This document shows positions 1-64,000 of a stretch of DNA of 64,000 nucleotides, piece by piece. How positions within the stretch are numbered: position 1 is the stretch's first letter; each line of letters starts with the position of its first letter. This DNA is from Candidatus Latescibacterota bacterium. Its GTDB lineage: Bacteria; Latescibacterota; UBA2968; UBA8231. The notes below the pieces were generated by a model. It searched no databases. It was not told the DNA's origin and saw nothing but the letters and a program-made list of their open reading frames with translations. The position numbers were made by a program, and so were the translations under genes. The stretch is taken from the NCBI GenBank assembly GCA_965206595.1, contig OZ242214.1:192001-256000 (forward strand). Direction: 5' to 3'.

Positions 1-574
1 TCAGGCGGGAGTCGAACATGGTCAGCAGGACGCCGGCGATCTGAAGGCCCTTGTTGAGGTGGCGCTGAATCAGCCGGATGGTGTTGAGCAGTTTGCCGAG
101 CCCTTCGAGCGCGTAGTATTCGCACTGAATCGGGATGAGCACCGAGTGGGCGGCGGTCAGGGAGTTGAGCGTCAGCAGCCCCAGGGATGGCGGGCAATCG
201 AGGATGATGTAGGAGTAGTCCTGCTGCAACTCGGCGAGCGCGGTCCGCAGCTTCTGTTCGCGAGCGATCAGGCTGACCATCTCGACCTCGGCCCCGGTCA
301 GGTTCATGTGCGAAGGGACGAGCGACAGGTGGGAAATCTGCGTCGGGCGCACGACATCCCTGGCAGACTGGTGGCCGAGAAGGGCGTGGTAGACGTTGGC
401 GGCTTCGACCTCTCGTGGTTCCACCCCGCAGCCGCTGGTCGCGTTGGCCTGCGGATCCATGTCTACGAGCAATGTCTGCTGCTCGGCAACCGCGAGGCAT
501 GCCGCGAGATTTACCGCCGTTGTCGTCTTGCCGACCCCCCCCTTCTGGTTGGCCACGGCGATGATCCGCCCCAT
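1..574 (-). CDS. parA: ParA/Soj family ATPase (3' part runs off the window)
   Basis: Manual translation of the minus strand: MGRIIAVANQKGGVGKTTTAVNL (deviant Walker A) ... IILDCPPSLGLLTLNSLTAAHSVLIPIQCEYYALEGL. Absent from the ORF track because there is no stop inside the window. Confidence 0.93.
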   Translation of the reverse strand, partial: MGRIIAVANQKGGVGKTTTAVNLAACLAVAEQQTLLVDMDPQANATSGCGVEPREVEAANVYHALLGHQSARDVVRPTQISHLSLVPSHMNLTGAEVEMVSLIAREQKLRTALAELQQDYSYIILDCPPSLGLLTLNSLTAAHSVLIPIQCEYYALEGLGKLLNTIRLIQRHLNKGLQIAGVLLTMFDSRL

Positions 575-667
575 CCGTTTGCCCGCTTGCGCATCCGGAG
601 TCTCGGCAGGTTCAGGGGCTATTCCCGGTTCGGCGGACAGCTCTGCTGACATCGGCGTCTTCCCTAC

Positions 668-3319
<2,652 letters not shown>

Positions 3320-3515
3320 CTGGATTGGCGGCGGTGGATGAGGGCGGTGGGAAACCACTGCCCGAGGATGGGAGATCGGCCGCCGAGATTCTCGGGCGAC
3401 GGGGATGAGCGCCGGTTCGGGGCGCGGGTCAGTTGTCGCCGGGAGGCGGAGGCACTGCGAAAGAGGCTGGAATATATCCCGGGGGAGGGACCCCGGCAAG
3501 GAGTCCCGAACCTGC

Positions 3516-4532
3516 TCAGCCCCACACTTTTTCCCACCTGTTGCTCGCGGCCGAGCGATAGATCGCCAGCGCGGTTCTGAGCTCGCCGAGGGCCATTTCG
3601 GGTCCCGCTTCCGGCTGCTTGCCGTCGAGAACGGCTTTCGAGAAGTCGTCGAGCTGCGGTCCGAACGACTTGGGATATCCCATCGGTTCCATCACCGGCA
3701 TCCCGTCACGATGGTCGCTGTCGAACAGCCGCAGCCCTCCGTCGAAACCGCCGTCGATCAGGATCTCGCCACGCGTGCCGGTGATCCGCCACCAGGAATC
3801 CGGAGCGAGCACGGTCTCGAGCATCATGGCGTCGAACATCGCCACGCGGCCCGACTCGAAACGCAGCAGGGCGCGGGCAAGGGATTCCCCTTCCATTCTT
3901 TCGAGGGGTCTGTCGACCACGGCGACGACTTCGTCCACCTCCCCCATCCACATGCGCAGCGGCCGGATCCAGTGGGCGCCCCCGTCTATGGTGATGCCCC
4001 CCCCGGTGCGCCTCCTGTCGTAACGCCACGGCTTTTCGTCCTTGAACCAGTAGTCGTCGAACTCCATGACGAACGCCGCCCTCGCGGTGAGGATGTCGCC
4101 GATGGCCCCGTCGTCGATCAGGCGTTTGGCGGCGACGATCTCGGGCCAGTATTGCGAGTTCTCGGCGACCATGAAAACCACCCCGCTGCCGGCCGCTGCG
4201 GACATGATGCGGTCGCAGGCGTCGAGGGTGGGGGCCATCGGTTTTTCGAGCAGCACGTGCTTGCCGGCTTCGAACAGCCTGCAGGCAGCCCACTCGTGCA
4301 AATCGTGGGGCAGCATCACGTCCACGGCGTCGAAGTCGCCGCGGAGGAGGGCGTCATCGAGGGATGTGAAGATCTCTGCTCCTGTCTTTTTGCAGATTCC
4401 TTCCGCTTTTCCGGCATCGGTGTCGATTGCCGTGGTGATCTCGATGCGGGGGGCGCTCTCGCGAATCCCGTCGAGGTGAAAATGCGATATGGCCCCGCAC
4501 CCCAGCAGCGCGAGCTTCATGGTTTCGGTCAT
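3516..4532 (-). CDS. Gfo/Idh/MocA family oxidoreductase
   Basis: LALLGCGAIS Rossmann motif, HVLLEKPMA, GGGITIDGGAHWI. Confidence 0.9.
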   Translation of the reverse strand: MTETMKLALLGCGAISHFHLDGIRESAPRIEITTAIDTDAGKAEGICKKTGAEIFTSLDDALLRGDFDAVDVMLPHDLHEWAACRLFEAGKHVLLEKPMAPTLDACDRIMSAAAGSGVVFMVAENSQYWPEIVAAKRLIDDGAIGDILTARAAFVMEFDDYWFKDEKPWRYDRRRTGGGITIDGGAHWIRPLRMWMGEVDEVVAVVDRPLERMEGESLARALLRFESGRVAMFDAMMLETVLAPDSWWRITGTRGEILIDGGFDGGLRLFDSDHRDGMPVMEPMGYPKSFGPQLDDFSKAVLDGKQPEAGPEMALGELRTALAIYRSAASNRWEKVWG

Positions 4533-4715
4533 TTCAATCTCCGGAAACTTTGAAGTTCAATGTCTTTTTCGAAAATCAAGGTAAATGGCGGAAACCTGCT
4601 ATCAAGAGCCGGCTCCCCGTCACTATATTTGGATTGCCCATGAAGTCACAGGATTCCGCATCCTGAAATCAATGCGCGGAACAATTTGCAATCGCGTGAA
4701 CGGGAGGGAACAGCG

Positions 4716-7667
4716 ATGACAAATCGACGACAAGGTCTTCTCACGGCAATCCTCGCGACGGCGCTCGCGGCGCACCCGGCCCTGGGCGGGGACGCGACCC
4801 TTTCCGGCCGCGTAACGGATGCGACCGGGACGCCCTTGCCGGGTGCGAATATGATCCTGACGGGACCCTCTCTGGAAGATCCGGTGGGAACTGCCGCAGG
4901 GGCGGAGGGAGAGTACAGCTTTGCCGGCCTGGAACCTGGGGGTTACCAGCTCGAGGTGAGTCACGTCGGCTTCCGAACCACCTCCATCGCAGAAATCGAG
5001 ATCGAACCGGGAGCCTCGAAGCGGCTCGACGTAGAGCTCAAAGAAGCGGTAATCTACCTCGAGCAGAGTGTCGTTTCTGCCTCGCGCAGGCAGGAAAAGG
5101 CCCTCGACGCCCCCGCTTCGGTCGCCGTAGTCGAGGGGGCCGAGATCCGGGATAAACCTGCCCTCAATGTTTCGGAGTACGTGCGTAACCTGCCCGGCGT
5201 CGACTTCGCAAAGAGCGGGCTCGTCCAGAGCAACGCGGTGGTGCGCGGATTCAACAACGTCTTCTCCGGAGCCATGTTGACCCTCACCGACAACCGCATC
5301 GCCCGGGTTCCCTCTTTACGGGTGAACGCCTACAACTTCATCCCGGTGGTCAACGAGGACATCGAGCGCATCGAGGTGGTACTGGGCCCCGGATCCGCCC
5401 TTTACGGCCCCAACAGCGCCAGGGGCGTCATGCACATCATAACGCGGTCGCCCTTCGCGTCGGCGGGCACAAACGTGCGTCTGGGGATGGGGGAGCGATC
5501 CCTGCGCAAGGGGGCGGTCCGCCACGCCGGCATTATCAGCCCCAACCTGGCTTACAAGATTTCGGCGCAGTATTACACCGGTACCGACTGGAAATACGAG
5601 GATCCGGTCGAGTTGGCAGAAAGGGATAAGGCCAGGAAGGAGGGTCGGGATCTCCCCGCCCGGGATTTCGGCATCGAGCGACAGAGTGCGGAATTGCGCA
5701 TCGACTATCGTGCCGACCAAGATCTGTCAGGTGTGGTTTCGGCGGGGTATAACCGCGGCGACCAGATCGAACTCACTGGATTAGGCGCCGGCCAGGCCGA
5801 GAACTGGGCTTACGCATACGCCCAAGCCCGGTTCATCTATCGCAACCTGTTTGCCCAGTGGTATCGCAACTGGAGCGACGCCGGCGACACCTTTCTGCTT
5901 CGGAACGGGGACGCGATCGTCGACAAGTCCAGCCTCAATGTCTTCCAGATTCAGCATGCGTATGCCCTCGGGGGCAATCAGCGTTTCACCTACGGATTGG
6001 ATGCGCTGCTGACGCGACCGGACACGGAAGGCACGATCACGGGGCAGAACGAAGACGAGGACAGCATCGACGAGTACGGGGCATATCTCCAGAGCGAGAC
6101 CGACCTTGGAGAGCAACTCGATCTGGTGCTGGCCCTGCGCTACGACCAGCACAACCGCCTCGACGACGGCGTGCTGTCTCCCCGGGCCGGGCTGGTCTTC
6201 AAGCCGCGCCAGACCCAGACGCTGAGACTGACGTACAACCGCGCCTTCGACACTCCCTCTACGAACAACCTCTTTCTCGAACGCCTGGGGCGGTCCGACC
6301 CGTACGGCCTCGGCAGCAATTTCGAACCGGTTCTCGGGTTTTCTCCGGCCATCGATACCCGGGCGCAGGGGACGTATCGCCAGGGGTTCGACGGGGGGTT
6401 CACGTTCCGCCACAGCAACGGACGGCCGATGTACCGCACTCCGTTCCAGCCTCTGATCGCCGGCCAGCTCGGGGCTCTCGGATTGTCGCCAGGAGACCCC
6501 GGGTATTCGATCCAGGAGGACGGGTACATTGCCATGGACGATCCCGTCGCGACCGGGGTGATGTGGGGGGTAGCGCGGCAGGCGGTGCTCGCCAGCTTCA
6601 CCTCGCAGCTGCAGCTGCTCGCACCGGGATTGATCGCGCAACAGCTGCAGGCTTTGGGGATGGAGGCAGATGATGCGCGGGCAGCCGCGGAGGCCCAGAC
6701 GCAGGTCGTGTTGGAGGCGACTCCCACCCTGGTGCCCGAGCAGCTGCCGGGGCTTGCGAATGCGATGCTGACTCTCAATCCCGGGACGGGAAGCTTCGCC
6801 CCGGCGGCCGGCGTCTTCGACGTGCCGCGCACCGAGCCGACCATTACCCAGACAGTGGAGCTCGGATACAAGGGGATCGTCGGCCACAAGCTCGTCGTCG
6901 CCGCGGACGTCTATCGCAGCGATATCGAGAATTTCGTGGGACCTCTGAAAGTGGAGACCCCCAACGTATTCCTGGATCCAGGCAGCCTTGTTGCCGCTCT
7001 AGGTCCCGCCTTCGAAGCCTCTCTGGAAGATCCCGACAACGCAGAAGTCGCCCAGGTTCTGGGGGCTCTCGACCAGGTTTCCATACCCGGAGTACTCGAG
7101 GGCAACAACAACGATTCCGCGGTCGACGAGCTGACCACCCTGTTCGCGGCAGGGGCGGCGAGAATACCGTTTGGAACCGTGTCCCCCGAACAGGCGTACG
7201 ATCCCACCGCGGTGCTCTTGACCTACCGCAACTTCGGCTCTATCACGCTGTACGGAATGGACTTGAGTGCCGTCTACTACCCGAACGACCGGTGGTCGAT
7301 CTCCGGCAACTTCTCGTTCGTCAACGACGTTTTCTTCGAGGCTCTCGACGGTATTGCCGACATCTCGCTCAACGCTCCGAAACAGAAGTTCAAGCTGTCG
7401 AGCTCGTACAGTAAGCCGGATTGGAACCTGCGCGTGGGAGGCGGCGTTCGCTACAACGGCTCGTTCCGTCAGGACTCCGGGGTTTTCGTCGGCGACGTCG
7501 ACCCGTACACGGTGGTGGATCTGAACGCGGTCTACGACATGCCGTTCGCAGAGGACCTGTCGCTGATGCTCAACGTCGACAATGTCCTCGACAGCCGCTA
7601 CCGGTCCTGGGAAGGCGCACCGGAGATCGGGCGGCTCGCCTATCTGCAGCTCGGTCTGGATTTCTAA
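4716..7667 (+). CDS. TonB-dependent receptor with N-terminal carboxypeptidase-regulatory-like domain
   Basis: Signal peptide; LSGRVTDATGTPLPGAN; VVSASRRQEK; plug motif IERIEVVLGPGSALYG; C-terminal NVDNVLD...GRLAYLQLGLDF ending in Phe; GGGAGG upstream of ATG 4716. Confidence 0.92.
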   Translation: MTNRRQGLLTAILATALAAHPALGGDATLSGRVTDATGTPLPGANMILTGPSLEDPVGTAAGAEGEYSFAGLEPGGYQLEVSHVGFRTTSIAEIEIEPGASKRLDVELKEAVIYLEQSVVSASRRQEKALDAPASVAVVEGAEIRDKPALNVSEYVRNLPGVDFAKSGLVQSNAVVRGFNNVFSGAMLTLTDNRIARVPSLRVNAYNFIPVVNEDIERIEVVLGPGSALYGPNSARGVMHIITRSPFASAGTNVRLGMGERSLRKGAVRHAGIISPNLAYKISAQYYTGTDWKYEDPVELAERDKARKEGRDLPARDFGIERQSAELRIDYRADQDLSGVVSAGYNRGDQIELTGLGAGQAENWAYAYAQARFIYRNLFAQWYRNWSDAGDTFLLRNGDAIVDKSSLNVFQIQHAYALGGNQRFTYGLDALLTRPDTEGTITGQNEDEDSIDEYGAYLQSETDLGEQLDLVLALRYDQHNRLDDGVLSPRAGLVFKPRQTQTLRLTYNRAFDTPSTNNLFLERLGRSDPYGLGSNFEPVLGFSPAIDTRAQGTYRQGFDGGFTFRHSNGRPMYRTPFQPLIAGQLGALGLSPGDPGYSIQEDGYIAMDDPVATGVMWGVARQAVLASFTSQLQLLAPGLIAQQLQALGMEADDARAAAEAQTQVVLEATPTLVPEQLPGLANAMLTLNPGTGSFAPAAGVFDVPRTEPTITQTVELGYKGIVGHKLVVAADVYRSDIENFVGPLKVETPNVFLDPGSLVAALGPAFEASLEDPDNAEVAQVLGALDQVSIPGVLEGNNNDSAVDELTTLFAAGAARIPFGTVSPEQAYDPTAVLLTYRNFGSITLYGMDLSAVYYPNDRWSISGNFSFVNDVFFEALDGIADISLNAPKQKFKLSSSYSKPDWNLRVGGGVRYNGSFRQDSGVFVGDVDPYTVVDLNAVYDMPFAEDLSLMLNVDNVLDSRYRSWEGAPEIGRLAYLQLGLDF

Positions 7668-7670
7668 ATC

Positions 7671-7869
7671 ACTGCACGAAATTCCTGGTGAATTCGGCCG
7701 GCGCTGCATCTTGAGGGAAAGCCGGGGTTCAGTGCAACCGGGTTTTCCGATCGGTTTCTCCTCATTACCGGCTCGCGGGGTTGTCTTCGCTCACCGTACA
7801 GTCGCGCTGCGGTTCGCTCAGGCGCCAGGTTCAACTGGCGCCTGAGCGGCCGGATTTCTGTCAAGCAGT
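7671..7869. repeat. Intergenic MITE/REP-like element; core shared with 15811-15865
   Basis: Imperfect terminal inverted repeats ACTGCACGAAAT ... ATTTCTGTCAAGCAGT; internal hairpin GCTCAGGCGCCAG-N5-CTGGCGCCTGAGC; the reverse complement of about 7775-7826 aligns with about 15814-15865. Confidence 0.55.
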
Positions 7870-7930
7870 TTCCGAGAGGAGAACAGGTGCCGGGCGGCAC
7901 CTGAGGGGAATCAGGGGGTATCGAGGAGAG

Positions 7931-8482
7931 TCAGGTGATCTCGTTACCCCTGGCCATCACGACCTTTCCCGTTCGCACCATTTCGCGAAGTTCGAACTTG
8001 CTCAGCAGGCGGCCCAGGGCGTCCATCTTTTCGCTTGTACCGGTAGCCTCGATGGTCAGGGTCTCATCCGAGATGTCGACGGTCTTGCCGCGGAACACCT
8101 CGGTTATCTGCAGGACTTCGGTGCGCTCTTCCACCGAACAGGAGACCTTGAATAGCGCCAGCTCCCGCGTCACCGCATCGTCGTCGGTGTGATCCCGGGC
8201 GTGGATCACGTCGACGAGCTTGTCGAGCTGCAGGATGATCTGATTGAGCACGTCCCCGGGCCCGCTGCAGGTGATCGTCATGCGGGAGCAGCTGGGGATG
8301 TGAGCCGGCGATACGACCAGCGATTCGATATTGAAACCGCGCCTGCTGAACACCTGGCTGATGCGCATCAGGACGCCGGGCCGGTCGTTGACCAGCAGGC
8401 CGATGGTCGTCCTGCTGATCGCCGAGGGAGTGGCTTCGCGGCTGGCGGCCGCCCCGGTCCTTCCGTTGCCGGCAGCCATCAC
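7931..8482 (-). CDS. ilvN: Acetolactate synthase small (regulatory) subunit
   Basis: [30 protein letters not shown] domain; QLDKLVDV; RELALFKV; EMVRTG; directly downstream of ilvB. Confidence 0.95.
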
Positions 8483-10182
8483 GTGCTCCCTTTCGGCGGC
8501 GCGAGCTTGTGCTTCGGGGGCTCGATCATCATATCGCTGACCGCTGCTCCCGCCGGTATCATCGGCCAGACGTTGTCCTCTTTCTCGCAGTGTGCGTGCA
8601 CGACCACGGGGCCGTCGTGTTCGAGCATGCGAGTCAGGATCTTGTCGATGTCAGCGGTGCGCTTCAGCTGCAGCCCTTTGACGCCGTAGGACTCGGCGAG
8701 CTTGACGAAGTCGGGATTGCCCTCGAGATCGACACCGGACAGGCGGTTCTCGAAGAACAGGTTCTGCCACTGGCGCACCATCCCGAGGTAGGCGTTGTCC
8801 ATGACCAGCGTTTTCACCGGGATGTCGTTGACCGCGGCGGTCGCCAGTTCGCACAACGTCATCTGGAAGCCGCCGTCGCCGACAATGGCGATCACCGGCT
8901 CGCCCGGACGGCCCAGCTGGGCCCCGATGGCGGAGGGAAAGCCGTACCCCATGGTCCCCGACCCCCCCGAGGACAGCCACTGGCGGTGATACGAGGTTTT
9001 GTAGAATTGCGCCGCCCACATCTGGTGCTGGCCGACGTCGGTGGTGACGACCGCCCTGCCTTCGGTCAAGTGGTAGAGCCGGTCGAAAACGGCCTGCATC
9101 TTGAGACCCCCCTTACGACCGTACTTGAGGGGGTACTTCTGTTTCCACTCGTCGATCTGGGCGAGCCAGTCCGCGGTGTCGAGAGGCTCCACGTGATTGA
9201 TCAGCTCTTCGAGCACCTGGAGGGCGTCTCCTTCGATGAAGACGTCCGGCATTACGACCTTGCCATGCTCGGCGGGGTCGATGTCGACGTGGATCTTTTT
9301 CGCTTCGGGACAGAATTCGGACAGCTTGCCGGTGATGCGATCGTCCCAGCGCCCGCCCACCGACATGATGAGATCGCAGCCGACCACCGCCTTGTTGGCG
9401 TAGGCGGTGCCGTGCATTCCGAGCATGCCGACCGAAAGCGGGTGCGTCTCGGGAAAGCTCCCTTTTCCGAGCAGGGTGTTGGTTACCGGCATGCGCGTCT
9501 TTTCGGCGAAGGCTCGGGCGGCGTGGTGGGCGCCGGCGCTGATACACCCTCCGCCCAGATACAACAGCGGACGTTTGCTGCGGCGAAGCAGGCTGGCTGC
9601 CTCCATCAACAGCTCTGCAGCCGGTTTCGGGTCGTTGTGATATCCGGGCAGGTGGACCTTTTCGGGCCACGGGGCGGTACAGCCTTCTGATTGCGTAACA
9701 TCTTTCGGCAGGTCGACGAGGACAGGGCCGCGGCGACCGGTGGTGGCGATGTGGAACGCCTCCATCATCACCCTCGGTATGTCGTTGGGGTCCTTGACGA
9801 GATAGGAGTGTTTGACCACCGGCATCGAGATGCCAAACACGTCGGCTTCCTGGAAGGCGTCCTTTCCGAGCATCTCGGTCGGAGTTTGCCCGGTCAGGAC
9901 CACCATCGGCACCGAATCCATGTGGGCGGTCAGGAGCCCGGTAATAGTATTGGTGGCGCCGGGACCCGAGGTTACGAGGACGACCCCCGGCTTGCCGGTT
10001 GCCCGGGCGTACCCGTCGGCCATGTGGGTCGCCCCCTGTTCGTGGCGCGTGAGGATGAACTTCGTCTCCGTCGAATGCCACAGGGCGTCGAAAATCGGCA
10101 TGGCCGCACCCCCGGGGTGGCCGAATATGTACTCGACACCCGCCCTTTCGACTGCCTCCATGACAACATCCGCACCTCTCAT
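8479..10182 (-). CDS. ilvB: Acetolactate synthase large subunit, biosynthetic type
   Basis: [57 protein letters not shown] motif. Start at MRGADVV. Confidence 0.96.
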
Positions 10183-10399
10183 CTCAATTCTCCGTGGTTC
10201 TACAATTTTTTCTGCCTGAACGGTCAAGTATATGAGAAATATCGCATGATCGCAAGTCGACACTGAATCCATAAGCTGATTTATACAGAAAACAGGACTG
10301 ATCGACGAAGAAGAAAAATAAAGAATGCGGGTTTATGCAGAAAAACGGCTTGAAATTTCCTAAATAGAAAGTGGGCGGGACTACCGGAAAACCTGCTTC

Positions 10400-11512
10400 T
10401 CAGGGGACCAGGTAGGTCTCGATCACCTGTTCGTCGACAGTTACCCCGAGCCCGGGGCCTTCCGGCAGCGATACGAAGCCGTCTTCGACCGGGAAGGTCT
10501 CTTTCGTGAGCTCATGCCGCAGAGGGGACTCGGCCATGCAGTACTCGAATACCTCGCCGCCCGGGACGGCGGCCAGGCCATGGAGGGAGGCGGCGATGGT
10601 GATCCCGCTCTTGAAGCTGTGGTTGACGAAGCGGCGGTGGTGGCGTGCCGCCAGGCGGCCGACTTCGACCATGGTCGAGATGCCGCATCGACCTGGGTCC
10701 GGCTGGATCCAGTCGACCCCGCCGTCGACCAGCAGGCGCTCGAAGCTGTCGAGACGGGATTCGGCTTCGCCAGCGGCGATCGCGATCGGGCTGGCCTCGC
10801 TGAGCAGCCGGTAGCCCTCGACGTCGTCCGGGTTCAACGGCTCTTCAATCCAGAATGGCCGGAACTCCTCGAACTGCTCTGCCCGTTTAAGCGCCGTTTT
10901 CCAGTCCCAGACCTGGCCGGCGTCGATCAGAACGTCGACTTCGTCGCCGGCGCCGCGGCGTGCCTGCCGGACAAGCTCGATGTCGTTGGCCTCGCTCTGT
11001 CCCATCGGGCCCCACCCGAACTTGATCGCGGTGAATCCCTGGCCGGCGAACTTGCGGGCGAGGTCGTACGTCTGCGCCGGGGTGTCGCCGAACAGGATCG
11101 AGCAGTAGGCGCGGAATTTCGTTTCGTGCGGTCCGCCGAGCAGGCGGCAGACCGGCTGATCGAGCGCTTTTCCGGTGATGTCCCAGAGTGCCTGATTGAC
11201 GCCGGCCATGGCGTGGGAGCCGGCACCGGTGCGGCCGTAGTAGTTGGCCCCTTCCCACATGCGGGCCATGCACACATCGATCGCGAGGGGATCTTCCCCT
11301 GCCAGGATATTTGCGAGGCCGTTGGCGATCTGGTGCGACAGCGGCGCCTGGACGACGGCCTTGACCACTGTCGGGGCCGAGTCGACCTCCCCCCAGCCGG
11401 TAATGCCGGCGTCGGTGTCGATACGGATCAGGCAGGTGTCCTGGGTCCCTTCGCACTTGTCGGTTACTTCGGGCAGGCGCAGAACGAGAGCCGATACGGC
11501 GGTGATTTTCAT
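10400..11512 (-). CDS. Mandelate racemase/muconate lactonizing (enolase superfamily) enzyme
   Basis: IDTDAGITGWGE, ALWDITGKALDQPV, AIKFG, LIDAG, WIEEP, AAGE, QPD, LPEGPGLGV. Confidence 0.92.
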   Translation of the reverse strand: MKITAVSALVLRLPEVTDKCEGTQDTCLIRIDTDAGITGWGEVDSAPTVVKAVVQAPLSHQIANGLANILAGEDPLAIDVCMARMWEGANYYGRTGAGSHAMAGVNQALWDITGKALDQPVCRLLGGPHETKFRAYCSILFGDTPAQTYDLARKFAGQGFTAIKFGWGPMGQSEANDIELVRQARRGAGDEVDVLIDAGQVWDWKTALKRAEQFEEFRPFWIEEPLNPDDVEGYRLLSEASPIAIAAGEAESRLDSFERLLVDGGVDWIQPDPGRCGISTMVEVGRLAARHHRRFVNHSFKSGITIAASLHGLAAVPGGEVFEYCMAESPLRHELTKETFPVEDGFVSLPEGPGLGVTVDEQVIETYLVP

Positions 11513-11533
11513 TGGGGTCCGGGGGTTCGGGGT

Positions 11534-13267
11534 TCAGAATTTGAAGACAGTCTCTATGGTCATCACCTTGCGGCGCTCGAGTGTGCCGTCGGCGGAGCGC
11601 TCGAACAGGAATCGCGTCTCCATAACGGCAGAAACGCCGCCCGACATCTGAGCTCCCAGCTGGTAGCCGTAGAAGGTGTCCTCCGTCGGTTCGAAGAAAC
11701 CATCCCTGGAGCCGGGAGTGCCCTCCTGATCCAGGCGGGTGCCGATGTTGTTCTTTTGGAAGTACAACTCGGCGCGGGAAATCCTGGGGATTCTTCTCAG
11801 CAGTTCGGGTGAAATCCTTGCGGAGAAGTGAAGCTGCTGCTTGGGATGCCCCGAGCCGATCAGGTGCTGGTAGTCGGCAAACGCGTCGAGGACACCGTAG
11901 ATGTCGGTTTGCAACCTGCCGAACCCTCCCGAGACCGATTCGCCGCGGCGCAACTGGGAGTCCTTCGGGGTCGCTTTTCCGGTGGCGAGGTCGATGCGCG
12001 CCCGGTCGAGTTCGTACAGGTTGTCGAAATAGCCTGAATCGAAGTCGTCCCGGAAATAGCGGAACTCGAGCCGGCCGTCGATGGGGCCGGCTCGCAACCA
12101 CAGCCCTGGCGCCATCAGGCCGAACCCCTCGGCTTTGCGATTTCCGGCAACGACACCCTGCTCCTCGGCCTCGGCGTCGCTGAGCTCGTCGTCGTCATCC
12201 AGAATGGCGGCGATCTGACCATAAAGCAGCATGTCGAAACGGCCGTGCTCGACAATCGGATAGCCGGCGTCGAAACCGACGATGGCGAAGCGGTCACGTC
12301 CGACCTTGTCCTTGTTGAACGGCCTCTTGCGACTGACATCCCGGTCGACCATGAAGCTGTCGGGATAGGTCTGTTCCAGGCCTTCCAGCACCGGGATGGC
12401 GCCGCCGGGAAGGTCGCTGTCATCGTCGATGTCGAGGAGGCCGTCGTTGTCGTCATCAATGTCGAGCTGGTCCGGGGCCCCGTCGCCGTCGTTGTCGAGG
12501 GCGGCGGTAGCATCCCCTGGAAAGGCGTCGACGGCATCCGGGTAGCCGTCGTCGTCGCGGTCGAGGAGGCCGCTGTACTGGTCGAGGTCGACTACAAAGG
12601 TGAGACCGACCTCGAGTTTATCCACTACATCGCGCGCGACGCGAGCGCCGATCAGGGCGCCTCCCTGCTGGAAATCCTGCAGGTTGTTGATTATCCCTTC
12701 GACCGACACGCCCCCCGGCCAGGTCCGGGTCTGGAACAGAACCCCCGTTTTCTTTATACCCGGATAATGCAGGGTGTTTCGGTACCGGTCCATAATCAAC
12801 CCGTACCCAAGGGTAACGCGATCGAGGGCACCCACCTTGAAGAACAGCGGATCCCTCGGCTTCCCGAAGCGCACGTAGTAGATCTTGCGGAGAATGGTGT
12901 CCAGGGTTTCGCTGCTGTTGCCGAACGCCCAGCCTTTGTCGCTGAAATTTCCCTTCTCGTCTATGAAAAGCTCGATATCGAAAGCCAGTCCCCAGTTTCC
13001 CAGCGGAATATCAGGGCGCAGGCTGAGCCGGTAGAGCTGTTGGTCTCCCACTGTTACGCTGCCCATGCTGGCGCTGTACTGCGGACCAGAGCTGTAGCGG
13101 GATTCCGAGCCACCCGATGCGGAATCGGTCACCTGCGCGCCGTTTGCAGCCGGGATGAGTAGTGCAGGGCATAGAAAGAGGAAGGCCGACCGGAAAGGGC
13201 GGACCCATGCAGGCCGCGCGTCTGGTCGGGGGCACATCCCTGGCATCGCGGACAAAGTGCCTATCAT
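11534..13267 (-). CDS. Putative outer-membrane beta-barrel protein with inserted Asp-rich (thrombospondin type 3-like) calcium-binding repeats
   Basis: Signal-like hydrophobic stretch; amphipathic strands; DRDDDGYPDAVDAFPGD, DNDGDGAPDQLDIDDDNDGLLD; ends ETVFKF. Start inferred at ATG 13267 with GAGG upstream. Confidence 0.6.
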   Translation of the reverse strand: MIGTLSAMPGMCPRPDARPAWVRPFRSAFLFLCPALLIPAANGAQVTDSASGGSESRYSSGPQYSASMGSVTVGDQQLYRLSLRPDIPLGNWGLAFDIELFIDEKGNFSDKGWAFGNSSETLDTILRKIYYVRFGKPRDPLFFKVGALDRVTLGYGLIMDRYRNTLHYPGIKKTGVLFQTRTWPGGVSVEGIINNLQDFQQGGALIGARVARDVVDKLEVGLTFVVDLDQYSGLLDRDDDGYPDAVDAFPGDATAALDNDGDGAPDQLDIDDDNDGLLDIDDDSDLPGGAIPVLEGLEQTYPDSFMVDRDVSRKRPFNKDKVGRDRFAIVGFDAGYPIVEHGRFDMLLYGQIAAILDDDDELSDAEAEEQGVVAGNRKAEGFGLMAPGLWLRAGPIDGRLEFRYFRDDFDSGYFDNLYELDRARIDLATGKATPKDSQLRRGESVSGGFGRLQTDIYGVLDAFADYQHLIGSGHPKQQLHFSARISPELLRRIPRISRAELYFQKNNIGTRLDQEGTPGSRDGFFEPTEDTFYGYQLGAQMSGGVSAVMETRFLFERSADGTLERRKVMTIETVFKF

Positions 13268-13690
13268 ACAGGCCTCTTCAAGGACAGCCCATCCGCCAGT
13301 AACAGCCGCAGCTGCCGGGGAAGAACGAGTGATCGGGAGAAACCGCGTTTTCCGACACGGGAGAGCCGGCAATCGCAATCCTGGCTTATTACAAGTACTT
13401 GAGATTATTTAATTGTATAAGGGACTGAGCACATACTGAGGGATCACCGAGGGAAAGTCAACCGCCGCCGGCAACCGGTATGGTAGCAGCGCGCCCGCTT
13501 GTGAACCCCGGAGTTGTACATGATTATTGCAGGGTTCAGCGGTACGGTGAAGGCGACCACGGCACTTGCGAGCAACGACCTGCTGCCGCAATGAGCCTGC
13601 CTAATACCTCTCCTGGACGCACCGTCTTAGCGTCGTTGCCATTGCGGCTTCGGGCGTATCGAGAACACTGTCGGAAAGTGGACGCCAGCC

Positions 13691-15538
13691 ATGGAAATGA
13701 CCGAAATGAACGCTGAAAATCTCAAGACCATGCTCGACCAGAGCATTGATCGCTACGGCGAGCGAACTGCGGTTCGAGTCCTCAGGCAGGCTTCCGGAGG
13801 CCAGGGACCAACTTACGAACCGATCACCTATACCGAACTCGGCCGCATGCGCAACGCCGCCGCCGCCGGGCTTGCCGACCTTGGTGTCGGCAAGGGGGAC
13901 CGCGTCGGTATTCTCACGGACGGCGGGTTCGAGCCGCTGCTGGTGTTTTTGGCCTGCGACCTGCTAGCGGTCTGCACCGTGCCGTTGTGCAACAAGCAGT
14001 CGGAGGAGATCCTGACTCACAACATCAACCACTCCGGTATCTCTTTTCTTGTCGTCGATGGGAAATCGCTGGGCCAGGTAACGGCGATTGCCGATGCTCT
14101 GGAACAGCCGCCGAAACTGATCCTGACCGACGGCAGCCGTGAAGATTCCATTCCGTGGGAGCAAATCGCCAGCTGCGAAGCAGCGACGCCGGAAGTTGCG
14201 GTATCGCCATCCGACGAGACGAAAATCCTCTATACGTCCGGTTCGTCAGGCCTGCCGAAGGGGGTGGTCCAGACGCACGCCAACATCGTTGCCAACATCC
14301 GCCAGGTGTGGGACGTCATCGCGGAGAGCGACACCTTCCGTTTCTTCAAGTCGGCGCCCGACTACCACTCGATGGGAATCCTCAACCTCTACTTTCCCCT
14401 GGCAAAGGGATGGACCCTCGACCTCGCCCGTTCCCCGGACCGGGTTCTCACGGACATTCGCCTGTCGCAGCCGGAGGGGTTTCTGACCGTTCCGCTGGTC
14501 CTCGACAAGGTCTACGGGAACGTGCGCAAGGAGATTGACGCGGGAGGAATCAAGGGCAGTCTCGTGGAGCGGGCGGTAAACGCCCGGCAGCGGCTTGCTC
14601 GAGGGGAGGGCAGCCTCGGCGACCGGCTGGTCAACGCCACCCTCGGCGGCAGCATCATCGCCAAGATCAAGGAGCAGTTGTCGAAGCGGGTTGGAGGCAA
14701 CCTCGAGCTGCTGGTTGTGGGTTCCGCCAAGGCCGACCCGGAAGCGCTCGATTTCTTTCAGGACGTTCTGGGCATCCGCACGTTGGAGGGATACGGAACC
14801 ACCGAATGCGCACCGTTGATAGCGACCAACCACCTCCGCGGCCGCAAGACGGGAACTGTCGGCCGGCCGCTGTTCGAGGTCAGGCTGGTAGGCGAACAGG
14901 GGGAGGTGCTCGCCTCCGGCGATCCGGTGTCCGGCACCTACCGGCCGGGCCCCGGAGCCGGTGAGCTGTGGGTGTCGGGTGCGAACGTCATGAAGGAGTA
15001 CCTCAAGGACCCTGAGCGCACCGCCGAGGTTCTGGTGGAAGAAGATGGCAAGAGATGGTACCGGACCGGGGACCTGTTCAGCATGGATGACGAGGGCTTC
15101 CTGACCTTTCAGGGCCGCGTCGGCCGCCAGTTCAAGCTCGCCAACGGGGAGTTCATCAATCCGGAGCTGCTGGAGCGGGTATTTTCCAGGGGCGCCCTGG
15201 TGGAGCACGTTCTGGTGTCGGGGGACCAGACCCGCAGCCAGCCGGTTGTCGTGGTGACCGTCGACCTGGAGGAAGCAGGCAAAATCGAGGAGGTTTCCGG
15301 GGACGAGGAGGCCATCCGCAGCCACCCCGTGGTCGCCGAGCGGATTCGGAGCCAGCTTCTCCACGAGTCGGACCTTGCAAGGCTGCCGGCACACGAGCGC
15401 CCGGTCAACGTAGTCGTCCTGCCCGCGGCTCTCAGCGAGGAGGACGGCACCTTGACTCGAGGGCTGAAGAAGGTCGTCCCCAAGGCCGTGGAGGAGCTTT
15501 ACGCCGGGACGATCACCGAGGCTCCGCCCTCGGCATAG
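13691..15538 (+). CDS. Long-chain acyl-CoA synthetase / AMP-binding enzyme
   Basis: ILYTSGSSGLPKGVVQTHAN, EGYGTTE, WYRTGDL, GEFINPE, LTRGLK. Confidence 0.9.
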   Translation: MEMTEMNAENLKTMLDQSIDRYGERTAVRVLRQASGGQGPTYEPITYTELGRMRNAAAAGLADLGVGKGDRVGILTDGGFEPLLVFLACDLLAVCTVPLCNKQSEEILTHNINHSGISFLVVDGKSLGQVTAIADALEQPPKLILTDGSREDSIPWEQIASCEAATPEVAVSPSDETKILYTSGSSGLPKGVVQTHANIVANIRQVWDVIAESDTFRFFKSAPDYHSMGILNLYFPLAKGWTLDLARSPDRVLTDIRLSQPEGFLTVPLVLDKVYGNVRKEIDAGGIKGSLVERAVNARQRLARGEGSLGDRLVNATLGGSIIAKIKEQLSKRVGGNLELLVVGSAKADPEALDFFQDVLGIRTLEGYGTTECAPLIATNHLRGRKTGTVGRPLFEVRLVGEQGEVLASGDPVSGTYRPGPGAGELWVSGANVMKEYLKDPERTAEVLVEEDGKRWYRTGDLFSMDDEGFLTFQGRVGRQFKLANGEFINPELLERVFSRGALVEHVLVSGDQTRSQPVVVVTVDLEEAGKIEEVSGDEEAIRSHPVVAERIRSQLLHESDLARLPAHERPVNVVVLPAALSEEDGTLTRGLKKVVPKAVEELYAGTITEAPPSA

Positions 15539-15756
15539 ACCTTGTCCACGAAATCAGGGGTGAATTCGGGCCACCCCCGCAGTTGAAGAAATCCCTGCTC
15601 AATCCGTACCGCCTCACCTGATTTCCCCCTCAATCCCACCTTTGCACTCTACAACCACAACAAGGCTTAATTCCGGCGGTGATTTGCCACGGCCTGCCAC
15701 TTAACCGCGAACTGCAGGCGCCAGGGGGGGAAGGAGCGGCATTCCAACCCGGCGGT

Positions 15757-15900
15757 TAGTGCCTGTCCCGGAATGGATTGGAAAATCCGGCCGCCGAGAC
15801 ACCCGGATCGCAAGGCGTCTGAGCGAGTCGTACCAAGGGTGTACGGCGAGGGAAGGCAACGCTGGGAAGAATTGCAAGAAATTGATGGGACAGGACACTA
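15757..15900. mobile_element. Non-autonomous IS630-type miniature element (MITE)
   Basis: TA-flanked; TAGTGCCTGTCCC ... GGGACAGGACACTA inverted ends; no ORF; shares its TA with the adjacent IS630 end. Confidence 0.55.
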
Positions 15901-16615
15901 GGGTCTTTGTTCCATCAATTAGTTCAAAGAGTCTGGTGATTTTTTTCGAGGATCGATTCGGCCGTCGCCGTCCACATAAACGGGCGTGATTGGGCGTTGT
16001 ACTGGTCGGTGAATTCCTGAATGTTGGCGACCAGATCCTTCGCCTTCTTGAAGGTCCCACGGCGGATGGCTTTTTGCGTGAGGGTTCCGAACCAGATCTC
16101 CACCTAGTTGAGCCAAGAGGCATAGGTCGGTGTACAGTGAACATGGTATCGCGGTCTCGCCACGATTCACCGGTTGACTTTTTCGTGCTTGTGCGTGGCG
16201 TAGGTATTTACCACCAAGTAAATGTCGAGATCTTTCGGGACGTTTTGGTCAATGTATTTGAGGAACTGCAGGAATTCCTGGTGCCGATGCCGGGGTTTGC
16301 ATTGGGTCAGGACTTTGCCCGATGCGATCTCGAGCGCCGCGAACAAAGTCGTCGTGCCGTGCCGGATATAGCTGTGCGTAAGCCTTCCACATAGCCCAGG
16401 CCCAAAGGCAGAATCGGCTGTCCGTTCCAGGGCTTTGGATCTGGCTCTTCTCGTCGACGCATAACACCATTGCCCTGTCCGGAGGGTTCAGGTACAGGCC
16501 TACGATGTCTCTGATTGTCCACAAAAAGAGTCGTTTGACAGCGTGAAGTGCTTCTGCCGATGCGGCTGCAGACCCAACGCTTTCCATACCCGTTGAACGC
16601 TGGACTTGGAGCGGT
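15899..16615 (-). pseudogene. IS630-family transposase remnant (5'-truncated, frameshifted, one nonsense codon)
   Basis: Fragments in several frames: SKSSVQRVWKALGLQPHRQKH, RDIVGLYLNPPDRAMVLCVDEKSQIQ, RHGTTTLFAAL, TPTYASWLN*VEIWF, RPFMWTATAESIL; end TAGGGTCTTTGTTCCATCAATT. Confidence 0.9.
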
Positions 16616-16635
16616 GCAACAGTCTTGTTATTTTT

Positions 16636-18081
16636 GGCTCCTCTGGAGAATCTGTGGGTGAGGAGGGGAGGCTGCGGCGATGGGAATAGAGGAGGCCAGG
16701 TAGCCCAGGCGCATCATCCCCCGGTATGTTGGGACAGTCCACCAAGACGGAACCCAACTACCTGTGGAGGGAATGATGCGCCTGATCACGGTACTAAACC
16801 GGTGCACGACCTTCAAGCGGTTTGTGTTTGAGGGCAGTCATTTTGACCGGCACGGAAGGATAATGGTGAGGATAAGGCCACGGAAAAACTCCCGGGGCGC
16901 GTGCAGCGGCTGCGGTCACTTGGCCCCCACCTATGACACGGCCCCCGAGGCCCGGCTGTTCGAGTTTGTTCCCCTCTGGGGGTTTCCGGTCTTTCTGGTG
17001 TATCGCATGCGCCGGGTTGCCTGCAAAGCCTGCGGCCGGGTGGTCGTCGAGAAGGTCCCCTGGAGCACGGGCAAGCACCACCTGACCGACCTCTACCGCT
17101 GCTTCCTGGCCCAGGGGGCCAAAAAACTGTCGTGGATCGAGGTGGCGCGTTCCTTCCGGACCCGTTGGGACAAGGTCTACCACTCCGTCCAGTACGTCGT
17201 GGACTATGGGCTCGCTCATCGCTGCCTCGACCAGGTCACGGCCCTCGGCGTGGATGAAATCCAGTATCGTAAGGGGCCTCATTATCTGACGTTGCTGTAC
17301 CAGATCGACCCCCACCGCCGCCGCCTGTTGTGGATGGGCGAGAAGCGGACGAAGAAGGCCTTGAACGACGGCTTTACCGAACGGGAGCAGGAGCACCGGC
17401 GCAAGCAGGAAGCCGGCGGCGAGCAGGAGCCGACCCGTTTCCTCGACCAGATTACCGTCATCTGCTCTGATATCTGGAAAGCCTACCTCGACGTTATCAG
17501 CAAGCGGCTCCCCACCGCGGTACCTATTCTCGACCGTTTTCACCTCATGCAGCACTTCAGCAAGGCCCTCGACAAAGTCCGTGCCGAAGAGGCCCGCAGA
17601 CTCAAAGAACAGGGCCAGGATCCGGTCCTGAGCAAGAGCCGCTGGTGCTTCCTGAAGCGCAAGGAGAACCTCAGCGACTCCCCCCCAAGGCTTGAAGCTG
17701 TCGGAGCTATTGAAGATGAACCTGCGGACGGTCAGAGCCTACCTGCTCAAGGAGGACTTCCAGCGCTTCTGGGACTACACCTACTCCGCGTGGGCTGAGA
17801 AGTTCCTCCAGCGCGGGTGTTTCCGTACGATGAGAAGCAACATCGAACCGATGAAAGACATCGCCGGAATGCTGCGGCGTCACCAAGAGCTCATCCTCAA
17901 TTGGTTCAGGGCCAGGAAGCAGTTCAACAACGGCATGGTCGAGGGCTTGAGCCTGAAATGGAATCTGACAGGGAGAAAAGCATTCGGATGCCGCACCTTC
18001 AAGGCACTCCAAATCGCTTCATTCCATCAGCTCGGCGATTTACCCGAGCCACAATTCACCCACGAATTCTACTGACGAGCC
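16636..18081 (+). mobile_element. ISL3-family insertion sequence, copy 1
   Basis: Inverted repeats GGCTCCTCTGGAGAATCTGTGGGTGA / TCACCCACGAATTCTACTGACGAGCC; AT-rich flanks; no matching target duplication. Confidence 0.92.
16773..18075 (+). pseudogene. ISL3 transposase, frameshifted at a C7 tract (17680-17686)
   Basis: Zn-finger CSGCG...RRVACKAC, LGVDEI, DRFH, VEGL. Copy 2 has C3 here (GACTCCCAAGGC, in frame), so copy 1 carries +4 C. Confidence 0.9.
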
Positions 18082-18144
18082 GAATTTATTTCTCTGGTTC
18101 CATTGCGGGACGCCAGGCGCTCTGGCCCTCGATCCCTGGGACAG

Positions 18145-19248
18145 CTATATCAAGAGACTGTGGATATTCTGCAGGAAAGTGCGGTTGTCTCCACCCAGGT
18201 AGATCATCTCGCCACCCATGCGGTTGAAGCTCTTGCAGAACCGGATGTAGTAAGCGGGATGCTCCCTCGGCGGCTCCCCCCGCGACCAGTCCCAGTCGAC
18301 CTCCGCCAGGTCGTTGACGGCGATGAAGGGGGTCAGGGGACCGGTCCCCTCCTGGCGCCGCAGATTGTTGGCTATCGATACGGCTTTTTCGAAAACCTGC
18401 GGGGCCATTACCGCCGAACCGACCGAAAGTAGAACTCCTTCCGAGCGCAGCTGTCTAACGGCGCGGACGAAAACCGCGAAGTCGATGCCGGCCGCGCGTC
18501 CCATCGCCGCCCCGTTGGCCATCGGATGGGTGTAGACGATATCGTAGCCGATCCCGGGATGTACCGTCAGCGGCACTCCTAGACGACAGGCTGCCGCTGT
18601 CAGAGAATTCTCCGGGTGGCGGTGCTCGACGCGAAGAAACCCCTCAGGTATCTCGAAGCGTTCGAGGCAGTGCAGCAGTTCGGCCTGCGCCGGCAGCAGG
18701 GCCGGGTTTCCAGTCTCGCACGCATCGCTGACGGCATGCCACAGGTCCTCCCGGGGCGGGATTTCACAACCGTCGTCCAGCACGAACCTCCCGATCGATT
18801 CTCCGTACCCCATACCGGCCAGCGCACCGGTCAGTACGGCGAGGAGCGTGAAGCGGCCGGTCTCGTCCCAACAGCCGAAGCGGCCCTCGGCGACATGGGA
18901 GCCCACGTCTTCTTCGGAGCGGCCCTGGAAAGCATACTCCCAGTCGTGGATGACTCCCGCACCGTTGGTCGCAAGATTGGTGACCCAGCCAGCCTCCATC
19001 AGCTCTTCTACCACCGCTCCGAGGCCGTTTTTTATCAGGTGTGCGCCAAAGACAAGTACCACCGAGGCTCCCGCCGCGCGCGTCGCGCGGATGCGCGCGG
19101 CGACGAGTTCCACTTTTTCCGCCAGGTCTCCGGCGGGTGGCGGCGGCGACTGCGGATCGACGCGAAGGGACTCGAAGGCATGTTTGCTGCGGCGAACAGC
19201 AAGAGGCTGGACCTCGATCCGGGTCAGATCCTCGCGTTCATGCGGCAC
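18145..19248 (-). CDS. Deoxyhypusine-synthase-like (DHS-fold) hypothetical protein
   Basis: VFGAHLIKNGLG, LATNGAGVIHDWE, VPLTVHPGIGYDI, SVGSAVMAPQVFEKA. Confidence 0.65.
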   Translation of the reverse strand: MPHEREDLTRIEVQPLAVRRSKHAFESLRVDPQSPPPPAGDLAEKVELVAARIRATRAAGASVVLVFGAHLIKNGLGAVVEELMEAGWVTNLATNGAGVIHDWEYAFQGRSEEDVGSHVAEGRFGCWDETGRFTLLAVLTGALAGMGYGESIGRFVLDDGCEIPPREDLWHAVSDACETGNPALLPAQAELLHCLERFEIPEGFLRVEHRHPENSLTAAACRLGVPLTVHPGIGYDIVYTHPMANGAAMGRAAGIDFAVFVRAVRQLRSEGVLLSVGSAVMAPQVFEKAVSIANNLRRQEGTGPLTPFIAVNDLAEVDWDWSRGEPPREHPAYYIRFCKSFNRMGGEMIYLGGDNRTFLQNIHSLLI

Positions 19249-20278
19249 TGTCCACCTCCCGGAAACGCCGGGCGATCTGCGCCGGGCTCGCCGTTCCGGT
19301 GGTTCCGATCTGCTGTACCGTAATGGACCCGACGAGATTGGCTACGAACGCAGCCTCAGAGATGCCGGCTCCGGCGCTCAGCGAGGCGACGATGGCGGCC
19401 GAGGTCGAATCTCCCGCGCCAACCGGATCGATCGGTCTGTCCGCAGGAAAACCGGGCAGATATTCGACACGGTCTCCGACGGCCACCAGCATCCCCCTTT
19501 CCGACAGTGTGAGGAAAACGGGGCGCCCCGTGTACAGGGACAGCTGCGCCGCCCGTTTCCTGGAATCTGCCAAGGGAATTCGCGCCCTGTCGGACGAGGC
19601 TTCCGCAAGGGCCGCCGCGGCCTCGCGCTCGTTCGGCTTGACTATCACGTCCCGGTACAACCCGATGCGTTCGCGGGAGTCGGCGAGGAAGACAGTGTCC
19701 TCGCGCTCCAGGGCAAGACGGGTAAGAAACGGGCGAACCCGCGTCGTTACGACTCCGCAGTTCGGCTCGTTCGCCTGGTCGACGATGATGACGCCGTCCC
19801 AGCGGGGGACGTTCTCCCGGATGTAACCGACAATCCGCTCCTGCAGGAGGCGCGGTGTGGGCTGCCGGTTCTTGATGTCGATGCGCTCGAGCTCCTCCAC
19901 GACCCGCCCGGAGTCGACGTAACAGGCCTTGGCGTACGTCGGTGTGAAGCGATTATCGGCGGTGAAGAACCCGTCCGTTCGCAGACCGAGTTCCCCCATC
20001 GCCCGCCGCAGTTCGTACCCTTCGCCGTCGTCTCCACAGTAGCCCACCGCCTCGACGGAACCTACTCCCAGGGCGGCGAGGTTGGCCGCAACCGTTCCCG
20101 CTGCACCCCCCTGCCTGCGGGTGTTGACGACCTGGAAACAGCGTTTACCCGTCTCAAGCGACCTCTCTTCAAGGTCGCGTTCGCAGTCATAGTAGGCGTC
20201 GAGAAAGAAATCGCCCACTACCGCAACCGTGAGTTCGCGGAAGGAGCGCAGCAATCGTCGCAGACCGCCAGCAGTCAT
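19238..20278 (-). CDS. PfkB-family sugar kinase resembling the HldE/RfaE kinase domain
   Basis: VAVVGDFFLDAY, GGAAGTVAANLAALG, VKPNERE, FLTLSERGM, DPVGAGDS. Confidence 0.88.
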   Translation of the reverse strand: MTAGGLRRLLRSFRELTVAVVGDFFLDAYYDCERDLEERSLETGKRCFQVVNTRRQGGAAGTVAANLAALGVGSVEAVGYCGDDGEGYELRRAMGELGLRTDGFFTADNRFTPTYAKACYVDSGRVVEELERIDIKNRQPTPRLLQERIVGYIRENVPRWDGVIIVDQANEPNCGVVTTRVRPFLTRLALEREDTVFLADSRERIGLYRDVIVKPNEREAAAALAEASSDRARIPLADSRKRAAQLSLYTGRPVFLTLSERGMLVAVGDRVEYLPGFPADRPIDPVGAGDSTSAAIVASLSAGAGISEAAFVANLVGSITVQQIGTTGTASPAQIARRFREVDSAA

Positions 20279-21186
20279 CGCGACCCCAAGCTCGAGATCT
20301 GCCCGTGGAGATCACCCTTTGCGCATGCGACTCCCAGGTGGTCGAGAATGAGGTCCGCCTCGCTCCAGTCAGGGACCAGGATCTGTGCGCCCACTCCCAG
20401 CAGGCGTTCTTTTTTCCACAGGTCCCACCCCTGTTCGCCGTTTTCCAGGCTCGCCACCCCGATGGCCACGCCCCCTGCCGCGCGCGCATTCTCCAACTCG
20501 ACGTAGCCATCCCCGAAGGCCGCCAACTGAGAACCGTCCAGGAGGTGCGACCTGAGGATATCCTCTATAACGATTTTCTTGGAAAACGATCGGTAATCAT
20601 CCCGGGCCCCGTGGATGCGGCTCCCGAAATAGGGAGTAAGTCCCAGCAGCTCCGCTTCCTCGACAACGTACTCGTGATCGGTGCCGCTGGCTAGGTGGCA
20701 GAGGATCCCGGCTTGCCGCAGCCTCTCCAGCAGGCGCCTGGCTCCGCGAACCAGGTACGTCCCGGGAGGTCGGTGCCGGCTGCGCACGCTTTCCAGACGC
20801 CCGGCGATACGTTTGTTCAATAGAGTCAGGTACTGTCGTTTGTACTCTGCGGCGGGTACGCAATCGGCACCCCGCTTTCGCATCTCTTCCTCCAGCCGCA
20901 GCATCTGGAAGATCGTCTGTTTTCCCGTAAGCCTAGTGATGAATTCTCGGCAAATGTACTCGAGCTGTTTCGGAGTTTCGACGGTTTCGGCGCTGCCCAG
21001 CACCGTGACGAACTGGTGGGTCATCACCTCCTGCCAGCCTCCGCGAAGCAGGGACAAGGTGCCGTCGAAATCGAACAGCGCGTGGCGAATGCGATTCGGT
21101 GGCAACGGCTGCAGACCGTGTATTTCGATCGCTTTTCCTGGGAAAACCGGAGGGGTCGCGGCGGATTTCACAGCGCCCAACTTCAT
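20275..21186 (-). CDS. HAD-superfamily hydrolase (phosphatase-like)
   Basis: LFDFDGTL motif I, LASGT motif II, FGDGYVE motif IV. Confidence 0.88.
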   Translation of the reverse strand: MKLGAVKSAATPPVFPGKAIEIHGLQPLPPNRIRHALFDFDGTLSLLRGGWQEVMTHQFVTVLGSAETVETPKQLEYICREFITRLTGKQTIFQMLRLEEEMRKRGADCVPAAEYKRQYLTLLNKRIAGRLESVRSRHRPPGTYLVRGARRLLERLRQAGILCHLASGTDHEYVVEEAELLGLTPYFGSRIHGARDDYRSFSKKIVIEDILRSHLLDGSQLAAFGDGYVELENARAAGGVAIGVASLENGEQGWDLWKKERLLGVGAQILVPDWSEADLILDHLGVACAKGDLHGQISSLGSR

Positions 21187-21290
21187 CGTTCCCGGGGGAG
21201 TCGGTCAAGGGAAGCCGCGCCTTCGGCAGGCAGCCCTCCGCGCTTGATGCAGCAAGGGTAATACCATAATTTACCGAAGGTTAGGTCAGT

Positions 21291-22223
21291 ATGACGGCTG
21301 CGCGCATTGCAGCCGAGACAGCGGAAATTGTGACTATTTCAAAAGCGGTTCTGCCGGTGGCCGGCAGGGGTACCCGGCTGCTGCCGGCCACCAAATCCCA
21401 ACCGAAGGAGATGCTTCCCGTCGGCACCAAGCCGGTCGTGCAGCACGTGGTCGAGGAGCTTGTCGAGGAAGGAGTCGACAAGCTCCTGTTCGTTACCGGC
21501 CGCAAAAAGCGGTCGATAGAAGACCATTTCGACGATGATCCCGAACTCGACATCCTGCTTCGGGAAAAGGGGGAATCGGTCGCACAGCTCGATTACGAGA
21601 AGGAAGGGGTAGAGTTCTTCTACGTCCGGCAGCGGCGGCCTCTGGGCAACGCCGATGCGATCCGACTGGGAGCCCGGTTTGTCGGGGAAGAGCCTTTCCT
21701 GGTCGGATTTGGAGATACGATCATCCGCTCTCCGCACAAACCGGGAGTGGTCGGGCGCATGATCGCGGCCCACCTGCGCAACGATGTGGCGGCGACCATC
21801 GCCGTCTGGGAGGTTCCGGCGCAAGAGGTCCAGCGCTACGGCATTGTCAGGCCAGGCTTCGGAACCGGCGACGACGAATGCTTCGAGATTTCCGAGATCG
21901 TCGAAAAGCCACACCCCGAACATGCTCCCAGCCATCTCGCGGTGGCGGCCCGTTACATCTTCGATCGCCGCGTGTTCTCAGCGATAGAAAAAATCGAGAC
22001 CGGCCATGGAGGGGAACTCTGGTTGACGGATGCGATCCAGATCCTGATCGACGAGGGACAGGGGGTGCAGTGCGTGCGTCTGCTTCCGGACGAAATGCGG
22101 TACGACATCGGAAGTCCAAACACTTACTACCGAGCATTCGCTGATTATGCACTCGCCGATCCTCACCACGGCCCGGTGCTGGCCGACTATCTCAGAACCA
22201 GGCTCCTGCCAAGCGGATCGTGA
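21291..22223 (+). CDS. galU: UTP--glucose-1-phosphate uridylyltransferase-like nucleotidyltransferase
   Basis: KAVLPVAGRGTRLLPATKSQPKEMLPV, SIEDHFD, VRQRRPLG, IVEKP, ELWLTDAI, YDIG. The true start may be GTG 21330. Confidence 0.85.
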   Translation: MTAARIAAETAEIVTISKAVLPVAGRGTRLLPATKSQPKEMLPVGTKPVVQHVVEELVEEGVDKLLFVTGRKKRSIEDHFDDDPELDILLREKGESVAQLDYEKEGVEFFYVRQRRPLGNADAIRLGARFVGEEPFLVGFGDTIIRSPHKPGVVGRMIAAHLRNDVAATIAVWEVPAQEVQRYGIVRPGFGTGDDECFEISEIVEKPHPEHAPSHLAVAARYIFDRRVFSAIEKIETGHGGELWLTDAIQILIDEGQGVQCVRLLPDEMRYDIGSPNTYYRAFADYALADPHHGPVLADYLRTRLLPSGS

Positions 22224-23497
22224 TAGTCGCTCTCGACTACGGCCGCAAGGGTATCGAGGCGGAGATACCGGACGACGCCGAGATCCTGTCGATGGCGGAC
22301 ATGCCCGGCTTGGACCGCATTGTAGAGCGGCTCCACGAATCCCTGCGGGCTCCTTCCGGGACGGCACCGCTCCTCGATTTGGCCCGCGGCCGGGAGGACG
22401 TATGCGTCGTCATCTCCGACATCACCCGGCCGGTTCCCAACTCCATTATCCTTCCGCCCATCCTGGATACCCTGGAAAACGCCGGCATAGCGCGCGATGC
22501 CATTACCATCCTGATCGCCACCGGACTGCACCGCCCCAACGAGGGGGAGGAACTGGTCGAGCTCGTCGGCCCTGAGATCGTGCAGAAATACCGCATCGAG
22601 AACCACCGGGCAAGGGATCGCCGCAGCCTGGCCTACCTCGGAGATACCTCGGCAGGAGCCCCGATCTGGGTTGACCGCCTCTACCTCGAAGCCGATCTGA
22701 AGATCGCCACCTCGTTGATCGAGCCCCACCTGATGGCCGGATACTCGGGTGGACGCAAGGCGATCTGTCCCGGGCTGATGGGTGTAGATACGGTGAAGGT
22801 GCTGCACGGACCTGAGCTGATGGGACACCCCAGATCCGCCGAGGGGATCCTCGAAGGCAACCCTTTTCACGAACAGGCCCTGGAAGTAGCCCGGACTGTC
22901 GGAGTCGACCTCGTTCTCAACGTGGCGATGAATGAAAAGCGGCAGATTTCAGGCGTTTTCTCCGGCGATCTGGAGAAAGCCCACGCCGAAGGCGTGGCAT
23001 TCGTGGAGGCAGCAGCCGTGGCTACCGTCGACGAGGCTGTCGACGTCGTGGTCACGACCAGCGCCGGGTTTCCCCTCGACCTGACCTTCTACCAAGCGGT
23101 AAAGGGAATGACGGCGGTGCTGCCGATCATCCGCGAGGGCGGCACCATTGTTATCGCCGCCAGCTGCGACGAAGGGCTGGGCAGCCGGGAGTTCAGCAAA
23201 CTGTTGCTGGGGACAACCGGGCTCGACGAGTTCGCCGGCAAATTGGCGTCGCGTGATTTCTTCGTCGTGGACCAGTGGCAGTTGCAGGAGTTGTGCAAGG
23301 TGCTCGCCAAGGCAAGGGTGAAGCTTTATTCTCAGAAGATCGCCCGCGATTTCGGAGCCTCCTTGCCGATGGTCGACGTAGTTCCCTCGGTAGAGGCGGG
23401 AATAGACGAAGCCCTCCGCGATTCGGGTAACAAAGCCCGCGTAGCCGTCGTCCCGAAAGGGCCCTACGTGCTGCCGCGATTGAGGTCGAGTCGCTGA
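22220..23497 (+). CDS. larA: LarA-family nickel-pincer-dependent racemase/epimerase
   Basis: ISDITRPVP, IATGLHR, IENH, IEPHLMAGYSGGRKAICPG, DLTFYQAVKG, DQWQ. Substrate is not necessarily lactate. Confidence 0.85.
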   Translation: MIVALDYGRKGIEAEIPDDAEILSMADMPGLDRIVERLHESLRAPSGTAPLLDLARGREDVCVVISDITRPVPNSIILPPILDTLENAGIARDAITILIATGLHRPNEGEELVELVGPEIVQKYRIENHRARDRRSLAYLGDTSAGAPIWVDRLYLEADLKIATSLIEPHLMAGYSGGRKAICPGLMGVDTVKVLHGPELMGHPRSAEGILEGNPFHEQALEVARTVGVDLVLNVAMNEKRQISGVFSGDLEKAHAEGVAFVEAAAVATVDEAVDVVVTTSAGFPLDLTFYQAVKGMTAVLPIIREGGTIVIAASCDEGLGSREFSKLLLGTTGLDEFAGKLASRDFFVVDQWQLQELCKVLAKARVKLYSQKIARDFGASLPMVDVVPSVEAGIDEALRDSGNKARVAVVPKGPYVLPRLRSSR

Positions 23498-23530
23498 GAC
23501 GACTGAATGGCTTAGGGGAAACAGATTCTC

Positions 23531-24616
23531 ATGGTGATTTCGAAGCAGAAACCGCAGCTTCCCAGCACCCTTGCTGGAATGGCTTTGCTGATTGCCATGG
23601 GCACAGGTTGCTCTCAGCTCGCATCGATTTGGGGAACGAGTTCTGAAGACGTGGCGGCTGTCCAACCAGCGACCCTCGAACCAGGGACCCCCGCCCAGCC
23701 GCCAATAGCCGTGGAGACGGTGGAACTCTCCGACGCTGAGATAGACAGCATAGATGCGCTCATGAAGGTCATCCTGATTCTGCCGTTCCGCGACGTGTCC
23801 AAATACAAGGGCCCTTGGGACATATACGGCCAACTCGCCCGTGGATTGGCCGACACCCTCGGGCGCTACAAGGCCTATCGCATAATTCCGCCGGACTCCG
23901 GGTTCGTCCGCCTCGGAAAAAAAGAGCGCCTCGGCAAGATCGAGTCGGGCAGGGCCGTACATCTGGGACGACAGCTGGAGGCCGATGTCGTAGTCCTCGG
24001 TGAAATCGAAGACATCAGCATGAAGCGGTTTCGCGCTACGGTCCCCTTGGGTGGATACCGGAGCTACCAGGGAGTTTCGGCGATACAGATCTTTTTCTAC
24101 AATGTCATCGACGGTCAACCCGCGGGTGAGTATCGGTGTGAAGGGCAGATCGACAGCAAGCGCACCGGCGTCGTCAACCCTGCTGCACATGTTCCCCTAG
24201 ACAAGGAATATTTTTTTCTGGGGGAAGCGGAATGGGGTTCCGCGGAGTTTCACAAGACCCTCGTAGGGCAGTCCGTCGACGAGTGCCTGCACCAACTGGG
24301 TGTGGGAGTCGAAGCCACGGTTAGGCCTGCTCCCGAGCTGAGCGTATCAGAGCCGAAAATCATAGATATCGATGCCGGCCGCGCGTATATTAATGTCGGA
24401 TCTGCGGACGGGGTCAGGAATGGGGACAAGTTTGGGGTCTGGGATCTTGGGCGTGAGCTTCGCGATCCGGAGACTGACACCGTTCTCGGCTACGCCGTAT
24501 CCAGACGAGTGGGGGTGATCCAGGTCGAACAGGTTCTCAACGAACACTTGTCACAGGTCAACATCCTCGATGGCCAGGAAGAGATCGAGTCGGCGTTTAC
24601 GATTCGGGCCGAATGA
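23531..24616 (+). CDS. Lipoprotein with CsgG/HfaB-like and FlgT C-terminal-like domains
   Basis: Lipobox MGTGC; ILILPFRD...LGRQLEADVVVLGEIED; AYINVGSADGVRNGDKFGVW...LRDPETDTVLG. Confidence 0.6.
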   Translation: MVISKQKPQLPSTLAGMALLIAMGTGCSQLASIWGTSSEDVAAVQPATLEPGTPAQPPIAVETVELSDAEIDSIDALMKVILILPFRDVSKYKGPWDIYGQLARGLADTLGRYKAYRIIPPDSGFVRLGKKERLGKIESGRAVHLGRQLEADVVVLGEIEDISMKRFRATVPLGGYRSYQGVSAIQIFFYNVIDGQPAGEYRCEGQIDSKRTGVVNPAAHVPLDKEYFFLGEAEWGSAEFHKTLVGQSVDECLHQLGVGVEATVRPAPELSVSEPKIIDIDAGRAYINVGSADGVRNGDKFGVWDLGRELRDPETDTVLGYAVSRRVGVIQVEQVLNEHLSQVNILDGQEEIESAFTIRAE

Positions 24617-25104
24617 GACGCATCTTTTTCCACAAGGCTGCAACGATTGCCTTCGCCTTGGGACTGGCCGCCCCGGTGGCTGGAGCCGGAAGTGGGGAGT
24701 TTCCCGTCTATCAGTTGTTCTACTTGTTTGATCCCGACGCAAAGGAACAGTTACGGAGGGCGCTGGTGCTGGAACGGGCGACCGCGCAGATCGAAGGGAT
24801 CGAGCTTCTGGGAATTGTGAATTCGAGTGATATGGGCTCTCCGGAACTGAACCGGCTCGACTTCCAAATATTGTCGGTCGGTTATTTTCTGCAGCAAGAA
24901 CAGTTAGCCGCAGGGGCCGAGGAAGACTGGTTCCGGTCGGGGGAGCTTGGCGGCCTCCTGCTGGTGAAGCAGACCGGCGCCGAAACCACAACTGTCGCCG
25001 GCGACGATTTTGAGGCGACGATTCACCGACTCTCCGCAACTCTACCGATCAGAACAGAGGTAGACGTCACCACTTGGGGGAAGGTCAAGGACCTATTCAA
25101 TTAA
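24613..25104 (+). CDS. Exported hypothetical protein with C-terminal TTWGKVK motif
   Basis: Signal peptide; overlaps the upstream stop (ATGA); ends TEVDVTTWGKVKDLFN. Confidence 0.7.
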   Translation: MRRIFFHKAATIAFALGLAAPVAGAGSGEFPVYQLFYLFDPDAKEQLRRALVLERATAQIEGIELLGIVNSSDMGSPELNRLDFQILSVGYFLQQEQLAAGAEEDWFRSGELGGLLLVKQTGAETTTVAGDDFEATIHRLSATLPIRTEVDVTTWGKVKDLFN

Positions 25105-25241
25105 AGTAGGTGCTCCAGGGGTTCAGGCAGCACGAAAAAGAGCTTTCCCAGACAAAACCCTCTTTCCGTATCTGGAGACAATTGGGTTGGAGGGGAGGTG
25201 TCTCGCATCGGCGTAACGGAAAATCAGAACAGGGATTTCGT

Positions 25242-26462
25242 ATGGGACCCGGAAGAGAGGGCGCATTTTTGCATCAATGCTACAGCCGCGGGTGCCGCCA
25301 CCGAAACGTGACCGCGGCAGCGGCGTTGCTCTGCCAGTTGACCCTGTTCTCGTTTGGGTGCGGGACGAACGAGGTTACCGTCGAAATCCGCGGTGGCGAA
25401 GGGGTTCAGATTCGCCTCGACGCAAACAGCCTTGAGCACGGGCGCAACCAGCTGGTCGACGCCGGCTCCTTTTCCTTCAACGATGTAAAGGGAGGCAGCT
25501 ACGAGGTGAACGTCGTTGCCGGATCCTATCTCGGCACACACACCCTTGAGATCGACTCGTCACCCATCGTCGGCAGCAACTCTCTAGGCCAAACATTTGA
25601 CATCCCGGGGGGCAGCAACGGGTCCTTCGCTCGCGAGGGCACGATATTGTTTTCATCCACAAGGACGACGTCGAGAAACTGGGACCTGTTCACAATAAAT
25701 GCGGACGGGAGCGAACTCACCCAACTCACCTCCTCCTCGGAGCCGGAACAGAGCGGAACTTGGTCTCCCGACGGTAATCGGATCGCCTTTACCCAGGGCG
25801 ACGTCCTTTCGAACATCGATGTCTACGTCATGTCTGCCGATGGGTCGCAACATCGGCGCCTGACGGAACACCCCGAACGGGATCAGCGGCCTGCTTGGTC
25901 TCCGGACGGATTGCAGATCGTTTTTGTCAGCCAAAGAGAGGGAGATGTCGAACTCTGGCTGATGGATGCGGATGATGGCGGCGACAAGCGCGAACTCACA
26001 AAGGGCAGAGATCCTTCCTGGGCCCCGAATGGAGACCTAATCGCTTTCGTCGGCCAGATGGATGGGAACGACGAGATCTACACCATCAGGCCGGATGGGT
26101 CCGACCTCCGCCGCCTTACCGATCAAAGGAAATTCGATTGGTTTCCCGCTTGGTCCCCATCTGGAGACCGAATCGCTTTCTGTTCGGAGCGCTTCGGTGG
26201 ACAGGAGTTGATGCTTGCCCGGACCGATGGCAGCGGACAGGCTCGCATCACTGTGGCTGAGGAGACGTACGAGCAGGAGCCGGCGTGGTCTCCAGATGGA
26301 AAGGGTCTGGCTTATTCAGGGAAAATGAAGGGCGATTACGAAATCTACCTCGTCAATACCCATGGCTTTGACTTCGATGATGTTGAAAACCCGGTAATGC
26401 CGTTCAACCTCACCGACAGCCCCGACCGCGACGACAAATCGCCGTCCTGGAGACCCTTCTGA
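25242..26462 (+). CDS. TolB-like beta-propeller (PD40 repeat) lipoprotein
   Basis: Lipobox FSFGC; repeats WSPDGNRIAF, PAWSPDGLQIVF, PSWAPNGDLIAF, PAWSPSGDRIAF, PAWSPDGKGLAY. Start uncertain (25110, 25242 or 25308). Confidence 0.85.
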   Translation: MGPGREGAFLHQCYSRGCRHRNVTAAAALLCQLTLFSFGCGTNEVTVEIRGGEGVQIRLDANSLEHGRNQLVDAGSFSFNDVKGGSYEVNVVAGSYLGTHTLEIDSSPIVGSNSLGQTFDIPGGSNGSFAREGTILFSSTRTTSRNWDLFTINADGSELTQLTSSSEPEQSGTWSPDGNRIAFTQGDVLSNIDVYVMSADGSQHRRLTEHPERDQRPAWSPDGLQIVFVSQREGDVELWLMDADDGGDKRELTKGRDPSWAPNGDLIAFVGQMDGNDEIYTIRPDGSDLRRLTDQRKFDWFPAWSPSGDRIAFCSERFGGQELMLARTDGSGQARITVAEETYEQEPAWSPDGKGLAYSGKMKGDYEIYLVNTHGFDFDDVENPVMPFNLTDSPDRDDKSPSWRPF

Positions 26463-26544
26463 AGCGCTCGGACCAGACAACCGCGTTGACAGTGCTACAT
26501 CGTCTCGTCAAGTTCCATATCGGTCCACTATATTCCATGCCAAA

Positions 26545-27237
26545 ATGAAGGAGCAAGGTCCCGTGGCCACACCAAGACTGCTGTATTCGACAGCTTCACA
26601 GCTGCTGGTTTGTTGCCTACTCGCATCCGGGTGCGCGACTACTTCGGGAGGGGGCGGTGGTCCCGCACCGATTCCGGAGGGGATGGGCAGGCTCATCCTG
26701 AATGCCGGCGGCATCAATGAGTTGAATTTCTACGTCATCGATCAGGATACCGATGCAGAGGTGTATTCCGATACTCCCCGCCTTTCGGCGAGTTCTCCGG
26801 CCTATTACGAAACGGGCGTTCAGGAATTCCGGTTGACGTGCGATATTCCGCCGGGACTCTACACCGTCGTCGTCAATACCGACATCGACGACAATGTGGA
26901 GATTAGGGACGTCGAAGTCGGATTGGGCGAGGAGAAGTACGTCCCCGTTCATGTCGGGCGATTCTCGGTCAGGTTCACAGGGGGCGAGGAGTTGGGGCGG
27001 CAGATACCCTTCCTCATCATGGACTACAACATGCGCACCGTTCTGGGCAAGGGGATGACCTCTTCGGAGATTCGTTATTTCATTGTCCCGGCCGGCAGGT
27101 CGTACAAGGTGCGCATCGAAAATTCACCGAGCGGCCTCGATGAGTTCCGGCCCGTAGAGGTCACCTACGGCGGAATCACTCACATAACGATCGAATCCGA
27201 GTCGCAGCAGCTCGAAGAGGAGGGCGGAATCGAGTAG
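26545..27237 (+). CDS. Hypothetical lipoprotein, beta-rich
   Basis: Lipobox LASGC; co-oriented within the cluster. Confidence 0.7.
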   Translation: MKEQGPVATPRLLYSTASQLLVCCLLASGCATTSGGGGGPAPIPEGMGRLILNAGGINELNFYVIDQDTDAEVYSDTPRLSASSPAYYETGVQEFRLTCDIPPGLYTVVVNTDIDDNVEIRDVEVGLGEEKYVPVHVGRFSVRFTGGEELGRQIPFLIMDYNMRTVLGKGMTSSEIRYFIVPAGRSYKVRIENSPSGLDEFRPVEVTYGGITHITIESESQQLEEEGGIE

Positions 27238-27315
27238 CGTGCACTTGGTGTAGTAACGATACTACATAACGATACAGCAGGAGAATCAGCGACCCCCCTT
27301 GCGAGAGAAAAAACC

Positions 27316-28173
27316 ATGAAGGCTCTTCCCGCACTGATCGCCACGGGTGTAGCTGTATGTTCAGTCGCAGCGCAACAATCCAACATCGTCGCAACTGTGG
27401 TGGACCGAGCCGGGAACCGCCACGAAGTGTCGAAGCTTACCTACCAGGGGGGCGATAACATAGAGATCTACGTTGGCAACCAGCGCCGTATCCTCAAAAT
27501 GCAGGATGTCGATCGGCTGAAAATGCAAGGCGACAAGAACGACGAAGAGCAGCAGGTTGCCATTTTCCTGCGAACCGGTGAGGTTCTCAACGCAACCATC
27601 TTTTCCGGCGGCAGCGGTAGTTCTCCCCACCAGGACAGCTTCGGTGGGGGTTCCGTGATGCAACGTTTTGGAGGGGTCACCGAACTCGGACCCTTTCTGA
27701 TCCTGATGTCGGAGGTCAGCGGCGTGCTGTTCCTTCATCCCTCAGCCGCGGAGCCCGATGTCAAACTCAAAGCCACAGTCATCAACGAGGCGGGGGAGCG
27801 CTTCGAGGTCACCAACATCCGTTTTCGCGGAAAGCGCCGATTCGGGTATTTCCAAGGGTTGAAATTGCGCTCCAAGGAGATGGCAAGGATCAGCCGGCTG
27901 GATTTCTCGAAGGCAGCTGCGGGCACCGAATCCCGCACTGTGACGATCACTTTTCGCTCGGGACGCACTACCCAGGGAACGGTCGACGCCAGCACCGTGC
28001 GACTGGCTGGGGAAACCAACCGCATTTACGAGGAGCGAGTGGGTTCGGCTTTTACGGGCAGTTCTGGAACTGGAGGTTTCGGAATAGGGTTACACGACGT
28101 CAAGCTGATTCGCTTTCACGAGGAGGGCGACGAGACTCAGAGCGAGGATGTTTCCGAGACGGAGGAGAAATAA
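27316..28173 (+). CDS. Exported hypothetical protein with internal duplication
   Basis: Signal peptide; ATVVDRAGNRHEVSKLTYQG versus ATVINEAGERFEVTNIRFRG. Confidence 0.7.
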   Translation: MKALPALIATGVAVCSVAAQQSNIVATVVDRAGNRHEVSKLTYQGGDNIEIYVGNQRRILKMQDVDRLKMQGDKNDEEQQVAIFLRTGEVLNATIFSGGSGSSPHQDSFGGGSVMQRFGGVTELGPFLILMSEVSGVLFLHPSAAEPDVKLKATVINEAGERFEVTNIRFRGKRRFGYFQGLKLRSKEMARISRLDFSKAAAGTESRTVTITFRSGRTTQGTVDASTVRLAGETNRIYEERVGSAFTGSSGTGGFGIGLHDVKLIRFHEEGDETQSEDVSETEEK

Positions 28174-28226
28174 TAGCCTCCAAAATTGTTGGGGGAGTCG
28201 GCAGGCAGACGACGGGGTTTTGCGCC

Positions 28227-29102
28227 TTGATTAAGGTCGGGATCTTCGCAGTCGCAATCGTTCCGGCATTCGCTCACCAACCCCCCGGAGTCAGTATTCG
28301 GGCGTTCCAATTTTCCGACAATCACAAACCTGTGATAGATGGCGACTTGGCGGACTGGGAAATCGTCGATTCCGAATTCTGTGTGTCAACACTTCAGCTT
28401 ACAGACCTTGTCAACGGGGCTTTGGCGGATCTCTCCGATTTCCGTACCACACTCTGCGTAGGCTGGAACGATGCGTCAAACCAATTGTATGTAAGTGCGG
28501 TAGTTGTCGATGACGTCCATCAAATTGATCGTCCCGAGGGAACTCCTCCCGCTTTAATATTTCAGGACGACGATCTGGAGATATTTGTGGACGCCGATCA
28601 TTCGGGCGGTCAGTTCGCCGATTTTTCGGACCTGAGTGAGGAAGATCAATTGCGCCTGAACGGCATTGAGGCCAACCACTTCATCCTGTCTGGTCCACCA
28701 CCTCCAAACGAAGATTTCTTCGTCAATTTTTCTGCTGCTGGGTGGTATTCGGAGCCGGATGGGGAGTTCACCAAGGCTGCAGTAGTGGTGGCAATGCCTG
28801 GTGTCGTGGCCTATGAACTGGCGCTGACCCCTTTTGACAGAATCGACGTGGGAGCTTCTTTCCTCAGTGTGGCACATGACTTACGCGAAGGGGAAGTGCT
28901 CGGATTCAACGCGGAGTTCAACGATTTCGATACCCACTCGGAACTTTACGAAGCCAAGTGGTCTCTGAGCGGGGGGCACAATGCTTTCCGGTTGTCCGAG
29001 AGGTTCAGCGATCTCGAGCTGGCAGGCATTTCCAAGCCGGTCGCAGGCACCGCAATTCTGGAAAAGTCTTGGGGTCAAATAAAAACTTCCATCCGACCGT
29101 GA
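28227..29102 (+). CDS. Exported CBM9/DOMON-like protein with C-terminal KSWGQIK motif
   Basis: PVIDGDLADW, VGWNDASNQLYVSAVVVDD, DDLEIFVDADHSGG; ends TAILEKSWGQIKTSIRP; TTG start. Confidence 0.65.
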   Translation: MIKVGIFAVAIVPAFAHQPPGVSIRAFQFSDNHKPVIDGDLADWEIVDSEFCVSTLQLTDLVNGALADLSDFRTTLCVGWNDASNQLYVSAVVVDDVHQIDRPEGTPPALIFQDDDLEIFVDADHSGGQFADFSDLSEEDQLRLNGIEANHFILSGPPPPNEDFFVNFSAAGWYSEPDGEFTKAAVVVAMPGVVAYELALTPFDRIDVGASFLSVAHDLREGEVLGFNAEFNDFDTHSELYEAKWSLSGGHNAFRLSERFSDLELAGISKPVAGTAILEKSWGQIKTSIRP

Positions 29103-29170
29103 AATGAACTATCTTACGGCGGACTTATGGCGGAGTTGCATCGGCTGACCGTTTGTACGAATTTACCGTC

Positions 29171-29270
29171 CCGAAAGAGCCGAAAGAGCCGAAAGAGCCG
29201 AGTGCGCCTTGGATCATTGGGGCGAGGCAAATAACAGGATCTAAGGGGCGAGGCAAATAACAGGATCTAA
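29171..29270. repeat. Intergenic tandem repeats: (CCGAAAGAG)x3 and a 26-bp unit x2
   Basis: 29171-29197 CCGAAAGAG three times; 29219-29270 GGGGCGAGGCAAATAACAGGATCTAA twice, exact. Confidence 0.95.
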
Positions 29271-29290
29271 ACACAGGAGCCCGTGCGATT

Positions 29291-30070
29291 ATGTTCGCGA
29301 AACCGGATTTGGGACCGGCTACACCGCGCATAACACCTTTTCATCTCTTCGCAAAGATTGCCCTCGTCTCGATGATTTTGGCGAGTTGCGGATACTACCA
29401 CTATGCCACACCCTTGCGGCCCGCCGAGGGTCAGCAGAGTGCGATGAGTGTCGCTGACGACGGCAGCATTACCTTCACGCAGGATCGCCTTGAGGTCAGG
29501 CTTCGTCCTATGACGGACGAGGAGCTCAATCGGCAGTTTGCATCCCATTCTAATTCGGGACCGAAATCTACGAATCCCTATACCTACGGAAACACAAAGT
29601 TCTGGGAGGGCGAGCAGGAACGCACCCGATTTACGGTGTTTCGTCTCAGTGTCAAGAATTACGCCTATCCGAAGGTGAAGATTGATCCCGCCCGGATTCA
29701 GCTCGTCGCATCGAATAACCGCGAGTACTGGAGCCTAGGGAAACAGCAGATGGACACATACTACCGCGCCTATGCAATCGGGTATCGAGGCAACGAGTAC
29801 AACCGCTACCAAGAGCGGATGGATCTGCTGAATCGTACCATGTTCAAAAACGAAGAGATCTTCAGCGGACAGGAGAAGGAGGGGTTCGTAATTTTTCCTG
29901 CACTTCACCCCGATGTCCGCGAGGTAAACGTCATCGTTCACGATTGCGTACTGAGGTTCGACTACCGAAATGAACCGGTTGAAGCGGTCGATATTACCTA
30001 CGGTTTCGAACGAGACATCGGTCGCAGGTATGGCGATGCCGAACCAGAAATCGAGACTGCGAGCAAGTAG
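29291..30070 (+). CDS. Hypothetical lipoprotein
   Basis: Lipobox ILASC; AGGAG upstream. Confidence 0.72.
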   Translation: MFAKPDLGPATPRITPFHLFAKIALVSMILASCGYYHYATPLRPAEGQQSAMSVADDGSITFTQDRLEVRLRPMTDEELNRQFASHSNSGPKSTNPYTYGNTKFWEGEQERTRFTVFRLSVKNYAYPKVKIDPARIQLVASNNREYWSLGKQQMDTYYRAYAIGYRGNEYNRYQERMDLLNRTMFKNEEIFSGQEKEGFVIFPALHPDVREVNVIVHDCVLRFDYRNEPVEAVDITYGFERDIGRRYGDAEPEIETASK

Positions 30071-30099
30071 CGAGAAATACCACAAGGAGGATTGAGCTC

Positions 30100-31035
30100 A
30101 TGAATCCAGGGCGTCTATTCGCAACCGCCAGCGCCATAACGGTTCTGGCGACCACAGCGCATGCAGTAGTGAACATTCAGAACATCGGCGCGGGGGCACG
30201 CTCGGCATCGCTTGGCAACGCTTTTGTGGCCGTGGCGGATAATGGCGATGCGGTGTTCGCCAATCCGGCGGGGCTGAGCCAAGTCGAGGGCCGCCAGTTA
30301 GCCTACACCAACGTTTCTCTGCTATTCTCTGGGATCGATGGTGACAATCTGGGTCAGCACCTTTCCAGCTTTGTGCAGCCGATGGGAGAAAAGTTGGCCT
30401 TAGGCCTAGGCTACGAACGAATTGGCTCCGATCTGATGAGTGAAAACGGGGCGTTCTTCGGCCTGTCTTACCAGCTGAACCGAACCCTGTCCTTGGGATT
30501 AACGGCGAAATACCTGTTCTGGAGCGTGGGTGATATTCCAGACGATCCGGTAATGGGAGCTGATCCCCTGTCGAATACCAGCAACGGAGCCCCCGGCGTT
30601 GATGTCGGACTGCTGTGGAAGTCGCCGTTGGGCGGGGCGCATCTAGGGGTGCTGTTGAAGAACTTGAACCAACCGAACGTTGCAAAAACGTCGGTCCCGG
30701 GCGATCCTGATGCCGGCAAATTGCCAATGGATGTGCATATCGGTATAGCAGCCCCTGTGGCGGAGACCTCAATGGTGTCAGTTCAGTGGGTGATGCGCGA
30801 TCTCGGGGGCGAAACTGAGAAGAGTCTGGTAGTCGGTGGCGAGACCGTTCTGGTCGAAGGGCTGATGCTGCGTGCCGGAGGAAGTCGGGTTCTCGAAGAC
30901 GATGTCAGCGGCGATCTCAATGCCGGTCTGGGGTACCGGTGGAACAAAATGCTTTTTGACTACGGCTACCAAATCCCACTTGATCTGACCGGAACCAACG
31001 GATCACATCGTTTCTCTCTGAATTACATGTTGTAA
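30100..31035 (+). CDS. PorV/PorQ (UPF0164, FadL-like) outer-membrane beta-barrel
   Basis: GAGARSASLGNAFVAVADNGDAVFANPAGL N-terminal signature; FDYGY...HRFSLNY C-terminal strands; AAGGAGG RBS. Confidence 0.8.
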   Translation: MNPGRLFATASAITVLATTAHAVVNIQNIGAGARSASLGNAFVAVADNGDAVFANPAGLSQVEGRQLAYTNVSLLFSGIDGDNLGQHLSSFVQPMGEKLALGLGYERIGSDLMSENGAFFGLSYQLNRTLSLGLTAKYLFWSVGDIPDDPVMGADPLSNTSNGAPGVDVGLLWKSPLGGAHLGVLLKNLNQPNVAKTSVPGDPDAGKLPMDVHIGIAAPVAETSMVSVQWVMRDLGGETEKSLVVGGETVLVEGLMLRAGGSRVLEDDVSGDLNAGLGYRWNKMLFDYGYQIPLDLTGTNGSHRFSLNYML

Positions 31036-31078
31036 CAAATCCTTCTGTTAATAGAATAACTGGCAAGGAGTTCTGGTC

Positions 31079-34000
31079 ATGACGGTCTGGTTGGGACTAA
31101 TAGTCCTGGGCCTTGGAGTGGGGACTAGCCTCTTCCTCCCCGTTCCGCAGAGCCTGAAGACCAAATTCGACGCGGGTCAATCACTTTATGCCCTCGGCGA
31201 GTACGAAGGCGCCATCATCGAGTACAGCAAAGTTGTCAAGTTCAACAGTCGGGCAGTTAGAACCGACAGTGTTCTTGTCAATTTCGGCGATGAGTTGGAG
31301 TTGCCGATCATGGCCGCGGCTTGGTATCAGCTTGGCAACGCCCACATGCGTAGCGGGGCCCACGAAAAGGCAGTCGATGCCTTTCGTCAGGTGACGGAAC
31401 AGACCGGCGTTCCTGAAGACTTCAGTCAACTCGTCCAATTTCGGGTGGCCGAGACCCGCTTCATGCAAAAGGAGTTTGGCAAGGCTGCAGACGAGTACAA
31501 GCGGTATGTCGAAATGTTCCCGGATTCGAGACTAGCCGGAGAGTCGCTGTTCTACGCCGGTTGGAGCGAGTTCAGTCTCGAGTCCTATGCTCAGGCCATC
31601 AACACCCTCTCAAGCATGCTTGAGAGGTATCCCGATGATCGCTACGCCCCGGACTCCCAATTCCGTATCGCATCGTCTTACTACGAGAAAGCCGAATACC
31701 AGCGAGCCGTGGACGAGGCTCAGGCTGTGCTTGATGGCTACCCGCAAAGTCCCGTCATCGCCTCAGCGACCTATTTGAAAGCTCAGGCCTTCGATGAGAT
31801 GGATCGGCCGGAGGAAGCAATCCAGGCCTATCGGGAGGTGCGGGATCTTTATGACCGTATGTACGAATTGCTTCGAGGGTCTTTCCGGGAAGGCAAGAAT
31901 GTTGATTTTGAGAATTATCGGCAGTTGTTCGAAACGTCATCGTTGCGCGTCGCTGAAATTTACCGCAAACAAGGCAGATTCGAAGAGGCCTACCAGGAAT
32001 TGATATCCGCTCAGGAAACGGCCGAGGAGCGCTTCTACAAGGCCAAAGTCCAGATGCGCCTTGGTGATAATTATATGGAATGGGAGCGCTTCGAGGATGC
32101 CTGGAACACTTATAATCAGGTGATCACCCTATATGGGGATACCCCGTATCCACCAAATGCCCAGTATCAGAAGGGAGAAGCGCGTTACTTCGCTAACCGA
32201 TACGACGAAGCCCGGAGCGATTACCGGCTCGTAACCCAAAACTATCCAGACAGCGAAACTTCGTTACGAGCCCAGGCTCTCTACAGTGCAGGTTGGTCGT
32301 CCGAAAAGTTGGGGGATTTCGAAGAGGCTCAGAGCCTTTACAATGAGGTCGTCGAGAGTTTTTCGAGGTCTGATCAAGCGCCGTTATGTCTTTTGCGAAT
32401 CGGCCGGGTCAATACCGAGCAACAACGCTTTGATGAGGCAATCGAAGCCTACAAGATGATCGCCGAAAACTATGGAGAGACAAAACACGCAGCTGACGGC
32501 AACTACGGTCTGGGAATTCTCTACAAGCAAACAGGAAGACTTGGGGAAGCTATCGTGGCTTTTTCGCGCGTGGGACGCAAAGCGCGTGAGGTGTATGTTG
32601 CATCCTTGATTGAGGCGGCAAACATACACATCGGAGAAGGCCGACCAGAGCAGGGGAAGGAGCTCCTCAGCGAGTTATTGGAAGGAGTAAGCGGAGACCG
32701 CGACCTCGAGGCTACGGCACATTACCAGATCGCACAATTGGATCTGAATAATAAAAACTATTTTGACGCTATCACACGCTACACAAAAGTAATCGAGGAA
32801 TACCCCGAGGCAGGGGCGGTTCGGGATGCACACTATGGCCGTGGTCTTGCCTACCATTACGCCAATCGATACAGCAGGGCAGTCGCTGATTATAAGTGGC
32901 TCCTTGATTCCGACTTACCGGAAACCATGGTTTTGAAGGTCGAATTCTCGATGGCCCTGTCGTTGTCCGCTCTAGGGAAGGACGAGGAGGCGACTGAGTT
33001 ATTAACCAAGGTCATCGATTCAGGAGACGAGACCCTCGCGCGCAATGCCCAACTACAGCTAATCTCGATGGCTGAGAAGCAGGATCCTCAAGACGCGATA
33101 CGCACCTACGAAAGTATGCTCGCCAAGCTCGAATCCGAGGAAGACAAAGTGCGAGTGCTGATCCGCTTGGCAAGCGCCTATTTCAGACTTGAGCAGTACG
33201 ATCGAAGCATCCAGGCATCGCAGCAACTCATTGACCTTGCCGTGGACGTCGAAAGCATCTCCAATGCGTTGTTTGTGCAGGCAAATAGCTATTTCCGCTC
33301 AGGAAATCTGGAAAAGGCGATCGCGACTTATCAGACTATCATCGATAACTATCCTCAAATTGGCTGGGCGAAAAATGCTCAATTCCAGATCGGGGTTGCC
33401 TACAATGCCCTGTCCGGAGGCGGCAATGTGCAATACCTACCGTTGATGGTGGAAGCTTTCAGAAAATATCACCAGACCTACCCGGATGACGAAAGGGCCG
33501 TTTACGCTCATTACTATGATGCGTGGGCGAGTTACCGCATGGGCAAGTGGCGTGAAGCAAGTACCGCATTCGATCAGTTGGAAAAGACCTATCCCTCGTC
33601 CCGTTTCGCTCCTGAAGCGCTGTTCCGATCGGGAGAAGCGATCTTTAACCAAGCTCAGGGCTTACTTCGGGGAGAAAAGAATCAGATTTTTATCGAAGCA
33701 ATGGGAAAATACGATCGCATTTTGAGTCGGTATTCGAAGTCCGAATACGTGGATGATTCCTTGTATAACAAAGCATGGGCACTGATTCATCTTGGACGGA
33801 AGGAAGAGGCCCTGCCAATATTTGAACGGATTGTAGACAATCATCCGGACGGCTATTACGGTCCAAAAAGCCAGTTCACCCTCGGGGATTTCTATTACAG
33901 CGAGAAGGTCTACGATAAAGCGACGGAGAATTACAAAAAATTCCTTGAGATATATCCCGATGACCGTCTGAAAAAAGCCGAAGACAAGAAACTACGTCGA

Positions 34001-34324
34001 AAGGCGACTGTCCTTCTCGGCCATCTCTCGGAGATTGATGCCTACAATGTTTACGCGGAAGGCGAGAAGCTGTTCGACAAGGAACAGTACGTAGAGGCGA
34101 TCGAAATTTTCGAGCAGGTTCTGGAGAGGTATCCGGACAGCGACCAAGCGGTAAACGCTGCCGTCAACATTGGGGCCGCCTACATGGCACAAGAAGATTA
34201 CCGGAAGGCTGCCGACCTGTTCAAAGGAGTAGTGGAAAAATACAGCGAAGCAGCGAGGTTTTCGCCTCAAGTAAATTTTTCCAAGCAGCAGCTGCAGGCT
34301 CTGGAAGAGGCTCGCGTCATATAA
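31079..34324 (+). CDS. Large membrane-anchored tetratricopeptide-repeat protein (1081 aa)
   Basis: N-terminal hydrophobic helix; many BamD/CpoB-like TPRs (YPDDRYAPDSQFRIA, YPSSRFAPEALFRSG, YPDSDQAVNAAVNIG). Confidence 0.9.
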   Translation: MTVWLGLIVLGLGVGTSLFLPVPQSLKTKFDAGQSLYALGEYEGAIIEYSKVVKFNSRAVRTDSVLVNFGDELELPIMAAAWYQLGNAHMRSGAHEKAVDAFRQVTEQTGVPEDFSQLVQFRVAETRFMQKEFGKAADEYKRYVEMFPDSRLAGESLFYAGWSEFSLESYAQAINTLSSMLERYPDDRYAPDSQFRIASSYYEKAEYQRAVDEAQAVLDGYPQSPVIASATYLKAQAFDEMDRPEEAIQAYREVRDLYDRMYELLRGSFREGKNVDFENYRQLFETSSLRVAEIYRKQGRFEEAYQELISAQETAEERFYKAKVQMRLGDNYMEWERFEDAWNTYNQVITLYGDTPYPPNAQYQKGEARYFANRYDEARSDYRLVTQNYPDSETSLRAQALYSAGWSSEKLGDFEEAQSLYNEVVESFSRSDQAPLCLLRIGRVNTEQQRFDEAIEAYKMIAENYGETKHAADGNYGLGILYKQTGRLGEAIVAFSRVGRKAREVYVASLIEAANIHIGEGRPEQGKELLSELLEGVSGDRDLEATAHYQIAQLDLNNKNYFDAITRYTKVIEEYPEAGAVRDAHYGRGLAYHYANRYSRAVADYKWLLDSDLPETMVLKVEFSMALSLSALGKDEEATELLTKVIDSGDETLARNAQLQLISMAEKQDPQDAIRTYESMLAKLESEEDKVRVLIRLASAYFRLEQYDRSIQASQQLIDLAVDVESISNALFVQANSYFRSGNLEKAIATYQTIIDNYPQIGWAKNAQFQIGVAYNALSGGGNVQYLPLMVEAFRKYHQTYPDDERAVYAHYYDAWASYRMGKWREASTAFDQLEKTYPSSRFAPEALFRSGEAIFNQAQGLLRGEKNQIFIEAMGKYDRILSRYSKSEYVDDSLYNKAWALIHLGRKEEALPIFERIVDNHPDGYYGPKSQFTLGDFYYSEKVYDKATENYKKFLEIYPDDRLKKAEDKKLRRKATVLLGHLSEIDAYNVYAEGEKLFDKEQYVEAIEIFEQVLERYPDSDQAVNAAVNIGAAYMAQEDYRKAADLFKGVVEKYSEAARFSPQVNFSKQQLQALEEARVI

Positions 34325-34364
34325 GCTTTTCGGGCTGCAGCACTAACAGGGAGGATTGTAGCAA

Positions 34365-35018
34365 ATGTTAGATTTCTTTCGCGACGGGGGACCGTTCATG
34401 TATCCGCTGGGCCTTTGGTCGATTATGGCCGTGGGTTTCTTCCTTGAGCGAGTGTGGACATATTCGCGGATGCGCAGTGAAGAAGAAGTTGCCGAAGCGA
34501 CCAACGATATTAACACCCGGGTTGAATCGGGTACCACTTTCGAGCAGTTGCGTGAGTACTGCGCAGAGGTGGGCAAGCTCGAAGGTGAAGTATTCTTGGA
34601 GGGTATTATTCGTTTCGAGCACCTTTCGAGAGAACAGCGCAATGTGGAAGAAATGCGCGTCGAGATGAACGGCACCGTAGAACGGGCAGCACTTGGCTAT
34701 CTGGAGCGCTACTTGTCGGTGATCCAGTTCGTCGCCAACTCGGTGGTGTTGTTGGGGCTGCTCGGAACGGTGAACGGAATGATCCGGGCCTTCGAGGGTA
34801 TCGCGGAGAAGGGTCTCGGTGAGCCGACGATCGTTGCGGCGGGGATCTCAGAAGCGCTGATTACCACCGTTACTGGCCTTGTAATCGCTGTGCCTTCGAT
34901 TGCCATTTACACCTATTTCAGCACCCGTGCCGACAGCAGGTTCGTTCAGTTCGAGGCCTACGGACACGGGTTCGTCGACGCGTTGCTACGTCGTTGGCAG
35001 TCCTCGCAAGCTGCCTGA
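34365..35018 (+). CDS. MotA/TolQ/ExbB proton channel protein
   Basis: GGPFMYPL, LGLLGTVNGMIRAF, GISEALITTVTGLVIAVP. Confidence 0.93.
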   Translation: MLDFFRDGGPFMYPLGLWSIMAVGFFLERVWTYSRMRSEEEVAEATNDINTRVESGTTFEQLREYCAEVGKLEGEVFLEGIIRFEHLSREQRNVEEMRVEMNGTVERAALGYLERYLSVIQFVANSVVLLGLLGTVNGMIRAFEGIAEKGLGEPTIVAAGISEALITTVTGLVIAVPSIAIYTYFSTRADSRFVQFEAYGHGFVDALLRRWQSSQAA

Positions 35019-35064
35019 GCGGCATTCTTGCAATTCTTAATCAGGTAGGGAGGGACAAGGAGAG

Positions 35065-35484
35065 ATGGCAGCCGTCAAAAAACGTGGTAGCCAGGACGAA
35101 AAACCTGACCTCACACCGATGATTGATGTGGTGTTTCAGCTTCTCATTTTCTTCATGGTAACGGCGGTGTTCGCTATCACCCCCGGCTTGGACATCAAAT
35201 TGCCAGAGGCAGAGGAGTCTCAGGCTCCCGAGAAGGAAAACCTCTTCATTGTGGTCGACCAGGATGGCAATATGAAGCTCAACCATAAGAGCGTTACGTT
35301 TGCCAATCTCAAAGAGGAACTGCAGGCCAAGAGGACGCTATTGGACAACACGACCTTGATCATTATTCAGGGCGACGAACGCGCTACGCATGGCCAGATT
35401 GTCCAGATCATGGACATTGCCAGACAGGTAGGCATTGTTGACCAAGTGATCGCAACGGAGCCGCAGAGAGGGCGTGGCAAATAA
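35065..35484 (+). CDS. ExbD/TolR protein
   Basis: LTPMIDVVFQLLIFFMV with the conserved TM Asp; IQGDERATHGQIVQIMD. Confidence 0.93.
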   Translation: MAAVKKRGSQDEKPDLTPMIDVVFQLLIFFMVTAVFAITPGLDIKLPEAEESQAPEKENLFIVVDQDGNMKLNHKSVTFANLKEELQAKRTLLDNTTLIIIQGDERATHGQIVQIMDIARQVGIVDQVIATEPQRGRGK

Positions 35485-35562
35485 TCATCTACTCTGTGGT
35501 GGATGCGTAAGTTCCAGATGACGTACTCTTGCGCCAAACGCCGAGTTGAGGACTGAATAACC

Positions 35563-36894
35563 TTGGACGATCGAAAGAAACAATTATACGCGATATTTGG
35601 GGTAGCAGTGCTGGTTCACCTGCTGCTCGTCATTTCCAAATGGTTCGCGTACGCATTGGGCGCAGCTGCTCTTGCGGTGCTCCTGATGGCGCTGTGGAAA
35701 GCTACGACTGGACGACGTCTGGGCCTTAACGCCGCCCTGATTCTGTCGATGATTGTCCACGCCGGAGCTTGGGGTATCGCCTATTATATGCAGCTTACAG
35801 TGGTGGAAGAAGAAGAAAAGCTGATTTATTTCCAGGCGCCTCCTCCCATTTTGCAGAAAAACTTCGATCTCGCGAAACAGCCAGAGATATCGGAAGTACA
35901 GATGGAAATGCTGCTCTCACAGGCAATGCAAGCGCCTGATGATATTTCGGCAATCGTCGATGTCAGTTCGGTGGGAAGTGATCTCCTTGGGGCAGTGTTG
36001 CCCGGAACTCAGGTCCTAGGAGCCTTCAGCGGGGCAAAAGCCGAAGAACTCGCTTTTGACCAAGTCGAGATGATCGAGTTGACCGAGACGGCGGCACCCG
36101 TGCAGGAAGCCTTGAGCTTAAAACAGGAACTGCTGAACGTCGGTGACCTGGACTTCGGTCGTTTCCAAGCCATCCTAATTCAGGATCCGGGCAACAAACG
36201 CAATATCAAAGGCTTCTTCAACATGACGGTGGTCGACTACGACTTGGCCGACAAAAGTATCGATCGCTTTCCCACCGCCGTAGAGGAGTTGATGCGCTAC
36301 ATCCGCGACCACTCCCGCGTGAACGCACGTATCGAGGGTACGACATTGCGGCTCAGTGACCCCAGTGTGATGAAAGCGCCGTTTATCTATCTGACAGGGA
36401 ATAGCGCAGTATTCCAGTTCACTAACACGGAGAAGGAGAACCTTGGCGAGTATCTGAAGAACGGCGGGTTTCTGTTCGCGGAAGAGATTCGGCAGGCGGA
36501 TGCGGAAAACGGTCTCACAGGCAAGAATGCAGGAGTTCAGGGGACTCTTTTCGATCGGCAGTTCAAGGCATTGATGGAAGATCCGGCGGTTCTGGGAAGC
36601 GATGGCAGCAAATGGCAGAAAATTCCGAAAGATCACGATCTATACTACAGTTTTTTCGATTTCGAGGATGGTCCGCCTATGGGTGGGGCTCCGGGTGGCA
36701 ATGTTTTCGACCTCGAAATGCTTGAGCTTCGAGGTCGCGTCGCGGTGGTTTTTAGCGATCTCAATGTCAGCTGGTACTGGGGTGATCCGAACGCCGACGC
36801 GAGGGAGCGTGGTCTGCAATTCGGGGTCAATTTGATTGTTTATGCGCTCACCCAGCCTGGTGGTATTGCTAATGTGACTCAATACACCCAGTAG
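35563..36894 (+). CDS. Membrane-anchored DUF4159-like protein with TonB-type SxxxH helix
   Basis: TM segments including LSMIVHAG; APPP linker; C-terminal PFIYLTG...EKENLGEYLKNGGFLFAE...GVNLIVYALTQ. Confidence 0.7.
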   Translation: MDDRKKQLYAIFGVAVLVHLLLVISKWFAYALGAAALAVLLMALWKATTGRRLGLNAALILSMIVHAGAWGIAYYMQLTVVEEEEKLIYFQAPPPILQKNFDLAKQPEISEVQMEMLLSQAMQAPDDISAIVDVSSVGSDLLGAVLPGTQVLGAFSGAKAEELAFDQVEMIELTETAAPVQEALSLKQELLNVGDLDFGRFQAILIQDPGNKRNIKGFFNMTVVDYDLADKSIDRFPTAVEELMRYIRDHSRVNARIEGTTLRLSDPSVMKAPFIYLTGNSAVFQFTNTEKENLGEYLKNGGFLFAEEIRQADAENGLTGKNAGVQGTLFDRQFKALMEDPAVLGSDGSKWQKIPKDHDLYYSFFDFEDGPPMGGAPGGNVFDLEMLELRGRVAVVFSDLNVSWYWGDPNADARERGLQFGVNLIVYALTQPGGIANVTQYTQ

Positions 36895-36918
36895 CTTTAA
36901 CCTCGCCGACAACGAGCA

Positions 36919-36961
36919 AAGCCCGACGGTCCTTCACGGATCTCGCCGGGCTTCTTTTTTT
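36919..36961 (+). terminator. Rho-independent terminator ending the envelope cluster
   Basis: AAGCCCG...CGGGCTT stem followed by a T7 run; ISL3 copy 2 abuts the T tract. Confidence 0.7.
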
Positions 36962-38082
36962 GGCTCGTCAGTAGAATTCGTGGGTGAATTGTGGCTCGGG
37001 TAAATCGCCAAGCTGATGGAATGAAGCGATTTGGAGTGCCTTGAAGGTGCGGCATCCGAATGCTTTTCTCCCTGTCAGATTCCATTTCAGGTTCAAGCCC
37101 TCGACCATGCCGTTGTTGAACTGCTTCCTGGCCCTGAACCAATTGAGGATGAGCTCTTGGTGACGCCGCAGCATTCCGGCGATGTCTTTCATCGGTTCGA
37201 TGTTGCTTCTCATCGTACGGAAACACCCGCGCTGGAGGAACTTCTCAGCCCACGCGGAGTAGGTGTAGTCCCAGAAGCGCTGGAAGTCCTCCTTGAGCAG
37301 GTAGGCTCTGACCGTCCGCAGGTTCATCTTCAATAGCTCCGACAGCTTCAAGCCTTGGGAGTCGCTTCTGGTCGAGGAAACGGGTCGGCTCCTGCTCGCC
37401 GCCGGCTTCCTGCTTGCGCCGGTGCTCCTGCTCCCGTTCGGTAAAGCCGTCGTTCAAGGCCTTCTTCGTCCGCTTCTCGCCCATCCACAACAGGCGGCGG
37501 CGGTGGGGGTCGATCTGGTACAGCAACGTCAGATAATGAGGCCCCTTACGATACTGGATTTCATCCACGCCGAGGGCCGTGACCTGGTCGAGGCAGCGAT
37601 GAGCGAGCCCATAGTCCACGACGTACTGGACGGAGTGGTAGACCTTGTCCCAACGGGTCCGGAAGGAACGCGCCACCTCGATCCACGACAGTTTTTTGGC
37701 CCCCTGGGCCAGGAAGCAGCGGTAGAGGTCGGTCAGGTGGTGCTTGCCCGTGCTCCAGGGGACCTTCTCGACGACCACCCGGCCGCAGGCTTTGCAGGCA
37801 ACCCGGCGCATGCGATACACCAGAAAGACCGGAAACCCCCAGAGGGGAACAAACTCGAACAGCCGGGCCTCGGGGGCCGTGTCATAGGTGGGGGCCAAGT
37901 GACCGCAGCCGCTGCACGCGCCCCGGGAGTTTTTCCGTGGCCTTATCCTCACCATTATCCTTCCGTGCCGGTCAAAATGACTGCCCTCAAACACAAACCG
38001 CTTGAAGGTCGTGCACCGGTTTAGTACCGTGATCAGGCGCATCATTCCCTCCACAGGTAGTTGGGTTCCGTCTTGGTGGACT
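36962..38082 (-). mobile_element. ISL3 copy 2 (internal deletion of about 220 bp; left end lost at the IS3 junction)
   Basis: Near-identical to copy 1; right IR GGCTCGTCAGTAGAATTCGTGGGTGA intact; lacks copy-1 17452-17672; similarity stops at 38082. Confidence 0.92.
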
Positions 38083-38276
38083 AGAGGTGGACCCCATTCT
38101 TTGGACAGCCGGACAGCAGGATTAGGTGGATTCATTGTGGTTAATTTGCTGCCCTGTCCTTCTTGTTCTGGAGTCCCCTGAGACCTCCTTTCCGACTCTG
38201 CAAGATCGCCGTTTTGCTGGGTGCAGGATCGTCCACCCGTCCTTGGCAAATTGTCCACACCGTCCCCCCTTCCCTG

Positions 38277-39124
38277 TTCATGCCGCCCTGCGCCGGGTGT
38301 ATTCTTCCATAGGCGTCCGGTCGCCGGCCAGGCTGGAATGAGGCCGCTCTTCGTTGTACTAGCGAAGCCAAGCCGCGATCATCTGACGCGCCTGCCCGTC
38401 CATCCTGAAAGTCGTGCAGATAGACACACTCGTATTTTAGGGAGCGCCAGAGACGCTCGATGAAGACGTTGTCCATCCATCGCCCCTTGCCGTCCATCGA
38501 GATCGCTACCCCGGCTTGCTCGAGGACCTCGGTGAACTCCCGACTCGTAAACTGGCTGCCCTGGTCGGTGTTGAAGATCTCCGGTCTGCCGTAGCGGGCC
38601 AGCGCCTCCCGCAAGGCCTCCCGGCAGAACGCACTGTCCTGGGTATTCGACAGCCGCCACGAAAGCACCGTGCGCGTCGCCCAGTCCATGATCGCCACCA
38701 GATAAAGAAAACCACGCTGCATCGGGATATAGGTCACGTCCGCGCACCACACCTGGTTCGGCCGCTCGATCCTGAGATGGCCGAGACGATACGGATAGAT
38801 CCGATGGGACCCATCCGGCGACGACGTCTGCGGCTTGCGGTAGATGGCCGTCAGTCCCATCTGTCGCATCAATCGACGCACGCGCTTGCGCCCGACCCCA
38901 TGGCCTTGGCGCCGCAGCTGACGGGCCATCTGCCGGGACCCATACCAGGGCGTGGCCAGAAACTGTTCGTCGATGGTGCGCATCAACTGCCGGTTGAAGG
39001 AACTTTCCCCTCGACCCGCGTAGTACTAGGTGGATCGCGAGAGGGCAACCAAGGTGCACTGGCGCACGATAGGGAGCCGGGGATGATCCGCATCGATCAT
39101 CGCTTCCCTTCGGTCGCGGCTCAA
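38277..39124 (-). pseudogene. IS3 OrfB integrase-like transposase with two TAG stops and a frameshift
   Basis: WCADVTYIP, FNTDQGSQF, MDGKGRWMDNVFIERLWRSLKYE; TAG at 39026-39028 and 38359-38361; frameshift near 38395. Confidence 0.88.
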
Positions 39125-39402
39125 CGGCCGAAGGCGCGAGACAAAAAATCGTTCTCGACGGTCAGCTGGCCGATCTTGGCGTGCAGCGCCTTGACCTCCG
39201 CCTCATGGTCGGCGGCGCGGGAAGAGGTCTTGCGGGCGAACGCCTCGGGCAGGCTCTCCCGGGCCTGCCGTTTCCACTGCGCAATCACGTTGGGGTGCAG
39301 ATGATGCTTGGCAGCGAGCTCGGCCATCGTCTGGTCGCCGACCAGGGCCTCCAAGGCGACTTTGGCCTTGAATTGGGCGGAGAAGCTACGTCGTTTTCCC
39401 AT
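39121..39402 (-). CDS. IS3 OrfA (helix-turn-helix)
   Basis: MGKRRSFSAQFKAKVALEAL...LHAKIGQLTVENDFL. Confidence 0.9.
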   Translation of the reverse strand: MGKRRSFSAQFKAKVALEALVGDQTMAELAAKHHLHPNVIAQWKRQARESLPEAFARKTSSRAADHEAEVKALHAKIGQLTVENDFLSRAFGR

Positions 39403-39471
39403 GTCTCCAGTCCTTCCGTAGAGGGGTTGGATCCACCTAACGTAACTGTCCGAATTCCGGGGGCCACCTCT

Positions 39472-39844
39472 GTTTGTACGGCCAATCTGCGTGCAAATAG
39501 CCTCGGTCATTGCCGGGTTGGTTGACAGTGAAGTCAGTACAGGAGTTGCGTGCCCAAGGCCCGAACACACTCTCTACGATTTCCATGATACGCCTGTCCG
39601 CCACGTAAGGAGCGAAACACTGCGTGTAGTTGATAACTTGGCGCAACGCCCCCAACTCCCTTAGCGCCAACCCGGTGACCGCGGGACCATGTTTTGTCGC
39701 GTTCCACTTCCGTGCGCTTGTGTTGCTCGCGCTCGGCTCGGAGAACCTTCATCGCGTACCCCTTGCAACGCAATTTTTCGGTATCACTCCCTCGACAATA
39801 CAGAACCCGTCCATGAGAAGCTGGCGAAGATGATCGGAGGCCAT
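39472..39844 (-). pseudogene. PhyH-family dioxygenase fragment, frameshifted and truncated at the IS3
   Basis: HLRQLLMDGFCIVEGVIP ... APYVADRRIMEIVESVFGPW ... GYLHADWPY spread over three frames. Confidence 0.75.
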
Positions 39845-39870
39845 GGCGGAATACCTCAAGTGCATCGGAA

Positions 39871-40703
39871 TCAAACTCGGTTGTACTTGAAGACCAAGTT
39901 TTCGACGCCGACTTCCCCGACATATAGATCGCCATGATGGTCGACCCATAAAGAATGAGCCCCGTGAGATCGATCGTCTGGCCCCCCAGTTACGACAAAC
40001 TGCGACAAAAGCCGCCCCTCCGAACTGAAGATGCTCACGCCGCGGCCCCGTCGGAATCGATGAATAGCCCACAAGGATATAGGCGGCCAGGCCACTGGCT
40101 CAGAAAACCCCCGTCGTAGCCGAAGAACTGGAGGCGGTTGTTTGGTTCGCGATCGGCGACGGCGACCCTTTCGTCGGGAGTAATGAAGACATTATGAGGC
40201 AGCGTAAATTGGCCAGGTTGGGACCCATTCCCTCCCCAGGAGTGTATCCAGGTGCCGTCAGATGAAAAGCAGTGTACGTAATGCTGCCCGTAGCCATCGC
40301 TGACAAAAATGTCCCCGGAGGGAGCTTGGACCGCCCTGGTAGGCATGTTGAAAGGCTCCCCCGGAGCGCCGGCATTGCCGGGGTTCCCAAGGGTTTGGAG
40401 CACCTCTCCCTCGGTTGTGCAGATACGCACGCTGTGATCGCGACAGTCCGTGATGAATAGGCGATCGTCTGGCGAGATCCAGATTTCGTGCGGCAGAGGA
40501 AACAGGTCCTCACCCCAGGAAGTCAAGTAGCGACCATCGCGATCGAACACCACAATGGCTGGTTCGGGTTCGCGGTCCACGAGGTAGACGCGGTCCACTG
40601 AATCAACGGCTATTCCGGAATTCACACCCATAACACGCCCGGTGGGCCCAAGGCCCCAGCCTTCGACCCGTTTGTATTGGTATGGTGCCGATCCTACAAT
40701 CAC
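39871..40703 (-). pseudogene. NHL-repeat (PAL-like beta-propeller) protein, frameshifted near 40045
   Basis: GIAVDSVDRVY, FNMPTRA, DIFVSDGYG, GQFTLPHN, VADRE; C-terminus AHSLWVDHHGDLYVGEV in another frame; GAGGAG before GTG 40703. Confidence 0.8.
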
Positions 40704-41287
40704 GAGATTCTCCTCGTCCGTTGGATTTGGGCACCAAGCATTGATCGAGTTCCCGCGCTTGTCAAGGTCCGGACGACACATCGCAAGGCGTTGGTTGACG
40801 GTAGATGTTCATTCTCGTAGTTAGGAACCGTTGTTGTGGGGGAGGGCTGGAATGGAGTTGCCCTGCAACTCCACGGTCCTTGGTTTCATCAGCGCTGGGA
40901 GTATGGGCAGGGGAGAAACATCGATGACGCAGCTCGCCACACCCCCTGTCTACGAAGGAAGGGAAAACCGCCCTTGACGGACTTGGGGCTACCGCCATCG
41001 AAATTACCGCCACCTTCGGAGCCGCCCCGACCAGCAAGGGTAGCATCGCTCGCTCCACGTATGGAAAGATCCGAGTCGAGAGCTCCCTCCATCTACGACC
41101 CCGCCAAGGAATGGCTCCCAGCCCCCGACCTGCCTACCGAGCAATCCTGGGGCCCCGCCCAGCGACCTGAACGGCGGCCTTGTCCTCGCCGGTGGCGCGC
41201 GCTTGTCCGAGTTCCCACCAGCGCTACATTTCGACGATTCAGCATACATGCACCGAGAGGGCTCCTTCGAGAAGTGAGAATTCAAAG

Positions 41288-42382
41288 ATGGATTTGGGAG
41301 AGATAGGTCTACGCAAGAACGAGCTGGATACGCCCGTCCTCTGGGTCGATCTCGACGGAATGGAGAAGAACATCGCCCAACTTGCCCGGTACTTTTCAGA
41401 GGCCGGGGTTAGCTGGCGGCCCCATACCAAGGGAATCAAGGTGCCCGCCATCGCCCACAAGGCGATGGCCGCGGGGGCAATCGGGGTAACCTGCGCCAAG
41501 CTGGGAGAAGCCGAGGTAATGGCCGCCGCCGGAATCAGCGACATTCTGGTGGCAAACCAGGTTGTAGGACCGCGTAAAGCCGCACGACTCGTTAATCTGT
41601 GTCGGCAGGCAGACGTCAAGGTTGCCGTGGACAACGCCGACAATGTCGCGGGCATCGGTGAAGCCGCCGTCGACAAGGGGGTCGAGGTCGGAGTGCTGGT
41701 CGAAGTGGATACGGGCATGGGGCGAGCCGGGGTCGCCCCGGGGCAAGCAGTGGTGGATCTCTCGCGGCTGGCCGCGGAGACCGCAGGTATCAACTACCAG
41801 GGAATAATGGCCTGGGAAGGACACGCGGTCAGCCTTTTCGAGCGACGCGGAAAACGGGAGGCCATCGAGCGGTCCGTCGGGCTGCTGGTCGACTCGGCGG
41901 AACTGTGCAGGAATGCGGGACTTTCGGTTCCGATAGTAAGCGGCGGGGGCAGCGGGACCTACAAGGTGACTCCGTTTCTCCAGGGGATCACCGAAATCCA
42001 GGCCGGCGGGGCGATCTTCAACGACCCCCGTTACTCTCTACGGCACGTCGAGACCGACATCTGCATCTACGTGCGCTCGACGGTTACGAGCCGGCCCGTA
42101 CCGGAACGCATGATCTTCGACGCAGGTTTCAAGGCACTGCCGGCATGGCCGGGGCAGCCTGTGGCAGTGGGGATCGAGGATGTAGAGGAGATTACGACAT
42201 CGGCGGAACACCTCGTGATGAAGCTTCGCATGCCCAATCACGAGGTACGGGTTGGCGAGGCCTTCGATTTCCAGCTGGGGTATATCGACGCCACCCTGTT
42301 CCTTCACGACAACCTGTACGGCGTCCGTGACGGGGTCGTCGAGACGGTCTGGCCGATTCTCGGTCGCGGAATGCTACGGTAA
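41288..42382 (+). CDS. DSD1-family fold-type III PLP enzyme (D-threonine aldolase / D-serine dehydratase-like)
   Basis: LDTPVLWVDLD, WRPHTK, VTCAKLGEAE, EVDTGMGRAG, SGGGSGT, EIQAGG, SAEH. Confidence 0.88.
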   Translation: MDLGEIGLRKNELDTPVLWVDLDGMEKNIAQLARYFSEAGVSWRPHTKGIKVPAIAHKAMAAGAIGVTCAKLGEAEVMAAAGISDILVANQVVGPRKAARLVNLCRQADVKVAVDNADNVAGIGEAAVDKGVEVGVLVEVDTGMGRAGVAPGQAVVDLSRLAAETAGINYQGIMAWEGHAVSLFERRGKREAIERSVGLLVDSAELCRNAGLSVPIVSGGGSGTYKVTPFLQGITEIQAGGAIFNDPRYSLRHVETDICIYVRSTVTSRPVPERMIFDAGFKALPAWPGQPVAVGIEDVEEITTSAEHLVMKLRMPNHEVRVGEAFDFQLGYIDATLFLHDNLYGVRDGVVETVWPILGRGMLR

Positions 42383-42419
42383 CCAAACCAAGGGGGCTGC
42401 CCGCCGCATCCAGTTCGGT

Positions 42420-43361
42420 TCAGTTGCCGATCGCCCTGGCGATGTGACCGAAGCTGCGGCGCAACCAGGCGACCTTGTCTGCCGGCAGGGGACCTTTCTC
42501 CAGGCTGGCGATGTTGCGCTGAATATGCTCAAGCCGAATGCTCCCGCACATCACCGTGGTGACGCCTTCGGTGAACGCGGCGTAGCGATAGGCGGCCTCG
42601 GGCAGGGACTGTATGTCGCTGTCGGCCAGCAGGTGGTCGAACGGCTGATCCGGTGAATCCTCCGCAATCAGGCCGTCGGCGCGGAGTTCGGCGACGACCT
42701 GCCGCAGTCGAGCGCGGTCCGAAAACACGTTGCGGACGGTGAACACGTTGATCGTGCCGATCCCTTTCTCCATGCAGTAAGGGAATACCCATTTTTCTGC
42801 GGACTGATTTAGCATGTTGTGGCCGACCATCGCGGCGTCAGCCAGTCCTGTCGGCAGAAACGCCCGCAGCCATTCGTGATCGTCGTCTGACCGGGTCACT
42901 TCGCTGGAGCCGATGAATCGAATCTTCCCCTGCTCAAGGAGCTTGTCCAGAGCCGGCAGGTGCTCTCCGAGGGCGACATTGAGAGCCTGAGGATGGCGCG
43001 TGGTCACCAGCAGCAGGTCGATGAACTCGAACTGGAGCCGCTGAAGGCTGGCCTCGACCGAGGCGACGATCTCCCCGGCGGTGAAGGGGGCGCCGTCATC
43101 GTCAGCCAGTGGCACTTTGGTCGATACCACCAGGCGGTCGCGAGGCAGGTGGCGGAGGGCTCGCCCGAGGATGAGCTCGCTGTCCCCGTAACCAGGGGAC
43201 GTGTCGAAGTAGTGGATCCCCAAATCGAAGACTTTGTGCAGGAGCCTATATATCTCCGCTTCGGGCACGCCGGCATTTTGCCCCAGTTGATTGTGTCCGC
43301 CCGAGCCCATCCCCATGACCGGCACCTCGAGATCCGTGCTTCCGAGAGTACGATAGATCAA
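42420..43361 (-). CDS. Aldo/keto reductase
   Basis: YRTLGSTDLEV, FDTSPGYGDSE, VSTKV, SLQRL, GKIRFIG. Confidence 0.9.
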   Translation of the reverse strand: MIYRTLGSTDLEVPVMGMGSGGHNQLGQNAGVPEAEIYRLLHKVFDLGIHYFDTSPGYGDSELILGRALRHLPRDRLVVSTKVPLADDDGAPFTAGEIVASVEASLQRLQFEFIDLLLVTTRHPQALNVALGEHLPALDKLLEQGKIRFIGSSEVTRSDDDHEWLRAFLPTGLADAAMVGHNMLNQSAEKWVFPYCMEKGIGTINVFTVRNVFSDRARLRQVVAELRADGLIAEDSPDQPFDHLLADSDIQSLPEAAYRYAAFTEGVTTVMCGSIRLEHIQRNIASLEKGPLPADKVAWLRRSFGHIARAIGN

Positions 43362-43441
43362 ATGAGCCGTCCTTGTCTTTTTCGGGATTTGGGCAACAAC
43401 CTACATTAGCCCCTCTCTGTAATTCAGGAAACCGGAAGCGC

Positions 43442-44459
43442 ATGGCAGGATCGCCAATCCCTTCGAACTTCGCTCACCGGATGGAACGCACCGAACCGCC
43501 TCTCGAGGCGAATCTGAAGGAGCAGTTCGTCGCATTGTGGGAGGGTGTTTTCGAGACTTCGTACGACTTCCTCGAAAGGGTCCTGAAGGGCGGTGAAACG
43601 GGGTTTAATCGCGATCTGTTCTACTGCATTTCACGAGACGGCCGAACCGCGGCTACCTCGCACGTGACGGTGCCGCGCGGTGACCCCACACTCGGAGGTC
43701 TCGGAGAGGTAGCGACCGCAGTAGGCCACCGTCACCAGGGTATGGCCGCAGCGACCTGCGCGCGCGCTTCAGGATTTCAGGCAGAGTGGAGGGGAAGCGC
43801 TATTTCTCGGCACCGGCAATCCGGATGCGGCGCGAGTGTATCACCGCCTCGGCTGGCGCAAGTTGTGCGGTTCGAATGCCATGGTCGCCCTGAGCAGGCA
43901 GCAATCGCCCGAGGCGTTTCTTGTCGACTACTTCCGAGGCGGGAAGCCCGGGGAGAACCGGCCGGCATCGCCGGCCACTCGAGTGCCGATGATCCCGCTG
44001 ATCCACACGCCCCATGACTGGAAGGTCCTCGACGCCAATGCTTCGCTCCGTTCGAACCGCTACGAGATGCAGCCCTCGGTCATGGGACTATACCCCAAGT
44101 ACGAATCCTTGCTAAACACGGAAGGAACCTGGTTCGAGCTGCGGTGCGACCGCGGCCGCATCGTTGGACTTGCCACCGCCCGGCTCGCGGAGCCGGCTGT
44201 CTGCAGGGTGGATGGCTTCGCCCACGCACTCTACCAGGAAGGATGGCCAGACCTCATCGACGTCGCCTGCCGCTGGGGAAGCGAACGGGGAGCCAAGGCG
44301 AGTGAAGCCGCGGTCTGCGCCGAAGACGAGGAAAAACTGGAGGCGTTTCGACAGCTCGGCTTTGCCATCGACCGCGCCGGTCAGGAGATGGCGGTCGGCA
44401 GCCAGGTCATCCCTTCACATGTGTTGCGCAAGGAGAACAGAAACGGAGTGACAGGCTGA
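43442..44459 (+). pseudogene. Tandem GNAT-fold acetyltransferase split by a frameshift at a (GC)5 tract
   Basis: GGLGEVAT...HRHQGMA in one frame continues as LQDFRQSGGEALFLGTGNPDAARVYHRLGW in another; junction at 43758-43767. Confidence 0.75.
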
Positions 44460-44461
44460 GG

Positions 44462-45673
44462 ATGCAGATATCCGACGTAAAGCTGTTCATCGTCAACAAG
44501 GGCGGCAGAGTGGAGTTCGGCCTGGGGAACACGGCTAACTACGTGATCCTGACGATCCAAACCGACCGCGGGATAAAGGGGGTCGGCGAAGCTTTCCACA
44601 GCCTCGACGAGCCGATAGAAGGGTGCGTGAGCAAGTACAAGCGCTGGCTGGTCGGGGAAGACCCGACCAAGGTCCTGCACCACTGGCAGGCGATCTATCG
44701 CGGCTTGCGATATCCCCTCGGCACCGCCGAGCTCGCCGCCTTGAGCGCGGTGGAGCAGGCGCTCTGGGACATCGCCGGCAAGGACTGTGGATTGCCGATT
44801 TACAAGATGCTCGGGGGGCCGAGCCGCGATCGTGTTCGCGGGTACGCCAGCGGCGGCTGCTGGCCCTCGGGGAACTACGGCACCTTCCTGGAACAGGTGC
44901 AGGCCGTCGTCGAGGCTGGATGGCCGGCGCTCAAGTTCAGCCCCCAGGTAGAGGAGTACGCCTACGATCCCCCAAGGCCGACTTGGCAGCGCCGACAGCA
45001 GCGGTCCTCGCACGGCGAGCTCGCCGCCATGGTGGACCGGGTGCGCAGGGTGCGGGAAACAGTCGGCGACGACGTCGAGATCTGCCTCGACTACCACGGC
45101 CGCAGCTTCTCTCCTGCCGAGGCCATACGCCTGGCCAGGGAGATCGAGCAGTACCACCCGTTTTTTCTGGAAGAGCCGGCCCTGACCGAGAACCCGGATT
45201 CCCTGGTGCAGATCAAGGGGCAGACCGCCATCCCCATCGCCGGTGGCGAACGCGTTGTGCACCGCGACCTGTTCAAGTCGGTGATCGAGAAACGGGCCGT
45301 CGACATTCTGCAGCTCGAGCCGACGGCGTGCGGGGGCATCCTCGAGACCGTGAAACGTGCGGCGGTGGCCGAGCTCTACCACGTCGTGCTGGCACCTCAC
45401 CACGCCGGCAGCCCGGTTGCCTTGTGCGCCTGCGCCCATATCGACATGTCGGTGCCGAACTTCCTGATCCAGGAAGTCAACACCGACGTCGGCTCGCCCC
45501 TGAACCGGGACCTGTTCTCCGGCATGCCGAGAGTGACCGGCGGATGGATCGAAATGACCGGAGCGCCCGGTATCGGGTTGGAGTTCAACGAGGAAGCCGC
45601 GGGGGATCACCCGTCGAGGACCTGGGACCGGCCGGTTGTCATCGAAGCGGACGGCTCCATCGGACTCGAGTAG
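44462..45673 (+). CDS. Enolase-superfamily acid-sugar dehydratase (galactonate dehydratase-like)
   Basis: TDRGIKGVGE, ALWDIAGK, CLDYHGR, FLEEP, IAGGER, LAPHH, PNFLIQE. Confidence 0.88.
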   Translation: MQISDVKLFIVNKGGRVEFGLGNTANYVILTIQTDRGIKGVGEAFHSLDEPIEGCVSKYKRWLVGEDPTKVLHHWQAIYRGLRYPLGTAELAALSAVEQALWDIAGKDCGLPIYKMLGGPSRDRVRGYASGGCWPSGNYGTFLEQVQAVVEAGWPALKFSPQVEEYAYDPPRPTWQRRQQRSSHGELAAMVDRVRRVRETVGDDVEICLDYHGRSFSPAEAIRLAREIEQYHPFFLEEPALTENPDSLVQIKGQTAIPIAGGERVVHRDLFKSVIEKRAVDILQLEPTACGGILETVKRAAVAELYHVVLAPHHAGSPVALCACAHIDMSVPNFLIQEVNTDVGSPLNRDLFSGMPRVTGGWIEMTGAPGIGLEFNEEAAGDHPSRTWDRPVVIEADGSIGLE

Positions 45674-45855
45674 ATCCAGCTTCGCATCGGTAGGAACGAG
45701 GGGGGGGTAGAGCATGGCCACTCCCTCCCCGTTGCCACCGTCCGCGTATCTCCCCGGAGGTCCTACCCGGCGGCTTGCGAGCGGGTCTTCCCGTGCCTCA
45801 ATTCAGACAACCCATTTCCGGGGCAGTACATTTTTCCATGTAACGGGAGATCAGA

Positions 45856-46980
45856 ATGAATCCGGCACAACTCTACCGCGACCTCGGCGCCACCCCGGTT
45901 ATCAATGCCGCAGGTTACCAGACCGTTCTCGGCGGATCGCGCCTTTCCCCCGCAGTGCAGGAGGCGATGGCCACCGCCAATCGCCATTACGTCGAGATGG
46001 AGAGGTTGCTGCTGAGCACGGGGGAGGAGATTGCCGATCTGCTCGGTTGCGAGGCGGCGATGGTGACCCCCGGCTGCGGGGCGGCGCTCGCCCTGTCTTC
46101 GGCCGCCTGCATGTCCGTTGGGGATCCCGGGAGGATGGAGCAGCTGCCCGACACGACCGGCATTGCGAACGAGTTTCTGCTGCAGGCGCGGCAACATTAC
46201 CACTACCAGCGCTGCCTGACGATTTTCGGCGGGGTGCTCGTCGACGCGGGGGACGACGCCGGAACCTCGGCGGCCCAACTGCAAGCCGCGATCGGCGCAA
46301 AAACCGCGGCGATCCATTTCTTCGCATCGGGTGACGAGGGCGACTCCATTCTCGACCTCGAAGGGATCTTCTCCGTTGCCGTACCGAGGAGCCTGCCGGT
46401 CACTGTCGACGCGGCGTACCGGGTGTACCCGCTCGAGACCATGCGGAATCTCGCCTCCTGCGGCGGCCTCGTCGGTTTCGGCGCCAAGTACATAGGGGCG
46501 CCCAATTCCACCGGCATCCTGTGCGGGCCTCGCGAGCTGCTCGAAGCGGCCTACCTGCACAGCTTCATCGGCTTCGAGACCAGCGATTACGAAACCCTGG
46601 GCCGTCCCTTGAAGCTCGATCGCCAGGAAATCGTCGCGGTGATCGTTGCGCTCAGGGAGTGGCTGGCGATGGATCACGGGGCCCGCATCGCCGAGCATTG
46701 GCTCAAGGCGGACCGCATCGTCGACGCTCTCGACGGCGTGCCCCATGTCGAGGCGGCGCGCCACGTGGAGGAGAACAGCCTCAGCAACGGCGTCATGGTT
46801 ACCATCGACCAGCAGGCCCTGGGGAGGACCTCCGGCGAAATCGTCGCGGCACTGAAGGAAGAGGATCCGAGCATCTGGACGCGCCAGTACGGCTCGCGCA
46901 TCCGCGTGGCCGTGGCGCATCTGATCGAAGGCGAGGTCGACACTGTTATCGCGCGGCTGAGACACCATCTGGATGGGTGA
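45856..46980 (+). CDS. SelA-like PLP-dependent enzyme (DgaE-type ammonia-lyase-like)
   Basis: LGATPVINAAGYQTVLGGS, VDAA, FGAKYIGAPNSTGILCG, GRPLKLDRQEI. Confidence 0.8.
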   Translation: MNPAQLYRDLGATPVINAAGYQTVLGGSRLSPAVQEAMATANRHYVEMERLLLSTGEEIADLLGCEAAMVTPGCGAALALSSAACMSVGDPGRMEQLPDTTGIANEFLLQARQHYHYQRCLTIFGGVLVDAGDDAGTSAAQLQAAIGAKTAAIHFFASGDEGDSILDLEGIFSVAVPRSLPVTVDAAYRVYPLETMRNLASCGGLVGFGAKYIGAPNSTGILCGPRELLEAAYLHSFIGFETSDYETLGRPLKLDRQEIVAVIVALREWLAMDHGARIAEHWLKADRIVDALDGVPHVEAARHVEENSLSNGVMVTIDQQALGRTSGEIVAALKEEDPSIWTRQYGSRIRVAVAHLIEGEVDTVIARLRHHLDG

Positions 46981-47418
46981 GGGGACGCCCAGGTTCTCGT
47001 CACCATCCGTAAGGAGATCGGTTGCGGCGCCCGCTGCTCTGCTGCTTCTGAAACAACCGTCCGGCCTTGGCGTTGAGGTTCTTATGCAGCGCGCGGCCGC
47101 CGTATAAGACGTCCTTCCCGCCAAGACCGGGTGGAATTGCGCACGTTGACGTTGGGCTTTCCGACGGTGTCCGCAGGCGCACTGGCCCGGAGCTATCACC
47201 GTAACAGCCGTACCTTGTCGGTCTGGAAATCCCGCTGCATGCCGTTTTACCGGCATGCGGAGCGAAGCTTGGATGCCCAGTGATACAGGGCGAAGTCCCC
47301 TTCCGTCTATGATGATTCCCAACCGTCAAGTCGCTTCCCTCCCTATGGCAAACTGGGCGATTCGGGCATCGCGGGCGGAGATTTGACGGGAGGCCCGGAT
47401 GCGCCATTTTTCGGCGCC

Positions 47419-48498
47419 ATGAAGCTCCTGTTCGACGGCCATCTCGATCTCGCCCTCTATGCCCTGGCCTGGAACCGGGACGTCACCGAAACCACCTCCC
47501 GGATCAACCGCCGCGAGGCCCACATGTCGGGGTTCGGCCGCGGCCTCGCCAACGCCAGCCTGCCGGAAATGCGCCGCGGTGGCGTGGCAGCATGCCTTTC
47601 GACCGTCGCTGCCCGCGCCAACAGGGAGGTGCAGCCGCCGGAAGGCCACAAGCGCACCGACCTCGATTTCGGCACCCCGTCCATTGCCTACGCCTGGGCC
47701 CAGGGGCAGCTCGCCTACTACCGCCTCCTGCAGCGACAGGGAGAGATATCCCTGATCGGAACTTCGGCGGAGTTGCGGTCCCACTGGCAGAGCTGGAGCC
47801 GGGCCCAAACCCGCGATGAGCTGCCGGTCGGCATCATCGTATCGATGGAATGCGCCGATCCGATCATCGAGCCTGCGCAGGCGGCGGATTGGTACGCCGA
47901 CGGGGTGCGCTCGGTGAGCCTTGCTCACTTCGGCCCGAGTCGCTACGCCCAGGGCACAGGGGCCGACGGTCCGTTGACCCGCAAAGGGTTCGAGCTGCTG
48001 CGCGAGTTCGAAAGCGTCGGCATGGTCCTCGATCTCACGCACACCGCCGACCAGGCCTTCTACCAGGCCCTGGATTCCTTCCGCGGTCCGGTGATCGCCA
48101 GTCACACCAACTGCCGCGCCCTGGTTCCCGGAGACCGTCAGTTTTCCGACGAGCAGCTCAAGCTGCTGATCGAACGGGAAGCCGTCGTCGGATCGGCTTT
48201 CGACGCCTGGATGCTGGTGCCGGGCTGGGTGGTCTACGAGTCGCAGCCCGGGGATCTGCCGATGGAGAGGGTGGTGGACCATATCGACCGCGTCTGCCAG
48301 CTGGCGGGCAACGCCCGGCACGCCGCCATCGGCACGGACACCGGCACCAACGACCACATGCCCGTGGATTACCGGACCAGTGCCGACCTGCGCAACATCG
48401 AGGAGATTCTCGAGCGCCGCGGCTACTCGGATGGCGATATCGATCGCATTCTGTACCTGAACTGGCTGGAGTTCTTTCTCCGCCACCTGCCGTCGTAG
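47419..48498 (+). CDS. Membrane dipeptidase (peptidase M19 family)
   Basis: FDGHLDLA, SMECAD, LDLTH, ASHTNCRALVP, RQFSDEQ, VVDHID, IGTD. Confidence 0.88.
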   Translation: MKLLFDGHLDLALYALAWNRDVTETTSRINRREAHMSGFGRGLANASLPEMRRGGVAACLSTVAARANREVQPPEGHKRTDLDFGTPSIAYAWAQGQLAYYRLLQRQGEISLIGTSAELRSHWQSWSRAQTRDELPVGIIVSMECADPIIEPAQAADWYADGVRSVSLAHFGPSRYAQGTGADGPLTRKGFELLREFESVGMVLDLTHTADQAFYQALDSFRGPVIASHTNCRALVPGDRQFSDEQLKLLIEREAVVGSAFDAWMLVPGWVVYESQPGDLPMERVVDHIDRVCQLAGNARHAAIGTDTGTNDHMPVDYRTSADLRNIEEILERRGYSDGDIDRILYLNWLEFFLRHLPS

Positions 48499-48504
48499 GA
48501 CCCT

Positions 48505-49350
48505 ATCAGCTCCACCCTGCTGCTGATTCTCTCCGTCGTAACCTCCTTCCTGTTCGGCCAGCTGTTCAAGTGGTCGCAGCGCCGCGGTTGCTTCGGACCG
48601 CTGGTGGTGACCGCAAACTACCTGGTCGCCGCCGCGGTCCTGGCGGCATACCTGCAGTGGCGGGGGGGCATCGAGCTGGGCCCCTCCGTTGCCCTCGTCG
48701 GGGGGGTAACCGGGTTTTCCTTCATGGTCTCGATGTTCCTGATGACCTGGGCGCTCGAGGTTTCGGACGCCGCTATCATCCTCACCGCCTTCCGCCTGTC
48801 GATCGTCGTGCCGATCGCAGTTTCCGTGCTGCTGTGGAGCGAGGAGATATCGGGGTTGCAGCTCGCCGGTGTCGTCCTGGCGCTGCTCTCGCTGGTGCTG
48901 ATGAGCGCGGGCACCAGGAGCCTCGGTATGCGGGGGCTGGTGCCGCAAGCCGCCCTCGCGGTAAGCGTCTGCCTGCTCCAGGGGGTGAGCCACACCTGCG
49001 TGCGCTGGGTGCATCACGCCGGCCTCGACGGCCATCAGCTCGAGGTGCTGCTGGTCATCACCGGCAGCGCCGGCCTCCTCGGGGCCGCGGCATTGGGGTT
49101 GGCGGGCAGACCTCCGACTTGGGATACGGTGCGCGTGGGGGCCGGAATCGGCGTTTTCAACGCCTTGGCGCTGGCGATCTTCCTCGCCACCCTGGCGCGC
49201 TTCTCCAGCGCCCAGTTCTTCCCGGTCACCGGCTGCGCCATCGTGATCATGGACGTCCTGGTTGCCCGCGTCGTCTGGCGGGAACGGGTTTCCCTGCTGA
49301 GCGCCGTCGGCGCCGCGGCCGGCGCCGGGTCGATGCTGCTGGTGTTCTGA
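48505..49350 (+). CDS. DMT/EamA-like inner-membrane transporter (start codon unclear)
   Basis: About 10 hydrophobic helices; the frame is open from the dipeptidase stop, and its first helix precedes any ATG/GTG. Confidence 0.7.
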   Translation: MSSTLLLILSVVTSFLFGQLFKWSQRRGCFGPLVVTANYLVAAAVLAAYLQWRGGIELGPSVALVGGVTGFSFMVSMFLMTWALEVSDAAIILTAFRLSIVVPIAVSVLLWSEEISGLQLAGVVLALLSLVLMSAGTRSLGMRGLVPQAALAVSVCLLQGVSHTCVRWVHHAGLDGHQLEVLLVITGSAGLLGAAALGLAGRPPTWDTVRVGAGIGVFNALALAIFLATLARFSSAQFFPVTGCAIVIMDVLVARVVWRERVSLLSAVGAAAGAGSMLLVF

Positions 49351-49351
49351 A

Positions 49352-50206
49352 TCAGACGTGGCCGGGCGCGCCCTCGTTCAGGAGCGCTTCGATGTCCTCA
49401 CCCGGGTGGCTCGGAGGACCGACGATGGCGCGCTGAAGGGCCGCCAGCTCGATTTCTTCCCACTGGGGGTTGTAGCTGTGAAGGTGGGACGAAGGCGAGT
49501 AGAGGTAGCGCAGCAGCCGCCGCTCGTGGTCCGCGTTCCAGGGCAGGGTCCCGTGGGTGAGGGCCTCGGTGAAGATCACCGCGTCGCCGGCCCGCATCGG
49601 GATATGCCGGATGCATCCGAGGTCGATTTCGAGGCGGCGCACCTCCAGGGGGCAGAGGTAGTTGGCCTTGTGGCTGCCGGGGATGCAGGCGAATCCCCCG
49701 TCCTCGGGGCCGACGTCACTGAGGGAGTAGCTCACCGACATCAGGCCGTTGTTCATGCGCCCGTTCTCGAAGCGGTGGTAGAAAACGTCGCGCATGTGGT
49801 CGTGTTCGGGGGTGCCCCCGCCGTGGAAGATGAACCCCTCGCTGCCCCGGGTCATGTTGATCCCCGCGGTGCCGGCGAGGCGGAAGCGCGGACCGATGAC
49901 CGCCACCATCGCCCGCAGGATCCCGGGCAGGGTGACGACTTCCCGGAACACCCGGCACCAGGGCTCATCCCAGAACAGGAAGCTGCCGAAGTCGCCGCGG
50001 CCGTGGTCCCCCTTCAGGCCTTCGGCTGCCCCCCCGCCCTGCTCCTCGAGGCTGCCGTCGAGGGCCTGCTCGCGGGAGCGGATGTGGATCTGGTCGCGGT
50101 GGTGGTCGATCGCCTCGTTCATGGCATCAACCTGTGCCGGGGTCAGGGCGCCGGGGACGAGGATGTAGCCGTTGAGGTCGAACAGGTATTTCTCGTATTC
50201 GGTCAT
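49352..50206 (-). CDS. PhyH-fold Fe(II)/2OG enzyme, HxG variant
   Basis: EKYLFDLNGY, FHGGG, GGFACIPGSHKAN, AGDAVIFTEALTHGT...RR. Confidence 0.85.
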   Translation of the reverse strand: MTEYEKYLFDLNGYILVPGALTPAQVDAMNEAIDHHRDQIHIRSREQALDGSLEEQGGGAAEGLKGDHGRGDFGSFLFWDEPWCRVFREVVTLPGILRAMVAVIGPRFRLAGTAGINMTRGSEGFIFHGGGTPEHDHMRDVFYHRFENGRMNNGLMSVSYSLSDVGPEDGGFACIPGSHKANYLCPLEVRRLEIDLGCIRHIPMRAGDAVIFTEALTHGTLPWNADHERRLLRYLYSPSSHLHSYNPQWEEIELAALQRAIVGPPSHPGEDIEALLNEGAPGHV

Positions 50207-50215
50207 GGCAGCAGG

Positions 50216-52153
50216 TCAGAACGGCGCGTTGGAATAGGCAGGGGTCGCCACGTAGCGCTCGGTGGCCAGGTCGAGGGTGATCTCCATCCCGGGGGGCAGG
50301 GTGACGGCGCAGTGCGTCGAGTTCACCTCGGTGCTGCGTTCCACCAGTTCCGTCGGCGCCGGCGCCGAAGTGCCCGCGTACCCGCCCAGCTGTCCCGGCC
50401 AGACGCTGGTGCGGCCGCGGCTCTTCACGGTGCCGAAGCGGTGCTCGCCGAAGGCGCCGGCCTGCAGTATCAACTCACGCGTTTCGGTGCCGCCGAGGTT
50501 CACCAGGCGCACCACCGTGCGCTCGGCTTCGAGCTTCTCCACCAGTGCCGCGACCCCGGGAGGCAACCCAGGGCGCCGCTGCTGCGCGTCGAAGTAGCGC
50601 AGGCGCGCGTGCAGCAGACCGCCGTTGTATACCTGCTGCGGCGCCCCGAGGGTTAGCTGCACCAGCGCCTCCGAGGTGACCGGGTTCGCCCACTGCCAGT
50701 GGTGGACGTGGTGCCGCGTGCCGACCGATTCGTCTTCCCGCACCAGCGCCAGCCGCCGGCGCACGATCTGCTCGGTGGCGTGCAGGATGCGCTCGGGATA
50801 GTCCGGGTTGGCGCCGGCCAGGAACCGCACCCAAGGGGCTTCGTGGCCGGCGTCGGTCTTGCCGTGGAAGGCGCTGACTCCGTTCCAGTCGCCGCCGCTT
50901 TTTGCGCGCACCTCTTCGACGCGGCTCCAGTCCTCCTCTGCCATCGACAGGTTCCACAGGGCGATCGGCCAGACCGGGGATGGCGGCGACCAGTCGAACC
51001 AGCCAGCGTCGCCGTAGCGCAGGGGCACCATGAAGGTTTCGCCGCCGCCGGAGGAGGTGCCGCTGCCCGACTGCCCCGGTCCGAGGGTGTCGCGGGCGTC
51101 CTCCCGGCGCAGCTCTCCGAGCTCGAGAATGCGGTCGATCTGGCTGCGCGGCAGGTCGAGGTAGCTCGAGTCGCGGGTCAGCAGGAAGGCGTTGGCGCCG
51201 GCGTCGAAGACGGCGGCGATCAGGGTTGCGAAGCCGTGCGGCCAGGTCCAGCCGTAGAGACCGCCGTACCAGTTGCCGTTGCAGTACTCCCCCACTATTC
51301 CCGACAGGCCGACGTTGTCGGGGATCAGGCCGCCGTTCTCTTCCGCCCTGCGCATCCAGGCCCCGGTGTACTCGACCACCCAGTCCCGGTACTTCTCCTC
51401 GCCGCTGACCAGGAAGGCGTTGGTCACCAGGGTCGTGATCGACAGGTTCGAGGCGACGTCGCCGCGGCTGTGGCGGTCGTACATCGCCTGCCCCATGGCC
51501 CTGGCTTTCTGCGGGTCGCCGAGGTCCTTCACCGTCGCTATTCCGGGCAGGTCGAAGAAGGGGAGGCTGTAGCGCTCCATGGTGCTGCCGACAGGGGAGT
51601 AAGCACGTTTCTCGCGCGAGTCCGGCGGGGCGGTCCAGGCGCCGCGGCTGCCGTTCAGGGGGGACATGACGATGCGGTGCGCCGGATCGTAGTTGACCGC
51701 CTCGGGGTCCTCGTTGAGGTAGAAGCCGGCGAAGCGGCGGGCGCGCTCCCTCCATTTTTCCGCCCGCGGATTGGCGAGGCAGAGGTTGTAGAAGAAGATG
51801 TCGCTTTCCGACTGGTGGAAGTTGTCCTCCTTGATCCCGTACTCGTTGTGCACGGCGCCGAGACGGGTTAGCTGCCGGGTGATCGCCTCCCACTGCCGAT
51901 CGGCCAGGGAGAGCATGTGCCCGGCCCCCCCCATCATGTAGATCACCGGCCAGCTGAAGAACGGCTCGTAGTAGTCGTCGCAGCTGCCCCCGCCCCATTC
52001 GTCCCGCCAGACGAACTCGCCGTCCTCCCGGGTGAAGTGGTCGAGAAAGGGGCGGACGGAGTCGTTGAGGAGGTCGATCAGGTGGCGTTCCCACACCGCC
52101 CAGGAGGGCAGCTCGGAAACCGGGACGTCGGCGGTGATGCGGGTGTCGGCCAT
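50216..52153 (-). CDS. Hypothetical protein of 645 aa, possibly an (alpha/alpha) barrel
   Basis: Long GC3-rich ORF in an operon with the PhyH genes; Trp/Tyr-rich; GLIPDNVG, WYGGLYGWTWPHG, HHVHHW. Confidence 0.75.
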   Translation of the reverse strand: MADTRITADVPVSELPSWAVWERHLIDLLNDSVRPFLDHFTREDGEFVWRDEWGGGSCDDYYEPFFSWPVIYMMGGAGHMLSLADRQWEAITRQLTRLGAVHNEYGIKEDNFHQSESDIFFYNLCLANPRAEKWRERARRFAGFYLNEDPEAVNYDPAHRIVMSPLNGSRGAWTAPPDSREKRAYSPVGSTMERYSLPFFDLPGIATVKDLGDPQKARAMGQAMYDRHSRGDVASNLSITTLVTNAFLVSGEEKYRDWVVEYTGAWMRRAEENGGLIPDNVGLSGIVGEYCNGNWYGGLYGWTWPHGFATLIAAVFDAGANAFLLTRDSSYLDLPRSQIDRILELGELRREDARDTLGPGQSGSGTSSGGGETFMVPLRYGDAGWFDWSPPSPVWPIALWNLSMAEEDWSRVEEVRAKSGGDWNGVSAFHGKTDAGHEAPWVRFLAGANPDYPERILHATEQIVRRRLALVREDESVGTRHHVHHWQWANPVTSEALVQLTLGAPQQVYNGGLLHARLRYFDAQQRRPGLPPGVAALVEKLEAERTVVRLVNLGGTETRELILQAGAFGEHRFGTVKSRGRTSVWPGQLGGYAGTSAPAPTELVERSTEVNSTHCAVTLPPGMEITLDLATERYVATPAYSNAPF

Positions 52154-52165
52154 GGGCTCTTTCGG

Positions 52166-52945
52166 CTACTGCCCGGTAGGGCGGAAGAGGGCGCGCTGCT
52201 CGTCGCTCATGTCGAGGGCGAAATCCGGCACCTCCGAGCGGTGGTACCCCTGCCCGTGGGCCTGGGCACCGGTGTTGTACTTGTAGATGAGCGAGCGCCG
52301 CTGGTGCTCCCCCTGCCAGACCAGGGTGCCGTGGGTGACCGCCTCGGTGAAGATGACGGCGTCCCCCGGCTCGGTGTGGATCTCCTTCACGTAGTCGCGG
52401 TACTGCTCGTACATCGCCAAGCCCTTCGGTGTCGGGAAATGGCTCTTGTGGGACCCCGGAACGATGGCGAGGCCGCCGTCGCCGGGGCCTTCGGCGGCGA
52501 GCTGGAACTCGACCACGGTGAGGCCGCAGAACATCCGGTCGTACTTGAACTCGTAGGTCTGCGAGAAGTCCTGGCGTTCGACCGCGCCGCCGTGGAGATA
52601 GTGGCCGCCGTTCCCCTTGTCCATGGCGATCAGCAGGGGGCCGTGGTCGAGCCGGGGATTCCCGAGCAGCTCCGACAGCAGGGGCCTGATGCGCGGGTGC
52701 ACGAGCAGCTCGCGGAACGGCTCGCACCAGGGGCGCTCCCAGGCCAGCATCCCGTCCATCCACTTCTGCTTGGCAGTGCCCCCGAGGACCCGGGAGTCCC
52801 CCTCGAGTTTGCGGTCGGTCTCGAAGAAGGTGCCGGCGTGGCGGTCGATGGCCTCGTTGCAGCGCGCGACCTCCTCCGGGGAAAGCACCCCCTTGAGCAG
52901 GAGGTACCCCTTCAGGTCGAAAAGGAATTTTTCGTCGTCGTTCAC
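52166..52945 (-). CDS. PhyH-fold Fe(II)/2OG enzyme, HxG variant
   Basis: EKFLFDLKGY, YLHGGA, GGLAIVPGSHKS, PGDAVIFTEAVTHGT...RR. Confidence 0.85.
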   Translation of the reverse strand: MNDDEKFLFDLKGYLLLKGVLSPEEVARCNEAIDRHAGTFFETDRKLEGDSRVLGGTAKQKWMDGMLAWERPWCEPFRELLVHPRIRPLLSELLGNPRLDHGPLLIAMDKGNGGHYLHGGAVERQDFSQTYEFKYDRMFCGLTVVEFQLAAEGPGDGGLAIVPGSHKSHFPTPKGLAMYEQYRDYVKEIHTEPGDAVIFTEAVTHGTLVWQGEHQRRSLIYKYNTGAQAHGQGYHRSEVPDFALDMSDEQRALFRPTGQ

Positions 52946-52964
52946 TGGAGCCCTGTCCCCCGGA

Positions 52965-53744
52965 TCACACCGGTGCGCGCAGCATGGTACGCTGCTCTTC
53001 CGTCATGTCCTGGATGTAGTCGGGGTACGACACCTTAAGGCGGGACAGCTCACCCCCCTGGTACCCGGGGTTGTACCCGTGCAGCAGGGTGCGCCGCTGA
53101 TGCCGGCCGCGCCAGACCATGGTGCCGTGAATGGTGATCTCCGCGAAGATCACCGCGTCGCCCGCCTTGACCTCGACCTCGAGGATCTCCTCCTGGCAGG
53201 CCTCGTAGTCCCTCAGGCTCTGCGGGATCGGGTAGTTGGCCTTGTGCCCGCCGGGAACCACCGCCAGGCCGCCTTCGCCCGGACCCTCGTCGGCGAGGGG
53301 GAACTCGACCAGCAGGAGGCCGCAGTAGATGTTGCCGAACTTCGCCGAGTAGGTGTACTCGAAGACCTGCCGGTCGACGCGGCCCCCGTGCATGTAATGG
53401 CCGGCGCATCCCGGATCCATGACGATGAGCCGCGGCGGCCCGGAGATGCGGTAACCGGAGCCGAGCAGCCCGGTGAGGTAGGGCTTGACCGCGGGCTGGA
53501 CCATCAGCTCCCGGAACGGCTCGCAGTGGGGTTTTTCCCAGGCGATCATCTCGTCGCACCACTTCTGCCTGACCCCGCTGGTCAGCGCCTTCGAATCCCC
53601 CTCGAATCGCCGCTCGTGCTCCTCGAGCTCGTCGAAGTGATGGTCTATGGCGCGGTTGGCGCGGGCGATGATGTCGGGATCGACCACGTCCCTGAGGACG
53701 AGGTATCCGGTGAGGTCGAAGAGGTATTTTTCGTCGTCGGTCAT
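52965..53744 (-). CDS. PhyH-fold Fe(II)/2OG enzyme, HxG variant
   Basis: EKYLFDLTGY, YMHGGR, GGLAVVPGGHKAN, AGDAVIFAEITIHGT...RR. Confidence 0.85.
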   Translation of the reverse strand: MTDDEKYLFDLTGYLVLRDVVDPDIIARANRAIDHHFDELEEHERRFEGDSKALTSGVRQKWCDEMIAWEKPHCEPFRELMVQPAVKPYLTGLLGSGYRISGPPRLIVMDPGCAGHYMHGGRVDRQVFEYTYSAKFGNIYCGLLLVEFPLADEGPGEGGLAVVPGGHKANYPIPQSLRDYEACQEEILEVEVKAGDAVIFAEITIHGTMVWRGRHQRRTLLHGYNPGYQGGELSRLKVSYPDYIQDMTEEQRTMLRAPV

Positions 53745-53956
53745 CGGTCAGTTCCCTCGTGTGCAGAGGATCGCCAAATCTCGCTTCGGCCGCTACTCCG
53801 GGCGAGCGCTCCCAGATCGCCGTGCTTCGGCGCCTTGTCTGTCTCGTTCCCTCCGAGCTGCCCGGCAGCCAGTTGCGGACCATCGACCGAATGTGCAAGA
53901 TGAGTGCCCTGCGCTACCGTACCAGCACGCAACAGAGTAGAAACGGAGGCAGAAGG

Positions 53957-55012
53957 ATGCCGGGAATCGAAGTACTCGACAGCGGCCACGTGGACCGCAG
54001 CGATTCCGCCTTTCCCACGGTGGTGATGCTCGACGACGGCGACCTGGTCTGCGCCTACAGCGTCGGGGGCGGTGCCCACGTGTCCGGGGGCACGCACTGC
54101 TCGCGATCGAGCGACGGCGGCCGCACCTGGTCCTGCCAGGGGACCGTCCTCGAGCCGACGAAAAACCCGCTGACCACCAATCACCTGCGGCTCAGCCGCA
54201 CCGCGAACGGCACCATCCTCGCCTACGGACAGCGGGACCAGAAGGACCAGTCGGGCAAAAGGAGCCGGTACCTGCCCTGCGACCCGGTGCTCTGCCGCTC
54301 CAGCGACGGCGGCCGTACCTGGTCGGCGCCGCAGGTCATCCCCTTCCGGATACCCGGCCCCTACGAGATCTCCAACTCCATTGTCGTCGCCAGCGACGGC
54401 GCCTGGCTGGCGCCGGCCGCTACCTTCCACGAGGGCCGCTACGGCGAGCGAGTGGTCCTGCACGAGTCCCGCGACCAGGGGGCCACCTGGCCGGAGATGC
54501 ACACCGTGTTCGAGGACCCCGAGGGAACGATCGGGTACCTCGAACAGAAGGTGACCGAGTGCGGGCCGGGGCGCCTGCTGGCGGTCGCCTGGGTGCAGGA
54601 CTTCGAGAGGGACACGGACCTCAAGAACCGGTACAGCTTTTCCGACGACGGCGGTCGCACCTGGGACGGCCCCCATTCGACGGAGATCCAGGGGCAGACC
54701 ATGACCCCGGTCTGGTTGGGGGGCGATCGCTTCCTCGTGCTCTACAACCGGCGCTTCGGCGCGCAGAGCGTGCAGATGTGCCTGGTGCGGGCAGCGCCCG
54801 GCCGCTGGGAGCTCGAGTTCGAGGGCACCATGTACGATGGCGGCGCGCGGCTGGAGCTGACCGGGGAAGTCAGCAGCCAGGAGCAGATCGCCCTCATCCG
54901 CTTCGGTTTCCCCACGGCCGTGCGTCTCGGAGAGGAGACCTTCCTCGCCACCCACTGGTGCGAGGAGGAGAGGGTGTGCGGCATCCGCTGGACGCGGCTG
55001 CGGGTGGCGTGA
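53957..55012 (+). CDS. BNR/Asp-box repeat (sialidase-like) protein without signal peptide
   Basis: SSDGGRTW twice, SRDQGATW, SDDGGRTW; AFP near the N-terminus; FGFP near the C-terminus. Confidence 0.85.
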   Translation: MPGIEVLDSGHVDRSDSAFPTVVMLDDGDLVCAYSVGGGAHVSGGTHCSRSSDGGRTWSCQGTVLEPTKNPLTTNHLRLSRTANGTILAYGQRDQKDQSGKRSRYLPCDPVLCRSSDGGRTWSAPQVIPFRIPGPYEISNSIVVASDGAWLAPAATFHEGRYGERVVLHESRDQGATWPEMHTVFEDPEGTIGYLEQKVTECGPGRLLAVAWVQDFERDTDLKNRYSFSDDGGRTWDGPHSTEIQGQTMTPVWLGGDRFLVLYNRRFGAQSVQMCLVRAAPGRWELEFEGTMYDGGARLELTGEVSSQEQIALIRFGFPTAVRLGEETFLATHWCEEERVCGIRWTRLRVA

Positions 55013-55300
55013 CCCCGCCGGCCCGCGGGATGGCCCGACTTCCCACCGGACTCTTTCCGGCTCGAATCGCCCCATATGCGGACTGAAGTCGCGGTCGCGC
55101 CTGCCCCGGAGACCGCGTGGCCGGCGAGCTCGGCGAACCGGAAGTGCTGGCCTCCCCAGCGCTGCCGGGTTCCACAGACCGGCAGCGGTTCGCCCCCCGC
55201 GCTTCAAGGCCGAGGTCCTCGCGAGTAGCTCAGGCCGGAGTCCCCAATAAGGAAGTCTCAGGGCCCGTACTGCCAGGACAGGTTTCGCCCCCTTCCTCGT

Positions 55301-55798
55301 TTGTCGGTGGTGCCTTTAATTGAGTCCCCGCGAGGGGACAAGCCATTGGAAATTCGAAAGGCCCAGCCAGCCGATTTCCTCGCCGTCGCCGCCCTCGACC
55401 GCGAGGCTTGGAAGCAGGGGGAGAACGCCGAGTTCATCCCCGACGGCGAGCACGCCTGGCGCATCTGGATCGAGCACGCCGTCGTCTTCTGCGCCGAGAG
55501 CGGCGGCCGCGTGGTCGGGGCGGTGGTCGCCTTCCCCTGCACGAGCGGCTCCTACTGCCTGCACAAGGTGTTCGTCGAGGCCGGCCTGCGGGGGCGGGGG
55601 ATCGGCAGCCGGCTGTTCGACCAGCTGCTCGAGGAGATCGACGCCATGGGCCTGCCGGTATTCCTCACGGTTTCTCCGGGCAACGACGCGGCCCTGGCGC
55701 TGTACGAAAAGTGGGGCTTCACCGAACGGCGGTTCGTCGCCGGCTACTACCGCCCCAGCGAGGACCGCTACGTGCTGACGAGACCGGCTAGTGCCTGA
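55301..55798 (+). CDS. GNAT acetyltransferase (RimI-like)
   Basis: LRGRGIGSRL, NDAALALYEKWGF. Start uncertain. Confidence 0.85.
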   Translation: MSVVPLIESPRGDKPLEIRKAQPADFLAVAALDREAWKQGENAEFIPDGEHAWRIWIEHAVVFCAESGGRVVGAVVAFPCTSGSYCLHKVFVEAGLRGRGIGSRLFDQLLEEIDAMGLPVFLTVSPGNDAALALYEKWGFTERRFVAGYYRPSEDRYVLTRPASA

Positions 55799-55837
55799 GC
55801 AAGCAGGCACTACAACAACAGGGAGAGCAACGGAGAG

Positions 55838-56845
55838 ATGAGCGAGTCGCGCACCATCAGGGCCGGGGTGCTGGGGGCGGGCAACTTCGCCAACAACCAG
55901 CACCTGCCCAACCTCATGCGCATACAGGGAGTCGAGGTCGCCGCCATCTGCGACGTCGACGGGGAGAAGGCGCGCCGGACCGCGGCCGCCTTCGATATCC
56001 CCGCGGTGTACACCGACGGGCACGAGATGATCGACAGGGAGCCGCTCGACGCCCTGTGGTCGATCGTGCCGGCGTACACGCGCACCGACATCGAGGCCAC
56101 CGCGGCCTCGAAGGGGATCCACCTGTTCAGCGAGAAACCGCAGGCGATGACGATGGAGGTCGCCCGCCGCATCGACGAGGCGGTGTGCGAGGCCGGGGTG
56201 ATCAGCACCGTCTGCTTTCGCGAGCGCTACCGGCCGATCTTCATGGAGGCGAAGCGGCTGCTCGCCGGCAAGGAGGTCGTCCACATCCGCTATCAGAACG
56301 TCTCCGGCCTGCCGGCGCCGCCGTCGGAGGAGGCGGGGTGGAGCGCCCAGCTCGACAAGGGGGGGACCTCCTGGTTCGACTGGGGCCCGCACGCCGTCGA
56401 CTACTGCCGCTACATGAGCGGCCTCGATGTCGCCGCGGCGCAGTGCTTCTTCAACCACCCCGGCCGCCATCCGGTGCCGACGTCGGCGTCGTTCAACTTC
56501 TCGATGTCGAACGGGGCGACGATGGCGATGAGCTTCGTCGCCGCCTCGGCCGGCAAGCCCGCGGACGAGCCCTACTTCCTGCTCTACTACGAGGGGGGGT
56601 ACGTCGGCGTCCACAACTACAACCACATCGACATGAACGGCGAGCGCGTCTTCGAGGGAGAGGAGTACAACCCCTGGTTCGAGCTCGACCGCCGTTTCTG
56701 CGAGGCGGTGCGCAGCGGCGACGACAGCGGTCTCCTCAACGACTACCACGACGGCCTCTACTCGCTGGCCCCGGTGCTCGCCGGCTGGGAATCGGCGCGC
56801 CGCGGGGGAGAGCCGATCGACATCTCCGAGTTCATGCAGAAGTAA
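55838..56845 (+). CDS. Gfo/Idh/MocA family oxidoreductase
   Basis: GVLGAGNFA, HLFSEKP, DWGPHAVD. Confidence 0.88.
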   Translation: MSESRTIRAGVLGAGNFANNQHLPNLMRIQGVEVAAICDVDGEKARRTAAAFDIPAVYTDGHEMIDREPLDALWSIVPAYTRTDIEATAASKGIHLFSEKPQAMTMEVARRIDEAVCEAGVISTVCFRERYRPIFMEAKRLLAGKEVVHIRYQNVSGLPAPPSEEAGWSAQLDKGGTSWFDWGPHAVDYCRYMSGLDVAAAQCFFNHPGRHPVPTSASFNFSMSNGATMAMSFVAASAGKPADEPYFLLYYEGGYVGVHNYNHIDMNGERVFEGEEYNPWFELDRRFCEAVRSGDDSGLLNDYHDGLYSLAPVLAGWESARRGGEPIDISEFMQK

Positions 56846-56873
56846 CCGACGAAAGACGAAAGGCAGCTATCAC

Positions 56874-57956
56874 GTGAAGACCATGACGCAGCGGGCGGCC
56901 CTCCGGCCGCACAAGCAGGGACATGCTCTCCAACCCGCCCCGAAGGCCCGCCCCCTGCTCGGGGCCGTCGCCGCCGCGGCGCTGATCCTGATCGCCGGCA
57001 GGGCCGGCGCCCAGCAGTTCACCTGGACGATCCAGTCCCTGTGGCAGGCCGGCTCCATCAACCACGGCGTCTTCGAGCAGTTCTGCGAGAACGTCGCCAC
57101 CCTGACGGGGGGCCGTCTCGCCATCACCCCGGTGCCGGTGGGAACCCTCGTCGCCTACAACGAGACCCTCGAGGCGGTCGGCTCCGGCATTCTCGACGGC
57201 CAACAGAGCGGCCCCGGGTACTCGGCGGGGAAGGACGCCGGCTTCGCCATGCTGTCGGAGTTCCCCGGCGCCTACGAGAACGCCTACCAGATGCAGATGT
57301 GGTTCGAGTACGGCGGCGGCAAGGAGCTGGCGCGCGAGCTCTACGGCCGCTTCAACCTGTACTACATCGGCTCGGTCTGGCACGGCATGGAGTCGATCCC
57401 GTCGAAGAAGCCGCTGCGCTCGGTCGACGACCTCAAGGGGGTGAAGATGCGCATCCCCGAGGGGCTGAATCAGGAGATCTTCAAGCGTATCGGCGCGGCC
57501 CCGGTCAACATCCCGGGCAGCGAGGTGTACACTTCCCTCGACCGCGGTGTCATCGACGCCACCGACTGGGGGACCCTGGGGATGAACGTCGACCTCGGCT
57601 ACCACAAGATCGCCCCCTACCAGATCTACCCGGGGTTCCACTCTCTGCCGATGGGGGACGTGGCGGTCAACATGGACCGCTGGAACGAGCTGCCCCCCGA
57701 CATCCAGGCGATCCTCGAGGCCGCGGTGCGCGACTTCGCGCGCCAGATGATCCAGGAGATGGCCGAGGCGGACGCCGCCGCGGCCCAGACCGCGAGGGAC
57801 CAGGGGGTCGAGCTGGTGACCTGGGACAGGGAGGAGCGCCGCCGCTTCCGCGCCATCGCCACCGAGGTGCTCAAGGATTTCGCGGAGCGCAGCGAGATGG
57901 CACAGCGGATTTACGACTCCCACCTCGCCTATCTGGCCAAACTGGGGCTGATGTGA
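56874..57956 (+). CDS. dctP: TRAP transporter substrate-binding protein
   Basis: Signal peptide; LTGGRLAI, DLKGVKMR, SEVYTSLDRGVIDA, WNELPPD. Confidence 0.9.
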   Translation: MKTMTQRAALRPHKQGHALQPAPKARPLLGAVAAAALILIAGRAGAQQFTWTIQSLWQAGSINHGVFEQFCENVATLTGGRLAITPVPVGTLVAYNETLEAVGSGILDGQQSGPGYSAGKDAGFAMLSEFPGAYENAYQMQMWFEYGGGKELARELYGRFNLYYIGSVWHGMESIPSKKPLRSVDDLKGVKMRIPEGLNQEIFKRIGAAPVNIPGSEVYTSLDRGVIDATDWGTLGMNVDLGYHKIAPYQIYPGFHSLPMGDVAVNMDRWNELPPDIQAILEAAVRDFARQMIQEMAEADAAAAQTARDQGVELVTWDREERRRFRAIATEVLKDFAERSEMAQRIYDSHLAYLAKLGLM

Positions 57957-58441
57957 GCGAGCCCCGGCTGGACCGGGCAGTGCGCGGCATCGGCGAGGCC
58001 ACCAGCCTGGTATTCCTCGCCGCGGTAGCGCTGACCTTCTACGAGGTCGTCCTGCGCTACTTCTTCAACGCCCCCACCACCTGGGTGCACGAGGTCAGCA
58101 TCTTCCTGACCGCGGCCGCCTTCATCATCGCCGGCTCCTACACCCTGCAGCGGAAGGACCACATCCGCATCAGCCTGGTATTCGACAAGCTGCCGGCCCG
58201 GGGACGCCGCCTGCTGACGGTGGTCAATCTGCTGATCGCCCTGTACTTCCTCGCCGCCCTGCTGTACGGGGCCGCGGTGCAGGCGGGCAAGGCGCTGGCG
58301 GTCATGGAGCGCACCGGCACCGCTTCCGACCTGCCGATCCCGGTGACCCTGAAGACCCTTCTCGCAGCCGGGGTGGGCCTGATGATCCTCCAGGGTCTGG
58401 CGCAGCTGGCGCGCGCTCTGAGGGGCAGGGAGGCCGGCTGA
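57953..58441 (+). CDS. dctQ: TRAP transporter small permease
   Basis: GTG overlaps the dctP stop; YEVVLRYFFNAPTTWVHE, HIRI. Corresponds to the 3' part of the 57041-58441 ORF. Confidence 0.88.
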   Translation: MSEPRLDRAVRGIGEATSLVFLAAVALTFYEVVLRYFFNAPTTWVHEVSIFLTAAAFIIAGSYTLQRKDHIRISLVFDKLPARGRRLLTVVNLLIALYFLAALLYGAAVQAGKALAVMERTGTASDLPIPVTLKTLLAAGVGLMILQGLAQLARALRGREAG

Positions 58442-59760
58442 TGGACATCGGCCTGCTGACCCTCGTCATCGTCCTGGCGATGGCGGCGCTGCTGGTCATG
58501 GGCCTGCCCCTGGCGTTCGTCACCGGGACGGTCGCGGTCACCGTCGGGCTGCTGAAGTTCAGCCCGACCGTGCTCGGCCTCATCGCCAGCCGCATCTACA
58601 GCTTCATGAGCGAGTACGTCCTCGTCGCCGTGCCGATGTTCATCCTGATGGCGTCGCTGATGGAGCGCACCGGCGTCGCCCGCGACCTCTACCGCGCCAT
58701 GCACGTGTGGGCCGGCGGCCTGCGCGGCGGCCTCGCGGTGCAGACCCTGCTGGCGGCGATGCTCATGGCGGCGATGACCGGCATCATCGGGGGGGAGATC
58801 GTCCTCCTCGGGATGATCGCCCTGCCGCAGATGCTGCGCCTGGGGTACAACAAGAACATCGCCATCGGCACCATATGCGCCGGGGGCTCGCTCGGCACGA
58901 TGATCCCGCCGAGCGTGGTGCTGATCATCTACGGCCTGACCGCCAACGTCCCCATCGGCGACCTGTTCCTGGCGACTATCGCCCCCGCCTTCGTCCTCGC
59001 CGGGCTCTACCTGTTCTACATCCTGGTGCGTTGCAACCTCAACCCGACGCTCGGACCTCCGGCGCCGCCGGAGGAGCGGAGCATGCCGGTGCGGGAGAAG
59101 CTCGCCCTGTTCAAGGACCTCGTCCTGCCGCTGAGCGTCGCCGCCTGGGTGCTGGGAAGCATCTACGCAGGCATCGCCTCGGTCAGCGAGGCCGCGGGCA
59201 TGGGGGTCGTCGGCACCGTCGCCGCCGCCCTGGTGCGCCGGGAGCTGTCCTGGAAGGTCGTGCGCGACTCGATCCGGCAGACGATGAACACCTGCGGCAT
59301 GCTGCTGTGGCTGACTTTCGGGGCCACGGCCCTGATCGGCGTGTACAACCTCCTCGGCGGGATGCACTTCGTCCGCTCGGCGGTGACCGGCCTCGACCTG
59401 GCCCCGGTGTTCGTCATCGCCGTCATGATGGGAATCCTCGTGGTCATGGGCCTGTTCATGGACTGGGTCGGCATCCTCCTGCTCACGGTGCCGATCTTCG
59501 TGCCGATCATCTCCGCCCTCGGGTACGACCCGGTCTGGTTCGGGGTGCTGTTCTGCATGAACATGCAGGTCTCCTACCTGTCCCCGCCGTTCGGCCCGGC
59601 CGCCTTCTACCTCAAGGGGGTGGCCCCTCCCGGGATCAGCCTGCAGGACATCTTCGCCGGAGTCTTGCCCTTCATCGCTCTGCAGCTGATCGGCCTCGGC
59701 CTGGTGCTGGCCTTTCCCAACATCGCCCTGTGGCTGCCCCGCCTCGTCTACGGGGAGTAG
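58441..59760 (+). CDS. dctM: TRAP transporter large permease
   Basis: AVPMFILM, GSLGTMIPPS, DPVWFG, SPPFG, FPNIALWLP. Confidence 0.93.
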   Translation: MDIGLLTLVIVLAMAALLVMGLPLAFVTGTVAVTVGLLKFSPTVLGLIASRIYSFMSEYVLVAVPMFILMASLMERTGVARDLYRAMHVWAGGLRGGLAVQTLLAAMLMAAMTGIIGGEIVLLGMIALPQMLRLGYNKNIAIGTICAGGSLGTMIPPSVVLIIYGLTANVPIGDLFLATIAPAFVLAGLYLFYILVRCNLNPTLGPPAPPEERSMPVREKLALFKDLVLPLSVAAWVLGSIYAGIASVSEAAGMGVVGTVAAALVRRELSWKVVRDSIRQTMNTCGMLLWLTFGATALIGVYNLLGGMHFVRSAVTGLDLAPVFVIAVMMGILVVMGLFMDWVGILLLTVPIFVPIISALGYDPVWFGVLFCMNMQVSYLSPPFGPAAFYLKGVAPPGISLQDIFAGVLPFIALQLIGLGLVLAFPNIALWLPRLVYGE

Positions 59761-59762
59761 GG

Positions 59763-59802
59763 CCGGGGTTTCACGGAAGCCCGAAACGGGGCTCAACCCC
59801 GG
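59763..59802. terminator. Stem-loop between the convergent dctM and sensor pseudogene
   Basis: CCGGGGTT...AACCCCGG outer stem with inner GCCCGAAACGGGGC. Confidence 0.45.
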
Positions 59803-59878
59803 ACCAGCAGCTTTTTCGACCCGGGCGGCGCCGGAGCCCTCGCCGTCGCGACGTTGGCAAGTTCAGGCGGCCCCGAGG

Positions 59879-61534
59879 TCACGGTTCCTGTCTCTTGGGC
59901 ATGCGGTAGCCGACGCGTGGTTCGCCAAAGAGGTAGGTGGGGTGGGCGGCGGCGGCGTCGAGTTTGCGGCGGAGTCTCCGCACGAGGCTGCGGATCACGC
60001 GCACATCCCCGGAGTGCGCAGGGCCCCATATCCGTCGCAGCAGCTGTCCGTGGCTCACCACCCGTCCGGCGTTTACCGACAGCTCGAGGAGCAGGTCGTA
60101 CTCGGCCGCGGTCAGCTTCAGCGTGCGGCCGTCCAGGGTCACTCGCCGTTCGGCGTAGTCGACGGTCAGGTCGCCGAGCACATACGGTTCGGCCGGCTCG
60201 GCCCAACTCCCCCCCCTCCTGCTGGCGCAGGGCGGGCCCGGACCCTGGCCACCAGCTCCGTGGGCGCGAAGGGCTTGACGAGGTAATCGGCGGCCCCGGC
60301 TTCGAAGGCCTGTGCGATGACCTCATCCTTGCCGTAGCCGGACAGGAAGATGACGGGAATCTCGGCGATGCGGACGAGGTCCCGCATCAGCTCGATGCCG
60401 TCGGTGCCGGGCAGCACGAGGTCGAGCAGGACCAGGTGGGGCCGGTTTTCCCGCATGAGCAGGAGCGCCTCCTCCGGGTCGGCGGTCACTGTCGATGCGT
60501 AGCCGGCCTGCGTGACGGTCGCCCCCGGCGAGTGCCTGGCGGCGTTGGACAGCAGGTTGTCCAGGACCTGGACGATGCGCCGCCGGTCGGCCCTCACCAG
60601 GGGCAGGTCCGGCGCCAGATCGATGTCGAGGGGGTTGCTTCCTCCTCCATTCAGGAAGGTGTTGCGGGCCCGGTCCACGAGGTCGGCGATCTCCACCGGT
60701 TCGGGTGATATGGGCAGCGTGCCGGTCTCGATACGCGCCACGTCGAGCAGGTCGCCGATCAGCTCGCGCATGGCGTCGGCCTGATCGAGGATGATGCGGT
60801 GGAACTGGCGCATCTCGGCCGGGTCCAGATCGGGGGCGGCGTCCAGCAGCGCCGTCGCCGAGCCTCGGATCGAAGTCAGGGGGAGGCGCAGCTCGTGGCT
60901 GACCATGCCCAGAAGCTCGGCCCGCAGCCGCTCGAGCTCCTCCAGCGGGGTCAGATCCTGCAAAGTCACGACCAACGACTCGACTTCGCCGGCCTCGGTA
61001 TGGATGAAAGTGGCGTTGACCAGCACGGTGACCGAGCGGCCGTCGGGTACCTTCAGGACGATCTCCTCGGCCCGCACCGACTCCCCGCCGCTCAGCGCCT
61101 GGGACGAGGTAGATGTTGCCCACCCCCGCATCCCGGTGACGGATCGGAGCCGTCAGGAAGGAGTTTATCTCGAGGGCTATTGGGAAATTGGGGATGCCCA
61201 CCGACCGGGTGTAGCCGTGAAAGTCGGCTCTCACCGGCTCCGGCAGGTTGCTGAGGTGCTCAAAGACTTCCCTTCCCCGGGGCATCTCCCACAGCCCCTG
61301 GGCCTCTTCGGGTGTCATGCCGGAGGCCAGGAAGTCCTCCAATTGCCCGGACTCATCGAGGGTGGTGATCACCCCGTACCGGGCAGCGGTCAGCGTCCGG
61401 GCGCTGTCCAGGACTCTCTGCAACACCGTGTCCGGATCGAGGCTCTCCTTGATGTGGAGGCTGGCCCGGCTCAGGCCGGACAGGCGCTCCCGCAGAGCCG
61501 CTATCTCCTGATCGCGCGGGTCGGATGGGGTCAT
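59879..61534 (-). pseudogene. Hybrid sensor-regulator (GAF-PAS-HisKA-[HATPase lost]-REC-OmpR winged helix), internally deleted and frameshifted
   Basis: SARTLTAARYGVIT (GAF); MVSHELRLPLTSI (H-box); QVLDNLLSNAARHS (N-box) fused directly to REC LLDLVLPGTDG...DYLVKPF; LTAAEYDLL...VRRLRRKL...PRVGYRM in another frame. Confidence 0.85.
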
Positions 61535-61679
61535 CTTCTCTCCTCGGTTGGAGGGAATGCGGTGGTTTCCGGGATCGTCCGGCCTCCGGCTGAGCAGGGC
61601 AACGGGGTGGATGCCCATAATAGGGCGCCAGCCAAGCCGAATTAAGAACCGAAGGACCATTCAGGCAAAAAACCCCGCA

Positions 61680-61755
61680 ATATCACCAACATATCACGGA
61701 ATATCACGGAAATCGGCCATAATATCACGGTTTGGGCAATTCTCTTGAGTGATAT
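61680..61755. promoter_or_regulatory. Phased ATATCAC direct repeats plus one inverted copy
   Basis: ATATCAC at 61680, 61691, 61701 and 61722; GTGATAT at 61749. Confidence 0.55.
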
Positions 61756-61789
61756 TGCAGGTGGCAGATCAACCATCCGGAGTTTGAAT

Positions 61790-62647
61790 ATGTCCTGTAT
61801 TTTCATTGCGGTACTTACAGTTTTGGCTGCCCTCCTTACGGCAGAGGCAAAAGCCCAAACGGATGAGGCTGCCAGGCAGGAGCCCAAAGAAATCACCATC
61901 CACCTCCGTGGAAACGAGCAGATGGCCGCGGCTCTGCAGGAGGCGGCTGCCAAGGGGACGACAGTTACCGGGATAGCCGATTTTGATTCCCTTTCGGCGG
62001 TTTATGAACTGATGAGAATACACCGCGATGATGGCATGTCTTCTGGCTTTTACGGGCATCGGTTTCGGCTGAGTTTCCTTTCGGAAAAGAACGTAACCGC
62101 TATTGTTGAAGGCTACAGAAACTTGCCCTTTATCAAATCTGCAAAGGCAGGAAAACCGGTTTATTTAGGTAACCGTATCCATGCCTTGGGTGGCGGACAT
62201 CACGTAGGGCGAATTCCTACCAAATTGGTCTTTGGTACTCTTTCGGGAACAGCTGTTACCTTGGTTTCGGCTGTTCTATATGATACTTATTTCGAAGAGG
62301 AGCCAAAGGGGGGTGACGACCCTTGGGGAGGGTTGGACAGTGTTTATTATGGTTTGATTGCCGGCTGTGCGGGGGGATTCCCGTTGGGTGTGACCGCGGT
62401 CGATCCATATGATTCTTTGCCCGTTACCCTTCTCGCCGGTGTTATACCGGGGGCGGTCGGCGTCTTCTTGCTCGGGTCCGGACTGGATCTGAACACCGGG
62501 TTACTGTTGGCGTTCGTCATTCCCCAATTCAGCGCTCTCATCACCTCTGAAATATGGCGCAACCCTTCCGAAGATCACCGTACTTCCCTTGCCATAGCCC
62601 CAACCCCAAAGGGTGGCCTTTCGGGGATTGCCACACTGCAGTTTTAA
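61790..62647 (+). CDS. Exported/membrane protein, paralog 1 (conserved N-domain plus Gly-rich hydrophobic C-domain)
   Basis: Signal peptide AEAKA; KEITIHL...TVTGIADFDSLSAVY; several TM helices; ends LSGIATLQF. Confidence 0.75.
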   Translation: MSCIFIAVLTVLAALLTAEAKAQTDEAARQEPKEITIHLRGNEQMAAALQEAAAKGTTVTGIADFDSLSAVYELMRIHRDDGMSSGFYGHRFRLSFLSEKNVTAIVEGYRNLPFIKSAKAGKPVYLGNRIHALGGGHHVGRIPTKLVFGTLSGTAVTLVSAVLYDTYFEEEPKGGDDPWGGLDSVYYGLIAGCAGGFPLGVTAVDPYDSLPVTLLAGVIPGAVGVFLLGSGLDLNTGLLLAFVIPQFSALITSEIWRNPSEDHRTSLAIAPTPKGGLSGIATLQF

Positions 62648-62664
62648 AGGAGAAAAGATTTGAT

Positions 62665-62886
62665 ATGTCCCTGATTTTCCGTGCAGTACTTACCATGTTG
62701 GCTGCCCTCCTTGCAGCCGAGGCCCAAGTAGAAACGGATGAGGACCGATTGGCCAAAATGTTTTCGCCCATCCTGATCTTGACCGAGGAGACCGGAGGAA
62801 AGTGGGGAGACATCAAGGTACAGAAACCGGAACCCGTGGGCATCATGGGGGCTACCTCGGCGGACAACATATGCCTGAATCCGTGA
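62665..62886 (+). pseudogene. Short, probably truncated exported protein sharing its signal sequence with the 61790 gene
   Basis: AAGGAG RBS; MSLIFRAVLTMLAALLAAEAQ versus MSCIFIAVLTVLAALLTAEAK; stops after 73 aa. Confidence 0.55.
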
Positions 62887-63276
62887 TCGTTTCTATAGCG
62901 AGTGATCAAATTTGATATTTAAGCTGCGTCATGTACTTGTCAAGAGGATTTGGGTGTCAGCGACATGCCATTACGGCGGATTGCGCTGTCGATGGCTCTC
63001 CAAGTCGATAGGAGTCGCAAGAGCGGGCCTACGCCTGCCTTGAGTGCTCCGGGGAGTCGAAGGCGGGGGAAGTCGTCGCCTCAGGCACACACTCTCAGGT
63101 AGGGCCGTCTCCAGACATCGAACCAGGGGTTGAAATACCCGAAGCTGAGCCCGAAACGGCCCCATGCCGGACCCAGCGGGCGGCCTGATACATGAGGGCC
63201 AGAATTACACTGCGGAGCCGCCGACGGCCGGCCTCTACCCCTTAGAAAGGAAAGCGACTTCAAATGGCCCTAAAAA

Positions 63277-63308
63277 TCGGAGTGAAAGTTTTTCGGAGTG
63301 AAAGTTTT
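63277..63308. repeat. 16-bp tandem duplication upstream of paralog 2
   Basis: TCGGAGTGAAAGTTTT twice. Confidence 0.9.
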
Positions 63309-63314
63309 TCCGTT

Positions 63315-64000
63315 ATGAAAAAAGGGATCCTGTACTCCGCCTTGTGCCTGAGTGGAACTGCCCTCTTGGCATCGGAAAGCGAAGGCCAAGCTGCTCTCAC
63401 GCAGGAGGGAACGGGGTATAAAGAAATCACCATCCGCATTGGTGGGAGCCGGGCGCTGACCGCGGCTCTGCTGGACGCGGCTGCTAAGGGGGTGACAGTT
63501 ACCGGAATCGCCGGTTTTGATTCCCTTTCTGCCGTTTATGGCCTGATGGGGATATATCGCAAGGGTGTATCCTCGGGTTTTTACGGGCATCGATTACGGT
63601 TGAGATTTCCACCGGACTCCGATGTGGCGGAGATCACCGGGGCCTACCGGAACTTACCCTATATAACGGGGCGATTGGGTGCGGTGGTTTCAAAAAAAAG
63701 AGAAGCAGGGGTCGGAAGAAAACTTGTGTACGGTATGCTGGGGGGTACCGTTTGTGGGCTCGTAGGAGCGTTAACCTTATTCCCCCTCCCAACAGGAGGA
63801 GATGGTATCGGCGCAGCTGCAGGGCTCGCCATGGGTTTTGCGGGGGGCAACGTAGTTGGAACCGCAATTGGCGTTAGCGTGGCTGGAGAGGGCCTGGGTT
63901 TCCCGGGCCACTTTGCGGGCAGTGCCCTGTTGGGGGTAGGAGTTCCTGTGGCAGCTTTAGCTCATTTAGAAGCTGGGAAGATGCGTGGGACTCTAGTCCT
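63315..64000 (+). CDS. Exported/membrane protein, paralog 2 (runs off the window)
   Basis: Manual translation is open to the window end: MKKGILYSALCL...KEITIRIGG...AAAKGVTVTGIAGFDSLSAVYGLM...SSGFYGHRLRL...YRNLPY, then Gly-rich helices. Confidence 0.8.
   Translation, partial: MKKGILYSALCLSGTALLASESEGQAALTQEGTGYKEITIRIGGSRALTAALLDAAAKGVTVTGIAGFDSLSAVYGLMGIYRKGVSSGFYGHRLRLRFPPDSDVAEITGAYRNLPYITGRLGAVVSKKREAGVGRKLVYGMLGGTVCGLVGALTLFPLPTGGDGIGAAAGLAMGFAGGNVVGTAIGVSVAGEGLGFPGHFAGSALLGVGVPVAALAHLEAGKMRGTLV

Follow-up and report, generated by a model that had tools for sequence, protein, structure and literature searches.

A putatively PMF-energized operon with a DUF4159-headed candidate force transducer in Candidatus Latescibacterota

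Motor-driven force transducers that carry non-TonB heads and whose function is unknown were described as a class by Williams-Jones et al. (Mol Biol Evol 2025; PMC12204202). According to that paper, the genes follow a scheme of TPR, tolQ-like and tolR-like genes and then a transducer that has an SHLS anchor and, in place of TonB, another globular head. The authors also report Bacteroidetes without identifiable tol-pal loci and describe CpoB as ancestrally a lipoprotein; DUF4159, Latescibacteria and FCB are not mentioned in the main text. A 'core complex' conserved outside myxobacteria as a unit of unknown function was described by Luciano et al. in 2011 (PMC3169522, in the part considered here).

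Here, we analyzed a window of 64,000 nucleotides from a Candidatus Latescibacterota genome (GCA_965206595.1, contig OZ242214.1, positions 192,001 to 256,000). The operon found in this window is best explained, mechanism included, as a PMF-driven member of the Ton/Tol/Agl superfamily that transduces force across the envelope, a reading to which we assign a probability of roughly 0.6. The first-pass annotation had proposed a candidate undescribed machine; this novelty did not hold in full, as the scheme of TPR, tolQ-like, tolR-like and transducer genes already appears in section 8 of PMC12204202.

Gene content and core proteins of the operon

ORF coordinates, profile searches and RNA folding revealed 12 envelope genes, all on the + strand and spanning 23531-36894, followed by a hairpin with a U7 tract. 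This confirmed the annotated arrangement of 12 co-oriented genes with a single terminator. The features are as follows, in window coordinates:

g1, 23531-24616, + strand: accessory lipoprotein of 361 aa, lipobox-like GTGC by eye
g2, 24613-25104, + strand: small exported protein with the C-terminal WGxIK-type tag TTWGKVKDLFN
g3, 25110-26462, + strand: accessory PD40 beta-propeller lipoprotein, TolB-like, not a TolB equivalog
g4, 26545-27237, + strand: accessory lipoprotein of 230 aa, ASGC lipobox, without family
g5, 27316-28173, + strand: accessory exported protein with an internal duplication and an N-terminal hydrophobic segment
g6, 28227-29102, + strand: CBM9-like exported protein with the C-terminal tag SWGQIKTSIRP
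g7, 29291-30070, + strand: lipoprotein, candidate partner of the DUF4159 head
g8, 30100-31035, + strand: 14-strand-type outer-membrane barrel, distant PorV/PorQ family member
g9, 31079-34324, + strand: periplasmic TPR scaffold of 1081 aa, N-terminus hydrophobic (anchor or signal)
g10, 34365-35018, + strand: ExbB/TolQ-type stator subunit
g11, 35065-35484, + strand: ExbD/TolR-type stator subunit with a membrane Asp
g12, 35563-36894, + strand: candidate force transducer with three N-terminal helices, post-membrane motif, linker and DUF4159 head
Intrinsic terminator, about 36919-36961, + strand: hairpin and U7

Signal peptides, lipoboxes and anchors of g1-g12 were assigned by eye and with a crude hydropathy scan. 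The terminator was recognized by its GC-rich hairpin in a fold of 36885-36990 and was absent from the output of a simple consensus scan. At curated cut-offs, Pfam gave no family for five of the 12 proteins (g2, g4, g5, g7 and g8). Pfam and NCBIfam searches of g1-g12 revealed no Plug, TonB_dep_Rec, TonB_C or OmpA/Pal domain, in agreement with the annotated absence of a TonB-dependent receptor, a canonical TonB/TolA C-domain and Pal. RNA-library contigs from four libraries of one study covered g4-g12 at 90-95% identity to the window, and one contig spanned the g9-g10 junction, which hints at expression; these contigs come from a related strain and may contain DNA.

The ExbB/ExbD identity of g10 and g11 was confirmed by Pfam matches above cut-off to MotA_ExbB (PF01618, 83.5 bits; cut-off 22.9) and ExbD (PF02472, 102.4 bits; cut-off 25.4), and the membrane Asp of g11 was retained in an MIDVVF segment. 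The top NCBIfam matches were TolQ for g10 (77.8 bits, below the cut-off of 221) and TolR for g11 (68.9 bits, below the cut-off of 127). As annotated, g9 proved to be a TPR protein: it matched several TPR families in Pfam and, in NCBIfam, contained nine YbgF/CpoB-type stretches (TIGR02795, 310.6 bits) together with a PorW/SprE match of 113.9 bits, below cut-off. The PorV/PorQ-type assignment of g8 held in the sense of a distant member: PorV_fam (NF033709) scored 71 bits (E 1.2e-19) against a cut-off of 90, the PorV equivalog NF033710 was not matched at E <= 0.01, and a profile built from 20 g8 relatives found PorV 6h3i (E 0.0088) as the sole PDB match below E 0.01. Barrels like g8 also occurred singly, in housekeeping contexts.

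The annotated TonB-like anchor and DUF4159 domain of g12 were both recovered. DUF4159 covered residues 223-429 with 96.3 bits (Pfam cut-off 25.9), and the third N-terminal helix bore S-x-x-x-H, whose His was retained in nine of 10 orthologues and two of three paralogues aligned (alignment A1). After the membrane segment, F90, P95, K99, F101 and L103 were invariant or near-invariant in orthologues and paralogues. DUF4159 was the only domain found: neither PF03544 nor TIGR01352 was matched in Pfam and NCBIfam, and no vWA match appeared in Pfam at E <= 0.01. The structural model of g12 was poor (pLDDT 49.5) and suggested an alpha/beta head; the linker, put at roughly 130 aa and at residues 79-260 in the poor model, was of low confidence. 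By sequence, the sole PDB relative was 4i66, an uncharacterized protein.

The AlphaFold2 model of g7 (pLDDT 85) revealed an Ig-like beta-sandwich, a widespread fold (best Z 9.4) that is uninformative on function, and Cys33 was invariant. Four adjacent pairs of g12-like and g7-like genes were present in this genome. Additionally, among the 10 g7-family representatives that measured about 490-530 aa, eight combined a g7-like part and DUF4159 in a single chain, seven with DUF4159 above the Pfam cut-off, and one such fusion was a lipoprotein of Candidatus Kryptonia. On account of this recurrent adjacency and these natural fusions, we propose, as a new point, that the g7 family is likely a recurrent partner of the DUF4159 transducer head. 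All nine representatives of about 400-434 aa had a TonB_C-like tail. In eight this tail was of the AgmX/PglI (GltG/GltJ) type (NF033768, six above cut-off), and the ninth matched TIGR01352 alone (27.0 bits; cut-off 27.1). The GltG/GltJ-type tail was also found in the L008 and L010 paralogues; NCBIfam did not detect it in g12 or in the g7 of the window.

Conservation, accessory genes and related parts of the genome

Neighbourhood conservation, the check first suggested for this cluster, was borne out in Latescibacterota. The order of the core genes g7-g12 was retained across at least six families; g9-g10-g11-g12 were collinear in all 14 of the relatives' loci, eleven of these loci had g8 immediately upstream of g9 (a contig end accounted for one miss), and g7 was adjacent in six and elsewhere within the locus in three more. 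Because this order is conserved across families, the arrangement is far beyond chance. Over 90 loci (L046-L135), at a coverage of at least 75% and with many loci cut by contig ends, orthologues numbered 82 for g12, 81 for g11, 77 for g10, 72 for g9, 49 for g8, 40 for g7 and 37 for g6. The motor slot persists under different occupants: the ExbB/ExbD pair found there in L053, L124 and L126 was only 24-31% identical, while the adjacent g9 and g12 were 54-68% identical. At E <= 1e-10, 109 of 168 Latescibacterota genomes had a g12 match, including all genomes of families f1 (75), f5 (3), f6 (3), f9 (2) and f11 (1) and 5/6 of f12, with 1/22 in f3 and 0/31 in f4.

The phylum has two paralogous motor/TPR/DUF4159-transducer systems, and the window operon belongs to the first. 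The second, as seen in families f7 and f10 (L168, L171), runs TPR, DUF5683, small protein, ExbB, ExbD, ExbD, g12-like and g7-like; in this genome its parts lie at three places, with two ExbD genes at 3.76 Mb, an orphan ExbB at 3.80 Mb and the remaining module at 3.81 Mb. In the paralogous modules, g12-like genes adjoined a family of exported proteins of roughly 900-1050 aa, which had barrel-like C-termini and weak matches to SlpA beta-barrel domains.

The genes upstream of the core, g1-g6, are lineage-variable accessories. The label 'CsgG/FlgT-like' for g1 was not upheld, its sole basis being a sub-threshold FlgT_C match (20 bits against 27) with no CsgG match; among the 90 loci, orthologues of g1 occurred only in L046 and L049, and a paralogue adjoined the g7-like gene in the 3.81 Mb module. 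No Pfam or NCBIfam family was found for g2. For g3, annotated as a TolB-like propeller, the propeller stood (PD40, 124.5 bits) and the TolB equivalog did not (TIGR02800, 174.8 bits; cut-off 343); its true start probably lies downstream of the GTG at 25110. Orthologues of g4 were present in nine loci, families f5 and f9 among them. The halves of g5 aligned to each other (E 2e-07), which supported the annotated duplicated domain. The CBM9-like assignment of g6 was likewise correct (CBM9_1, 33.5 bits; cut-off 23.4), and a His follows its predicted signal cleavage site.

Together, these parts recall Tol-Pal, and the operon could be the phylum's divergent Tol-Pal equivalent. A TolQR-type motor would then act via a TolA-like arm on outer-membrane lipoproteins, alongside a TolB-like propeller and a TPR protein of CpoB type. 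The role of such a system would be outer-membrane tethering or constriction in growth and division, with no handling of cargo. In keeping with this proposal are the TolQ/TolR top matches, the YbgF/CpoB-type stretches of g9, the TolB-like g3 and the lipoproteins g1, g4 and g7. Furthermore, no canonical tolQRAB-pal operon was found in this genome, where Pal (TIGR02802) gave only two sub-cut-off OmpA-like matches away from any motor, and the points on Bacteroidetes and CpoB in PMC12204202 introduced above fit as well. We nevertheless consider such an equivalent unlikely. The 12 proteins contain neither an OmpA/Pal peptidoglycan-binding domain nor TolA domain III, g3 is missing from most relatives' clusters, and the TolQ, TolR and TolB scores all fall below curated cut-offs. 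The system is also missing from f3 and f4 at the threshold given above, and the transducer family is expanded, with about 35-44 members in one genome and 18 in a second, numbers untypical of a housekeeping Tol system.

A genome search for T9SS parts placed them outside the operon. PorU (617 bits) adjoined a bona fide PorV at 0.14 Mb (PorV at 0.142 Mb), and SprA, also outside the operon, was found in 163/168 genomes of the phylum. GldL (TIGR03513) and GldM (TIGR03517) were not found in this genome, and GldM was found in 0/168 genomes, in searches run without a positive control; GldK gave only sub-cut-off matches in this genome. In a phylum with SprA, PorU and PorV and apparently without GldLM/PorLM, the operon might energize or assist the T9SS; g8 would be the PorV-like shuttle, and the TPR protein g9 would take the part of a PorW-like linker. 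The family likeness of g8, the PorW/SprE match of g9 and the T9SS-type cargo genes that adjoin two parts of the paralogous system accord with this idea, which we nonetheless hold to be highly improbable: f3 and f4 retained SprA (22/22 and 31/31) and are without the transducer family, the top PorW-like protein lies elsewhere, at 1.48 Mb, and the operon's cargo-like proteins bear a short tag and no T9SS C-terminal domain. The cargo adjacency is expected by chance, since the genome encodes about 136 FlgD_ig-type C-terminal domains.

A canonical Ton set was located at 5.09 Mb, where TPR, ExbB, ExbD and ExbD genes precede the genome's only clear TonB_C, and 24 Plug-domain receptor genes were found, all outside the operon. 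The claim that the cluster matches neither Ton, Tol(-Pal) nor T9SS was sustained. A role in import or surface transport has also to be weighed, either as Ton-like uptake in which g12 opens a barrel for a nutrient or as a Glt/Nfs-like conveyor for surface material. The many-copy transducer families recall multiple TonB paralogues that serve many receptors, g12-like genes of the paralogous modules adjoin the exported proteins with barrel-like C-termini, the g7 family is linked to the Agl-Glt transducers through the GltG/J-type tail of its long forms, and the 'core complex' of Luciano et al. has the same parts list in the part of PMC3169522 considered. This role appears very unlikely, however, as the operon has only a small PorV-like barrel with neither a large barrel nor a plug domain, the genome already has its receptors and Ton set, g9 has no listed GltD, GltE or GltC family match in NCBIfam, and a single ExbD stands against the two TolR-like subunits of Agl.

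Proposed mechanism and the C-terminal tag

In the force-transduction system that we favour, the g10/g11 stator in the inner membrane would, by analogy with TonB and TolA, engage the SxxxH helix of g12. The g12 protein would then cross the periplasm through its disordered linker, and its DUF4159 head would replace the TonB/TolA C-domain and may work with the g7 lipoprotein. As conserved gene order suggests, the g9 TPR protein may scaffold the assembly at the PorV/FadL-type barrel g8.

The WGxxK feature annotated for g2 and g6 proved to belong to one tag, (T/S)AVESV(S/T)WGRIKASL, at the C-terminus of these two operon proteins. In this genome, 88 ORFs for exported proteins ended in this tag of about 15 residues. 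Their bodies fell into at least five unrelated groups and singletons, with PD40, BNR, LTD and lipocalin-like domains in Pfam; most belonged to the cluster of the CBM9-like g6 (57 ORFs), with an N-terminal His, and others were beta-propellers. The tag was retained in g6 orthologues.

A DNA pattern for the tag was present in 75/75 genomes of f1 and also in f5, f6, f7, f8, f9, f11, f12 and f13; f2, f3, f4 and f10 had at most single hits and f14 had none. The 13 single hits in 74 genomes were about twice the rate of the reversed pattern (14 hits in 168 genomes). A tagged ORF was found in 58 of 82 cluster loci, against a genome background of 108 per 7.05 Mb. None of the 13 non-f1 loci had one; physical linkage is thus confined to f1 and may reflect one or two ancestral events. 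The g12-like genes occurred in 13/13 f10 genomes with the tag essentially absent, and tags occurred without a window-type g12 orthologue in families f7 and f8 and in two genera of f1 (which carry the genus labels g5 and g10). A further new point is that the family-level tag distribution largely tracks the transducer family, although this co-occurrence is only suggestive because related genomes are non-independent.

The tag on two operon proteins and its distribution lend circumstantial support to a possible role in secretion or surface display. Our preferred but tentative guess is that the force may serve the handling of tagged exported proteins at the outer membrane, through export, surface docking or release. 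A bolder and doubtful possibility is that the operon and the paralogous modules serve a new sorting pathway at the outer membrane, both as its reader and as its motor. In the periplasm, the TPR scaffold, the DUF4159 head or the g7 lipoprotein would capture tagged proteins, and PMF acting through the TonB-like arm would drive them to or through the PorV-like barrel. If true, the ExbBD/TolQR motor would have a fourth use besides import, envelope tethering and gliding.

Comparison with known systems

The operon resembles Ton in its stator families, SxxxH anchor and conserved post-membrane segment, and in having multi-copy transducers in some genomes; it differs in that g12 lacks TonB_C, the operon has no Plug/TBDT gene and the canonical Ton set sits elsewhere. 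With Tol-Pal it shares TolQ/TolR-like top matches, a TolB-like propeller, CpoB/YbgF-type TPR units and outer-membrane lipoproteins, whereas the OmpA-like domain of Pal and TolA domain III are missing, all equivalog scores are sub-cut-off and the propeller g3 is not part of the core.

As in the T9SS, a PorV/PorQ relative, albeit distant, adjoins proteins with a C-terminal address. In contrast, g8 falls below the family cut-off, the true PorV lies beside PorU elsewhere, the address is a tag of roughly 15 residues instead of an Ig-like C-terminal domain of 80-100 residues, and the motor is of the ExbBD type instead of GldLM.

Agl-Glt/Nfs likewise combines a TolQR-type motor, TPR proteins and a TonB-like transducer (PMC3169522, in the part considered), and its AgmX/PglI (GltG/GltJ) C-terminal domain recurs on long g7-family proteins. 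That domain is carried here by a lipoprotein and there by a membrane-anchored transducer, however, and is missing from the g7 of the window. Neither an FHA domain nor GltA/B/H/K-type parts were identified here, and the Agl core pairs the TolQ-like AglR with two TolR-like subunits (AglQ and AglS) where the operon has one ExbD.

The closest published class is that of the non-TonB-headed force transducers, as far as the considered sections of PMC12204202 describe it. The SxxxH helix, low-confidence linker and alpha/beta head (in the poor model) of g12 are similar, as is the synteny of TPR, tolQ-like, tolR-like and transducer genes seen in the collinear g9-g12. The head is vWA in that class and DUF4159 by Pfam in g12, and a heterologous tolR-like pair there corresponds to a single ExbD in the operon and to two in the paralogous system. 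To this shared scheme the window operon adds a PorV-like barrel, tagged exoproteins and a lipoprotein that is likely a dedicated partner of the head.

Gene content and setting of the envelope operon

The cluster consists of 12 plus-strand ORFs at 23531-36894 of the window, separated by narrow intergenic gaps. The window spans bases 192001-256000 of a 7.05-Mb single-contig genome (G000) that is 92.9% complete. Domains were called for g1-g12 with Pfam and NCBIfam.

Features of the operon genes
g2, 24613-25104, + strand: C-terminal WGxIK motif
g3, + strand: PD40 propeller; TolB-like, under the equivalog cut-off
g6, 28227-29102, + strand: CBM9_1 domain; C-terminal WGxIK motif
g8, + strand: distant PorV/PorQ-family barrel, 71 bits against a cut-off of 90
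g9, + strand: 1081-aa TPR protein with nine YbgF/CpoB-type units
g10, + strand: MotA_ExbB
g11, + strand: ExbD, with the membrane Asp present
g12, + strand: three hydrophobic helices followed by DUF4159; S-x-x-x-H on the last helix

No above-threshold Pfam or NCBIfam family was found for g1, g2, g4, g5 or the lipoprotein g7. The label CsgG/FlgT-like, which the first-pass annotation had attached to g1, has as its sole basis an FlgT_C match of 20 bits. The description of a duplicated-domain protein was correct, since an internal duplication is present in g5, and the single terminator proposed for the cluster end was found as a hairpin and U7 after the last stop codon, though it was absent from the output of a consensus terminator scan. 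Sequence searches of the PDB gave no useful match for g1, g6 and g8 singly or for a g7 profile, and a g8 profile built from 20 relatives matched PorV (6h3i) as the sole PDB entry at E < 0.01. At a pLDDT of 49.5, the g12 model was not good enough for fold searching.

The upstream neighbours are cytoplasmic (an NTP transferase and a LarA-like protein), and transposase fragments lie downstream. The GC content of the cluster is 0.50-0.57 (composition at 24000-38000), well under the 0.61-0.69 of the flanks, and it is low despite the old age of the cluster in the phylum. Transposase genes of the ISL3 and rve types, or fragments of them, border the region at window positions 16764-17798, 37245-38258 and 38141-38986. 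Additionally, a Plug-domain ORF of 993 aa, hence a TonB-dependent receptor, occupies window 4686-7667, 16 kb upstream of the cluster, with no sign that it is part of the operon. Within a 631-aa ORF distant from the operon, the segment G000:C1:5695463-5695726 (L015) showed 74% identity to residues 54-136 of g11, the periplasmic part of ExbD.

Conservation in Latescibacterota and relation to Ton, Tol-Pal and type IX secretion

The operon encodes a genuine and conserved envelope system, probably coupled to the PMF. The first-pass annotation treated the cluster as one candidate machine, and its gene order was conserved on comparison: g9-g10-g11-g12 were collinear in all 14 loci (14 genomes), with the barrel g8 immediately upstream of this block in 11 and the lipoprotein g7 adjoining in six and close by in three, while g1-g6 were variably present. 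Tallies across 90 loci agreed with this pattern. Of the 168 genomes examined in the phylum, 109 had a g12 match at E ≤ 1e-10. Close orthologues occurred in the greater part of family f1 as well as in f5, f6, f9, f11 and f12, and at the same threshold f3 and f4 gave matches in 1/22 and 0/31 genomes, respectively. The distribution of g8 across genomes is uninformative because a second, g8-like barrel stands alone among housekeeping genes. The ExbB/ExbD pair is displaced in three lineages, with a motor retained at the same position, because the pair in this slot is only 24-31% identical, compared with 54-68% for the flanking genes.

A search for relatives over genome contigs gave 212, all from the same phylum, and the analysis used the best 80 of these; the closest relatives are deposited as Latescibacterota MAGs. 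A homologous-protein search with g12 as the query returned only close orthologues, and neither g12 nor g7 was present in the protein atlas searched.

Contigs from four RNA libraries (X14, X15, X16 and X18, from one sponge-metagenome study) were compared over window 21000-38500 and found to span g4-g12 at 90-95% identity to the window, with DNA carry-over possible. One of these contigs joined g9 to g10, and coverage of parts of g1-g3 was thin, which is not evidence of silence. Because the libraries in which this relative occurs are labelled sponge metagenome, they hint at a sponge-associated lineage.

The earlier reading that the cluster is neither Ton nor Tol was borne out. A canonical Ton set, containing the only clear TonB_C of the genome, lies elsewhere at 5.09 Mb; the genome has 24 Plug-domain receptors, and no tol-pal operon was seen in it. 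The proposed separation from type IX secretion (T9SS) was also supported. SprA, PorU and PorV were found outside the operon: SprA is present in 163 of the 168 genomes of the phylum (at 6657307-6662565 in G000), and PorU (617 bits) adjoins PorV some 50 kb upstream of it (L142, G000:C1:134000-150000, before the window). Searches run without a positive control found no GldL in G000, and GldM in 0/168 genomes. T9SS cargo beside the paralogous modules described below was not taken as evidence, since G000 as a whole has about 136 FlgD_ig-type C-terminal domains of this kind. We found no literature on type IX secretion in Latescibacter and no relevant literature joining ExbB, ExbD, PorV and TPR proteins.

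The g7 lipoprotein, the DUF4159 head and paralogous modules

The g7 family was found to be small: among 1.84 billion, 268 representatives matched at E ≤ 1e-3, and 63 still did so at E ≤ 1e-30. Eight of the ten scanned representatives of about 490-530 aa joined a g7-like domain and DUF4159 in a single chain, seven of them over the Pfam cut-off, and one such fusion, a lipoprotein, comes from Candidatus Kryptonia. The remaining two (P0171 and P0173) were BlaR1/M56-type membrane proteins in which the C-terminal portion of the g7 domain occurs as three repeats. All nine representatives of about 400-434 aa ended in a TonB_C-like tail, which was of the AgmX/PglI (GltG/GltJ) type in eight (six over the cut-off) and matched TIGR01352 in the ninth, at 27.0 bits (cut-off 27.1). 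Two g7 paralogues in G000 also carry the AgmX/PglI (GltG/GltJ)-type tail. The g7 model was confident (pLDDT 85, pTM 0.78) and showed an Ig-like sandwich; fold searches returned only common Ig-like sandwiches (Foldseek best E 2e-3; VIA best Z 9.4, for B. subtilis YcdA), and the nearest solved structures, the Gram-positive lipoproteins YcdA and YjhA as well as MPT63, had Z-scores of 8-9, near background.

Three further g12-like genes are present in G000, each adjoining a g7-like lipoprotein gene. The natural fusions and this fourfold adjacency argue, from sequence, that the DUF4159 head and g7 may function together. Two of the three extra g12-like genes follow genes that encode a giant TPR and a DUF5683 protein, and none of the three modules has its own motor. 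An intact paralogous module was found in families f7 and f10 (L168 and L171), in the order TPR, DUF5683, small protein, ExbB, ExbD, ExbD, g12-like and g7-like; its ExbB and ExbD proteins match an orphan ExbB (3.80 Mb) and an ExbD pair (3.76 Mb) in G000. Additionally, an exported protein family of about 900-1050 aa recurs, often in tandem, beside g12-like and giant TPR genes; it belongs to no Pfam family and has barrel-like C-termini with weak matches to the SlpA beta-barrel domain. The SxxxH-DUF4159 transducer family is strongly expanded in some genomes of the phylum (G007 and G008): its profile matched 44 times in one, with about 35 matches full-length, and 18 times in another.

Loci of the paralogous system and of the associated exported family
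Split paralogous system in G000: L009 (G000:C1:3806000-3825500), L136 (3.80 Mb), L014 (3.76 Mb)
Exported family of about 900-1050 aa: L009:15272-18424, L010:2154-4832, L161, L163-L167, L171-L173

A short C-terminal tag and comparison with known systems

Both g2 and g6 end in a WGxIK motif. Genome-wide, a conserved tag of 15 residues, (T/S)AVESV(S/T)WGRIKASL, closes 88 ORFs that are 80 aa or longer, mostly with a further 2-6 residues, and a looser pattern gave 108 ORFs in G000. After removal of the tag, the bodies fall into groups that are not related to one another: the cluster of the CBM9-like g6 accounts for 57, nine are PD40 propellers, two groups have four members (one of them lipocalin-like), one group has two, and about 12 are singletons, BNR and lamin-tail domains among them. 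The set includes a few fragments and one IS-disrupted ORF. Most tagged proteins have signal peptides, and many of their genes form tandem arrays next to PD40 propellers (e.g., G000:C1:6974845-6984018 and 446980-456040). No NCBIfam model covered the tag in the 11 proteins tested, and no mention of it was found in the literature searched. In 44 of the 47 full-length tagged g6-like proteins (40 counted by script and four by eye; e.g., L143 and L144), a His directly follows the predicted A-x-A signal cleavage site; it would be the first mature residue if the predicted cleavage is right, and such a residue would bring to mind the histidine brace seen in LPMOs and other copper enzymes.

Across genomes, the tag was surveyed with a DNA pattern broader than strict WGRIKA, which undercounts tags; a reversed-pattern control gave 14 hits over the 168 genomes. 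The pattern was found in f1 (75/75 genomes, 2-75 hits per genome), f5 (3/3), f6 (3/3), f9 (2/2) and f12 (5/6), and also in f7, f8, f11 and f13; f2, f3 (2/22), f4 (6/31) and f10 (3/13) had at most single hits, and f14 had none. All lineages with the window-type operon have the tag, and lineages without any transducer are without it, but exceptions exist: f10 has transducers and no tag, and two genera of f1 (genus labels g5 and g10, not genes) as well as f7 and f8 have tags with paralogous transducers only. Tagged genes lie within or beside the operon in 58/82 loci, all from f1, and in 0/13 loci of other families. We regard this association between tag and transducer as a lead, not proof.

One family of proton motors drives nutrient import (Ton), outer-membrane holding (Tol) and gliding (Agl). 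The only paper found on DUF4159 was the Pfam paper. Luciano et al. (2011, PMC3169522) describe a motor/TPR/TonB-like 'core complex' whose function is not known. In a class with non-TonB heads that was recognised only in 2025 and whose function is not known, Williams-Jones et al. (2025, PMC12204202) report bitopic proteins in which an SHLS/His helix is followed by a disordered linker and a vWA head; DUF4159 is not mentioned in the main text. For this non-TonB-headed class, the operon supplies a concrete, testable parts list in an FCB lineage: a DUF4159 head and a dedicated lipoprotein, a pairing backed by the natural fusions, together with a scaffold, a barrel and candidate clients bearing the short tag. 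If the link between tag and reader, the boldest reading considered here, is true, it would assign a function to DUF4159, and these uncultured bacteria, which degrade polysaccharides and may be sponge-associated, would have a new route for sorting proteins; if it is false, the system is still a lead on envelope energising in bacteria without a recognisable Tol-Pal. The architecture of the operon system fits that of the motor-driven force transducers (PMC12204202), although it differs in its head, partner lipoprotein, barrel and tagged proteins.
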